Source of the DNA: Marsupella aquatica
Lineage: Eukaryota; Plantae; Marchantiophyta
Direction: 5' to 3'
Length of the DNA: 64,000 nucleotides
NCBI GenBank assembly: GCA_973895155.1
Contig: OZ316895.1
Span: 24,247,538-24,311,537 of the forward strand
How positions within the stretch are numbered: the stretch's first letter is position 1; each line of letters begins with the position of its first letter. The translations under genes were made by a program, and so were the position numbers. Positions 1 through 64,000 of this stretch are shown here, piece by piece. The notes below the pieces were generated by a model that made no database searches, was not told the DNA's origin, and saw only the letters and a program-made list of their open reading frames with translations.

Positions 1-1173
1 CTACTCTAAAAGATGCTCGGAGATAGTATTTAATGCACTACTTGGCATGTGGCGTACATTATGTAGTCGTATTGGTCGGTAAGATTTATCAGTGCATTGC
101 ACAGAAAGATCTAGATTGCCGTGCCCCGGTGAAATGATTTGTCCTGCCCCAGTATTGATGGACAATGGATCAGATTGATAATCCTGGAATAGACTCCGGT
201 TGTTACAAAAATGATGATTCGCACCAGAGTCAACAATCCAAGTACCGGTATCCGCAAATGGAGTCTCCTCAGAATGTATGTGATGTAAAGATTGCACAAA
301 ATTAAAAATATCAAGTGGAGGAGAATCAGGGCAGAGGACGGTTGGAAGAGTAGCCTGAACATTATTTGTCCCCTTGAGGCATTGTTGAATGCGTTGCATT
401 GTAATTGTGTTGGGCTGCCATCCTGGTCGTCGAAGATGCTCGTACTTATAGTAACAGGTGTCCTCCTTGTGGCGAGGAAGTCGACAGTAAGGACAGAGTT
501 CCTTAGGCAGCATGGACGAAGTTGGACGTGAGGTGCTAGTATTGACGTTCAGCTGTAAAGCCGGCTGCAATGGTGCCTGATCAGGATCATTATGATATTC
601 ATCCCGTGCTTCTTGAAGAAGAAGATCAAGGGAAGGAGAATCCTTCGGGTTGCGTCGGATGTGCTCACGTACATTGGTTGTCCAATGATTGAAATGCTGA
701 TCCAATGGTTTGAACAGCAGTATCAATGACAATGCCTGCAGCCGCACATCGATCAAGAGCATCCCGGTATTGAGTAGTAAATGTTTCCATGTCCTCCCCC
801 CGATACTGCAATTTGACGTAAGCAACCCACGTATTGTGCTTCTGTATAAGCCCCTGAGGCTTGTAGATCTTCTTCAATTTATCCCAACATTCTTTTGCTG
901 TAGGCACCAACGCGAGGGTCGCCTGAATGTGTGTCTTGCAAGTAGAAAGGATGATCATCCGAGCATGAGCGGCTTGAGCATTGTAAGTCTCAAGACGAGC
1001 CTGAAACTGATAGTTCTTTTCGTCAATCTCTTGAACAGGTGACACCGCTGTTCCATCAATGAACTTCCAGCCGCCTGATGATGCCAAACTAGCTGAGACA
1101 AGTAGCTGCCATTGCTCGTAATTGGGACCGCCATCTAATTTTGGTAACAAGTGAGTGGAGTCACGAAATGTCA
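1..1173 (-). pseudogene. Copia gag-protease, frameshifted near 700-720
   Basis: Gag homology passes from ORF 665..1201 to ORF 1..825 in a different frame. Confidence 0.75.
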
Positions 1174-1278
1174 TGACTGTAATTGTGATAGAGCATAACA
1201 CGAAGTAGACAAAAGTGTGTGCGTTTGTTCACAGAAGACTATAACAGACTATCGATCGATTGATCGATTGATTTAATA

Positions 1279-1291
1279 CTGGCCCATAACT
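1279..1291 (-). promoter_or_regulatory. Primer-binding site of the half-tRNA-iMet type
   Basis: Minus strand reads CA|AGTTATGGGCCAG, close to the Drosophila copia PBS GGTTATGGGCCCAG, directly after the LTR end. Confidence 0.65.
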
Positions 1292-2111
1292 TGTGATCTG
1301 TAGCTTGGAGAACAAAACATAAGACACTTTGACACATTCGTAAATCATATGCAGTATCTATGGAAGAGTACAAACATTGAGCTCACATCCATTGATTGAT
1401 TCATTGTAAAAGACTGAATGCTCTATTCAGAGTCAGTCGCGCATACTCCTTAAGTGCAGGCACTCCTGCCCTTCAAACGAGTTTGAAAAGAGCCAGGCGC
1501 GCCATAGGAAGCTCGAACACGTGTTCGGCAACAGACTGCCTTACACCCGCGCCACTTTATGGTAAGGAGTAAAGAGGTAAGGAGTAAAGAGCTAAAACCA
1601 AGCCCTACGATAAGAACGAAAGTGAAAGTGGGAAGACGTCAAGACCAGAACACAGAAGGAAACACTTCACAAGCGAAACACTTCACAACCACTGCTTGTG
1701 ATAATGGTTACAATGATCCCATACTTAGCTTCCCGGGGTCTCTTGCAATGTCGAAGATTCCACCACTGCTTGTGATATGGTTTACAAGGATGGTCTTTAT
1801 ACTCTGTTTCGAGAGGTGTGATCCAGAAGAAGGAAAAAATGTGGAGTTGCCGTAGGCACTACGAGGACTCGTGAATCGTTCCTGTTGACATTCTTGAAAC
1901 ACAAAGTGCCTGAAATAGCCTTTGAATGTTAAATTTGGTGAGCTTTTGAATGCCAGGGCCGGGTTAGTTTTCCAACAATGGAAGCAGAGTCGTAGGGAAA
2001 GTAATGTCAGAAGAAAGTGACTGCTAAACATTGTAGTGAGAGATGGCAGCGAAGCCCTCATACTCGGGAACTTTTCGAGCCCAACTGGAGCTGTGAAAAA
2101 GGGAGAATCAG

Positions 2112-2335
2112 CAGATACATCTATACAACTTATCGGCCTTTTCAAAACTTTGGTGCACAATTCAGTATGATCTTGCCACCTGGATGAAGGTTGTTTCGGC
2201 TGCAGGGTTCAGTTCTGGCCAGAAGATACATCTATACAACTCATCTGATCGGCCTTTCAAGACTTTCTGGACAATTCATTATGATCTTGCCACCTGGGCG
2301 AGCTGTTTCGGCTCCAGGTTTCAGTTGTGGGCCAT
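2112..2335. repeat. Imperfect tandem duplication, ~110 bp x2
   Basis: AGATACATCTATACAACT...TATGATCTTGCCACCTGG...GTTTCGGCT occurs at ~2113 and ~2224. Confidence 0.7.
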
Positions 2336-2796
2336 CCTACGACGAACTAGCTACTGAGCGTTCAAAAAATTGCCCCTCGGAACGGACGAAGCTCTCTAAG
2401 CTTCAGTTGCCTCTATCCCACTCAAAATAGAAAGACCTCTACATCTGCCTGTCCTACAGTAGCTCGTCATGTTCACTTCAGAGCCGGTGCATGCAGAATT
2501 TCAATGGCCTAGAAATTGGTGATTTCATTGGACAACTCATAAAATGTTGGCTCCAACGATCCACTCATTAGCAGGCTTCAACAGGTTGGACACTATTTTG
2601 ATGAGAGATACCCTGCAGAGCCTGCGACGCATGAAGGTCGATAAACAATAAATCAGTATGGGCTCACGAAATGACAATTACCTGTGATGATGCATTGAAG
2701 AACTAACAGACCTGCGCTAAAGAACAAAAGACACTCGAGGCGAGTGACATATCTGAGCGCATCTTAAATCTCAGTAGAAAAGGGTATTCTCATGCC

Positions 2797-5700
2797 CTAA
2801 GCCAAATTGGAAAGCCGCCTGAACAATACCATCGATGCCGCCAGCCTGCGAGCAACTTTTTTGTCCTCGTTTTGCGAATTGCCCATCACCAATTCATTGA
2901 TCCACACTTCCGCTTGCACATACTTTTCCAAGTGGGTCACATGGATCTTCAACGACCACCCCTTTTCCACACACATGGTTTCGAGTTGCTTGATAGGGTG
3001 CAAGGTGACGGTGAGTGGAGTAGCTAAAGGCTCCAGCAAGGGCCTAAGTACCTGCATTTCCCGTTATACTCAGTTGTTGAAGGTAATGACAACTAAATAG
3101 ACTCCTGAAAGATTGCCATTAACTAAGAATTTCTAACTCGTACGGCTTAGCTATAATACTGTCTTCCCCATCAATCTCGTCAATGGTACTTACCACCGGG
3201 ACCATAAGATCTATAAAGAAGGCATGATCGTAGGTCATCCATACAAATTATGTCTATGAGGCCTTACTCTGGGCGGACTGGATGCGAATGTTAGAACTCA
3301 TTGACCATTTTTATCTCTGGAAAAGGGCTCGCAATGGTTTAAACAGGTTTCTATTTTTCTGAATGAATAGCCCATTCGTTCACAACGAAGCCGAGATCAA
3401 GTGGGTACACCAGCGGTTCTTTTCAAGGGGAGAGAAAAGAAGTCGTGTAGTAAGGTCTGCAAACTCGAACCGATCATGATAGAAAATCCTTGATCTCGGT
3501 TTCATAGTGAGCAAATGTATACTAACCTAGAGAAATCGAACCCCTTTTTAGCCCTTCAATAGTACACTCACAATAGCATCCGACACAGCATCGAGATAAG
3601 CTCATAGACGGTTGACGGCAATGCTAGATAAACCTCAGAATAACGCAACTCAAAAAGTCCAACCGATCACACACCCGCCAAACCAATTCGATGTCGAGAT
3701 TGGAGTCTATGTATATTGCAGATGCTAATGTTTGCAGTAAGTCTCCGAGACCCTGCACGATGAGAAATCCAGATCCGTCAAAGACACAACATTGCCCGAG
3801 AAGTTTACCAGGAAAAAACGAACCGAACGACCATCAATCATGGTATAAGCCTGTGGTATGAATCGTAGTTCCAACATTGCTCTTTCTACGATACTGTACA
3901 ATCCCAACGAAATCTACTGGTATGAGGTTCAATGTAATGTACCCTGGGAGCGCATAGAGTCGATAAGCCGAATGCCTTCCCTCCCTCTTTCCAGAAAGAT
4001 CTAATGTATTCCGCGATAGGTTGGTCCAGTGACGGTGAAACTTTCCGTAGATGCTTATGGAGACCATGTAGGACAGCAACTCCAGCTAAATTCTCGCTAT
4101 TTCGTATAGCTTGTTTGAGTTCGCTGAGCTTCCCTTCATCTTGATCTGGATATGATCTTATCAAGTGACGAGTTATCACAAAGTCGACAATACCGTCGCC
4201 TAAGAACACCAATCGCTTGAACAGTGAATTCTCAGGGCAATCCTGGAATTCGCACTTCAAAGCGCCGGCAAGAAAATTCTTGTTTCTAAAACTGTAACCA
4301 AGCTTGCATTCAAGCTCGTCCACGTTAATCAATTCACATAATTCTATAGAACTCGTTGTCCGGAACAGTGATGCTGTCACTGTTTCCGGTAATGAAGTTG
4401 GAAATTTGATAGGAATACGTAGCCAAGCCATAGCTCGTAAGGCCTTGTCAAGGCCGCCTTCCATGAGGTAGGCCCCCAGAAGGGCCTCCACGATATCAGC
4501 TAGCGTCTTGCAGGGAACGAGCTGAAATTTTCGCCTCTGTTCCTTCTCCGGGCAACATAAATCTTCAGCCTCGACTCTTACCAGACCCGGGGGGACCCAG
4601 AAACCGGGACCGAAAGGCTCCACCAACGCGTACCTTGCGAGGTTGCGAGGACGAGCAAGATAATATAGCGTCTTATTCCTAACTCGCTCATAGAGGGTTG
4701 CACTGAGCTGCGCGTCGGTTTTGAATGATTCTTTCAGAAAGAGGTAGGTGCAGCCAGTGAGCTTCAGTATACTATCGCCGAGAAGCTCCAAAGTCTCATA
4801 TGATATGTCTGCCTGACAAGCTCTGGAAGTAAGAGCTTCGAGCACCTGCAGGACCAAGAGACATGGAGACCTTTGAAATAATCTTATAGATGAACTCTAA
4901 TGTAGAAAAGAAGAACGAGTTCTCGGCCTAAGGCAAAATTTACTGCCAGCTATCTTAGAAAAACTTTTGTAAGTTAATAGACGAGGCAAAAACATCGGGC
5001 GGACGCAATCACTTCTCAAGTTGTGGGAATTTAACGGCTAAGAGACATCTACGAGAAGTTAATGAGGAGCTGAATTTTCCATTGATGTCCCCAACCGAAA
5101 CTGGACCTGTCTGAACCTGAGCAATTCACGTAAGCTTCTTCAGGATTGAAAACAGCATCGAAGTACAGGTCATCTCTAGCATGGAAGCGGAATCAGTCCG
5201 AGAAATAGCGAGAACTTCGCTGAAAACACTAAATGAAAGGACCAGGCACGCCGCAGACGTATTCAACGTGTACGTTACACAGGAAAATTAAGCATAGAGA
5301 TCGCCGGAATGCATGCCAACAAGATCGAAGGAACATAAGGAACGTATCAGGTAGACCATTGATCATGAGGGAGCAACTGTAAAGGCAAATAGCTTATATC
5401 CTATGATAACAGTAATATACCTTGAAGCAAGATATGGGCAGTCTAATATTGTCACGGAGCTCAGCTGCCAACAACGCTGTCTCCAGGCTGAACAGAACAG
5501 ATGGAAGGCGCATGGCACCCCTCAATAGCTTCCCCTTGACACCCACATGGACTGAACAAATCTCTGGCGGTAGTTCCAACGTTTCATTCGCCCTTGGCGC
5601 CACCTTCCCTTGGGACATTGGAAAGAGTCTCGAATGTCAACACGGCCCCCTTGCGGAAATAAAAGCGGAAACGGAGAGTACATGAGAGATACACGTCTGA

Positions 5701-7313
5701 GAAATACGGAGTTTCCAGTAATTACTAGACAAATCCCCACGCGCTGTCGAAACTTCCAGCTTCCCATCACATGGAGTAGACTAAACTGTTGGAATGAAAG
5801 AGAATACCCCTGGCAGTATCGGCTTCCTGGCGTTTTAAATAATTGGCAGCGCGTGAAAGCCGACGACCTTTAAGAAATGATTGACTCTCGCACTGAAGAC
5901 GATACCCGCATCTCCAGAAACAAAGAAACAAGCAGTGTTAACGACGTTAACGACGAAGTGATCTCCAACATAAAATGCACCTGATGTGACAGTGACGCCC
6001 AGTGATAGAACCAACTGGACTCATCGAAGGCCCCTCCCGTATCCATTAAAGCTAATGACTCTCAAATTCTTAAGAGAAACCCCAGAAAGAACAGCCTAAG
6101 AACACAAAACAGGCAGGATGAAACATGATGATGATGAGCCTAAGAAACATGATGGTGATGAAAGAATGTGACTTACTTCGAAGAGTAGTAATCCGCATAG
6201 GTTAGGCTCCCAGTGCTCTCTGCACAAGGAAAGTCACTTGAGCCATTGATATGCTTGGATATCGCTATCAGATAGCAAGGCATGCCGTTGTGAGCACATG
6301 TGATCATGGCATCATCTAAATCCTCTTCTGTAAATTTCCCATTCCTCATTCTGATTTCGCCCTGCTTCAGAGCTGCACGGTCGCAGTCGATGTCTCCGGC
6401 TTCTAGCTTGGCGAAGCCTCCAAAAAAATGGACTTTCTTTCTGTAAATCAAACCTGATGTCAAAGAAGACATTATAGTTTCCCAATCGAATTCGGCCGGT
6501 CTAATGCTGCTGTTGGGTTGCAGAGGAAGTACGTAATAGCCTTTCGGACTGTCCACGAAATTGGACTTCGGCACGGCTCCAGTTGCAATTGGCGGCTTCC
6601 CCAAAACGACATCGAACAGCCATGTATTAAATCGTTTCACAAGATCAACCTGCCAATTTATTCCACGTAGAAAAATGAATATCAATCTCACGAAGTAAGC
6701 AAAATTCGTCGAGGTCATCCTACGTGGACACTAGTGCAGCACCTATTGAGAAATAACGATCGAGCAGAATTCCTTTCCAAATCGTAAAGCAATTTATACG
6801 TCTCATCTGATTCGACGGAATGAATGGTAGTGGTGGATGCTCAGACGACCCGAGGTCCACATCACGAGACAGCAAGCTGACCTGCCCAGCATCCAGTGCT
6901 ACCTGTCCGCATTCGGTCACATTGGCTCTCACAGAAGCTTGCCATGGCAAGAACAGATTAACGGACATTTGAGCCACCTCTAAATCCAGAGCCCGTGGCG
7001 TAACGAGAGAAAAATCAGACGCCAGCTGCTGGACGGGATCCAGCCCTACTTCGACTACCTCAAAGCAAATTGAGTAAGTGTGATAAATGCTTTTTCCAGA
7101 CCAATCCACTTTCGGTTTCCGAGTCAAGACTGACGCCTGGGCGCGTTCATACTGTCCCACTGGTAGCGGCCAAGGCGAGTCCTTAGAAGTGACATCTGCC
7201 GTCGCAGAAGACAATATGCATCTCCCTGATTGGTCAAATGCGGGTTGAGTATATGCGACCGATGCATGCCAGTGCTCGTCATGATTCTTAGGGAGTGCCC
7301 AAGGTAGTTCCAT
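2797..7313 (-). CDS. DCL: Dicer-like protein (platform-PAZ-RNase IIIa-RNase IIIb-dsRBD), multi-exon; 5' end unresolved, no helicase seen
   Basis: Inferred exons ~7313-6882, 6648-6177, ~5911-5808, ~5608-5421, 4845-3943, 3752-3675, 3051-2797 with GT-AG borders. Motifs TYADYY, LELPPEIC, YETLELLGDSILK, KTLADIVEALLGAY, RLVFLGD, GLGDLLQTLASAIYIDS, PLLEPLATP..LHPIKQLETMC. Confidence 0.9.
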
Positions 7314-10300
7314 TGCATAAAACCAGTGAATCAGGAACAGTGAACGGTAGAATACTTCACATCATCCGCACAGGCATACGAACTGATCGCAACGGCGACG
7401 TTTCTACCGGTGACCAGGTTTGTCCAAATTCCGAGTCCTTCAAGTCTAAAGGCTGCAATTAAATGCAAGTAAGCAAATACATGAGATATCCTCATTTCTA
7501 TCAATGACGCATGGGATTGCTATTTCAAATTGCAAGTACCAGAAGTCGAAACGCTCCAAGCGCAAGCAAGAAAGTACATGACAACCTCTAGTCTTCTGCC
7601 AATACCCAGGACACAGAATCAAGTAGAAAACGAGAGGGATAATTAAGACTGAATTCTACTCATCGTCAAGTCGCGAACAATGTTACCATGATAGAATCAT
7701 GACAGAATCATGACACCGGTCCAACAATGGCTGATGCAGTTCGAGACGGACCGTCCGACATGGAGGACCGCGTGAATTGACGATAGTTGGAACATCCTGC
7801 GTTGAAGACGGCAGGACTTGACATCGTCCGAACGGGCCAGTTGACAAAATGGCCACCGGCCGAGAAGGACAAGTGGATTAGGTGTAAGCTGGTTGATTTT
7901 CCTCACGTGCCCTCGGCAACTCACTTCCTGCAACAAATCTAATCAGAATATAGGGAACCGAAGACCAAAATGAGCCCAACGTTTGTCGACATTTGGAAGA
8001 CCGGCAGAGCAGTCGGACTGCAGTCGAAACCGCGGATGCTACTGACGCACTGCAAGGGGTGGCAGATCATAGGCATGCTACTATCTCAACGGGATGCACA
8101 TCGACGCTGAAGACAGCAGAAAAAGGATTCCATCGACTGGCGGCAGTGAAACTATTTCATGTTGACGATGAATTGATCCAGTCTGTTCCATACACCTCCG
8201 GAAAGAAGAGGATGAGAGATTGAGAGGGCGACAGGAAGGACAGCGACGTAATAAGGGAAGATTGACGAAAGGGGTATGTACGTTCGCAGGAGCCGGCAAG
8301 CATGGTGGGCCTGCAGGATATTCTTACTGCTATTAATGAGAATGGGGCGTCCAAAAACGTACGACGCTCTTCCTCCGAGTTAAGAGTGATGAACTGGTCA
8401 TTATCATCAATGAGCTGAGCAAGAATTTATACCTGAAATCAAGAATTGCCACGGCTTCGTAAAAACTGCAGGAGCGACTCCCCCTCCCATTGCAGGGCTG
8501 CACAGGGACTGTACAGCTATACACGGCACATATTAGGCGCAGAATCCGTGAACAGCTGATCAATTTTCTGTGCATAAACCAGCTTCGTGCAATTTAATTC
8601 ACGGACCGAGGGACAAGTACAATTGGCGGGATTCTTGCCTGATTTAGATTTCTTCCACGGGAAAATATTTGATAATGTCTTTACTTCTGTCACGAGCGTT
8701 TACCTCTGAAGCAAGGACGCGATCAAAATTTACGGTCAAGATGTCGTTCTCCTAAGTTATTGTAGCGTCTGCGGAATGACCACGCATGAAGAAAGAGAAA
8801 AGCAATTGCTCGACGGGAGGACAATTCGTAGGTAATGCACACATGTGGCCACTTAATATGAGTAAGAAGGCAGCACGCGACTATTAAGTATGCGAGAAGT
8901 TTCCTCTTTCCAAATGAGGAATGCAAGGCTGAGTGATCATCACAACGATGTGGAATGCTAGCAAAAAGTGACTCACCTGGAAGGCGTTTGCGAAGGCAAT
9001 CAAACTAGAAGCAAATGACAGGGCAAATCAAGAAACCGCTATTCAAGAAAGCAGAGCGAATCAAGAATCCAGCACATCGTGTTCACCTTTCGATTTCACC
9101 TTGACGACAACAAACGCAGCATCCGACACTCTGTTACTGATGTGACTTGACAACGAGCCATTTTTCTCATGCGGACGGAAATTGATCGCTTCCATACGGA
9201 AACGGTGAGAGTGCATCTCGACTAACGAAGTGAAAGTGAAAATTGCAGCAGACAGTGTAGGAGAGGTCCGTAATGTACTAATGGGAAGGCTAACCGCTAA
9301 CTTGAACTTCGATTGGTATGAAGTAGTTATACCGGAGACTGTGAAGGGGGATCGATCCACTCCACCTCTTCAACTGACAGAGTCAGACTAGGCATCTTTC
9401 TGTCTTGGAGGAATCCTCCGGAAGGCCAGGAGTCGTCACAGAAGCCTTCCTGGCTCCTGTGCTTCACATTGATATCAGACTTCCGCGGCGACCACATCAT
9501 TTCAACGACAAGAAAACGAAATTCGATTAGATCGTGCTTCTAATCGATCCTCTGGAATTCACGAAATAAATGTTGTCGCGGAAAGAGCTCCAGCGCATCT
9601 GGAATTCGGGAGGACTACGGTATTTGGGCCCTGATACTGAATGCAATCTCTCAGCTGGGACGTCGTTAACAGTGAATTCCATTATCCATGCCAACAGCGG
9701 CATGACTGTATCTGTATGAGCAAATTGTAACGCAGCAGCGACTTAAATGAACGAGACGGCCCCGTCTCTTAACGTACCGGAGGATCCAGGTAGAAATGAC
9801 GATCTCCATCATGTGGCCCACGCTTGACATATGATTGATGATTGACTGACTGAACGAACATTTATTCAGTGATTATGGTATGGCCGCTGTGTGAGTCTTG
9901 TTGTTACAAATACTTATACGTCCAAAGACAAGCTGAGCGTACAAAATCGTTCTATCTGTTACGGTACTGTTCGAAAGCTTTACTTCTGTCAGTGACGACG
10001 CGATAACTGATTCCATATTATCGAGATGGACTCCATCTCTTACACTACGCTACTCTCGTAGTCTCGTACAAGCGCTGTATCGTCACGTCATACCGGTCTT
10101 CAGTACGACTGCAATCAATGGACCCATCGAAGGTCCCAAGCAAGAGATTGAGGGAATGATGAATCCATCAATTCCTTCGAGCCAGCGTCGCCAAGACGCC
10201 AATTCACAAAGCACAGCGACAGTACAAAGGGCCGGCATTTAGTCTCTGGAGACTCTCTCCGGGGCTGTGGTAGTGGCGCATTCACTACGATTACACGCCC

Positions 10301-10379
10301 CGATTCCTTTGGTGGCCTGGCCGACTCGCTGTGACACTGTTCAACGCCCGATTCCTTGAATTCATTAGGGCGTCTCAAA

Positions 10380-10450
10380 GCTGGCCCGTAACCAAAAGTT
10401 ACGGGCCAGCCCAGCAGCCCGTAATGACACTTGCGGGCATCACTTATGGG
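10380..10450. repeat. GC-rich inverted repeats, probable transposon subterminal region
   Basis: Perfect 13-bp arms GCTGGCCCGTAAC-CAAAA-GTTACGGGCCAGC (10380-10410), then GCCCGTAA-N6-TTGCGGGC. Confidence 0.6.
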
Positions 10451-10885
10451 CCGAAAAATTAGCCGGTCCCATGGTTTGACCCACCCCTTAAGGAGCCTCT
10501 TACGATGCCTTACCCGCTCAAAGTAGGAGTTAAGTATCCCTTCCCTCTCGGGCAATACTTGGTAGTAAGGCGCTGAAATGTGCCACGACAGTCCTGAACC
10601 CAGTTGCTCCTCATAAGTGTCCCGTCGTTTCCGAGCGAAGCTATCGCCATAGTTCATGCTGTTCAAATTCTGAATGCGCTTCTGCCCCACCACATCAATT
10701 TTCCGGAGCATCGTTTAGCTTCAACGTCGGGCTCCATAGCGAAGGTCGATGTAGCTCTATCTCCAGAACATATATGTGAGACTCATCCAGACATCAGAGA
10801 AATTGCTATTTGATTGTACGTGCAGACCGCTAGAGAAGGTGTAGAGAAATCGACAGAAGCTGCTCCTCCCAAATCGTGTACAACC

Positions 10886-12322
10886 ATGGCACAATCAGGC
10901 AGCCAAGGTCATGTGAGAGCAAGGGGTTCATTCCAACCTCCACGGGCTAACTCCAGCAATGCCCCCTGTATAGGTGATAAATTCAGGCTGAAGGATCATG
11001 ACTATGAATGCATAGTTTCACTTGGAAATTCCAGAGAAGTTCCATGCAATTACAGGTGGAGGAAGGAAGACTCGAGTGGGGGGAAAGTATCAAAGCAAGG
11101 CAACACTCTTCAAATCCATGCTTGCTGCAATGCAACATCATTGCACCGAATTTGACAAAGAGATTCCAGAGGTATGTGAAGCGGTACTACAAAGAGGCAA
11201 GAGAGGTGAAAATGCAATCAGGTGGAGGGCTGAATGAAGACGAGTTGGAAGCAGGGATTACGTTGGAGACCAAACTGAACCGATTGTGTCCACACTTTGA
11301 AAGAATGCATGCAATCTTTGGGGAGCGACCGAATGTGGCACCAATTCTGACCTTGTCTTTCCTTACACCAATGCTGAATCAGATTCTGAGTCAGCATTTG
11401 GTAATGAGAATGATAATCTCAATATCTACCATGTGCCTTCCAACACAACCATCTTTCTTAAAGGTACTGATCATTTACCTTATTGATTGTTCTACTTCAA
11501 TAATTTCTTCAATTACTGAACCTACTGATCATTTACCTTATTGATTGTTCTACTTCAATAATTTCTTCAATTACTGAACCTCTGAATGTTCATTTGCTCA
11601 CATATGTCCTTTCTCATTGTTGCATACACCCCAATGCCAACACCTGGTCAATCAATCCATAATGCTCCTCAATCGAGGCCAACACCAGAGACTCTTGCCA
11701 ATGGAAACTATGGCAATTCATTCTGGAAGGAATTGGAGCAGATGGCAGAAATTGGTAAGCATGTACATAACTGCACATGTGCAGCATGTACAGAGTCTTG
11801 CCCAGTTCAAGTTGGTGAAAATCAACCAATGCAAGGGCCACCATATACTCCAACTGAGTTCAACACCCCAGCCTATCAGAGGCCATGCCTCCTCCAACAG
11901 GGAAGAAGCCTGCCAAAACACCATCGGCTGGACAAAAGGATTTGCACAACACTTCCAAGACAAATTTTGCTGCCATATATGCAGACAGGATTAACATGAA
12001 TTAATCCACTCAAGCAGATTACCGAAAGGAATTAATTCAAAGTCGAGATCGATGGAAGACCCAAGACCTAGCATATCGGAGGGAGGCGAGGATGGACGTT
12101 GCATTGCAGGCTGCAGCACAGAAGAAACTTGATCAAAAGCACCAGTTTGCTATTGAAGCAAAAGTTGCCAAAAATGCACGAAAGAGAGTTCGGTCAGAGC
12201 AAGAACATGCACAGGAAATGGCAAGGCAAGCACAAAGAGCTGCTCTTCTGACTACTCTACTCGGTAGTAACAAGGCTCCCGCCAAAATAAAGGAGTTACT
12301 GCCCCTGGTGAAAGAGGACTAG
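10886..12322 (+). pseudogene. Frameshifted Myb/SANT-like accessory gene resembling those of PIF/Harbinger elements
   Basis: LETKLNRLCPHFERMHAIFGERPNVAP motif, low-complexity middle and coiled-coil C-terminus spread over several frames. Confidence 0.45.
11465..11580. repeat. Perfect 58-bp tandem duplication (probably intronic)
   Basis: TACTGATCATTTACCTTATTG...TTACTGAACC at 11465 and 11523. Confidence 0.9.
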
Positions 12323-13990
12323 TTTTGGTTCCAAGCAGTTTAGACTTGCATTCATGTTGCATATGTAGTAGGTGCCAAACTGTACAAATATGAGTGTAAA
12401 AGTCTGAAATCCATATTATTAATAAAGGTGGTACATGTTGGTATACAATCCTAGTCGAATGTCTAGCTCAGTTTTCACTGTCATATGCCTTGTAAACTGT
12501 GGAATCGCACCATTGCGACATCGTGACATCTTGGAAACTCAACATTGCGACATCGCAACATGATTGATCCGCGATAGTTGTATTAACAAAAAGTGAATTG
12601 AGGCACCTCTCCTCAAATGGCAACTATGCGGATCACTTATTCTTTCGCACTATGGGATTAGGCTCAGGTGGTGGTTCTCTCGTAATGGAATTACAAGAGT
12701 CTACACAGCTTTCAAAATTACTTCCCTCACATCAGTATGTGTGTTGAAAAAGGGAGAGACTTCAACTGAACTGCATAACTAATTAGCGGCAAATGTCAAT
12801 GTACAAACAGGTATAGAACCCGAGTGGCCTCCATAGCAGCTCCTATGACATCCCAGTTTGTAAAACTAGTATAGTAAACTTTTGGAAATCTCTTCAAGTA
12901 TGCATCTGTATCAACTAAGTCCAGCTCCATGCCATGAAACATTGCCATAGTTCTAGTGAAAAAATCCATGTAACTTCTTATGATCTGTTTGTTGTGGAGA
13001 TGTCATCCCACTTCTGCTGACACACATGGCAAGGTGTGAAGGGCACAATGGTGTTCATAGGGTCCCTCGGGAGATGGCCAACCGGATTTTTTCTATTCGT
13101 CTGATTCAAGAAGTTCATCATGAACCTCAAAGAATACACAGGCAAGTTCCCAAAGAAAGAGCAAAGGAGCTCACTGTCCTCCACTTGTAGGTCCCCATAC
13201 AAGACCATCACTGCTAGTGTGGGTCAGAATTGTTCACCCTCTTGCCAGAACTCATCAAATTGAGCTAACTCAATCTGAAAAGGTGCCAGTACTAGAAGGT
13301 TGAATGTGAATTGACATTCACCTTTCTTCAACTTGTAAAACCTCCAGAACTCATTGATTGGGCCATTCATACTAGACACTAGCACACATAAATTTGCAAA
13401 TCTCTTCAATTGTTGTACTGGAGTCACCGATTCCACTCGAATGGTTGGTGTGAAGGACGTTTGTGTAGCTTCATCCACGTACCATTTCCCTAAACTACTT
13501 CCTCTACAATGGGGACTTAGCTGGAATTGAATTGAAATCAAATTTTAACAGAGCCCCGGAATTGGGTTCTTGCCCAATGGGAACCTCTGTAACAGGGAGC
13601 TACACAATTGGCTCCAAGGCAAGCTCCAACACATCCGTGTTTGTTGCAACAGGCAATGTGGGGGTGGAAAGCATGATTGAAGGGTACATAAAAAAGGGGT
13701 ACGTACATAAAAAGGATCTCCAAAGTCTCCACCAAAAGGAGTGAATCCTCATGAATTTTGCAATAAATTGGGGGGTGTTAAACTCAAGGGCCAAGATGTA
13801 GAAGGACCAAATCAAAGGCTGGATTCGAATATCAATCAAAAATGCACTAAGTATTCATTTGGATCGGTTGAAGTACAGTCTAGATGCGTAATTCCTATCT
13901 TGGACTTTAGCAAGGATGACGTATAAATGTTCTCCTTGGATCCCGTGACATTGAATAGAGCAAGCGGCGGCTCGTAGTGTGTTTGAATAC

Positions 13991-14118
13991 AAGGACTCAT
14001 AGTCGATGCTTTTGAAAACAAGGACTCATAGTCGATGCTTTTGAAAACAAGGACTCATAGTCGATGCTTTTGAAAACAAGGACTAAAGTGGGCAAGGACT
14101 CACAGTCGATGTTTGAAA
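13991..14118. repeat. 29-bp tandem repeat, 3 copies plus partial copies
   Basis: AAGGACTCATAGTCGATGCTTTTGAAAAC at 13991, 14020, 14049. Confidence 0.9.
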
Positions 14119-14228
14119 TTGATCGCGGATTTTTTTCTAAGCACAAGTTAGGCTTGAATTGTCTTGGGACGGGCACGCACCAACAGCAAAGGGCTTAGGG
14201 GTTAGGGATGGCTATGGTGGTCAATTAC

Positions 14229-15100
14229 TCATCGAAGGAGCTTGCGCCATACACACGCAATGTGAGAGCTGAGTTGTTGGGGATGGGGCATAGTTGGATA
14301 GTTGAAGCTTTGGATCGGGAGTTGATGATTATCGTGGAAGTTTGATTTACAGCAATGCATCTTGGAGATTGCCCATAGGAGGAGCGCTATGATTGAAGCG
14401 TTGGTGGACCTCGGGCATTTGTTGAGCTTTGCCATGGTGCTTGCAGGATCAAATGGGTAGGCAAGTTTAGAAGTATTGGCCTAGTACCAGGTAGAATCTG
14501 AATGCTTAGATGCTCCGCATCCCGCTCAATACCTCCCAAGTTATGTCTAGTACTTGATGCGGTGCCTGACATTGGATGGCCAGTCTTGCTGAAGTCCACG
14601 ATGCCCTAGCAAGAGAGAGATCAGAAAGGCAAAACCTTAGCAGACGCAAGTCCTATTAGGCAGCAACGGATCACCCATGGACAATCAATTGCACATGGTG
14701 GTAATAGTAACGATGTGGCTGGACAGGGTTTGTTGGAAGATGCGCAAAACAAATGCCAGCAAATGATTTCATCTGCTGAGAATGAAGCAAGTAGAATTCG
14801 TGCGGAGGCGGGTGCGGAGGCTTCCCAAGACTGAGGCTGTCAACATCATAGTGAATGCAAGTACACAAGCTACTAGCATCCTAGCTACACAATTACAATG
14901 TGACAAATTGATACAAAGAAGACACACTCTCCGCAATCGCATAGGGCGTCAAGAAGCACGTCTTTGGTCCTTAGATGGGCAACTTCTCGGTGAGAGCATG
15001 CATGGCCAAACTTCAGAGTTGCAGCGGGAGAGTTCAGCTTCGAGGCAAGCAAGCTGTCAATCCTCTGCTTCAACAGAATTTAGAGCATGAGATGCTCAAA
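14229..15100 (-). pseudogene. Possible heavily decayed Harbinger-type transposase
   Basis: Only weak fragments (LKFGHACSHREVAHL; HLPTNPVQPHRYYY), convergent with the Myb-like gene; no intact catalytic motif. Confidence 0.25.
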
Positions 15101-15774
15101 GGAAGCAAGCATCATACTGGAAGAAAAAGGGTAATACACGCACAGAGGCTTGGCAATGTGGGTCTGCTGGTGATTTAGAAGATGAATTGAATTCCAATAG
15201 GAGAACATGAAGTGTTCAGTCTTAGGTGTCTGTGGCGGTGACATCCATCTTGAGTAGATTGGACAAATTTAATTTTTCTGCAAGGAAGCTATTTTTCACT
15301 AAGTTTATGCTCCATCCTTCCTTGAAGAAGTACCTCCCTGCAGTTTTTGGCACTCGTCGGAGAGATGTAGCGATACTTGCTGCAGTTGCTGACCTAAAGA
15401 ATTGCTTGCAAAAAGTGAAGACTGCAAAGCGGAAAGACCATCTGGGTGCAAAGCAGATCTTGACAGTTGCATTGGCAGGCCAGGCCACAGTAGTGAATAG
15501 GTATCAGACTTCAATGGTTGGGGCTTTGGGTATCAAACAGCAAATCATATATAAAGCTTCAAGAAGGAGGAAGTCCATAGATTCCGATTGTTCGATAAGG
15601 TTTCCAATGGGGGAAAGGAAAGTGAGAAGCGACAAAATTTCAGCTGAAGTCCGAAGAATTGTGGAAAAGTTTTGGGAATCAAATACTCGAATCTCTCCTT
15701 GCGCCAAGGACAAGGCTAGACTAAGATTGAGTGTAAATATCAGCCTATTCATTAAAAGTGTATTATTATTTGAT

Positions 15775-16105
15775 TTATGTACATTTGGGCAGTGAAAAGT
15801 GTACTTTTGGGCTTGGAAAAGTGTACATTTGGCCAATGAAAAGTGTACATTTGGGGATAGAAAAGTTTACAATTGGCCTAAAGAGTGTACATTTGGGCAA
15901 TGAAAAGTGTAAATTTGAACATCAAAATAGATACATTTGGCTTTAAAAGTGTACATTTGAGTACATTTGGCCTAGAAAGTGTACATTTGAGTGCAAAATG
16001 CATACATTTGGCTTAACAAGTGTACATTTAAGTGCATTTGGTCTAGAAAGTGTAACTTTTAGTGCAATAAAGTGTACATTTGGCCTAAAAAGTGTACATT
16101 TGCCT
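15775..16105. repeat. Subterminal array of AAAGTGTACATTT(GG) motifs
   Basis: More than ten degenerate copies inside the left TIR; the same motif occurs at 28668-28750 and at both ends of copy 2. Confidence 0.85.
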
Positions 16106-16353
16106 ACCAACTCTTATTATAATCATTTAAAAGAAAGGAATGAATAGAAAAACATTTTTAATTATGTAGAAAAAGCAAACATTCATATTTATAATGATCA
16201 AAAGTTTAGAAAATGAGGAGATAGTATCACATTAAAACTATTAGAATAGTAAATAACTAGTACATAAATTACTATGTTTGAATGAGTGACTATCTTAGTT
16301 ACATAAAAACTAGTAACTATCTATTTAATTATTATAGCTTCTAACAACTAAGT

Positions 16354-19300
16354 CTACTTGTCCATCCTTTGAAGATAATTTTGGACAGTTTGTAGAACAT
16401 TTCGAGGGATCTTCAAACCTCTGCCTGCCATGTTTTCTTCTTTCATTCCAGATTTAAAACCATACATTGCAGAATTTGCATACTGCCAATGTTGAGTATT
16501 CTCACCAAACCCTGGATCTCGTTCCCATGTCTTAGTGGACATGAAACAATTTAGATACCGCGCACTCTCAGTCACATCAAGTTTACTAGAGTGTTTAGGC
16601 CTCCACCATTCAACTGGGAACATTGGAGCGTACTGTCGAGGCAGAGAAGGGTTTGTTGAAGATGTAGTTGGGACTTCATGCTTTGGGTCCACCAAACCCA
16701 AAGCTCTCACCAACCAGAAATGACCTCCACCATTTTTATTCTCCCAGTCATCCTCGGGTCGAAGAAATACAAAGTTTCCTTCACAAATATCTTGTAAAGG
16801 AATCCATCGTCCTTGTTCTCTCTCAGCTCGAGATCCAACAAATGGTGCTGCCTGATCTTCCATCTCTTCCAAGACCTCATTTTGAAGAGCCGTCATCTCT
16901 GCATTCTCCTCATCTTCACTTGGAGGACCACTTTGTTCCGGTTGGTTGACCTTGTAACCAGTGCCGTGGTTAGTCTTAGGCCAAAATCTGTTTTCCAAGG
17001 GAAATTGAGTACTTCCCTCCCCTTCTAGTGCGAGCCCATTTGTCAACAACTCCACAATTCTCTCCCAATATTTCACAAGAGGAAATCTTTCCTTATATGC
17101 TATAGATGTCTCATCAGTGCAACTCCTTCTCAAAAAATCAAGGTACTTGTTAAGAAATGGGATAATCTCTTCAGATTTTTTGTGTATCTCTCCAATGGAT
17201 TTAGCTAAGGGCTCTCCACTTGGTAAAAGAAGAGAATTTGTTGTCAGATCTGTTGCCCAAATGCACCTTCCACCAAGTGGAGCCCAAGCTTGCTTTACAT
17301 GGGACTTATACTGAAATATTGGTACATTATCTCTCATAGAGAAAAGAAATGATACAGGTTTTGAGTGACCTTGAATATCTTTCACCTTGAAAGTTTGAAG
17401 ATATTCTTTGTAAGATGCAACTTCTTGTATCAATCTGGGAACTGGATGAATGCTCTCGCATTCCCATACCTCTGCCATAAGAGCAAGGAGGGTTGCAACT
17501 TCTTTGTGCTGAACTTGATATGATACCTTTGAAAAGAGTGCATCAACATCTTCATGCGTATGACCAACCATTAGAAAAGACATTTGAACAGTTTCAAATA
17601 CTCCTCTACTCACAAGCTCGCTACAAAATGCCATGACAGTCTGGTTTTTGTTGTCCTTTGCTGAATTATCCATCTGCAATGTTAGGTGCCTTGGCAAGGG
17701 CTTGAACGATGGACTGCCTTGCTCTCCTTGCATGTCTTCTCCATCATCCTCATCTTGCTGGTTTGGGACGGTCTCAGTCCGACTCTCAGCTCCATCTTCA
17801 GAACCAATATACCTATTCACCGGTATATTCTTTGGTTCCAAATAACCCGTAAAAAATGCTTCAAAGTCAAGTAGGGCTTGAAAGAAAGGTCTGTGAGGTT
17901 CCCAATGAAGGCCATCCAACATGTCACCTGTCTTGTCTCCATTGTACTCTTCAAGGTCTCGAAGACACTTAGCCAAGGATGTCACCGTGAAATCGGCATC
18001 TCCTGGCCAAAGGCCAGTGACACTAAAGTGTGCATAAACTCCTGGATCCCTCCCGTGGGTCAACATCCCTGTGAGAGCAATAGGTAGCGGCATTCCATGA
18101 CCCGAAAGAGATTTAGGAGTACTAACCATTTTTGGAATCCATGTCTTTGCTTGATCCATCTTGTCGTGAATAATGCAAAGATATTCTCCTGGGTGTTGTT
18201 TGGCCATCACTCGATGAGCGTAGTAAACATATCTACGTGACATTTGCTCACGAAGATGTTGCGCTCGTTTTTCTTCAATTTCAGCACGTTCTTTTTTCCT
18301 TCTTTCTCGCATCAAACTGTCTTTGTATTCACAACAAAGAGTACACTTGGCAAATGCACCATCTTTATGAAAACTGAAGTTTGCAAATGAGTTACTCCAG
18401 ATCTTGTAGAGAGTATTCTCTGTGACAGGAGGAAGCCCTTCTTCCTTCATCTTTGTTCTCACATCTTCCAGAATCTCTAGCTTTTTGTAACACGCCGGAA
18501 GACGGTACTCAATAGAGTCTGTCCCATGTGCCCCTCCATAAGGCATATGAGGCATGGGCTCTGCATTTCGAGTCAAAAAAGCCTCCAACAGAGCTCGTGC
18601 ATGCAAGGTATTTGCCCTTGTTTTCATCAAGCCCGTATTGCCATGGAACCCAATTTTGCAACCCTCCACATATCTCCTTTTGTAATCATAATATTTGGTG
18701 TGGCTAAAACCGTGGATAATTGCAAATGCATGTCTGCATACGACCATACCCTTAAGAACATGGTGTCCCTTATCACGAACATCATCCTCTCTATAGTGAA
18801 AGAGGTTGAAAATATGTGACGTTTTTGACTCGCTTGACATCCCATGAAATTCCATCCTAATATCTTCGATGTTTTCCCTTGGCATAATGAGACAACATTT
18901 TTGCTTGCAACAATTTTCTCTTTTCACGTCATCAATTGACGCCTCTGTTGTTTTTGAAATTGCCTTGGTTTCCAACAACCTCCTCTTCTTTTCATTTGGA
19001 TCTACTTGATTCCTCTTGTTAAAATTGTAGGGCCTTGAACGCAGTACTCCTCTATCACTTACATCCGCATTGAGTTCATCCCTATCCATTGAGTCCATCC
19101 TTTCAGAACCTTCCACCAAAATATCTGACAAAAATTTTCCATTTGCAACTAGTTTTGTTGAATCAATCCGCCATCGAATCAAACTCACTACTCCCTTGTG
19201 GATGTTGGGAAAGTATTGTGCTGCCACGACATCTTTCACAGCAATCCCAACATGGTCATCACCAAGAATTTCATCATCAACTGCCGCCATCACTTGAGGG

Positions 19301-20115
19301 GCAGTGATCGTTCCCGTGGCAACCATTTTGGTTCGATCCAAACCAGTGTAGAGTTCAACCAACTCTGACATCCAGTTTGCCCGATGAAAATAGTCACACT
19401 TAGTGTCTGTGGTGTTTTCCGAACAAGACTGTGAAACAAAATCCGCCTTGTCCTTCTGCTTCTTAGAGGAAGATTTGTTGCTCCCATCGATATCAACATT
19501 CCATACTTTATTGTGGACGTCAGCCACATCCCATAGAACCCAGGAGCCCTTTGCCTCTTCAATTGTTGCAGCTCCACCATGTGCGTAAGGTAAAGTCTTA
19601 CTACCATGAATCACATCTGTGATTTTTACACTAACCCGAGACTCACCGAGTAATATGTTATGACATCTCTCCATTGGATCAGTGTTGAAAACAACTCCAA
19701 AGGCCACACAATGGCCAGAGATAAACATTTCAACCTCATCACCTGGCCTTAGGGTGGTCGAAGCATCCTCCTGTACATTTGCAGAATTATGGATGTTGTT
19801 ATCTTTTCGAGTCGAACAACTACCAATACTGATGCGTTTTTGAGTAATCTTATCCGCAGATCGATATGCACATGACATATCCCAAATGACACATGAGTCA
19901 ATGGCATCATGAAGATTTTCCGCCCTAGGCATTGGAAAAGGGAGCTTCCTGGTCTCACCAAAGGCCTTCTCAATGAGAACCCCAATTCGATTCTCTCCCT
20001 GCACAATATTTTGAACACTCTCTTGCGGATCTGTCTTTTGAACTGTCCCATTTCCAACGTCGTAACCATCCATTGTCAAGGTCACATCATCGCCCCTAGA
20101 AAACCTTTGAGACAT
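16354..20115 (-). CDS. Sola1-like DDE transposase (~1250 aa) with three N-terminal TNP1/Transposase_23-like repeats; uninterrupted ORF
   Basis: CCxxxCC and CTLCC cysteine motifs; IIHDKMDQAK, LQMDNSAKDNKNQ, FLMVGHTHEDVDALFS. Met of MSQRFSRG is conserved in copy 2 (MTGRFSRG). Confidence 0.88.
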   Translation of the reverse strand: MSQRFSRGDDVTLTMDGYDVGNGTVQKTDPQESVQNIVQGENRIGVLIEKAFGETRKLPFPMPRAENLHDAIDSCVIWDMSCAYRSADKITQKRISIGSCSTRKDNNIHNSANVQEDASTTLRPGDEVEMFISGHCVAFGVVFNTDPMERCHNILLGESRVSVKITDVIHGSKTLPYAHGGAATIEEAKGSWVLWDVADVHNKVWNVDIDGSNKSSSKKQKDKADFVSQSCSENTTDTKCDYFHRANWMSELVELYTGLDRTKMVATGTITAPQVMAAVDDEILGDDHVGIAVKDVVAAQYFPNIHKGVVSLIRWRIDSTKLVANGKFLSDILVEGSERMDSMDRDELNADVSDRGVLRSRPYNFNKRNQVDPNEKKRRLLETKAISKTTEASIDDVKRENCCKQKCCLIMPRENIEDIRMEFHGMSSESKTSHIFNLFHYREDDVRDKGHHVLKGMVVCRHAFAIIHGFSHTKYYDYKRRYVEGCKIGFHGNTGLMKTRANTLHARALLEAFLTRNAEPMPHMPYGGAHGTDSIEYRLPACYKKLEILEDVRTKMKEEGLPPVTENTLYKIWSNSFANFSFHKDGAFAKCTLCCEYKDSLMRERRKKERAEIEEKRAQHLREQMSRRYVYYAHRVMAKQHPGEYLCIIHDKMDQAKTWIPKMVSTPKSLSGHGMPLPIALTGMLTHGRDPGVYAHFSVTGLWPGDADFTVTSLAKCLRDLEEYNGDKTGDMLDGLHWEPHRPFFQALLDFEAFFTGYLEPKNIPVNRYIGSEDGAESRTETVPNQQDEDDGEDMQGEQGSPSFKPLPRHLTLQMDNSAKDNKNQTVMAFCSELVSRGVFETVQMSFLMVGHTHEDVDALFSKVSYQVQHKEVATLLALMAEVWECESIHPVPRLIQEVASYKEYLQTFKVKDIQGHSKPVSFLFSMRDNVPIFQYKSHVKQAWAPLGGRCIWATDLTTNSLLLPSGEPLAKSIGEIHKKSEEIIPFLNKYLDFLRRSCTDETSIAYKERFPLVKYWERIVELLTNGLALEGEGSTQFPLENRFWPKTNHGTGYKVNQPEQSGPPSEDEENAEMTALQNEVLEEMEDQAAPFVGSRAEREQGRWIPLQDICEGNFVFLRPEDDWENKNGGGHFWLVRALGLVDPKHEVPTTSSTNPSLPRQYAPMFPVEWWRPKHSSKLDVTESARYLNCFMSTKTWERDPGFGENTQHWQYANSAMYGFKSGMKEENMAGRGLKIPRNVLQTVQNYLQRMDK

Positions 20116-20169
20116 CCTTTTCCTATTATCCTGCACACTGAAAAAAATGGATTACAACCAAAGTCATGC

Positions 20170-20945
20170 AAATTTTGATTCAGACTGCGATCCTCAAAGT
20201 CTGGATTTGGACTACGATCCTTCAATTCCGGATTTGGACCGGGACCATCCAAGTCCGGATTTGGACTACGATCCTCTGATTCTGGATTTGGACTAGGACC
20301 ATCCGAGTCTGGATTTTGACCGGGACCATCCAAGTCCGGATTTGGACTGCAATCCTCTGAGTCTAGATTTGGACTACGATCCTCCGATTATGGATTTGGA
20401 TTGGGACCATCCGAGTCCGGATTTGGACTGGAATCCTCCGAGTCTAGATTTGGAGTACGATCCTCCGATTCTGGATTTGGACTGGGACCATCCCAATCCA
20501 AACTTGGACTCGGACCATCCCAATCCAAACTTGGACTCGGACCATCCAAGTCCAAACTTGGACTTGGACCATCCCAATCCAAAGTTGGACTCGGACCATC
20601 CTAATCCAAACTTGGACTCGGACCATCCCAATCCAAACTAGGACTTGGACCATCCAAGTCCAAACTTGGACTCGGACCATCCCAATCCAAAGTTGGACTT
20701 GAACCATCCTAATCCAAACTTGGACTCGGACCATCCCAATCCAAACTAGGACTTGGACCATCCAAGTCCAAACTTGGACTCGGACCATCCCAATCCAAAC
20801 TAGGACTTGGACCATCCAAGTTTAAACTTGGACTCGGACCATCCCAATCCAAAGTTGGACTCGGATGATCCCAATGCAAAGTTGGACTCGGATGATCCTA
20901 GTCCACATCTGAATCCAAACTTGGACTAGGACCATCCTAGACCAA
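20170..20945. repeat. Array of the palindromic motif TTGGAYTCGGA-CCA-TCC(C/G)ARTCCAA, mostly 27-bp units
   Basis: Unit TTGGACTCGGACCATCCCAATCCAAAC repeated many times; lies just upstream of the transposase splice acceptor. Confidence 0.92.
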
Positions 20946-21599
20946 CCCATAATGTAACGGGAGATAAACTTCAAACATTTTAAGCTAAGAAAATTCCAAA
21001 TTTAGGAAGACTCCGTATTTTACGGATCTCCCTATATGGTGTAGCCTAAAGTTTGCGTGGTCTTAAGGTAGACCCTAATGTCTACATACAGTTTCATGAA
21101 ATAATGAAACCTAGCCTTATATTTGAATGCGTTAACCTTATACTCACCTTAGTATTAAGATCTGGTAGAATATGAATATCACATCCAAGGGGGATACATT
21201 GTTGTCTGTAGATTGGTAAAAACTTTCCCAGAACCCTGAAATACAAGCTATATGCCACTAAATCTTGGGAGTAAAAAACAAACTGAACCCTAAACCACAC
21301 ATGTCTGTAAAAGATAAACTGAGAGGACCCCAAAAGTCAAGAAGCTGGCTAAGCTGACCCATTGAAGGTAAGTGGCTCAATACATAACACTTTAAGAGAA
21401 ACTCCGGATTACATGGAGCTTAGATTTGGGAAACTAGAACAAGAATGAGCTCCGAAGTGGGCGTCTCCCGAAATATACCCTTTGCTCGAGTCGGCTCAAA
21501 CGGAAATCGCGTGAAGATAAGGGTTGAGTACCCCTTCACCTTAGCTTGCGGCACACCTTATCTTCACGAGCCTAATTGCGCGGGGACTACCGTGCAAGG

Positions 21600-22007
21600 C
21601 TGTTAGGTAGGCAGGACATCAAGGAAGGAGGCCCGTATGCAGGGTGCGGGCAACGGGCCGTACGCAGGAGCAAGCCGTACGCACTATCAGGCCGTACGTA
21701 GGAGAAGGAGGCAACCGGCCGTACGCAGGCCGGGGTGAGGCAGGAGGGGGTAAAGGGACGGAGAGGTCCAGCCAGGACCTCATTCTCATTCTCACTCTTT
21801 CGCTCCTCACTCTGCTCACGCTCTCCACTCTCCGCCTCCGCTCTCTGCTCTTTGCCTTCACTCGCTCGCTCTCCTCGCTCTTTGCTCTTCGCTCTCTCTC
21901 CGCCTCCCCGCCTCTGCCTGCTTCCGCCTCCACCTCCATTCTTTTTCATTGCCCTAAATCGGACGCCTGCTAAGAAGCCACGTGTCACTCTGCCACGTGT
22001 CAGAAAG
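21600..22007. promoter_or_regulatory. Probable divergent promoter/leader: CT-rich tract and two GCCACGTGTC (G-box/ABRE-like) motifs
   Basis: Lies between head-to-head genes; CT-rich 21780-21945; GCCACGTGTCA at 21977 and 21992; equivalent tract and motif in copy 2 (40107-40270). Confidence 0.5.
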
Positions 22008-22169
22008 ATGGAAGCGAATCGCGTCCTTGTGAAGTCCTCCGTGGAAGCAACAGAGGAGTTTGACCTCTCCTCTATGAGCGACAGTGTAGAACTGGCACTT
22101 GAAGACTCCAAACAATTTCAATCAAGAATCCCTAGTAAGTATCCATCACCTATCCTCCCTAAGTCTTAG

Positions 22170-22512
22170 AGGACTGGGACCATCCGAGTCCAAAGTTGGA
22201 CTCGGATGATCCCAATCCAAACTTGGACTCGGACCATCCCAATCCAAACTTGGACTCAGATGATCCTAATCCAAACATGGACTCGGATGATCCCAATCCA
22301 AAGTTGGACTCGGATGATCCCAATCCAAAGTTGGACTCGGACCATCCCAATCCGAACTTGGACTCAGATGATCCTAATTCAAACGTGGACTCGGATGATC
22401 CCAATCCAAACTTGGACTCGGATGATCCTAATCCATCCAGGAGATTGAATCTCGATTGTAGGAGCAAGACTAAAACCATCTCAAGTTGGACTAGGACCAT
22501 CCTAATCCAACA
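22170..22512. repeat. 27-bp palindromic-unit array in intron 1 of the ParB/MTase-like gene
   Basis: About 10 units of TTGGACTCGGA(T/C)(G/C)ATCCCAATCCAAA. Confidence 0.9.
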
Positions 22513-24359
22513 AGAGTTATTCAAATGTTTTAAACTTAATAAGTCTAACATGGATGATGTTTTTATGATGCAGGGAGCGATCTTGTTGGTTTCAAACCCG
22601 CGATTGCACTGACCGACTGCCGGGACGGATTCTTACTAGATGAGAGATCCCCAGGCTTCTGATGGGGGCTTGAGTTCTCAAGAACCCCGCTTAATAATGA
22701 AGTGCCATCAAGCACGATTGAACCTGTTTTGACCTTAAAGTGCAGAGCAAATGATAGCCTGACTTTGGTTTGCGGACCTGTGGTCTCTGTTGGCATTGGA
22801 GGGAGAGGGATGAATTCGGTCATTCTGGAGATGCACGATAGGTCATGCTGGGTTAAAGTTAACCTTATGTCAAAGGCATACTCCTCAGAATTCAATGTCG
22901 AATGGCACGCAAGTGGTGAATTGAGCGTTTTGTCAATGGGATTTTTTCCAAAGACATATGACACAAAGAAGTTGGTCATCGGGGTAACTGGTATGCTTCC
23001 AGTCGACATTATGTATGGGTTTCAATATTTGAAACTCAACATGATGAAGCACCAAGGCAATTTCTCTTTTGCAACTACTTGGACGTTAAGCAATTTACTT
23101 GAGAAAGTTGGATTGTTATCGTTGGAGTCAGAGGAGCCTGGTGTTTTAATTGATAAGGATGTTGCATTTGATCCCAACTTTGATTTAGTCAAAGCAAAGC
23201 AATGGATAGAATCTTTGTCAAAGACGAGAAACCTTCCAACGGTGAATACAAACCCTGTGCCCGAGAAGGCGCCAGAGAAAGCTCCAGAACCTACAACAGA
23301 GACCGCGGGAACTACAGCAGCAACCTCTCAAAGAGCAGTGGGAAAACAAAAACAAAGCCAAAGGAAACCTCCGGTTGAAAAGAAACTTCCAGTTGAGAAG
23401 CTGGTTGAGAAGCCGAGTACGAGAAGCCGAGTTCAGAAGCCAGTTGAGAAGCCGAGTACGAGAAGCCAAGTTGAGAAGCCAGTTGAGAAGAAACGTCCGG
23501 TTGAGAAGCCAAGTGCAAGTGAAAAGAGGCCAAGACAAAAGAAGAAACAGAAAATTGACAGTGTCATCATGGATGACACTACAGAAAACCTGACAGTGCA
23601 TTCACAAGATATGGACGAGCAGTTGGACGCTCCTGAGGAGAAGAAGGTCTTAGAAGGTAATGAGGTACTACAACAAATGGAGCAATATTATACGTTTGGG
23701 ATCAATTCGATATTTTCTATTCCCGTAGAGAGTATTTTCCCTGCGTCGGCAAGACTCTGTTACAGAATGTTGAATGCAGACCATGTAAAGGAGGTGGCCA
23801 ATTCCATGATAAGAAATCCGGGGCATGAACCACACATAGCAGACTTGATTCCTTACACTACAAAACATAGAAACCTAATGCAATATGACAACACGGAATC
23901 AGATAGGAGGGACTTTGTAGCAACCGTGAAAAAGGGGGAGGTTCAATTCCTTGCCATTAGCGGTCAACATTCAGCCAGAGCAGCCAGATGGATTCGAGAA
24001 TGGGCAAACAAGGATGCCAAGCTAACAGCATTGGCAAAAAAGCTGGAATTTCGAAAGTCAAGAATATTATCTCATCGAACACCATCATCAATATTAGTTG
24101 AGCATTCAATGCGATCTAATGCTATCAATAGCACGATGGTGTTTCAGTCATGCTTCAAAGATACAGTCGTTCATGCTAGGCGGCAATTTGTGGAATGTGG
24201 AAAACCTAGTCGGCCAAAACATGGGGACAACAAAACAAACGCTCAAGACAATCAAAAATTTCAGGTATGAAGTGTTACTGCTTGATTGGTACAATACCGT
24301 AGACTCTCCATGTGTGATTACAATTGAGATGGTAGTCTTTGACCACAAAGCTTCAAGTT

Positions 24360-24705
24360 TGCTTTGGATTGAGATGGTCCGAGTCCAAATGGATACATTC
24401 ACATTCAGTAGAATATTTCCACTGATATCGTCTAGTTTTGTGTTGGACTGGGATGGTCCCAGTCCAAATGGATTCATGCACATTCAATAGACTATTTCCA
24501 CTGATATTGTCTAGTTTTGTGTTGGACTGGGATGGTCCCAGTCCAAATGGATTCATGCACATTCAGTAGAATATTTCTCCACTGATACCGTCTAGTTTTG
24601 TTTTGGATTGGGATGGTCCTAGTCCAAACTAAATCATGCACATTCAATATAATATTTCCACTGATACTGTCTACTTCTGTGTTGGACTGGGATGGTCTCA
24701 GTCCG
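24360..24705. repeat. ~80-bp tandem repeat with the same palindromic core, in intron 2
   Basis: TTGGACTGGGATGGTCCCAGTCCAA cores at ~24443, 24522, 24603, 24682 with related spacers. Confidence 0.85.
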
Positions 24706-27358
24706 CACCTGAGTGCTTTCAAACAATTGAGTTATGGAGAACTAACAGACTTTCCTTTGCAATTGTAGGATTGGTTGGCTCTTGCAAGAATGACCATGGG
24801 AAGGAAAGATTGTCGTAATGTCTACTGGTTACTGTTTGCCGACAATGCTCTTTTTGATTTATGGAGTTTGGTATGCCAATTGTGGTTGGATGGGAAACTT
24901 CCCGATGGAGCTGGTGTAGAAGGAAATGAGAAGTCTGAAAAAGCAATTACTGTTGCCATGTTTCGTTGTTTTGATGGTGAGTTGATCTCACAACGAGACA
25001 TCACAAGAATACTGACGCGGGTGAAGTCAGGAAAGGTATTGCTAAAGAAAGATGCCTCTAATAAATCAGACATGCCATCTATAGAGGAGTTGGCCAAAGA
25101 TGTGAAGATCGTGCGGAAACTCAAGTCCCTTATTGAAGACTACTATTGCACCAAGGATGCGGTGAATTTCCCGACAAATACTAATTGGGGGAAAGTAGTT
25201 GAGGTTCTTCCTACGCTAGCAATTGATTCAGAGTTCAGCAGGTGTCGAAGAGCCGCTGGCGAGGTCTATCTTGCCAACCTTTTAAAGCCAAATCATACGC
25301 GGGAGAGCGCAATCTTGCCGACGGCATTGGTATTCCGCCTAGATGATATATACTGCCAGAGATTTGGCGGAGGATCACGTTCTCGGACCCTACCATGGGT
25401 TACATTTTTTAGCGACAATCTCATGAAGACCATTGATCCAGAGTCATTGCAAGAAGCTCCTCCGACCTGCCCTCTTGCCATTGTTGATTTTAGCCGGCTT
25501 CCACAAAAACAGTGGACTGAAGCAGAGATTCTTGTTCTCTTTGAATACATTGTGGAGCTTCCACAAAATCCCACGATTGTGGTGACGATAACAGTTCATC
25601 CTGGACAACTTGCACTGAATGTCCATGGTGCCCTTCGTAAATTGGGACAAGAGAAAGCTTTGACCATTCACATTGAGTATGGGAGTTATTCACGAGATGA
25701 TCAACCGCACCCTCATGACTCATGTTGGGGTGGAGGGATTGAAGAAGTTATCTTTGCAGGGATTTCTCGAGATGAAGACGTCAATTGGAATGAAGTTTTC
25801 AAGCCCAACTATCCAAAGCCAAAATTCTTGTATACTTCAAAGGATGTTGATTATGAAGTATGCAAGATCGACAAGGGAAAGGGGAAAGCTAAGGAATCAG
25901 ATGAGGGGACACAAAACGACGACCTAAAAGTGGTTTTGGACCCGGAAGAGGCCGTCAAGATTATGAATATGGCCCCTCGATTTGAGACAGTTGGTAGTCG
26001 CGGAGGATGGGTTAATCCTCATGCCAAACCCACGCGGATGATCCGAAGGATTATTGAATCCTTATCAGAACCGGGAGATTTGGTTCTAGATTTTTTCTCC
26101 GGTGGCCAAGTCATGAAGACATCATTTTTTTGCGATAGGGAATGCTTTGTTTATTGTGACTCTCAGTCCGAGAGGCATTTTGTGGAAGCTTTTGCTTCCT
26201 ACCTTTGCGAAAGAGTTCCCTCACTTAAAGCCCATTGTGAATCACTTGCTGAAAATTCTCGACAATGGGCTACCACTATTGCGGCTGTAGCTGTCGCTGT
26301 TGAATCCGACGGTTCTGAGTCTGAAGATGTTGCTGACAAAGTGGCTAAAGGCGTAGAGGCATCAGACGAGGCATATGTCAAAAATTTGGATGACCGTGTT
26401 GGTCAAGGTGAGCCTTACGATGTAGATGATGATATTGGACTTGCACCAAACCGTTCATCTGGTTTAGATGACATCCCTCCGGGGCCCCATGAAGTTCAAG
26501 TTGATGATAACTTGGACAAGGATGATCCCAATCCAACAACGCCGGGAGGACAGATGGAGCAACTGGAAGGAGCAAGGGTTGATATGTTTGATCATCTTTC
26601 TTCAACCAATCTGATCAACGAAGGCGCAACGAGGCTTGGAGATTCAAATGAAGCTGAAACTAACGAATTGACTCGTGGGGAAGCCGGCGGATTGCCTGAC
26701 ATTCCCATCAATCCAGGAGGAAATGCATCAACGGCTGCTGACAACCAGGCAGGTGCTTCAACTTGTCCTGACACACTCTTTTCAGCTTCTGATGACAAAT
26801 TGGTGTTCGTTCGTTCACACTCGAGGAGTCCTGTTGTCCTTCCGTTCTCAAAAAAGAAAGGGAATAGAGTTGGATCAACTGGATGGAGGTCATTGGAACG
26901 CGATGCACGATGTTACGTGTGGAAAAGTGGGCCAAATCGAGGCCAAGAAATATCATTGGAAGCTGCTCCTTCAATTCTCAATAAGGAGGAGTATAAGAGG
27001 GGAGAATTGGGGTTCATAACTCCTGTTTGGACTTCTCCTTATTGGGTAGAACAAAGTACTTCAGATGTCAATTTTGAAATCCAACAGGAGCTTGGTGCTG
27101 ACATGATTATTGATGAATACGGATCTCTTATTTCGGAATGAAATTCAGCCTTTGACTTTCTATTTATGTATATCAATCTAAAATACTTCTCGGTCTCACA
27201 GAATGGGCTCACCAATTAAAGTCTCCATATCCGTCTACACATTGTGAGGCTTCTAAAAACGGTATGTAGGTTAATTTTCGTTTTTGTCAGCCATTGTGTT
27301 GTATTTTTGGACTGAGACAATCCTAATCCAAAGTTCACTTTTGGTCTTTTCTCTGAGA

Positions 27359-28417
27359 ATGGTGTTTGGTGCACTTGCAGAATCGAGACCTGGTCCCGTC
27401 AAGCGGAAGTTGCTGATTTTGGACCTTAATAAAATACTTTGGGATTCTATTGAATTCCAAAACAAGGGCACATCCAGGAATATTGTCACCTCAAGTGGAG
27501 TGCATTGGGATAGAAAAAATGGTATTAGTCGCATGTATACAGAACGACCAGGGCTCCATGAGTTTCTAAAGTTGGTTTTTGACAGATTTGACGTTGCAAT
27601 TTGGACTTGTGCTGGGGTAGAACGAACAGTGAAAATGCTGAACATGATGTTCACTGTTGAGGAGCGGTTGAAACTTAAGTTTGTATTCACACAGGTGGAA
27701 GCCTTTGACACAGGCATTCAAAGGCGTGACATTACAAACGGAAAGGCAAATGTGCTACTGAAGGATTTTCAGGTGGTATGGAATGCATTTGGAAATCTAT
27801 ATGATGAAACCAACACCCTCCTTGTGGATGACTCCCCCCTTAAGGCATTTGCCAACCCAGACATGACCGGATTATTTCCAGTGCCCTACACGCATGCCAA
27901 TCGTGGAGATAATTTTCTTCTAGCAATTCTTTGGCCATGTCTTGAGAAACTATCACATGCAAGTGACATTCGATGCTATCTTCTTCTCAACTCTCCAAAG
28001 TGGTCTCTTTTGCACATGAAGAGAGACAAGGCAAAAAATGAGATTACTTATGATCAACTTAGCAAGAGATTTGCAGCAAAAATTTGGAAGTCACAGTTTA
28101 CACATAGTGTGTTGGACCTCAACAGTAATGAGATCCATTGGAATGTAAAGCACCGTATATGTAGTTTACGTCCTGAGGTGGAACTTGACAATGCACTTGT
28201 CAACTCACTTGCTAAATCATTTTTAGGAAAGGACTATTCAGGTCCATATAGAGAAAATCCCAGACACTTTTTGCGGGAGATTATAGCCATTAGGAACAAC
28301 ACCACCAGATTTCAACTCCCTGAAAATAAAGTGAGTTGCAACCGTGACAATAGGGTAGATAGGAAAGGAGACAGGGGCACATGCTCAAATACACATTGTA
28401 GGGAGCACTTGGTTTAG
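27359..28417 (+). CDS. FCP1/NIF-family HAD phosphatase-like cargo protein (352 aa), intact
   Basis: KLLILDLNKIL, ERPGLHEFL, FDVAIWT, LLKDFQVVW, NTLLVDDSPLKAFANP; motif I is DLN rather than DxDxT. Confidence 0.85.
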   Translation: MVFGALAESRPGPVKRKLLILDLNKILWDSIEFQNKGTSRNIVTSSGVHWDRKNGISRMYTERPGLHEFLKLVFDRFDVAIWTCAGVERTVKMLNMMFTVEERLKLKFVFTQVEAFDTGIQRRDITNGKANVLLKDFQVVWNAFGNLYDETNTLLVDDSPLKAFANPDMTGLFPVPYTHANRGDNFLLAILWPCLEKLSHASDIRCYLLLNSPKWSLLHMKRDKAKNEITYDQLSKRFAAKIWKSQFTHSVLDLNSNEIHWNVKHRICSLRPEVELDNALVNSLAKSFLGKDYSGPYRENPRHFLREIIAIRNNTTRFQLPENKVSCNRDNRVDRKGDRGTCSNTHCREHLV

Positions 28418-31174
28418 ATATTTAATTGACTTGTGTTAAGCCCCTTGGATAGTACTAGAAACATGTTCGTATTCAATGTAAATTTGCAGATAATTGTATA
28501 AAGATATTTTATAATCTATTTGGAATGATGTTATTTTGTTCACAGAATATCTGGTCCTTAAATGGGGATGAAATAACTTTATAAATTTTTATCCTCCATT
28601 TCTATGTGAGTTATTAAATAATATAATATGTATTATTTATTAATATAATATTAATGTGATTTGGCCTATAAAGTGTACATTTAGAGACACAAAAGTGTAC
28701 ATTTGGGTGTCTTGAAGTGTACATTTGGGGACATGAAAGTGTACATTTCAAGACTCATTTGTGAACAAAAGAAAATACACTTTTAATGAATAGGTTGATA
28801 AATGTGTACAAGGAGCATCGGGTGCATTGGCCGGAGGATACCCAGGTTAGATTTTGTTAATTTGTCATTATCAATGACATTCAAATAGGGCTTACAATAG
28901 GGTACAGGAGCTTTCATGTTCATCAGTAAGCGATTTGAACTCAATTGCATCTTTGTTTACAATGATTGAATATGTTTTGAAGCAAGGCTTGCATCTTTTT
29001 CAGGTGGAGTTTTTTCTAAAAATCCAGGAGTTTTGCAGCAGAGATGAGAATGGAGTTCATATAGGCTTCAGGTCTTTTCAGTATATGAAGCCTTACTACC
29101 TTCGTCCTATGAAAGACACAAACGTTTGAATGTTGCTGTAAGCAACATGTTGAAATGGACCTCTTGAAGGAGGCAATCAACAAATTCAGGAAGCATGAAC
29201 ACAATTAGCATTGCTCTTGTGATTGCCCCATTTGCACATCATTGATGCTCTTTTGTAGAGTTGTGTAGCTTCTAGAACAACAATAACATCTGTATGGGGC
29301 TGGATAGAGGGAGCTCTTTGTCCAAGAGCTGAGGGGAAGCAGTGGCATGGAAAGAAATGTATCATGGGTTCCTGTAAGAATTGTGGTGTCAACAAGTTGG
29401 ATTGGTGTACATCTGAGTTAGATCCAGTTGACAAGCAATTTATTGAGTGGGAGACATTTCAGTATTTGGAGTTAGACAAGAAAGCCCAGCAAAAGAGAGA
29501 GAAGAAAAAGGAACTGACGAGAGTGCTACAAAAAAGTCAAAACGGTTGAGAATTGTGTTTAAGAGAACTTCAATGGGTGAATTCAAGAGTCAGGTTTTGA
29601 ATACAATGAAGACATTCATTGTGCATAATTTTAGAGCACGTTGGCGGTCTAAACAACTTTGTTTGAAAACTTTCCCTAGAGGAACTATAGTGTCATCTAT
29701 TGATTTCTCTGAAAATTACACGTTCAAAATCCAAAATGAGATACAGAGTCAACACTAGGATAATAGACAGGTCACTTTGTTGATTCATGTCACTTATAGG
29801 CATAGAGAAGATTGTGTGGAATCTCTGGAGGCTGCTGTTGGAAGTACGGTTCAAATGGCATTGGATGAGGAGGGTGGTCGAGACATTATTGCAGATTATC
29901 ATTTTTATATGAGTGATGACAAGTGTCACGACACTCTCTTCGTCCAACATTGCATGGATGCTCATAACCAGTGGATGAGGGAGGAAGGAATTCAGTTTGA
30001 GCAACATTGGGTCTGGTCAAATGGGGCTACTTCACAGTTCAAGGCTTGCAGACCTTTTTATTATGTATCCAGATACTACAAAAGATTTGGTGCACGAATG
30101 AAGTGGTATTTCCACGCTTCAGGGCACAGAAAAGGTGTCGCTGTAAGTTGCAATATTACTTTACATGTACATCTGCTCATTCCAGATTGTGTTTTAAGCT
30201 GAAGTTCCCTATAGTAAATTTGTTGTTCTATATTGATTCATCCAAGTTTCATTTCATGAGATGAGTACTATGGTGTGTGCTTTTAGGATGCCCTTGGAGG
30301 CCACATAAAGCAAGAGATTGAGAGAGAACAGCTGAAGGGAATCCATGGACATCGATTGGAGAATGCCCATGATGTGGTTTTGTTCTGCAAGGACAAATTT
30401 GCTATGGGCCAAGAAAAGGAGTATGGAGACGTCCAACTTGTTTGACGCCTGTTTTGGGAGATTCCAATGGGAGCTGTCAATCGCAAGAAGAAATGGGACT
30501 GTGATCCTATCCCAGGTTCCCGATCCTTACACTGCTTTGATGGATTTAGTAACCGCCTATCAACTCTCCTTCAAGTTAGAGAACTGTGTTGTTTTTGTCC
30601 TCATTGCTTAGATGATGAACCTTTGCAATGTGAGAATATAAGTTGGGCTGGACAGTTTAAGCTTGTCATGGTGAAAGGAGTCCTTCCAAGTGATGTGAGA
30701 ACTGATGTGGAAGAAATGGGAGTGGGGGAAGGACTGTACCAATGGGAGGATGGGCTGCTGGCCGAATTGGTTCAACAAGGTGACTTCGTTGCAGTGAAGG
30801 CTGAGATAGGTAACAAGTGGAATGTGGACTTCTACATTCTTCAATGTGAGCAGACTTTGCACACTATGAAGAAGAGTTTCAAGGACTCGTATGGAGAGGA
30901 ATTTAACGAGGGTGATTTAGCTTTGAGGGCAGTGTGGTTTCAACAGGTCCTAGGGCGAGATAACAAATTTATGGTGAACGATCTAGCTAGCGTGAGCTAC
31001 GCCCATGCTGAGACAGTAGTTCACCTTAGATTTGGTCTCACTCCATGTGAGGCTGGAAAGGGACGATATAGAATGTATACCCTTGAGCCCAAGACTCTGG
31101 CAGCAATATATGCATTCTTGGGTTCCTAGCAATATGAAGGAGGATACTGAGGTGTGTTCACCATTTTTTCTCCA

Positions 31175-31470
31175 TCACCAGTCCTCTGTCCTCCGTTTGA
31201 AGTCTTTGTCTCTAGTCCTCAGTTATCCGTTTCTGGTCCTTAGTCCTTGGTCACTAGTCCTCAGTTATCCGTTTCTGGTCCTTAGTCCTTGGTCACTAGT
31301 CCTCAGTTCCTCTGTCCGGAGTCCTCAGTCCAAACATCCGGAGTCCTCAGTCCTTTGGCTTCAGTCCTTAGTCTTTGCCATGAGTCCTTGGTTTCTTCCC
31401 TGAGTCCTCAGTCCTTTTCCCTGAGTCCTCAGTCTGAGTCAGTCCTCCACCCTGATTGAGTCCTCAATCT
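31175..31470. repeat. (A)GTCCT-rich repeat region including a 39-bp duplication
   Basis: Repeated AGTCCTCAGT/AGTCCTT; CTAGTCCTCAGTTATCCGTTTCTGGTCCTTAGTCCTTGG twice. Confidence 0.75.
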
Positions 31471-32498
31471 GCTGAAATGTTCTTCCCTGCGTGAGCTTGA
31501 CTATTTCTGTCACTAATATTTATGTGGATTGTTGTTCCACAGGACTTTGAGCTCCCTGAAGGTTAACTACTTAAACCATATCAGTGGATAGTCCTCAATT
31601 AGTATACAATAAAGGCTAAGCAGGCATTGGATATCACTAGTGAAGGGTAGCATTGAATATTACTTAGTAAAGGTCTCTTGTTAGTAATTGCTATATATGT
31701 GCAGTAAAATGCACCTGTTTTGTAATAAATCCCTTGTGCACAATAAGTTCATTTTAATTGGCCCATCTCTTGTCAAGCTTAGTTTTCAACCAAGAAGTCT
31801 CAAGTGGCGTGTCTATTTGGCTATATCACTTGAATGTATTAATTTCAATCATCTGGACTTCATGTTTGAGTTTATGTATTTACTGTCTAGAACATAGCTA
31901 CAGTCCTTCCCATTCAAGACTCCCAATTTCCCAAAACGTTTTTGGATCAACTATCCCTGACTAGTTCATAGGGACCAAGGAAGAGTTTGATGCGCTTCCA
32001 AATGGGACCACTTCCCAGCTCTAAGAATGGTTAGTATTCTCATTGTCTACTTGTACACTCCAGATCCAAAAAGAGCAGGACAATGTACAGTAGAGATTTC
32101 ATATTGAAAAAGTCAAACCTAAGAGAACTCAAAACCTACAACCCTGAGAAAGTAGGCCGGAGTTGTCATCCATTATATGTGCCCTGCGGGGATGGGATGG
32201 AGTTGAATATTTACTTACCACTGCAAGAGTAAAAATGCAACCTATGTCCCACAGTATACTAGAAGGTGGAGGTTTTGAAGTCAAGCGCATCCCAATGTGG
32301 AGTTAAACTGTCTAGCTTACTTCAATAGCCGCTACTAAAAGGTAGTACTTATGTCCCACAGGAATGTCATTTGAGTGGGGAAAAATATACGTGCTTCAAA
32401 ATATATTCATGATTGCTCTTGAGTCTTTACAAAGATCGGAGTAAACATCCAAGTGTAATTGGTTCAAGGTTTGTACGTCTAACTACTTCAAGTCTATA

Positions 32499-33203
32499 CT
32501 ACTCATAGGTGATCTTCATAGATTTTAGGGACTCAAATAGCTCCCCTCCAAAATTCACACATGCATCCTTAAGTCTATTGAGCGGCCCCAAGTGGGATTT
32601 CACCGGAGTAGTGTCACTACGGCTGAGCGAGTTCAAAAACTTAGGATTGTTGTCTTCCTTTGGTATGATCACATGTACACTACTATGTGCCTCAGGGAGG
32701 CTAGGTCCTACTTCAGGCTCACATTTAATAACACTAGTTGACTGTAAAGACCTAGCCACAGCAAGTGCTCGACAGGCATCTTTGTCTTTCACATAAGTAA
32801 TAGTCCACAATGTACTCATTACTTGAGTACATGCACTCCTAATCTTGTCAGAGTAACCATCAAGCTTGTCCTTGAAAACTTTACCCCACACACCCATTAG
32901 CTTCTCCCCATTCTCTTCATTAAACTGAATCACTTCATCGCCAATCTGCACAGCAAAGCAGTACATTTGTGTACCAGGCCCATCAAGACAACACTCATGT
33001 GTGATTCTGCCTCGTGAATGGGGTCCCATTGGGGAGTTTGCATCTTGCCTTCTCAATTTTTGCTTGTGCTTGCCCAAAGCACAGGGTCTACCATCACTCA
33101 ACAGGTTTGAACAACCTTCATAAACATAAGAGCCAGCACAAAGTCCCCACATGGATTCAATCTTGGCCAGATGGAGGGTGACAAACTTCTCATTCTTGGC
33201 CAT
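32499..33203 (-). CDS. RPA1 C-terminal OB-fold/zinc-ribbon-like protein within the host element
   Basis: YVYEGCSNLLSDGRPC...ECC...YCFAVQIGD...FNEENGEKLMGV resembles RPA70 DBD-C (YxACP..GDRxC...QIQD...FQESGEEIMGV). Confidence 0.5.
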   Translation of the reverse strand: MAKNEKFVTLHLAKIESMWGLCAGSYVYEGCSNLLSDGRPCALGKHKQKLRRQDANSPMGPHSRGRITHECCLDGPGTQMYCFAVQIGDEVIQFNEENGEKLMGVWGKVFKDKLDGYSDKIRSACTQVMSTLWTITYVKDKDACRALAVARSLQSTSVIKCEPEVGPSLPEAHSSVHVIIPKEDNNPKFLNSLSRSDTTPVKSHLGPLNRLKDACVNFGGELFESLKSMKITYE

Positions 33204-33349
33204 CTGCAGCAAATCAAACAGAGAGGGTAAGTATTTAGAAATTGCTAAAATCTTATGCTGCACTAATGCTATCATTGAAGTACTGAATGGCACATTCACA
33301 GTTCACTCCGTAAGGACATAGTCAAGATCCACTCAAAGCACATACTCTA

Positions 33350-33730
33350 CTTGACCCGGGACTTGACCAAGGAAAGGACTTGTTTGAAGAAGGGAGAAAT
33401 TACTTGAATCACACCCACTCCTCAAAAAGGAGAATCACTCATTCTCTAAGGACATGCACTCCCTGTTCGACTCCTTGTTCGAAGACGTCTACTACTTTAA
33501 GAACCTGGACACACACTCCTTTCCAAAGGACAAACACTCCTAAACGAACAGTCCTTTGGAAAGGAGTAACACTCCTTTTACAAGGACCAAAAGTCCTTTC
33601 AAAAGGACTATTGCTCCTTTGTGAAGGACTTGTAGTCCTTTAAAAAGGACTAGTGCTCCTTTGTCAAGGACCAACTGTCCACTCCTTTACCAAGGACCAT
33701 CAGTCCTTTAAAAAGGACATACACTCCTTA
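33350..33730. repeat. Array of (G/C)TCCTT-N4/5-AAGGA(C/G) palindromes; continues at 52815-53150 after the insertion
   Basis: GTCCTTTGGAAAGGAG, GTCCTTTCAAAAGGAC, GTCCTTTAAAAAGGAC etc.; the empty site reads ACTCCTT-AACA-AAGGAGT. Confidence 0.8.
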
Positions 33731-34117
33731 ATCAACCTATTCATTAAAAGTGTATTTTCTTTGGTTCACAAATCAGTCCTGAAATGTACACTTTTATGTC
33801 CCCAAATGTACACTTTATGAAGCCCAAATGTACACTTTTTGATACCTAAATGTACACTTTATAGGCCAAATCTTATTAGTATTATATTAATATATTATAA
33901 TAGTATTATAATAGTATTATATTACTTATTAGTTCACAAAGAACCATGGGATAGAGATCATACTTGTAAAAACATTTCCGCACAAAGAAGCCCAGGCAAG
34001 GACCATTGATTGATAATGTGTGAAAATAGTTATATACAATTGTGTCCAAACTTACAATGAATATCCAGGGCTGACACCCATTTTTACTATCTAATGGGCT
34101 TAACATGAGTCAGATCT

Positions 34118-35176
34118 CTAAGCAAAGTGCTCCTTACAATATTTATTTGAGCACGTGCCCTTGTCTCCTTTACTATCTACCCTAATGTCACGGTTGCAAC
34201 TCCCTTTATCTTCAGGGAGATGAAATTTGGTGGTGTTGTTCCTAACTGCTATAATCTCCCACAAAAAGTGTCTGGGATTTTCTCTATACAGACCTGAATA
34301 TTCCCGTCCTACAAATGATCTAGCAAGTGAGGTGACAAGTGCATCGTCAAGTTTCACCTCAGGACGTAAGCTACATATACGGTGCCTCACAGCCCAAGGA
34401 ATCTCATTGCTATTGAGGTCCAGCACACTATGCCTATACTGTGACTTCCAAATTTTTGCTGCACATCTCTTACTAAGTTGATCATAAGTAATCTCATTTT
34501 TTGCCTTGTCTCTCTAAATGTGCAATAGAGACCACTCTGGAGAGTTTAGGAGAAGATAACAACGAATGTCACTTGCATGTGACAGTTTCTCAAGACATGG
34601 CCAAAGAATTGTTAGAAGAAAATTGTCTCCATGATTGGCATGCGTGTAGGGCACTGGAAATAGTCCGGTCATGTTTGGGTTGGCAAATGCCTTCAAGGGG
34701 GAGTCATCCACAAGGAGTGTGTTGGTTTCATCATATAGATTTCCAAATGCACTCCATACCACCCAAAAATCCTTCAATAGCACATTTGCCTTTCCATTTG
34801 TAATGTCACGCCTTTGGATGCCTGTGTCAAAGGCTTCCACTGTGTGAATACAAACTTCAGTTTCAACCGCTCCTCAACAGTGAACATCATGTTCAACATT
34901 TTCACTGTTCGCGGCATCCCAGCACATGTCCAAATTGCAACGTCAAACCGGTCAAAAACCAACTTTAGAAACTCATGGAGCCCTGGCCTCTCTGTATACA
35001 TGCGACTAGTTCCATTTGATTTATCCCAATGCACTCCATTTGGGGTCACAATATTTCTGGATTTGCCCTTGCTTTGGAATTCAAGAGAATCCCAAAGTAT
35101 TTTGTTAAGATCCAAAATCAGCAACTTCCGCTTGATGGGACAAGGTCTCGATTCTGCAAGTGCAACAAATACAACT
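34118..35176 (-). pseudogene. FCP1/NIF phosphatase-like gene, copy 2, frameshifted
   Basis: Three ORF fragments nearly identical in protein sequence to 27359-28417. Confidence 0.85.
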
Positions 35177-35388
35177 CTTAGAAGAAAACCAAATTTGAAC
35201 TTTGGACTGAGATTGTCTCAGTCCAAAAATACAAGACGATGACTAACAACAAAGAAAACCTACATACCATTTTTAGAAGCCCCAAAGAGCGTAGGTGGAT
35301 ATCGAGGCTCTAATTGCTGACCGCATTCTGTGAGACCGAGAAGTATTTTAGATTGGTATGAAAAAATGGAAAGTTAGACGGTTTGATC

Positions 35389-38300
35389 TCAATCTGAAAA
35401 AATAGATCCGTATTCATCAATAATGTCAACACCCAGCTCCTCTTGGATTTCAAAATTGACATCTGAAGTACTTTGTTCTACCCAATAAGGTGACGTCCAA
35501 ATAGGAGTTATCAATCCCAATTCTCCTCTCTTATACTCCTTCCTGTTAAGAATCGATGGAGCAGCATCCAATGAAACTTCTTGGCCTCTATTTGGCCCAC
35601 TTTTCCACACGTAACATCGTGCATCACGTTCAAGTGACCTCCATCCGGTTGATCCAACTCTATTCCCTTTTTTCTTTGAGAGAGGAAGGACAACTAGACT
35701 TCCCGAGTGTGAACGAACAAAAACCAATTTGTCATCAGAAGCTTAAAAGAGTGTGTCAGGACAAATTGAAGCACTTGCCTGGTTGTCAATAGTCGCTGAT
35801 GCACGGGCTTCTGGGGTCATGGGATCTCACTACTTCGAAAGCCGTCCCGGGAATCAATTCTTGGGTGTCAGCTTCATTCGAATTGACCTGCCTATCTCCA
35901 CCATCAGTGACCAAATTGGTTGACGAACGATTTTCAAATGTATCAATGTCAATCGGTTCTCCAATTCGGTCACATTTGGATTGAGACCATCCTTGTCCAA
36001 GTTGTCATCAACCTCAACTTCATAGGGTCCACAGGGACGTCATCTGCACCTGATGAAGGGCGTGGTGCAAGACCAACGGTATCATCAACATCATAGGGTT
36101 CTATGCTTTCACTTTGACCTACACAGTCATCCAAATTCTTTGCATACGCCACCTCTGACGCCCCATCATCTTTGACTGACTTAGCGCCCACTTCTTTGGA
36201 ATTATCAGCTGATTCATGTTCGGCAGAAACATCCGCAATAGTGGGTTTCCAATGCCTAGAACTCCCACCACGAGGATCCCAATTTTCCTTGATTGAGGGG
36301 ACCCTCTCGCAAAGGAATGAAGCATACGCTTCCACAAAGTGTCTCTCATCTTGAGAGTCACAATAAACAAAGCATTCGCGTTGCACCAAGAATGCTATCT
36401 TCATCACTTGACCACCCGAGAAATCAAGAATCAAGTGTCCAGCTTCTGACAAGGATTCAATAATCCTCTGTATCATCCGCGTGGGTTTGGCATGTGGATT
36501 CACCCAACCACCACGAGCACCAACTATCTCAAATTGAGGGACCATGTGCAAAACCTTGGTCGCCTCTTCTGGGGTCAGCATCATTTTTAGATCTTCGGGT
36601 TTTGACACGTTGTCTGTGTCAACCTTCGCCTTCCCAGTGTCAATCTTGGTGACCTCAAAATCAGTATCTTTTGAACCAAAAAAGAATTTTGGCTTTGGGT
36701 GATTGGGTTTGAAAACATCATTCCAATTGACATTTTCATCTCGAGAAATTCCTGCAAATATAACTTCTTCAATTCCGCCTCCCCAACACGAATCAAGCGG
36801 GTGCGGTTGATCCTCTCGAGAATAACTCCCATAGTACTCAATGTGAATGGTGAGAGATTTCTCTTGTCCCAATTTTCGAAGTGAGCTTAGGACATTCATT
36901 GCAAGAGGCCCCGGATGAACAGTTATGGCTACAACGATTGTAAGATTTCGTGGTAGCTCCACAATGTTTTGCAGAAAGACCAAAACTTCTGCTTCCGTCC
37001 ACAGCTTTTGGTGATCTCGACTGAAGTCAACAATGGCAAGTGAGCACGTTGGAGATGATTCTTCTATTGCTGGTGGATCAACTGTTTTCATTAGATTGTC
37101 ACTAAAGAATGTGCCCACGGTTGGCTCCGAGAATGTGTCCCTCTGCCAAACTTCTGGCAATAAATGTTATCAAGGCGCATCACCAGAGCTATTGGCAACA
37201 TTGCACTCTCCCTGGTATGATTTGGCTTCAACAGGTTTGACAGAAAAACTTCACCAGCCGCTCTTCTGCATCTACTAAATTCTGCATCAACACTCAACAA
37301 TGGCAGAACCTCTACTACTTTCATCTAGTCGGTATCCGACGGGAAATTCCATGGATCCTTGCCGAAGTAGTACTCTTCAATGAGAGACTTGAGCTTCCTC
37401 ACTTTTTTCACATCCTTCGCAAGCTCCTCTATTGAGGGTATGTCAGATTTATTTGTGGCATCTTTCTTCAGCAATGCCTTTCTTGACTTCACTTGTGTCA
37501 GGATTTTTGTGATGTCTTTCTGTGAGATCAACTCACCATCAAAGGGACAAAACATGGCAACGGTAATTGCTTTTTTGGACTTGTTATTTCCTTCCACCCT
37601 AGCTCCATCAGGAAGTTTCCCATGCAACCACATCTCACAGACTAACCGCCACAACTCAAAAAGATCGTTGTCCGCAAAAAGTAGCTAGTATACATTTCGC
37701 AAGTCCTTCCTACCCATAGTCATTCTTGCCAGAGCCAACCAATCCTACAATCCAAAAGGAAAGCTACTCAATTATCCCCAACTCAAGGGTTGGAAAAAAA
37801 GGATTCTAAGTGCGATAATAGTTTTGGATTCGGATGGTCTCAATCAAAAACAAAACTCGTACTAAACATTCCAAAAGTTCCAATACTCTTTGACAAATCG
37901 TGTCGGACTGAGACCATCCGAATCCAAAATAGAATTACTCTCTATGGTAGAGAAATGCACACAAAGTAATCACATTTCTTACCTGAAATTTTTGGTTGTC
38001 TTGAGCATTTGTTTTGTTGTCGCCATGTTTTGGTTTGTTTGGATTTTCACATTCAACAAACTGCCGCCTCGCATGGACAACTGTATCTTTAAAGCAAGAT
38101 TGAAACACCATCGTGCTATTGATGGCGTTCGATCTCATGGAGTGCTCAACAAGAATTGAAGACGGTGTGCGATCAGACAATATTCTAGATTTCTTGAATT
38201 CTAACTTCTTGGCCAATTGGGTGAGCTTGGCATCCTTTGTTGCCCAATCACGAATCCATCTCGCAGCTCTTGCAGAGTGCTGACCACTAACGGCTAGAAA

Positions 38301-40097
38301 TTGGACCTCGCCCTTTTTCACTCCGGCCAAAAAATCCTTCCGCTCCGACTCCGTATTCTCAAAGTGGAGTACCTTTCTTCGCTCGACGTTAAAAGGAATC
38401 AAATCAGCGACATGTGGCTCATGCCCATGTGTTTTGATCATGGAATCAGCAATGTCTTGCACATGATCAAAATTCATCATCCGATAGCACAGTCTCGTTG
38501 GTGCAGCAAAAATACTTTCAACTGGGATCAGAAATTTTTTGTTTATCCCAAAAGTATAGTACTGCTCCATTTGTTGAAGAACTTCATTCCCTTCTAAGAC
38601 GTCTGTCTCCTCTGGAGCATGTGGCCTATCACCCTCATCTTCAGCATATAATGAAAAATCTACAGGAGTTGACTTCACAACTACGGTGTCGGTTTTTTGT
38701 TTCTTCTTCTCCCTCGACTTCTTTTCGACTGGAAGCTTCTTCTTCTCGGCTGGAGCCGTGATCTTCTTCTCAACTGAAGTAGGGTTCTCCACCGGAAGCT
38801 TCTTCTCCCTCTGCTTTCGCTTCCCTACCACTCTATCCATGGTTGTTGCTGCAGTAGTTTGTGCTGTCTCTATCGTAGTTGCTGGAGTTCCTTTGGCTGG
38901 CGTAGACTCAATTATGTTCTGTGGTTGTGTACTTTTCCTCAACTTTACCAAAGACTCTACCCATAGATTTGCTTTTTCCAGGTCAAGCGTGTGTGCAAAG
39001 GCTAGTGCCTTGGCGATCCAAACATTTGAGTCTGGTGATACCAGACCTACTTTCTCAAGCAAATTGTTAAGAGTCCATGTGGATGGAAGAGAGAACTTTG
39101 ATGGGTTGTTTACAATGTTGAGTTTCAAATAAAGAAACCCATAAAAAATGTCCAAAGGAAGCATTCCCTTCAATCCTCCAATAATCTTCTTCTTTGTGTA
39201 GGATTTTGGAAAGAATCCCATCGACAACACACTTAATTCCCTACTTGCATACCATTCCACATTGAACTCGGCCGAGAAAGCCTTTGACGGGAGCTACAAC
39301 TTTGCCCACCTCATCGTGTCTAACACCTCTACAATGATAGAATTCATTCCTCTTCCTATCATTCCCACAGAGACCACGGGTCCGATGACCAATGTTTGGT
39401 TGTTGCCTGTCATGATCTTGACACATAACATTGGATCCTGAATGTTAAATGAATTCAGGCGGAAGTTTACTCGCGAGAACTCAAGTCCCCACCAAAATCC
39501 GGGATCGCGGTCCTCCAAAATGAGCCCATCGTCGTAGTCTGCCTCTGAAATGGCGAGAGTTGTATTCACCAGATCACTCTCTGCATTGGAGAGTGTAAAT
39601 TCATATTAGACTTCAAATCCATGAAATTTGTGTCAAGAAATCACTGTCAAAGTGAGATTGAGGGCTCTTGGATTTGGACCATCCGAATCCAAACCTCCCT
39701 TTTGGATTCGGACCATCCAAATCCAATCAAGCCTGTCGGATTCGGATGGTCCTAATCCAAACAACCCTCTTGGATTCGGACCATCCAAATCCAATCAAGC
39801 CTGTCGGATTCGGATGGTCCTAATCCAAACAACCCTCTTGGATTCGGACCATCCAAATCCAATCAAGCCTGTCGGATTCGGATGGTCCGAATCCAAACAA
39901 CCCACTTGGATTCGGATGGTCCGAATCCAATAACTTAAGATGCATGAATAAACCTGCAGAAACTTACTTTGGACTTGTGATTAAAATTCTTGGGAATCCC
40001 CAAGCGCTAGGGCCACAAGATCACCGACAGAGGAGAGATCCAAGTCATCAGATTCTTCGGCGAGCAGGACGATGACGGTTTTCTTGGCAACTTCCAT
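35389..40097 (-). pseudogene. ParB/MTase-like cargo gene, copy 2, multiple stops and frameshifts
   Basis: FLAVSGQHSARAAR, LAIVDFSR, NPHAKPTRMIQRIIESLSEAGHLILDFSGG; exon 1 MEVAKKTV..LDLSS homologous to copy 1. Confidence 0.85.
39665..39932. repeat. Palindrome array in intron 1 of the copy-2 cargo gene
   Basis: (T/C)GGATTCGGA-NNN-TCC(G/A/T)AATCCAA cores in alternating orientation, ~61-bp dimer. Confidence 0.85.
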
Positions 40098-40934
40098 TTT
40101 TAGGAGTGACACGTGGCAGGATATATTGAGGACACGTCAAGATGGGCAAGATCTAGGGTGTTGCAGTAGATTAGGGCAAGAAGGCAATTAGGGCAAGGGC
40201 AAGGGATAGCAGCGGCAGCCAGCCAAGAGCGAGGAGCAAGGAGCGAGAGTGAGGAGCGACTGAGAGCAAAACAACAATGAGGTCTGTGGAAGACCTCGTC
40301 CTCCCTTTACCCCCTCCTTGTTTGCGTACGGATGATCGCTGTACGGATAGAGACCGAGAAGGGATCTGGTCTTATCAGTTTGGGTGGGACACTAGCTGTA
40401 TTGTCTGACACAATGGATTGAAAAAGGAGTGGATGATTGTTCTAATGCAATACTCAGTGTTGCCTCAACCTTATCGGATCGCACATTCAGGGCCAAACAT
40501 ACCAAACAACGAGTATAAGAGGTCCTCTACAGACATCATTGTTGTTTTAGTTTCATATCTTCACTTGGGCATCCAGGTCTGCGCAACTCCTCCTCAGCTC
40601 TTCCCTCTAATGGAGTTTAGACTTGAAGTGGCTTTGATAGCTTTCTTAGTCAGTTTGATATGAACTTATTCATCAATTTAGAGGTAGCAGAGCCAACTTT
40701 GGAGACATACTGGAAAAACAAGACTGCTAAGGTGAGTTATGGTGTTAGTCGCTTTGCTTATTTTGAGTTCTTAGGGAAGAGAGATGAACCCTTTCACTTT
40801 GTTCTGCATTCTAATGACTTCCCAATAATTATTTCACGAATTACCCAATGTTCCAAAAAACCCGGAATGTCTAAATTTGATTAGGAAGAGATCTCAATCT
40901 CAATATATCCATCTCAACATAATCTTCATTGTGG

Positions 40935-41712
40935 AGTTAGACCATCTGAATCCAGACTTGATGTGTGGATTAGAATGGTCCTAATCCTAGATTGTTGTTT
41001 GGATTTGGATGATCCGAATCCAATCTATTTTCTAGGATTGGGACCATCTGATCAGAATCCAATCTTGGTTTGGATTCGGACCATCCAAATCCAAGAGGGT
41101 GTGTTGGATTTGGACCATCCGAATCCAAGCGTGCAATGCTTAAATTGTGACCTTTGGGATCCAATCTCGGTTTGGATTCGGACCATCCCAATCCAAGCGC
41201 GATGGTTTAATTGGGGCGTTTGAAATACAATCTGGTTTTGGATTAGACCATCCGAATCCAAGCCCGATGCTTAAATTGGGACCTTTGAAATACAATCTAG
41301 GTTTGGATTCGGACCATCCCAATCCAAGCCGGTTTGTTAAATTGCGACCTTCGGGATCCAATCTGTGTCTGGATTCGGACCATCTGAATCCAAGATGGTG
41401 GGTTGGATTCAAACCTTTGAAATACAATCTGGTTTTGGATTCGGACCATCCGAATCCAAGCCCGATGCTTAAATTGGGACCTTTGAAATGCAATCTGGGT
41501 TTGGATTCGGACCATCCCAATCCAAGCGCGTTTGTTGAATTGGGACCTTTGGGATCCAATCTGGGTTTGGATTCGGACCATCCAAATCCAAGAGGGTGTG
41601 TTGGATAGAGGTTGGTTTGGATTTGGACCATCCCAATTCAAGCGCAATGCTTAAATTGGACCTTCAGAATACAATCTTCATGGTTTTGATTTGGATCACC
41701 CCAATCCAAGCG
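40935..41712. repeat. ~66-bp repeat with conserved 25-bp palindrome TTGGATTCGGA-CCA-TCCGAATCCAA
   Basis: About a dozen cores (perfect at 41435-41459) separated by related but diverged ~41-bp spacers. Confidence 0.9.
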
Positions 41713-41848
41713 TGATAGTTGAGCCAACGTTTGGATTCGCAGAATGGCAATCAAATGACCGTATGGATAATTGTGAGTTTCTTCAAATTCTTGTCATTCG
41801 GATTTGTGATGGTTTTTCTGAAAATTGTGCAGGTTACTAAATCCGAGA

Positions 41849-44800
41849 ATGACTGGAAGGTTTTCAAGAGGTAATGATGTGACCTTGACAATTGATGGAT
41901 ATGATGTCGGTTGTGGGACAATTCAGAAAATTAACCCCCAAGATAGGGTGCACAATGTATTGTTGGGAGATAATCGAATTGGTGTGCTCGTGGAGAAGGT
42001 TTTCGAGCCAACTCAAAAACTAGCATTTCTACTGCCAAGGGTAGAAAAAATTTTCGATGCCATTGACTCATGTGTTATTTGGGAGATCTTGTGCGCGTAT
42101 CTCTCTATAACTCCAGATTCCCAAAAATGCATCAGTACTGGTAGTTGTTCAACTCGACCAGATAATAACTTGGATAAATCTCCTACAATTGTTATGGAGG
42201 ATGCATCAAACACTCTAAGGCAAGGGGACGAGGTTGAAATGCTCATGGATGGGTGTTGTGTAGCCCTTGGAGTTATTTTCAAGGTAAATCCAAAGGACCG
42301 ATGTCACAACATATTACTTGGTGAGTCTCGAATCAGTGTGAAAATCACTGATGTTATTCATGGTAGTAAGGCTTTACCTTACATACACAATGGGGCTGAA
42401 ACAATTGAAGAGGCAAAAGACTCATGGGTTCCCTGGGACTTGGCCGATGTTCATAAAAAAGGTTGGAATGTTGATGAAGGTAGAAAGTTTTCCTCTAAGA
42501 AGCAAGGTGATGACGACGTTTTAATTGAGGAGAGTTTTGTCTCACATTCTCCATCAACAAAATTGATCAAAACTCATTCTGATTATTACCAACGGTCCAA
42601 CTGGATGTCAGAGTTGGTCGAATTATACATTGGTTCAGGATGATCAAGTAAGGTTGCCATTGGGACTATCACTGTGCCTCAAGCAACGGTGGCTGTTGAT
42701 GATGAAATCCTGGGAGAAGACTATGTAGGGATTGCTGTGAAAGATGTCATGGAATCGCAATACTTTCCAAGCATTCACAAGGGAGTAATTAGTTTGGTTT
42801 GATGGCGAATTGATCACACAAAACTAGTAGCAATCGGAAATTTTTTGTCAGACATTTTGGTGGAAGGTACAGAGAATATGGAGTCAATGGATAGGGATGA
42901 TCTGAATCCAGATCATGTGGTTGGATCCGCATCCGGATGTCGTCAAAGGCCATATAACTTCAACAAGAGGGATCAAGTTGATCCTGTTGAGAAGAAAAGG
43001 AGGCTCTTGCAAACCAAGGCAGTTTCAAAAACAACAGAAGCCGCAATTGATGAGATCAAAAGAGTAAATTGCTGCAAGCATAAATGTTGTCTCATTATGC
43101 CAAGGGAAGATATAGAAGATGTTAGGATGGAATTTCACGGGATGTCTAGCGAGTCCAAAACATCACACATTTCCAACCTCTTCCACTACAGAGAGGATGA
43201 TGTTCGTGATAAGGGACACCATGTTCTCAAAGGTATGGTCATCTGTAAAGATGCATTTGCAACCATCCATGGTTTTAGTCACACCAAGTATTATGATTAC
43301 AAGAGAAGATACATGGAGGGTTGCAAAATTGGGTTCCATGGGAACACAGGCTTGAAGAAAACAAGGTCAAATACCTTACATGCGCGAGCTCTTCTAGACA
43401 CATTTTTTACTCAAAATGCAAAGCCAATGCCTTATATGCCTTATGGAGGGGCTCATGGGACAGACAACATTGAGTATCGACTTCCAGTGTGTTACAAAAA
43501 GTTAGAGATTTTGGAAGATGTGAGAACAAAGATGAAGGAAGAAGGGCTTCCTCCTGTTACGGATAACACTCTCTACAAGATATGGAGCACATCATTTGCA
43601 AACTTCAGTTTCACAAGGATGGCGCATTTGCCAAGTGTACGCGTTGTTGTGAATACAAAGACAGTTTGATGCGAGAGAGAAGGAAAAAAGAACGTGCTGA
43701 AATTGAAGAAAAAAGAGCTCAACATCTTTGTGAGCAAATATCACGTAGATATGTTTACTACGCTCATCGAGTGATGGCCAAGCAACATCCAGGAGAATAT
43801 CTTTGCATTATTCACGACAAGATGGATCAAGCAAAGACATGGATTCCAAAAATGGTTAGTACTCCTAAATCACTTCGGGTCATGGAATGCCGCTACCTAT
43901 CGCTCTCACAGGGATGTTGACCCACGAGAGAGATCCAGGAGTATATGCACACTTTAGTGTCACTGGCCTTTGGCCAAGAGATGCAGATTTCACGGTGACA
44001 TCCTTGGCTAAGTGTCTTCGAGATCTTGAAGAGTACAATGGAGACAAGACAGGTGATATGCTTGATGGCTTGCATTGGGAACCTCACAGACCTTTCTTTC
44101 AAGCCTTACTTGACTTTGATGCATTTTTGTCGGGATATTTGGAACCAAAGAATATTCAAGTAAATAGGTATATTGGTTCTGAAGATGGAGCTGCCGACAG
44201 TCAGACTGAGACCATCCCAACCCGGCAGGATGAGGATGATGGAGGGGACGTGGATGGCGAGAAGGGCAGTCCGTTGTTCATGCCCTTGCCAAGGCACCTA
44301 ACATTGCAAATGGATAATTCAGCAAAGGACAACAAAAACCAAACAGTCATAGCATTTTGCTCGGAGCTTGTGAGTAGAGGAGTAATTAAAACTATTCAAA
44401 TGTCCTTTCTAATGGTTGGTCATACGCACAAAGATGTTGATGCACTGTTTTCCAAGGTATCATATCAAGTTCAGCACAAGGAAGTTGCAACCCTTCTTGC
44501 ACAGTTAATGGCAGAGGTTTGGGAATGTGAGAGCATTCATCCAGTTCCAAGATTGATACAAGAAGTTGCATCTTACAAAGAATATCTTCAAAGTTTTAAG
44601 GTCAAAGATATTCAAGGTCACTCAAAACTGGTATCATTTCTTTTCTCTATGAGAGATAATGTACCAATATTTTAGTATAAATCCCATGTTAAGCAAGCTT
44701 GGGCTCCCGTTGGCGGAAGGTGCATTTGGGCAACTGATCCAATAACAAATTCTCTTCTTTTACCCAGTGGACAACCCTTAGCCAAATCCATAGGAGAGAT

Positions 44801-45644
44801 ACACAAAAAATCAGAAGAGATAATCCTATTCCTTAACAAGTACCTTGATTTTTTGAGAAGGAGTTGCATTGATGAGACATCAATAGCATACAAGGAAAGA
44901 TTTCCTCTTGTTAAATATTGGGAAAGAATTGTGGAGCTGTTGTCAAATGGGCTTGCAATGGAAGGGGAGGGAAATAATCAATTTCCATTGAAATATGGAT
45001 TTTGGCCTAAGACTAACCACGGCACTGGTTACAAGGTCAACCAATCGGCATGCAAACAGAGTGGTCCTCTAAGTGAAGATGAGGAGAATGCAGAGATGAT
45101 AGCTCTTCAAAATGAAGTCTTGGAAGAGATGGAAGATCAAGCGGCACCATTTGTTGGACCTCGAGCTGAGAGAGAACAAGGACGGTGGATTCCCCTCCAT
45201 GATATTTGTGAAGGAAACTTTGTGTTTCTTCGACCCGAGGATGATTGGGAGAAGAAAAATGGTGGAGGTCATTTATGGTTGGTGAGAGCTTTGGGTCAGG
45301 TGGACCCTAAGCATGAAGTCCCAATTATTGCATCTTCAAGAGACCCTCCTTTGACTCAACAATATGCTCCAATGTTCCCCGTGGAATGGTGGAGGCTTAA
45401 ACACTCTAAACTTGATGTGAGTGAGAGTGCTAGGTATCTCAATTGTTTCATGTCCACCAAGACATGGGAACGAGATCCAGGATTTGGTGAGAACACTCAA
45501 CATTGGCAATATGCAAATTCTGCAATGTATGGTTTTAAATCTGGAATGAAGGAAGAAAACATGGTTGGCAGAGGTTTGAAGATTCCTTGAAATGTTCTAC
45601 AAACTGTCCAAAGTTATCTCCAAAGGATGGACAAGTACAATTAG
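41849..45644 (+). pseudogene. Sola1-like transposase, copy 2, disrupted
   Basis: Five ORF fragments collinear with the copy-1 transposase; stops at 42641, 44673, 45588 and frameshifts near 43610 and 43875. Confidence 0.9.
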
Positions 45645-46079
45645 TTGTCACTAGCTAAGGTATAATTAGATAGTTACTAGTTTTTATGTAAGAGTTATAT
45701 ATATTGTGAGACCATGCCATTGAGTGTTTAGTTACTTAGTAGACTATCTACTCATTTTCTAAACTTTTGATTATTATGAATATGAATGTTTATTTTTTCT
45801 GCATAATTAAAAATATTTTTTATTAATTTCTTTATTTTAAATGATTACAATAAAAGTTTTCAGGAAAATGTACACTTTTTAGACCAAATGTACTCTTTGT
45901 TGCACTCAAAGCTACACTTTCTAGACTAAATGTACTAAAATGTACACTTTTTAAGCCAAATGTATCCATTTTTCATTCAAATGTACACTTTCTAGGCCAA
46001 ATGTATTAAAATGTACACTTTTTAAGCCAAATATACATATTTTGATGCTCAAATGTACACTTGTCATTGCCCAAATATA

Positions 46080-46554
46080 TGTTGAGCATAGACGACGATC
46101 GCAACGGCAAGCCCATGAACCATCCAACGCACAATAGTCGACACAAGAGATACGTGGTTCACCTCCTTGAGGCTACGTCCACGGGAACACACAAGAGAGC
46201 TTTATTGAACTCTAAGCCCGTCGGCTATACCGAGTCTCCACAGTGTAAGCTCTCCCTATCTCTCAAGTGGCTCCATAACAATGAGCCTTGGTTCTACCTC
46301 TCCAAGCACACATGCCTCTTATGATATAGTGTGCAACTTAGTTGTACCTAACCACATAGTTGTACCTAACCACATAGTTGTACCTAATCACGTAGTTGTA
46401 CCTAACCACATAGTTGTACCTAATCACGTAGTTGTACCTAACCACATAGTTGTACCTAATCACGTAGTTGTACCTAACCACGTAGTTGTACCAACCCACG
46501 TTGTTGTACCAACCACGTCATACCTAACCTAGACGTAAGAGTAAATACCCAACA
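46080..46554 (-). repeat. 3' LTR containing ~9 copies of an 18-bp repeat
   Basis: Matches 52208-52682 with one difference spotted; unit TAGTTGTACCTAA(C/T)CAC(A/G). Confidence 0.95.
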
Positions 46555-46745
46555 ATCTTCCCCTTGACTCTGGTCTAGGGGAGAGTAATACTGCCAATGT
46601 ATATGATCCCTCAGCGGGAAGTTCTGGACAGAAACCAAACCGGTTTCCCTCTCTAACTAGAGCAAACCAGAACTAAGCCGTAGCCTAATACATAGGAATG
46701 AGGAAGAGCATATATCAGTAATTACAATGAATGTTTAAGAAAACT

Positions 46746-49700
46746 CTACTTGTGATGCAATTGCAAAACCTGCAATACGTCACGGTGTCTAGAGAAACTC
46801 TCCAAAGGAATCACTTTGGTAAATGCGTCAGCCGGGTTGAGTTTACCATCAATCTTGACTAGCTCAAACAATTTATCAGACATAGCCTGCCTGATAAAAT
46901 GGTACCTGACGTCAATGTGCTTCACTCTGCTGTCCATCACCTGGTTCACAGCAAGGTGGAGCGCACTTTGACTATCACAATGGAGCTTCACATTCCCCTG
47001 TGGCAATCCCATTTCAGTGATAAGTCTATCCAACCAAATCGCTTCCTTTGCTGCTTCCGCAGCTGCAACATACTCCGCTTCTGTAGTAGACTGAGCAATA
47101 CACTTCTGCAAAGTAGACCTCCAACTTATGCATCCACCGCCAAGTGTGAACACGTATCCTGTTGTTGATCTCCTTCGGTCCAAATCTTGTCCATAGTCAG
47201 AATCTACATAGCCAATCAATGATCTAGCATTCTTTGCATTCGCATCAAATAAAAGACCATGATCCACGGTACCCTTCAAGTACCTGATAATCCACTTCAC
47301 TGCTTCCCAGTGTACCTTCCCTGGATTCGACATGTACCTGCTCACCTTGCCCATAGCCATGGCAAGATCAGGTCTAGTGCAAGTCATCAAATACATGAGA
47401 CTCCCCACTGCCTTGTCATATGGAACCTTTGACATCAACCCCTTCTCTGTGTCATCCGTAGGACAGAACGCTGATGATAACTTGAAGTGTGGAGCCAACG
47501 GGGTACTTACTGGCTTGCTATTCTCCATGTTGAACCTTGCAATTACCTTCCTCGCATAACTGCTCTGCGTCAACCATAGCTTGCCAGCCTCCAAGTCCCT
47601 AGTGATCTCCATACCCAAAATCCTCTTAGCTGGCCCTAAGTCCTTCATCTTAAACTCTGCACTAAGCAGTGCCTTGAGCTTAACAATCTCAGACCTATCC
47701 TTGGCTGCAATTAGCATGTCATCCACATAAAGTACTAAAACAATGAACCCAAAGACAACATTCTTCACCGGTTTCAAATACACACAAGGGTCAAATACAC
47801 TTCTGTGAAAACCTTGTGACCGAATCCAATCGTCAAACCGCTTGTTCCACTGTCTTGGTGACTGCTTCAACCCATACAAGGATTTCAGCAATCTGCAAAC
47901 CAATTCCTCCTGTCCTCTCTTCACAAAACCTAGCGGTTGTCTCATGAAGATCACCTCTTCCAATGTGCCATAGAGGAAAGCTGTGACAACATCCATCTGA
48001 TCTAGGAGCAGACCAAACATTACAACAAGTACACACAATAGTCGTATTGTAGAGTACTTAGCAACTGGTGAGAAGACCTCATTGTAATCCACACCTTTCT
48101 CTTGTGTGAATCCCTTTGCTACCAATCTAGCCTTGTAGACCTTCGATCCACCTCCTATGGAATTATCCTTCAGCTTGTAAATCCACTTGCTGTCCACCAC
48201 TTGCTGACCCTTAGGCAGCTTAACAAGCTCCCAAGTTTTGTTGTCCTTTAGTGACTGCATCTCTGTTTGCATTGCTGCAGTCCACTTTTGCTTCTCCTTT
48301 GAAGCACTTGCCTCATGAAATGAAGAAGGTTCTCCTTCTTCCAAAATTAACGCATCACCCTCATCATCAGCTGTAAAATCATCCTCTTGCAGTTGAGATG
48401 AATCAACCCACTGTCCATACCTTGATGGAGCGCGTACAGTGCGACCAGATGTTCTTCTAGCCGATGACTCCGGTTGATCTGCGTGTGCTGGTACAATTTG
48501 AAGCTCAACAGCATCCACTTGCTGCTCACCAGCATCAACAAACTCCTCTGGTTCCTCTGGCACAGGAACCAGCTCCATAATTGGAGCAACTCCTTCTCTC
48601 CGGTCATGCACCTCATAACCAATCTCCCCCTCAATGAGATCCGGGATAGGAGATTTTCTTTTGTCAGTACGGGAGACCTGAGTATTCTCCCCCTCCTTCA
48701 ATAATCTGGATTCATTGAAGGAAACATCCCTACTGACAATGAGCTTACAGGCAATAGGATCCCATAGCCTATAGGCTTTCACACCACTCTGGTACCCAAG
48801 AAAAACACATTTCTTGGAGGTAGGATCCAACTTGGTCCTATTCTGCTTTGGTGTGAGAGCATATGCATCACTTCCAAAAATTACCAAGCCATGATAGTCT
48901 GCTTGCCGCTTATAGCGCATCTCAAACGGCGTTTTGAAATTGATAGCACTAGAAGGAGAAAGATTTACCAAATAAGCTGCGGTATTGACAGCTTCTGCCC
49001 AAAATTCTTGTGGTAAACCTGATTGGTTCAACATACTCCGTGACCGCTCCAACAGTGTCCGATTGAGCCTCTCAGCGACACCATTCTGCTGCGGAGTATA
49101 AACTGTGGTGAGATGGCGAGTTATCCCCTGTTCTGAACAGTACTCTTCAAATTCCATTGAAGTGTACTCCCCGCCGTTGTCTGACCTCAGACTCTTCACC
49201 CTTGTATCCAAACACTTGATCGTGTTTCCAGTCTGATTCTCCACCTGGGCCTTCCACTTCTTAAAAATGGACAAGACATCAGACTTATGCGTCATGAAAT
49301 AAATCCACACAAATCTTGAGTAATCATCAATAAATGATACATAGTACAACTTTCCAGAGTGTGAGGGAGTCGGGGATGGACCCCACACGTCACTATGTAT
49401 GTACTCAAGAACCGCTTTGGAACGATGAGTTCCAACACCAAAAGCACGACGATGCTGCTTTCCAAGAATGCAATGCTCACAAAACTCTAATTTACAAGAT
49501 TGCAAATCAGAAATGAGTCCATTCTTCCGTAAGATAGCCAAACCCTTCTCACTCATGTGGCCTAGCCGTGAATGCCACAGTTGAGTCATCTCCTCGTGAG
49601 ACTTGGTTACATTGGCCTCTCCACATACAGTATTGCCCTGTAACACATACAAATTCTTTTGTCTACTCCCCTTCAAAATCACTGTCTCTCCCGACCTGAC

Positions 49701-50018
49701 TTGAAGTTCACCATCAATAACGCTCCATTGATGACCATTTGAATCCAACACACCGAGTGAAATCAGATTCTTACGCATGCCAGGTACATACCTGACTCCG
49801 GACACTGTGCGCACAGCGCCATCAAACATTTGAATCTTCACAAACCCAATTCCCTCAATTTGACAGGAGTGATCATTTCCCATCAGAACTGAACCGTTTG
49901 AAATAGAGTAAGAACTGAAAAACTCACGAATGTAACAAATATGAAAAGAGCAAGCACAATCAAGAATCCACACATCATCTGCTCTCCTAGATGACGTGCA
50001 CAGGGCATACCCCCGGCT
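46746..50018 (-). CDS. pol: Copia pol (protease, integrase, RT, RNase H)
   Basis: WILDCACSFH, LWHSRLGH, HSDVWGP, LRSDNGGEY, YKARLVAKG, LYVDDML, YVDSDY, KHIDVRYHF. Confidence 0.95.
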   Translation of the reverse strand, partial: SRGYALCTSSRRADDVWILDCACSFHICYIREFFSSYSISNGSVLMGNDHSCQIEGIGFVKIQMFDGAVRTVSGVRYVPGMRKNLISLGVLDSNGHQWSVIDGELQVRSGETVILKGSRQKNLYVLQGNTVCGEANVTKSHEEMTQLWHSRLGHMSEKGLAILRKNGLISDLQSCKLEFCEHCILGKQHRRAFGVGTHRSKAVLEYIHSDVWGPSPTPSHSGKLYYVSFIDDYSRFVWIYFMTHKSDVLSIFKKWKAQVENQTGNTIKCLDTRVKSLRSDNGGEYTSMEFEEYCSEQGITRHLTTVYTPQQNGVAERLNRTLLERSRSMLNQSGLPQEFWAEAVNTAAYLVNLSPSSAINFKTPFEMRYKRQADYHGLVIFGSDAYALTPKQNRTKLDPTSKKCVFLGYQSGVKAYRLWDPIACKLIVSRDVSFNESRLLKEGENTQVSRTDKRKSPIPDLIEGEIGYEVHDRREGVAPIMELVPVPEEPEEFVDAGEQQVDAVELQIVPAHADQPESSARRTSGRTVRAPSRYGQWVDSSQLQEDDFTADDEGDALILEEGEPSSFHEASASKEKQKWTAAMQTEMQSLKDNKTWELVKLPKGQQVVDSKWIYKLKDNSIGGGSKVYKARLVAKGFTQEKGVDYNEVFSPVAKYSTIRLLCVLVVMFGLLLDQMDVVTAFLYGTLEEVIFMRQPLGFVKRGQEELVCRLLKSLYGLKQSPRQWNKRFDDWIRSQGFHRSVFDPCVYLKPVKNVVFGFIVLVLYVDDMLIAAKDRSEIVKLKALLSAEFKMKDLGPAKRILGMEITRDLEAGKLWLTQSSYARKVIARFNMENSKPVSTPLAPHFKLSSAFCPTDDTEKGLMSKVPYDKAVGSLMYLMTCTRPDLAMAMGKVSRYMSNPGKVHWEAVKWIIRYLKGTVDHGLLFDANAKNARSLIGYVDSDYGQDLDRRRSTTGYVFTLGGGCISWRSTLQKCIAQSTTEAEYVAAAEAAKEAIWLDRLITEMGLPQGNVKLHCDSQSALHLAVNQVMDSRVKHIDVRYHFIRQAMSDKLFELVKIDGKLNPADAFTKVIPLESFSRHRDVLQVLQLHHK

Positions 50019-51053
50019 TCATAAAACATACTCATCATTGAGTAAATCAGCTTCTCCATCAGCCCTAGCCACATTTGCCGATGAAGTTTCCGCTGCCTTT
50101 CCCTTACAGTCTCGCTTGAAGTGTCCAACTTGGTTGCACTTCCAACATGTCATCTGCCTCCTCTGAGGGGATTTACCCTTGGACTTAGATCTGGATTTAG
50201 ATCTAAACTGGGTTCTACGGTCCCCAGTTGGTCGCTGCATACTCCTCCCACGGTTAACATTGAGGGCAGCACCAGATGATGAAGGTTGTGACGTGATGTG
50301 CATCTTCTGCTGAAGATCATCACTAAGCAGAGAACTTACCACGTCATTGTATGAAATGGTATCCCTATCACGATGCAACAACACTCGTGATAGGGACTGG
50401 TAAGATGGAGGCAATGAACTAAGAAGCTGCAGAGCCTTCGTCTCATCATTCAAAGTCTCCCCAAGGTTTTCCAAGTCAACGACCATGTCGTTGAAAGCAT
50501 CCACATGGTCTTGCAACTTCGTACCAGATTCCTTCATCCTGAAACTCATCAGTTTGTAGGAAGTGTAGAGCCGGTTCGACAACTCCTTGCGGTGATACTT
50601 GCTCTGCAATTCCGCAAATAAGGACATGCAATCCTTATGTGCACCCAACTGCTTGATGATGGGAGGCATGAGATAGAGTGTAACACACCACACTCCCTGC
50701 TCCTGCATGCGGTCCCATTGTTTCTCATCAACATCGTCTTCACGAGGGCTCAGCAGTTGGCCCATCCCTGACGCATAAAGCACTCCCTTCACCTGCTTCT
50801 CCCATAGCAAGTAGTCAGAGCGTCCATCATACTTTGTCACTTCATACTTGGGTCCCCCAAGCTTGAAAGTCCCCATCTTCTTCTTTACCGTGAGCTCCGG
50901 TAGTAGTACTGCTTCCTCCACCACACGCCGCACCGGTGATGGTATCGGTGTCACGTGCTCTTCCTCCTGCTCCTCTCTCTGCCCCTGAAACCTCCGCGGT
51001 GACCCTCGTGCTTCAAGTTCCACGTCTTCGAAAAACTCCTCCGAATCACTCAT
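50019..51053 (-). CDS. gag: Copia gag, ending at a TGA in frame with pol
   Basis: KYDGRSDYLLW, LLSSLPPSY, zinc knuckle CWKCNQVGHFKRDC. Confidence 0.93.
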   Translation of the reverse strand: MSDSEEFFEDVELEARGSPRRFQGQREEQEEEHVTPIPSPVRRVVEEAVLLPELTVKKKMGTFKLGGPKYEVTKYDGRSDYLLWEKQVKGVLYASGMGQLLSPREDDVDEKQWDRMQEQGVWCVTLYLMPPIIKQLGAHKDCMSLFAELQSKYHRKELSNRLYTSYKLMSFRMKESGTKLQDHVDAFNDMVVDLENLGETLNDETKALQLLSSLPPSYQSLSRVLLHRDRDTISYNDVVSSLLSDDLQQKMHITSQPSSSGAALNVNRGRSMQRPTGDRRTQFRSKSRSKSKGKSPQRRQMTCWKCNQVGHFKRDCKGKAAETSSANVARADGEADLLNDEYVL

Positions 51054-52207
51054 ATGAGAAAGTCACAAAAAATGTTGTTTTTCACAACTTCTCAAAAAAC
51101 TCGAAACTCAACACCGCCGCGTAGCCCACAAAGCTAGGAGTCCAATACTGAAAACCGAAATCAAAATCGAAATTTGACGGAAAAGTTATTCAAATTTCGG
51201 TCGAGGTGGGTAAAACCTTGGGAAACTCCCCCGTTTTGACCACCTCAGGGAATAACCGAAATACCAAGTACAACCCGTTGTCGAAATTGCGATGTGATTG
51301 GTGCGCTGCATTGCCAACTTCAATGGCTACGACCTCGCCGAAAAATAACCAAAAAAGTTACCGTTCGGCGGATGAAATCTTTGTCGGACGGTCAAAAAAT
51401 AGCTCTCTGGTTTTTTGGAATATTCTATGACCCTTGTACAGGCCCTGTGGGAATTTTGGAAGAACAATCGAGGGGCTGACATGTGTCCTCGAACCCCCAA
51501 AACCCCCTACCACCCTTTGTCGTCGAAATCTGGTCGCGCGCGCAGAAAATACACACGGCAGAATGTACCCCTCGACACCAAACGCAAGATATCTCACTCG
51601 GGTTTTGACTAAATCAAGATCCGATTTCAGATTTGGAAACTAGACTCCGAGGCGATGAAGATCGATATAAGAAGCACCCAAAACGAGGAAAGAACGAGGG
51701 AGAAAAAAATTGGTAAAGATGACAGATTTCTCTCAATTGCCATAGCCAATTTCGAATCAGTTTTTCAAAGAGAAAAAAATGGTACCTTGTCAACAACGAA
51801 TGTTGATCAATTGCACTTGGTGTCGTCACCAAGTCCAACAAGGTAATTGATTTTGCTTAGCCTTCCTCTTTGCATCAAAGAGCCAATCCCGGACTCAAAA
51901 ACAATCGTCTTGCCTCAATCTCTCCGTTGAGTCAAAACACTTGACGCTTCTCCCTCCGAGTCGATTGCCAACTTTCTTCACAAAATCCAGAACGACGAAA
52001 ACTTAGATCTCTCTGCACCACGAGCTCCGTTCAACGATTTCTTCACACCGTTAGAAAGCTCTTGCCCTGATCTATCCGTTGAGCCCATAAACTCCAAGTT
52101 CCATGCGATGGAACTCTGGAAAATCCACCAACACTCAACGCTGGAAAAACCGTCATGAAATCCCGTCACGAACACACGTCACCTCCCAAGCATGCTCTGA
52201 TACCAAT

Positions 52208-52682
52208 TGTTGAGCATAGACGACGATCGCAACGGCAAGCCCATGAACCATCCAACGCACAATAGTCGACACAAGAGATACGTGGTTCACCTCCTTGAGG
52301 CTACGTCCACGGGAACACACAAGAGAGCTTTATTGAACTCTAAGCCCGTCGGCTATACCGAGTCTCCACAGTGTAAGCTCTCCCTATCTCTCAAGTGGCT
52401 CCATAACAATGAGCCTTGGTTCTACCTCTCCAAGCACACATGCCTCTTATGATATAGTGTGCAACTTAGTTGTACCTAACCACATAGTTGTACCTAACCA
52501 CATAGTTGTACCTAATCACGTAGTTGTACCTAACCACATAGTTGTACCTAATCACGTAGTTGTACCTAACCACATAGTTGTACCTAATCACGTAGTTGTA
52601 CCTAACCACGTAGTTATACCAACCCACGTTGTTGTACCAACCACGTCATACCTAACCTAGACGTAAGAGTAAATACCCAACA
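52208..52682 (-). repeat. 5' LTR
   Basis: Near-identical to 46080-46554 and adjacent to the tRNA-iMet PBS. Confidence 0.95.
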
Positions 52683-53433
52683 ATATACATTCTTTAGACC
52701 AATTGTACACTTTTTTATCCTCAAATGTACACTTTTCATTGGCCAAATGTACACTTTTCATTGCCCAAATATACATAAATCAAATAATAATACACTTTTA
52801 ATGAATAGGCTGATCTTAACAAAGGAGTGACACTCCTTGACAAAGGACATGCACTTGCTTCAGAAGGACCTAAACTCCTTGGAAAAGGTGTTAGACTCCT
52901 TGGAAAAGGACTTAGACTCCTTTCACAATGGACATGGATTGGACTCCTTGAAAACTGACACCCACTCCTTCACAAAGGCCACCCAGTCCTTAACAAAGAA
53001 GAACAACTAAGAGGTTAAAAAATGGTTGACAAGGGCTCACAGTCCTTGACAGAGAAGATTTCGGAACTCGTTTAATTGACACAAGTCATGAACTAAGTGT
53101 AAAAGGACTGTACAAGACTCGCTCTTGTGTACACTCCTTCCAAAAAGGACCAGACCCTCATCTAAGATTACTTGGATTAGAGAGTGACCGTGCTATTACC
53201 AACAAGAGATTGCTAAAGGTTCCTCATCATTTGCACATGACATTTGCCAATAGAGGGTTTAGTGAAGACTTACCAGTGAGAAACTGAAAATTGCTCAAAA
53301 ATATGATTTGCGACTGGTCTTTCAAAGCTGCACAAAGAGCATGGAGGAAGTTTTAAACACAAAAGGCATGAAAATCACGGTATGCGCATTGCAAAATGCA
53401 CACCACATCTTCAACAGCCACAGAATGTACGAC

Positions 53434-55470
53434 TTAAAACGTTATCTGAGGCATATTGTAAAGCTTCTTCTTTGGCCTAGCATCTACACCATCGCAATTT
53501 GGTGGAGGTATTGGCGGTCCATAAGGGCTTGGAGACTTCAGTGAAGAGTATGTCTTAAAGGTGACATCTGCCTCTGGGGAAAATGGGAGAGTGGCACTAG
53601 GCGTTAGCACATCTTGACCAGGCTTAGCACTCAACAACGGTATTAATTTCACCTTCCTGCTAGAATCTACATCACACTTTCGTTTTTTCCCTGAATCCTC
53701 ATCCTCAACCTTTGGTGACAACATGACCATCTTGGATGATCTGTCTTCACCACTGCAATCCTCAAAAGCTGCATCCTCAACCGTGGAAGAACGTGTTATA
53801 GAAGCCAAGCACCGCTCAACAATCTCTTGCAAATCCTGCTCCACAACAGCAGACCATGTTCCATAAGAAGCAGTACATAGTGGACAGTGCTCAACATCCA
53901 TTCGTAACCCATCCATCTCCAAAGATTGCAAATTCATCAATTGAAAGCCAACTAGCAATTAAAGTGCAGACCAGTGTGGATACCTTTCCTTCGATTGAGA
54001 CCATATTGTTCACCAACTGTTGCCTCTGGGCCAATCGCCTACAGTTCTTCCCATATAGGTCCTCCACTTCCACGGCCATTGGGTGATACTCCAGGGCTTA
54101 CTAGTGCCCTCTCTGTAGCCTTGCTCATCATCTAAACCCCAGGTTTGTAACCAGTCATTACTGAAATTTGCCCCTCATGCCTTGCATTGTGGGCCGCCCG
54201 TACATGAATGAATATAAGTAAACAAACATGCAGGATGATATGTGTGCCCACAGGATGATGGTATCCATTGCAACAAATTGGACAATTCGATACAGAAACT
54301 CTACTAAAACTTGTTTCAGTGGACGTAAGGGTATAACGTGGCATCATTGCAGGACATGGGTTGCATAAAACGTCTACCACAATCCCAAGCTCTACTTCCT
54401 GATGCTTCAAATTAGATTCAATCTTTCGGCGTTCTGCTGCTAACTTGTTAGATAAGTCAAACATCCGGGACATCATTTTAGGCACACTCTCGTCATACTC
54501 TTGTTTTCTCTGTAATCTTTCCTTCACACTATGCAAATCCCGTCGGGTGGCTTCCAACAGGCTAGAAAGCTGGATGATTGTACTCTCGTGAGTTCTCAGT
54601 GTTGTCTTCATCAAGGCCAACAAGTCGTTGTTAACCTACAATATCAACATTTCAAACAATCACATGTCTTGCCACAAGATCCATCGCCTAAAGCCCACAT
54701 TGAAGTCCACAACCGCAAACAAACGGGTCCTGAACAGAGAAAGTACATGATCCTAGCAAGATGAAGGAGGAAATCTCAAAGTACCTCTTCAATCGCCTCT
54801 CCTTCACCCTGCTTGTTGGATTCCAACTCAATGTCGGTTGTTAGTTCTTCCACTGCAATTTCTTCTGCATCAATTTCGTTGGAGATTTTATCTTCTTGAA
54901 GTCGTAGGTTCTCAATCTCTTGCTGTAATAAGCTCTCCACATCATCACGTCCCGACTGAATTGCCTTCAGTTTGTCCATGGTAGAATGGACCTTGTCGAA
55001 CCTCTTGTTCACAGACACGAGCTGACCCCTCATCTTAGATATCTCGGCTCCTATGGCAGATACCAGAACGTTCTTCACTTTCAAGGGAATCTGTCTCTTC
55101 TCCGATGGACGAACACATAGAATAGGTGTGGGAGGAGGTACTGTCCTAACCTTAGTCAAGCTGCAACTGCCACGCTCCTTGGGCACGACACTTTTAGGGC
55201 TCTCAAAAAGTGCTAACTGTCCGTCACAGACGACGGGTTTAGTCTTTGACGAAGACTTTGGAGCTGAATACAGTTGAGGCTTTCTAACACAAGGAGGGCC
55301 ATCAGGCCTACCTTTCCCATCTTGTGACCACTGAGGTACTTGACCCTTCAGTTTGTCGATGCATAAGCTGCCCAGTTTATCTTTCTATGAAGCACCCGCT
55401 CAGCATAGGCACCTTTGACAAATGTATGAGATAGAATTCCATTAAGAGGCTTCTCATACCTCTCCACCAC
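53434..55470 (-). pseudogene. Coiled-coil + RING-H2-like gene, disrupted; probably host-element cargo
   Basis: CPICC, then in a shifted frame SCGHTYHPACL...QCKA*G (54175-54285); long coiled-coil ORFs upstream. Confidence 0.55.
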
Positions 55471-55600
55471 TTGAGACAGTGCTAAAATCTCATGCGGAAT
55501 CTCATGCGGACGTGCTAAAATCTAGCGTGGTGTGTTTATCGGAAAGGAGTTCTGTTAGTGCCTGAGTCAAATCTCGAGAAGGGAGCGAGCGAACGGAAAA

Positions 55601-57505
55601 ATGGCCCGGTGCCAGGCTAGCTCGAGTGTTTGGGGCCTCTTCGTTATCGCTGTTGCGTTCAGAGTGCTTGGAGTGGCTGGTGACAACAATAAGGACTGGC
55701 TGGTGACAACAATAAAATCTATAGACCGTGTTTAGACACGACAGTGCAACGAGATGATGGATTCACTTTCGGGATGGCTTTTTCGGCGAACGCGTCCTTC
55801 TACAACAAAAACGTCCAGCTTTCCCCCTGCGATAAGCTGCTCACTGGCCTGCAAGGTGGTCAATTGGCCGTTTTCCGCCCTAAAGTCGACGAGATCAGTC
55901 TCCTCGTGATCGACATTACGGCTTTCAACCCGGTGATTGCTCATTCCCCTCTGCTTTCTTGTCGCTCTTCGAATTTTTTTCTAAACTCCGTATAAAGCTC
56001 TAGGGATGGCCGCCATTAGCTCTAAGTATCCCCGTGCAGTATTTCGGATGAAGAACTACTTCAGAATTGGTTCTGGCTGTACTTCGTGGCTACTCTCTCA
56101 ATCTTTCTTTATATTTTACTATCGCTATTTGCGTGATCAGTCCGCTCACCGGACAATGAAGGAATCGTTCACTAGCTACACGACTTATGAATGAGCCCCG
56201 GAATCAACGAAATTTGGAATTCAGTAGAAATGAGCTCACATAGGGAAGGTCCACAGAAAGACCATCATTCCATTTGCAGAAGCAAAGGTGTAGTAGTACA
56301 ACCGAGGTACGCGGAGATTAATTCATCGACTCTAGAGACGAGCAGTATTCAATACTATTTTGCCTCAATGGTGAATACCCATCTTGTCGTTTCCTGTTCT
56401 GGATCGCGTTGAGCACCGTTGTTTCCTAATTAGTTATAGATTTTATGAAGGGTCTAACTCCGGGTGTTCACTGGGGTACCTATCCACGGGATTCCTACTT
56501 TGAGATAATGAATTTAGTATTGGAGAGTTCAAAGTACTCTACGCATGCTCAGTATTCTCAATCTCTTCAGCTGTACCTTCTGCCAATTGCGCCGTGGATA
56601 CTCGAAGGCATTTAACAAGTAGAGTAGTGGAGCTGTTGTCTGGCGAAAGGCCGTCTCGTTGTCTCACTCGTATCTTTATTGAAGATGTTTACATGACTGC
56701 CCTCTATATACTATAGAAGAAAGCAACGGAATATCTTGAATGGCAACGACTCGAACTTCTTGCTTATACGTCCGACACGGACGGTGTGTGCCTTGGTGCT
56801 ATACAGGAGAACAATGGTGGATTTGGAGTCGTTTATGCTGGCAGGCAATATGCTGCTCTCTCCAAGCCAGTATTTCTCGCCAATGCGTCTTACCATGTCA
56901 CGAGTCTGTCAATGGTATGCTTCTCTTGCACATTTATACGATTAGTAGAATTTGAATCTTACATTGTCCCGGTGGACTTATCTTAACCAATGCCTCCTAG
57001 TCTCGAGAGCAGTTTGGGCTTATACTTTCTGGGTTCCTACATTTTATTCATCCATGCAAACCTTGTTTGATGTTCGTAGTGACGATGGGATCTTGGCAAT
57101 GTTGTTTTCCGACGTGATCGTTTTTGGCAGCCCAAGAAGGTGACCCATGCCATGTACATCTATGACTTTTTCTCCTGAATGCAGGTAATGAATTTCGACA
57201 AAGGAAGGCTGATGAATATCTTATGGAAGAATGATAAGTGTGCATCGTGTCAGGGCAAGAGTACGACCTTCGTTTGTTTGAACGGTGAACAGTGTGCAGT
57301 GAAGGCCTCTCTTTGCAACACAGGAGACCTCAAGACTAGAGTAGATTGCAGCTTAACTATCCAGTTAACTTTTTCAGGCACTGACAAGTATCAAGATTCG
57401 CTGAACACTTGGTATGAGCTCGAGAAGCTGCAACAGTACTCGCTCTTTGCCCTTTACAGCAACTTGAAGCGTCAGTTGGAGAATCAATTCCATCTTTATT
57501 TTTGA
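55601..57505 (+). pseudogene. Expp1-family secreted plant protein gene (3 exons), frameshifted by a 23-bp duplication
   Basis: Exons 55601-55932, 56807-56914, 57185-57505. Signal-peptide-like start, GDNN.IYRPC.D..V...DGFTFG, QLSPCD, LAVFRPKVDEISLL, DCSLTIQLTFSGTDK, LNTWYE...LQQYSL. Confidence 0.85.
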
Positions 57506-57749
57506 TCTGGGTGAACGGGATACAGGATGTGATGCACCACATGTGCATCTGGCAATACGTGACTCCCAGTTCCTGGGCCCGAAGATGCAGTCCGAGTGAC
57601 TCTCTAGTCACGAAGCACAACACAGAATGCCTTTCCACAGTTACAGGTCTTGAGCATGGCATGATATTCCCAATTGTTCATTTGGGCGTATAGCTCATTG
57701 CCTTTGCATAGTTCGTACGCTTGATATATTCCCGACTATTACTGTAATT

Positions 57750-58950
57750 GCCAATTTGTACATCAGATATAAACCCTTTCACATATTCCATTGATATGAT
57801 GCCGCTCGTTTCGATGGGCCAGACATCAATGGAACTGTTTGTTGAGATACGAAGCTGATTCGACCTCTGTAATTCTATCTTTTTGAAGTGCCTCTCCCTC
57901 ATCTTTAGCATATCGCCCTGTTTTCCGCTTAAAGCGTATCTTGTGCAATGTGATACAGGGGTCCATATCAGATTCTAGGCAATATTCCCCAAGCTTTTAT
58001 GTTTCGAATAACGTGGTTGAATCTTTGCTGTGTTTCTGATTCTATTTTGTTACAAGGACCCCAAGTTTATGAACGGTTGTGTTACAAAACGAGGAGTAAG
58101 CAGAAAGGAGTGAGATGTGGTTACAGCAGAGAGGATGAGCGTTTGGCAAGACTAATAGTTCTCTGTCGGTCACGACTGATGCTTGATGTTCAATTTTTTG
58201 GGGTGGATGCAGTTATTTTTAGCACATCAAATAATAACTTTGAACCGAGACAGCCCGATTGACAAGGTGGAAATGAAGATTACACGTGATGATTGTCTCC
58301 CTTCCAGTGTGACCTTCCGGATCTAACACCTGAGTATTTCGCTCCAACGGAATTAAGTACACAGACACTGTCACTTCAATAGTTTACAGGAACAGGGAGA
58401 TTGCAGATGTGAGCGCAGTCCAGGAGAGATCGTGGTTGATTGACAGAAATTCCAACAGGATGAAGAAAAGAAACTGCTACAAGATGAAGAAACCAAGCGT
58501 AGGAACCGTCACTCAAAACTTGGTCCTGGCTGTGAACGGAACTTGATGTTTTTCCTTGACTAAGATCAATATTTCCCTCGATGTGTTCCATGGTAACAAA
58601 CAAAGCCCTTTGCTCGACAACTAAATCTTCCTTGAGAGGGGGAAGTGAGTTAGTCATAGGTGAGAACCATTTTATGCAGTACAAGTACGAATGAACAACC
58701 ATCAGATTGCGAGAAACAAGGGTTTCCCAGAACACGGGTCCATTCTTATCCAAAAAACTCCATACGAATCTCGTAACTTTCCACTACAGTAGTAGGTCCG
58801 AGACTTTGTTTCGATTTCAATTTCTTCATTGCCATAAGGGCTGGGGAGGTTCCAGCTACTGTAGTTACTGCGCCTTACGAGATATTGGCACCAGCTTCCG
58901 AGCTCTACTGTAAGTTCAGGAGGGGCATCCTCGACTTGGATCTGGAACGC
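57750..58950 (-). pseudogene. Possible MAM33-family remnant
   Basis: Weak fragments only: FQIQVEDAPP, YGNEEIEIE, EALQK, MEYVKGFISD in different frames. Confidence 0.3.
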
Positions 58951-60462
58951 ACATGAAAATTGAAGTACTAGAGCGCGCATGAGAGACAAATATGGGAGTT
59001 TGATCTCACCTTCACAAAGCAGAGGAGAAATTTTCTCTCAGCTGTCCTCAAGCTCGAAACTGTAACTGGGAGCTGAGTCTCTGTTGCAGCGACATGATGC
59101 AAGGCTGTCCACTTTGCGTGTCGATATAGAGACGACGATTGGTAAAAGACAATAGCCTTGTTAATCAATGCTCTAATACTTGTCCTCGGTCTGCTCCCGA
59201 CGAGCCTCGAATCGGACAGGACCATCGCTGAGAACTTAACATTCGACAGGACCATTCACTTAACATAAGATTGCGCCAGGCATTGGCACGAACAAAGGAA
59301 AAAAGACAATACAGTCTGCAGCAATTCGATGAGAATATAATTGTCAAGACGGCTGCTATGAAATTTACAGTAAAGGCAACTCTTGGACGATGCTTGATAC
59401 GTTGTCAAATCTACCATGGAGAACTTTGGACGACTCTGGGTGGCTTGATCTTGTTACAAGCAGGAGATGCGCATTTTCTGCTTCGCTTGCGACAATGGAA
59501 GGGTTTCACCTTCAAGGCTTGTTTTCAGCTGAAGGATAGACAGAAACGAAGTGCAGTACTTGTGGAGTCTATGGAGTGCAGTCTGCCAAATACTGACATA
59601 CTGCAAGCACCGCTAATGCCAGAACAGAGCAATAAGCAAGCTCTGCGGTTTAGTTTAATGGTAGATGTCGACAATTCATTGAGTACATTTTGTCATCCAA
59701 GAAGTCCAGACAGCAAGAGACAGAAGTGACTCATTGAAGCTGAGTTAGAACGTCACCTCACCCGCAATTCAAATGAAATTAGTGGTTGATTCACTCAGGA
59801 TTGACCATGTTACTGAAAACTCTAACGATACATTATCAATCTACACACAAAAAGCAAACAGGGCAGGGCCATTCCTTCTATGGGATCGTTTTTTTGTGAC
59901 AGTTGGATTTGCCAGAAATCCATTCTGCAGGCCTCTCCCACACCCTCGGGCTCCCTCATGCCGGGAGGGGGAGGAGAGAAAAGGGAGGGAGCAGGTTTTT
60001 CCTTCCTGCCCCACAGCGCCAACCAACTGTGCCTGGACTCGTGATGCCATGGCTACCATCGCCTTTCTGGTGCGCCCCACACACATTCGCCCACCCAATG
60101 CCTCACCTCTACATTTTCTGTCTTTGCCTCACTTGGCCTGACCACTACATTACGTCATTACATTTTAGTGGACCTCACTCTTCCCCCAAACACAGCTCCT
60201 TGGGTGTTGTGTCTTTTGGTCAAACACAATGTCATTTTAACACGGCACTCGAGTGTTGTGTTGAATCTTGTTGTTGTGTTTGAGTTGGTCGAGTATTGTG
60301 TTGAATCTTGGTGTACAGTTGTCTTTGAGTGTGTTTGAGATTGGACCCTAAATTGTTCTACATTGAACACAAATAATAAAACATTCAAGAATCATATGAC
60401 AATGTCAATATTCAAACATAACACCCATTTTTAAACACAATGCCCTACAAATACAACAAAAA

Positions 60463-60657
60463 ATGAAAACACGACTCAAACACAACTGGGGTGCACTATT
60501 TGAATATAGGGCCCCATGGTCCAATATTTGAATACAAGACCATGACATTGTGTTTGGGGATGAAAACACGACTCAAATACAACTAGGGTGCACTATTTGA
60601 ATATAAGGCCCCATGGTCCAGTATTTGAACACAAGACCATGACATTGTGTATGGGGA
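60463..60657. repeat. 97-bp tandem duplication
   Basis: ATGAAAACACGACTCAAA...CCATGACATTGTGT at 60463 and 60560. Confidence 0.85.
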
Positions 60658-62226
60658 AGACGGTAGCCACATTTTGTGTATTTACATTCTAGCGTACCTC
60701 CCCTTGCCATACCTCCACTTTTTTTTAATTTTAAATTTCCATCTTTTTTGGCATAAACTCAGCAAGAACCGGCCAGCAGGCAGGCCTGAGCGGCATGCAA
60801 GGAAAAGAAGACCCAAAAGGCGACACAGAGAGAGAGGCAAGGGCTCAGTTACCACTGGAAAACAGAGCAACACCGTGAACTCTGACCAGTACCAAAGTGT
60901 GTCTCACTTCAACTACTATAATGTGTAATGCTGCCAACATTTCATAGGCTGCTTACAACTGTGGAAAGTTTTGAGAGCCAACTTTACACCCTATATTGAT
61001 CTCACAATGAATGTCAAAATTCAAATATAAATGCCAAAACTTAAACAAAACGCCACATAGTTAAAAAAACCCAAAACATAGCGTCTAAATTCAAGCATAA
61101 TGCTCAGGACACTATATTCAACTAGATTCTGATATATGCGACTGGAACTCGATCAATCCCCAGTTGACAGGACTACACGGACTTGATGATGCCATACGTC
61201 CAATTAGGGAGTTGTCAATGAGATTTAACTTTACTCTTACCGCGAATGGAATGTTTAGACAATTGCTACACGGATTGTACTTAAAACATGGAGTAAGATT
61301 ACAAACTTTTGTATCAGATTTGACTCTACTATGAGTGCGGATTGAATTGAATTCACAGCCGAATCGACTTACACAAATGTGACTGCTCACCAACAGTTGT
61401 CGACTTGCTCTGTCACGATTTCTTCTCATGAGCTTCGTCTTACCGGCAACCCATGGACAGCATGATCCTGTCCTGCTCGATGGCACAAGTCCTTGACATC
61501 GCTGAAATCTGGTTGGCACCCATGGGCAGAGAGAGCTTTAGGCAAGCTAGATGATATTGACCAGAAACCTCAGGATTTTAATATTAACAGATCCATCCAA
61601 ATTGAAGGTGCCGCATTGATGCTGATCTCTTGCCTTGCATTGGGATCCTATCTCCAGGTGAGGCATTTTTTGTTCATTCAATTGGAGTGTGATATCTAAC
61701 TATAAAATTGCTATCCAAAACTACTCTTCATGGTCTACCCTCTAGAGTGAAACCTCTAGGCCCTGACTCTTGGGCATAATGGAAATTGAGGGTGAAAGTG
61801 GAAATAGGGATCTGGGCCAAGGTGTGTTTGAAAATGGCAAATCGGGCCTGCATGTCATCACCTCTGTTTAAGTTTGAAGGGGCACTCAGGTCATAGCCAT
61901 ATTGTAAACTGGAACATGTTGAATGTCAATGAAATTAGAAGCTGTGGTTTAAATCACTGAGTGTTATTCATACGTACTACACTGTATATTGTCATGTTTT
62001 GAAGTGCAATTATTGCTATATATACACGTTCACTAATTCTCTTATTCAGAATCAAGGTCCCCAAAAACTGGCCCGGAGAGGCATGGATGTGTGGTAACTC
62101 ACTTGAGTTGAGACTTTCCCTTTCTGTGGAGTTTAACTCATTTACCCTAAGTAAACTATTTTTTTTCAGAAAATGTCCCCAGGAACCTTAGCCTGAGTGC
62201 CCTGTTTAAGGATAATTAGCTAGAGG

Positions 62227-62346
62227 TAGCTAGAGGTGAGACTGTTTTGATTGTATTTACAAGGGTAATAGCTAGAGGTGAGACTGTTTTGATTGTATTT
62301 ACAAGGGTAATAGCTAGAGGTGAGACTCTTTTGATTGTATTTACAA
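62227..62346. repeat. 42-bp tandem repeat, ~2.9 copies
   Basis: TAGCTAGAGGTGAGACTGTTTTGATTGTATTTACAAGGGTAA at 62227, 62269, 62311. Confidence 0.9.
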
Positions 62347-64000
62347 ATATGTCATGTTTTAGTGTATAGCGACCCTGGTCACCTGGGCGAACTTGTCCTC
62401 CATATCAGTGGCATAGTTGTGAGAAAACACAAAAACTATGGCAGTATTGTCAAGTGAAACATCTTTACTCACAAACTAGTCAAAAATTGTTTAAATATAA
62501 TAACAGAGATTATAGCACATTGTGATTGCAATAGAGGGGAGACAGATGACTGTACCGCACTACTACGTACCACTGTGGTATTTGTGAAGAGAAGAGTGCG
62601 CTGCGAACGTCAACGACACGCTTTTTTCTCCTCCAAGCACACTCCTTCTGGGCAACGCTCAACACCGTTACACTGCTAATCGAGATTCCCCATCGCCGCC
62701 AAAGTATGAAACGGGCTGTCCTGACCCATTGTGCAACGCTTTGCTGCTGGAAAGGGTCCAAGGCTCCAGTGCCGCACATCGTCTGCCGCATCCACAATTC
62801 TATGAGAACACCAAGTTGTCGCATGTACAACAACGATGGTACTGGGAGTCATCTCTCAATTGTCTTTGTAGACTAACGCACATCTTAGGAAAAAGAGGCC
62901 GTCCGTGTTCTCAATTGAAGCAGATGAGATGGGAGTTAAGGAATGATTACGCATTCGCAACATGAAGTGTAATATCACATTAGAAAATATGCCCTGGACA
63001 TAATTATTGCTCATTCGAATTCTTCTTTCATACGTGACGCCATCCTCTCTCTGTGATAGTCATGTAATCTCGATCGCCCACACATAGCAGCCCGACCTAT
63101 GTGCCGCAACATAAGCGAAAAGAATCTACAGTAGGTGGAATTCTGAGAATCGAATTTGACCAATCAGGTTAATTAAGCCATGTAGCGCCGATGCGGCAAG
63201 GGATGCTACGTAGGGACAGCCCCTAACAAAAGGGCATTTGGATCCGGGTCCCACCTAAGAATTTGGAGGAGAGTTGACTAATATGTTTAATATATTCAAT
63301 CATTTTTTTCATTTTTTTGGGAGAGGGCAATAACAGCAGGTTATGCTGTGAGTTGGGATCCAGTATGCAAGCTTGTGACTCGGATAACAAGGTTCTGACA
63401 CGTGTGGTGGCTAAAGACTATACAGAAAATACCTTGTACTGTAGAGAATATGTTCATGATAAGAGGTGGGCAAGAGCAACAGACTTAGATATTCATTGTG
63501 GTTGTTTATCAAAGTCATTTTCTACGACAGGGCTCGGGCCTTATCCCAGCCCACACTGAATTGAAGGCTTGAATTTAAGGCTTGCACTTGTAGTACGTCG
63601 CATTTGGGGGAAATTGTTTAATGTTGGATCATGAATAGCAAGTGTGTATGCTGACAGCCTTCCTCTAAAGTCCCTCGTGTTAATCCTTCCTCGTGTAAAC
63701 TGGATCACTGTCTATGCACCAGCCTTTTTTCTAGCTTGCGACTTGAGAGGGGTGAGACAAATCAAACAAACAAAGATTCTCTGTGAACTCTCTTGGCCAT
63801 TTCCCCAAGCGAGTGAACTATCAAGCTATTCACTTGATCGAATGGTGAACCAGAAATTCCAGAAATTTCCTGAGGTTGAGAATATTTCAATATGGAAACT
63901 AATATAGGATCAATGGGGAAGGGATCTCCGTAAGAAACCTTCGAATGAAAGGTTGCATAAGGTCATGCAATTGTTAAATACGGTAGGGTGACATTGAGTA

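Follow-up and report, generated by a model that had tools for sequence, protein, structure and literature searches.

The window analysed here, a 64-kb stretch of Marsupella aquatica DNA, contains two related Sola1-like transposons. Copy 1 (15739..28799, about 13 kb) is an element of the cut-and-paste type, bounded by two 26-bp terminal inverted repeats (TIRs) that are identical at 25 of 26 bases and flanked on both sides by a 4-bp target site duplication (TSD), AAAT; it codes for a transposase (T) and two passenger proteins, A and C (Table 1). Removal of the element together with one AAAT restored the frame of the interrupted ORF, which then reads ...SVN followed by VYKEHRVHW..., and joints of the empty site were seen in contigs from three of the four runs. 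A TA duplication of the Tc1/mariner type was also considered but ruled out because the target frame was not restored and the TSD of copy 2 is CTTA. Scanning the window for the TIR at up to 6 mismatches returned exactly four matches, corresponding to the two elements. Subterminal repeats of AAAGTGTACATTT lie just inside the TIRs and are likely to be transposase binding sites.

Copy 2 has the three coding regions and gene order of copy 1, with splice sites conserved between the copies at all four introns. Both the exact TIR/TSD boundaries and the diverged second copy with the same genes, order and introns, as claimed by an earlier sequence-only reading of this DNA, were thus confirmed. Copy 2 is interrupted at 46080-52684 by a Copia element (TSD ATATA) whose 477-bp LTRs are 99.8% identical. 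Each of its own three genes contains stops and frameshifts, the contigs differing at several of these breaks. Gene A of copy 1 has a premature TGA at 22660, where nearly all the contig depth in four of four runs has another base. The TIRs and the 4-bp TSDs at the two insertions are those of the Sola superfamily. The target preference of Sola1 is given as AWWT in the available text of PMC3845634; one of the only two sites seen here, AAAT, fits it and CTTA does not, and Ectocarpus Sola1-1 likewise departs from it in the available part of its description (PMC12477816).

Table 1. Features of copy 1, with the span of copy 2, in window coordinates
Feature	Coordinates	Strand	Basis or remark
Left TSD, AAAT	15735..15738	.	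Interrupted ORF back in frame only with the 4-bp model
Left TIR, 26 bp	15739..15764	+	TIR comparison
Left subterminal repeats of AAAGTGTACATTT, 12 matches at up to 2 mismatches	15778..16106	+	Motif scan
Transposase T, about 1253 aa; DUF7869; motifs IHDKMD, LQMDN and GHTHEDVD	16354..20115	-	Pfam E 2.9e-43
T 5' UTR intron; 27-bp tandem palindrome array, 23 matches	20131..21148	-	Inferred splice model; motifs conserved in copy 2
Inter-unit region between divergent T and A/C	21149..22007	.	CpG o/e 0.75, top value in element
A exon 1; ATG, phase-1 donor; likely also first exon of C	22008..22134	+	Splice model
A intron 1; palindrome array, 11 matches	22135..22573	+	Motif scan
A exon 2; N-terminal domain of no known family, K/E/P-rich linker, ParB/DUF3723-like domain; TGA at 22660	22574..24264	+	Atlas
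A intron 2; 79-bp repeats containing the palindrome, 5 matches	24265..24768	+	Exon join as in annotated Calypogeia fissa homolog P0002
A exon 3; helical region, beta-class amino-methyltransferase fold, acidic linker, conserved C-terminal domain	24769..27141	+	Fold and motif comparison
C internal exon, 60 nt, AG...GT, phase 1	27202..27261	+	Open in both copies; 60 bp past A stop
C intron; one palindrome	27262..27380	+	Motif scan
C main exon; NIF/HAD domain, Cys-rich C-terminal tail	27381..28417	+	Pfam NIF E 1.7e-15
Right subterminal repeats, 4 matches	28670..28748	+	Motif scan
Right TIR, 26 bp	28774..28799	-	TIR comparison
Right TSD, AAAT	28800..28803	.	Flank comparison
Copy 2, second subfamily; inverted, decayed, 29 palindrome matches	33731..52814	-	TIRs; TSD CTTA

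T matches DUF7869, the presumed Sola1 transposase family, and has a P. patens homolog at E 7e-68. It also has the three acidic motifs, all of which are carried by 29 of 60 T homologs; PF26133 is listed for many homologs. The N-terminal repeats of T are weakly TNP1/DUF8039-like, PF03017 reaching E 0.1 only. In a tree of the 30 out of 61 transposase cores that carry the outer motifs, T clustered with P0025, P0026, P0027 and P0031 (support 0.84). One member of the P0031 cluster and the A homolog P0005 have a common run id, which is co-occurrence, not linkage. Riccia sorocarpa was the source of 23 of the 60 T homologs and of 0 of 6 A hits and 0 of 6 C hits, the length window of one of these searches excluding full-length A.

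The ParB/DUF3723-like domain of A spans about 23620-24264 (ISGQHSAR at 23956). It scored 0.91-0.95 in the atlas, with 0.91 to ParB_N clusters, DUF3723 as the closest named clusters (0.94) and the best named ten out of ten in one family or clan. No ParB match was obtained in Pfam, PDB sequences, PADLOC or a phage tblastn, and Pfam DUF3723 gave no hit; a PHROG search returned unnamed families only (E 0.003 or worse), a phage ParB profile could not be aligned to the domain with significance, and the domain model, built from a 2-sequence alignment, had a pLDDT of 33.5. The GxxR arginine patch of ParB, the CTP site, is absent from A, both copies reading SGQHSAR against SGHRR in a phage ParB when aligned by eye. 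The assignment was made from atlas features, from a similar motif and from the architecture published for Ectocarpus.

The methyltransferase-fold region (about 25380-26240) gave a Foldseek E of 2.1e-7, and its model matched CcrM with Z 16.8 (rmsd 3.4, 197 aligned), the fold and motif order being those of the beta class. At the motif IV position (DFSR at 25486) all eight family members read D-[FL]-[SGTA]-R, which keeps the motif Asp and stands at the strand end that is occupied by DPPY or DPPF in five phage enzymes of the beta class; this placement follows model topology, profile alignment to the phage enzymes being non-significant and a global alignment placing the motif differently. Canonical motif IV, [DNS]PP[YFW] (DPPY/SPPY), was absent from seven of seven A proteins checked. 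The SAM-site motif DFFSGGQV (at 26089) was invariant in 7/7 and is one residue shorter than motif I (FxGxG) of M.RsrI. In rotifer N4CMT, replacement of SPPY abolishes activity according to the available text of PMC8885841. On its model, A has a methyltransferase fold that lacks the usual catalytic motif, and it is a candidate non-catalytic DNA binder.

Gene C lacks a start codon and is, as predicted from sequence, likely to be spliced onto A exon 1, so that the three proteins would probably come from two transcription units, T and A/C. Its motifs include DLNKIL at 27422 and DDSP at 27827. DxDxT was not found in C, where DLNKI aligns to DLDET of CTDNEP1; the second Asp and the Thr are missing from four of four close members (DLNKI, DLEKV, DLNKI and DLNGL). 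Retained are the first Asp, the Lys and the DD motif. NCBIfam ranked HAD-IIID (E 3.8e-15) first, Dullard second and FCP1 (E 0.005) last, all below cut-off, the FCP1/SCP models scoring 17 bits against a cut-off of 135 (TIGR02250) and 33.9 against 139 (TIGR02251). The best solved relative of C is UBLCP1, a proteasome phosphatase, and the C family includes host members of flowering plants (P0010, P0012). The labels "methyltransferase" and "CTD-phosphatase-like" of the sequence-only reading therefore hold for fold or family but not for catalytic motifs, and neither the DNA modification nor the Pol II regulation that it read from them is supported, in view of the missing motif IV for the former and of DLNKI and the FCP1 ranking for the latter. 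Its three-gene kit stands as three coding regions, though probably not as three transcription units.

Each of the four introns, in copy 1 as in copy 2, contains a 25-bp palindrome that the window lacks outside the two elements. With a motif model trained on the T-intron array, 42 matches were counted in copy 1 (40 intronic), 29 in copy 2 (26 intronic) and none in the rest of the window, five shuffles giving 0-1; because tandem matches are not independent, a binomial p for intron enrichment was set aside. Array periods differ between the copies (27 and 79 in copy 1; 34/68 and 66 in copy 2), which indicates that the palindrome word was kept and amplified separately. The word of copy 2 is palindromic at 22 of 25 positions, and position 6 is T in 39/39 of its half-sites against C in 37/58 of those of copy 1; the palindrome sequence is subfamily-specific. 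The segment from which T and A/C diverge, 21149..22007, is likely a bidirectional promoter. Among the DNA contigs listed, none had joints at the predicted introns. CpG o/e in the element (0.40-0.75) is not raised above the rest of the window (0.33-0.94) and so shows no trace of lasting hypomethylation.

Between the copies, dN/dS was 0.23 (0.19-0.28) for T, 0.21 (0.18-0.25) for A and 0.36 (0.23-0.57) for C, with an interval reaching 1.25 in the C-terminal part of C. The values for A and C lie below 1, not near it, and the passengers are therefore under selection. This purifying signal was found although copy 2 is decayed. Divergence also depends on position: at four-fold sites it was 67/415 (0.16) in the ends and 206/409 (0.50) in the middle, so that the central block is three times more diverged. 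The N-terminus of T, which sits in this block together with the palindrome arrays, is 65-67% identical at the amino acid level, against 90-92% for the core. The non-coding A-C spacer diverges by 18%, equal to synonymous sites nearby. The earlier contrast of conserved proteins with differing spacers is partly a matter of position.

In four of four runs, coverage of both subfamilies was complete (30 of 30 bins), and a homolog about 32% identical (L001) has the same intron. Among the long X1 contigs listed, T and A had similar depth, at 363-455 in seven of eight type-1 pieces and 159-207 in four type-2 pieces. If the lowest variant depths (20-22) were single-copy, X1 would hold about 15-20 type-1 and about 8 type-2 copies, depth being a hint only and not a copy number. 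Deletion derivatives without T and A exist (contig joint 16227-27585). When other sources were searched for a contig with all three genes, a metagenome scan with 135 pattern matches gave one 1.8-kb locus, and viral scans gave 0/1 and 0/74; outside the window, T, A and C were not seen physically linked. The dN/dS values, the coverage of both subfamilies and the shared intron support a multi-copy Sola1-like family with two subfamilies, to which the passengers belong as selected components and not as a one-off capture, as the sequence-only reading had held.

To our knowledge, escape from epigenetic silencing is understood in few transposon families only, namely VANDAL/VANC, Spm/TnpA and Mu. A role of the passengers in self-regulation or anti-silencing, suggested earlier, is plausible, and the intronic palindrome arrays add one anatomical argument for it. 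We tentatively favour, with a little less than even confidence, a Sola1-like family whose selected passengers, as putative non-catalytic binders of the intronic palindromes, would keep the element expressed in the fashion of VANC; Pfam scans of the element proteins returned no family known to be VANC-linked. The central promoter would drive T leftward and a single A/C unit rightward, A and C arising by alternative splicing from a common exon 1. A, with its ParB-like domain and pseudo-methyltransferase domain, would bind the palindromes, probably as a dimer since it is ParB-like, and bound A, perhaps with C as an adaptor, would shield the promoter block against host silencing. The T N-terminus, the arrays, the promoter and A, which make up the central block, would swap or diverge as one specificity module, the ends being common to the subfamilies. 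A fuller version, which we consider rather unlikely, would derive an ancient giant-Sola1 module from a phage-type ParB-methyltransferase, now a catalytically dead ParB/parS-like loader in land plants that binds the intronic palindromes, extends across the promoter block together with a pseudo-phosphatase made by alternative splicing, and blocks silencing, binder and sites being exchanged as a cassette.

The arrays might instead be bound by the N-terminal repeats of T, with A and C assisting transposition (synapsis, target choice or repair) and not anti-silencing. This is a serious if unlikely explanation: the divergent, weakly TNP1-like N-terminus lies beside the arrays, CpG o/e gives no sign of protection, transposases can activate their own copies without the help of accessory proteins according to the available text of bioRxiv 10.64898/2026.08.24.746577, and the available part of bioRxiv 10.1101/2021.12.13.472469 likens DUF3723, the nearest atlas family of A and a gene conserved in Starships, to translocation machinery. 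However, the element ends carry a different repeated word, AAAGTGTACATTT, suited to transposase binding, whereas the palindrome is located in introns around the promoter, away from the ends, and Riccia transposases related to T have similar N-terminal domains yet come with no A or C hit. It is improbable that A is an active N4-cytosine/N6-adenine methyltransferase with an unusual active site, marking the DNA of its own element. The whole beta-class fold, the invariant SAM motif and the motif IV Asp in 8/8 would suit such an enzyme, self-modification has been proposed for Ectocarpus Sola1 (PMC12477816, in the part available) and a liverwort has 4mC from a bacterial-type enzyme (bioRxiv 10.1101/2021.02.12.428880, likewise), but [FL][SGTA]R replaces PPY in 8/8, the canonical motif occurs nowhere else in 7/7 and motif I is short by one residue.

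That the passengers are captured genes kept by host selection or hitchhiking, with no role in the element and with arrays that are ordinary tandem repeats, seems to us very improbable. The flowering-plant host members of the C family and the deletion derivatives would agree with it; against it, the two subfamilies amplified one palindrome word separately in each of the four introns, the passenger genes sit in multi-copy elements whose single copies decay, and a brown alga likewise pairs Sola1 with a ParB-methyltransferase (PMC12477816, available text). We give the least credence to C as an active Pol II CTD phosphatase tuning element or host transcription, for which the NIF match and the retained first Asp, Lys and DD motif speak, and against which stand the missing second Asp and Thr, the ranking of HAD-IIID above FCP1 and the proximity to UBLCP1.

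The family offers a land-plant test for ParB-methyltransferase accessory genes of algal giant transposons, whose role has so far been a proposal. The material for it consists of near-intact copies, two subfamilies differing in their central blocks, and a 25-bp candidate site at which one base is specific to the subfamily. Since every family member seen has another sequence in place of the catalytic motif, the assumption that such accessories write methyl marks is challenged here. If A were a sequence-specific de-silencer, protein and motif could be used to protect transgenes; if not, a well-defined Sola1 variant with cargo remains.

The pairing itself is partly known, being a variant of the Sola1 plus ParB-methyltransferase combination already reported from a brown alga. 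Compared by description, Sola1-1_Ec32 of Ectocarpus is likewise a giant Sola1 (21.5 kb) with a 4-bp TSD and a gene for a ParB-like and N4/N6-methyltransferase protein on the strand opposite the transposase, as A is to T, and its transposase best matches Physcomitrella Sola1-1_PPa; unlike the present element (26-bp TIRs, ATCAG termini), it has a 282-bp imperfect TIR and AACCG termini (PMC12477816, available text). Neither a NIF/HAD protein nor a palindrome in introns nor the loss of a catalytic motif is mentioned in the available part of that description, so the earlier view that the combination was undescribed survives for the third protein but not for transposase and ParB-methyltransferase. 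Literature searches for the transposase/ParB-methyltransferase/NIF-HAD trio found no paper, and these searches missed the Ectocarpus case too. Green and red algal transposons also carry accessory genes with the two domains of A in large DNA elements, the red algal case being a giant EnSpm and not a Sola (Iyer 2011 and Petroll 2025, as cited in the available text of PMC12477816).

Fold and motif order of A are those of CcrM, M.MboIIA, M.PvuII, M.RsrI, rotifer N4CMT and Marchantia MpDN4MT1, and its SAM-site motif resembles theirs; unlike A with its D-[FL]-x-R, beta-class amino-methyltransferases have DPPY or SPPY, and N4CMT and MpDN4MT1 are host genes. CACTA elements make a 3-bp TSD, unlike the 4 bp found here. 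The CACTA/Spm TnpA-TnpD system resembles ours in its subterminal repeats, accessory regulator and alternative splicing to more than one protein, but has a different transposase and splices between transposase and regulator, where here splicing is predicted between two passengers (bioRxiv 10.64898/2026.08.24.746577, available text). In fungal Starships DUF3723 is likewise a conserved accessory gene of giant elements, which are however tyrosine-recombinase elements (bioRxiv 10.1101/2021.12.13.472469, available text).

The closest parallel to the favoured reading is VANDAL/VANC of Arabidopsis, where, in the available text of PMC5735166, VANC binds short motifs that are tandem-amplified in introns and other non-coding parts and differ between families. 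The palindrome arrays show the same anatomy, an amplified intronic motif differing between subfamilies, and both systems combine an accessory gene with a large TIR element. VANDAL is of the Mutator type, and the function of VANC was demonstrated experimentally, whereas the argument here is from anatomy only. If the fuller and rather unlikely version is true, the ParB/parS-like loader would constitute a second VANC-like system, independently built, outside flowering plants.

Copy 1, the Sola1-like element of the window, has 26-bp inverted repeats with a single mismatch at its ends and AAAT flanks beyond them, and the ORF that it interrupts regains its reading frame once the element and one AAAT are removed. 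A TA-duplication model was also tried for these ends, under which the frame was not regained. Together with empty-site joints in contigs of three of four public sequencing runs, the repeats, flanks and frame bore out the TIR/TSD boundaries proposed in the sequence-only reading. Scanning the 64 kb for this TIR returned four matches, which were the ends of copy 1 and of a second, inverted subfamily member (copy 2), and tandem AAAGTGTACATTT words were found at both element ends. The point of Copia insertion within copy 2 lies in its subterminal repeats. The nearest named homologs come from Calypogeia fissa for gene A (45%) and from Riccia sorocarpa and Physcomitrium patens for the transposase, so a bryophyte host is inferred.

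Coordinates of the two copies, their genes and neighbouring features in the window
Feature	Coordinates	Strand or orientation	Description
Copy 1	15739-28799		Sola1-like element
Gene T (transposase)	16354-20115	minus	DUF7869, E 2.9e-43; three acidic motifs
G-box-like words	21826-22000; 40100-40140		CCACGT/GACACGT, immediately 5' of A's ATG, both copies
Gene A exons (ParB/methyltransferase-like passenger)	22008-22134, 22574-24264, 24769-27141		1396 codons
Further A domains	22576-23220; 26701-27138		conserved, no convincing Pfam match
Internal exon before gene C	27202-27261		60 nt, bounded by AG and GT, 60 bp past stop of A
Gene C (CTD-phosphatase-like passenger)	27381-28417		NIF/HAD protein
Cys-rich tail of C	28320-28414
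Copy 2	33731-52814	inverted	CTTA flanks
Copia element within copy 2	46080-52684		young; 477-bp LTRs 99.8% identical, TSD ATATA
Enclosing transposon (apparent)	14000-15738, 28804-33730, 52815-53150		extra ORF at 32499-33302 (minus), no Pfam match
Dicer-like gene pieces	~3886-7361	minus	two RNase III domains; adjoin transposon nest
ORF pair	11008-13544	convergent	Harbinger-type by eye

Both copies are nested in what appears to be a single other DNA transposon, multi-copy in public contigs, which has its own AAGGACT repeat arrays and a transposase with the motifs IDFSENY, WSNGATSQFK and ASGHRKG that we take to be of Sola2/3 type; its ends were looked for and not found. The second RNase III motif of the Dicer-like pieces reads RLVFLGD and their upstream ORFs look PAZ-like by eye. 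The convergent ORFs look Myb/SANT-like and nuclease-like by eye, and the one that was scanned had no Pfam match.

All three acidic motifs of T were present in 29 of 60 T homologs. The second exon join of gene A agrees with the annotated Calypogeia protein and with an intron in L001, a metagenome locus carrying an A homolog (~32% identical). No in-frame ATG for gene C was found in the upstream exon region, and an in-frame ATG at 27359 is not conserved in copy 2. The 60-nt internal exon is of equal length and open in both copies, in a phase that fits exon 1 of A. On these grounds we infer, as the simplest reading, that a single unit pointing away from T yields both A and C through alternative splicing.

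The same genes had been claimed for copy 2, and T, A and C are indeed all present there, but with stops and frameshifts in all three; copy 1 has a single stop, in A (22660). Public contigs carry another reading at this stop and at several of the copy 2 breaks, so the defects belong to single copies. Over 1240 codons each, T and A had dN/dS values of 0.23 and 0.21 in a comparison of the copies (Nei-Gojobori), and C had 0.36 over 343 codons; every bootstrap interval stayed below 1, which upheld the proposal that the cargo is selected rather than a one-off capture. The C-terminal part of C alone gave 0.63 (0.35-1.25), and synonymous sites were saturated in the ParB part of A (pS 0.75, pN 0.11). 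The passengers are very probably selected parts of the transposon family, a claim much firmer than the mechanism proposed below. The stretch was found in six public runs under three organism codes; five runs were examined, four for each copy, and 30 of 30 bins of either copy were covered, while depth over T was similar to that over A in the long contigs of one run (X1). No public contig spans two of the element's genes, so that their linkage is seen in the window alone. A deletion derivative in another run (X2) joins 16227 to 27585, retaining the two ends with most of gene C but neither T nor A; the same joint maps on copy 2 as 34947 to 45743.

Divergence between the copies is uneven. Of the four-fold sites in C, the core of T and the last part of A, 67 of 415 differ, against 206 of 409 for most of A together with the N-terminus of T (Fisher p 5e-26), so the copies have recent ends in common around an older central block. 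This pattern suggests that the block was exchanged between subfamilies.

The predicted structure of A exon 3 (mean pLDDT 71, built from seven sequences) matches the fold of a beta-class amino-methyltransferase, with Z 16.8 and rmsd 3.4 over 197 residues against CcrM, an enzyme of this class, and a Foldseek E of 2.1e-7. All seven A proteins have an unchanged SAM-site motif, DFFSGGQV, and all seven lack the catalytic motif [DNS]PP[YFW]. Where the strand ends with DPPY or DPPF in five phage enzymes, D-[FL]-[SGTA]-R stands in eight of eight sequences, a placement made by topology, which profile alignment of the motif IV segment did not resolve. The ParB-like domain scored 0.94 against DUF3723 clusters and 0.91 against ParB_N in the atlas, a protein-domain cluster comparison in which the ten best named matches were of one family or clan; it had no HMM support, and its motif SGQHSAR lacks the arginine that comes first in the patch of ParB. 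The ParB/methyltransferase-like label therefore stands for the fold and the atlas match but not for catalytic motif IV or an HMM match to ParB, and the replaced motif speaks against the suggested DNA modification. The C-terminal A domain is recognisable in all six homologs.

Gene C reads DLNKI at the position of DLDET in CTDNEP1, and DLNG was found in host-type plant NIF members as well. Among family models HAD-IIID scored best and FCP1 worst, all far under cut-off. NIF/HAD membership was thus retained from the CTD-phosphatase-like label but the catalytic motif was not, and the idea of Pol II regulation by the cargo lost ground. The Cys-rich tail, which three close homologs (P0007-P0009) also have but host-type NIF proteins do not, may be a zinc finger.

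All four introns of both copies contain a quasi-palindrome of 25 bp, TTGGAyTnGGA-ccA-TCCnArTCCAA, with 42 matches in copy 1 (40 intronic) and 29 in copy 2 (26 intronic), none in the window outside the copies and 0-1 in five shuffles. Because the T-intron array served to train the profile, its own count is circular, whereas the counts for copy 2 and the other introns are independent of training. Array periods differ (27 and 79 bp; 34/68 and 66 bp), which argues that the word was retained while spacers were rebuilt. In copy 2 the arms of the word are perfect over 11 bp, and T is fixed at a position that is mostly C in copy 1.

Judged by their motifs, all three enzyme-like domains appear to be off the catalytic consensus while under purifying selection, a combination more in keeping with proteins that bind or act as scaffolds than with enzymes that modify DNA or dephosphorylate Pol II. 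We tentatively favour, at a little short of even confidence, a model in which T would move the element via the terminal words and A, with C as partner, would bind the intronic palindromes and, once bound, hold open the promoter at the centre; the central block would serve as a specificity module. The arrays might instead be bound by T, with A and C assisting transposition, which we consider less likely. Active methyl writing by A through an unusual site seems improbable, its catalytic motif being replaced. The reading in which the passengers do nothing for the element receives very little credence, and a CTD phosphatase activity of C, compatible with the other readings, receives the least.

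Background on motifs and Sola traits came from passages of PMC3845634, PMC8885841, PMC9033089, PMC10294476, PMC6431247 and three bioRxiv preprints. The literature search turned up no paper on this trio, on the motif losses or on the intronic arrays; it also missed the Ectocarpus passage discussed here and left Repbase uncovered, so an earlier description may exist in print. Sola elements had been held to be usually transposase-only, a view contradicted by Sola2 elements with Fanzor cargo (described in part of PMC3627910) and by Ectocarpus Sola1-1_Ec32, a 21.5-kb element which, as described in a passage of PMC12477816, resembles copy 1 in its 4-bp TSD and in carrying, opposite its transposase, a gene that combines ParB with an N4/N6-methyltransferase. 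The claim that the combination lacked prior description hence holds for the third product, unreported in that passage, but not for ParB and methyltransferase with a Sola1 transposase. Sections of PMC4738411 mention DIRS1 elements whose methyltransferase domains are inactive, as well as chlorophyte Dam fused to ParB, and a section of bioRxiv 10.64898/2026.05.21.726589 covers retrotransposon Dam domains with the active site kept. Arabidopsis VANC anti-silencing proteins, in the relevant part of PMC5735166, bind short motifs whose tandem repeats accumulate in introns and differ between families; the anatomy of our arrays is alike, and their function may be. The CpG o/e of the element showed no sign of protection. 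Beside these systems, the element belongs to a genuine, multi-copy family of Sola1-like transposons whose passengers are selected. What is new is the land-plant setting, the third product and the way it is probably spliced, the replacement of catalytic motifs, an intronic palindrome specific to each subfamily and the mosaic make-up of the central block, features that jointly make the role of the accessory genes directly testable.
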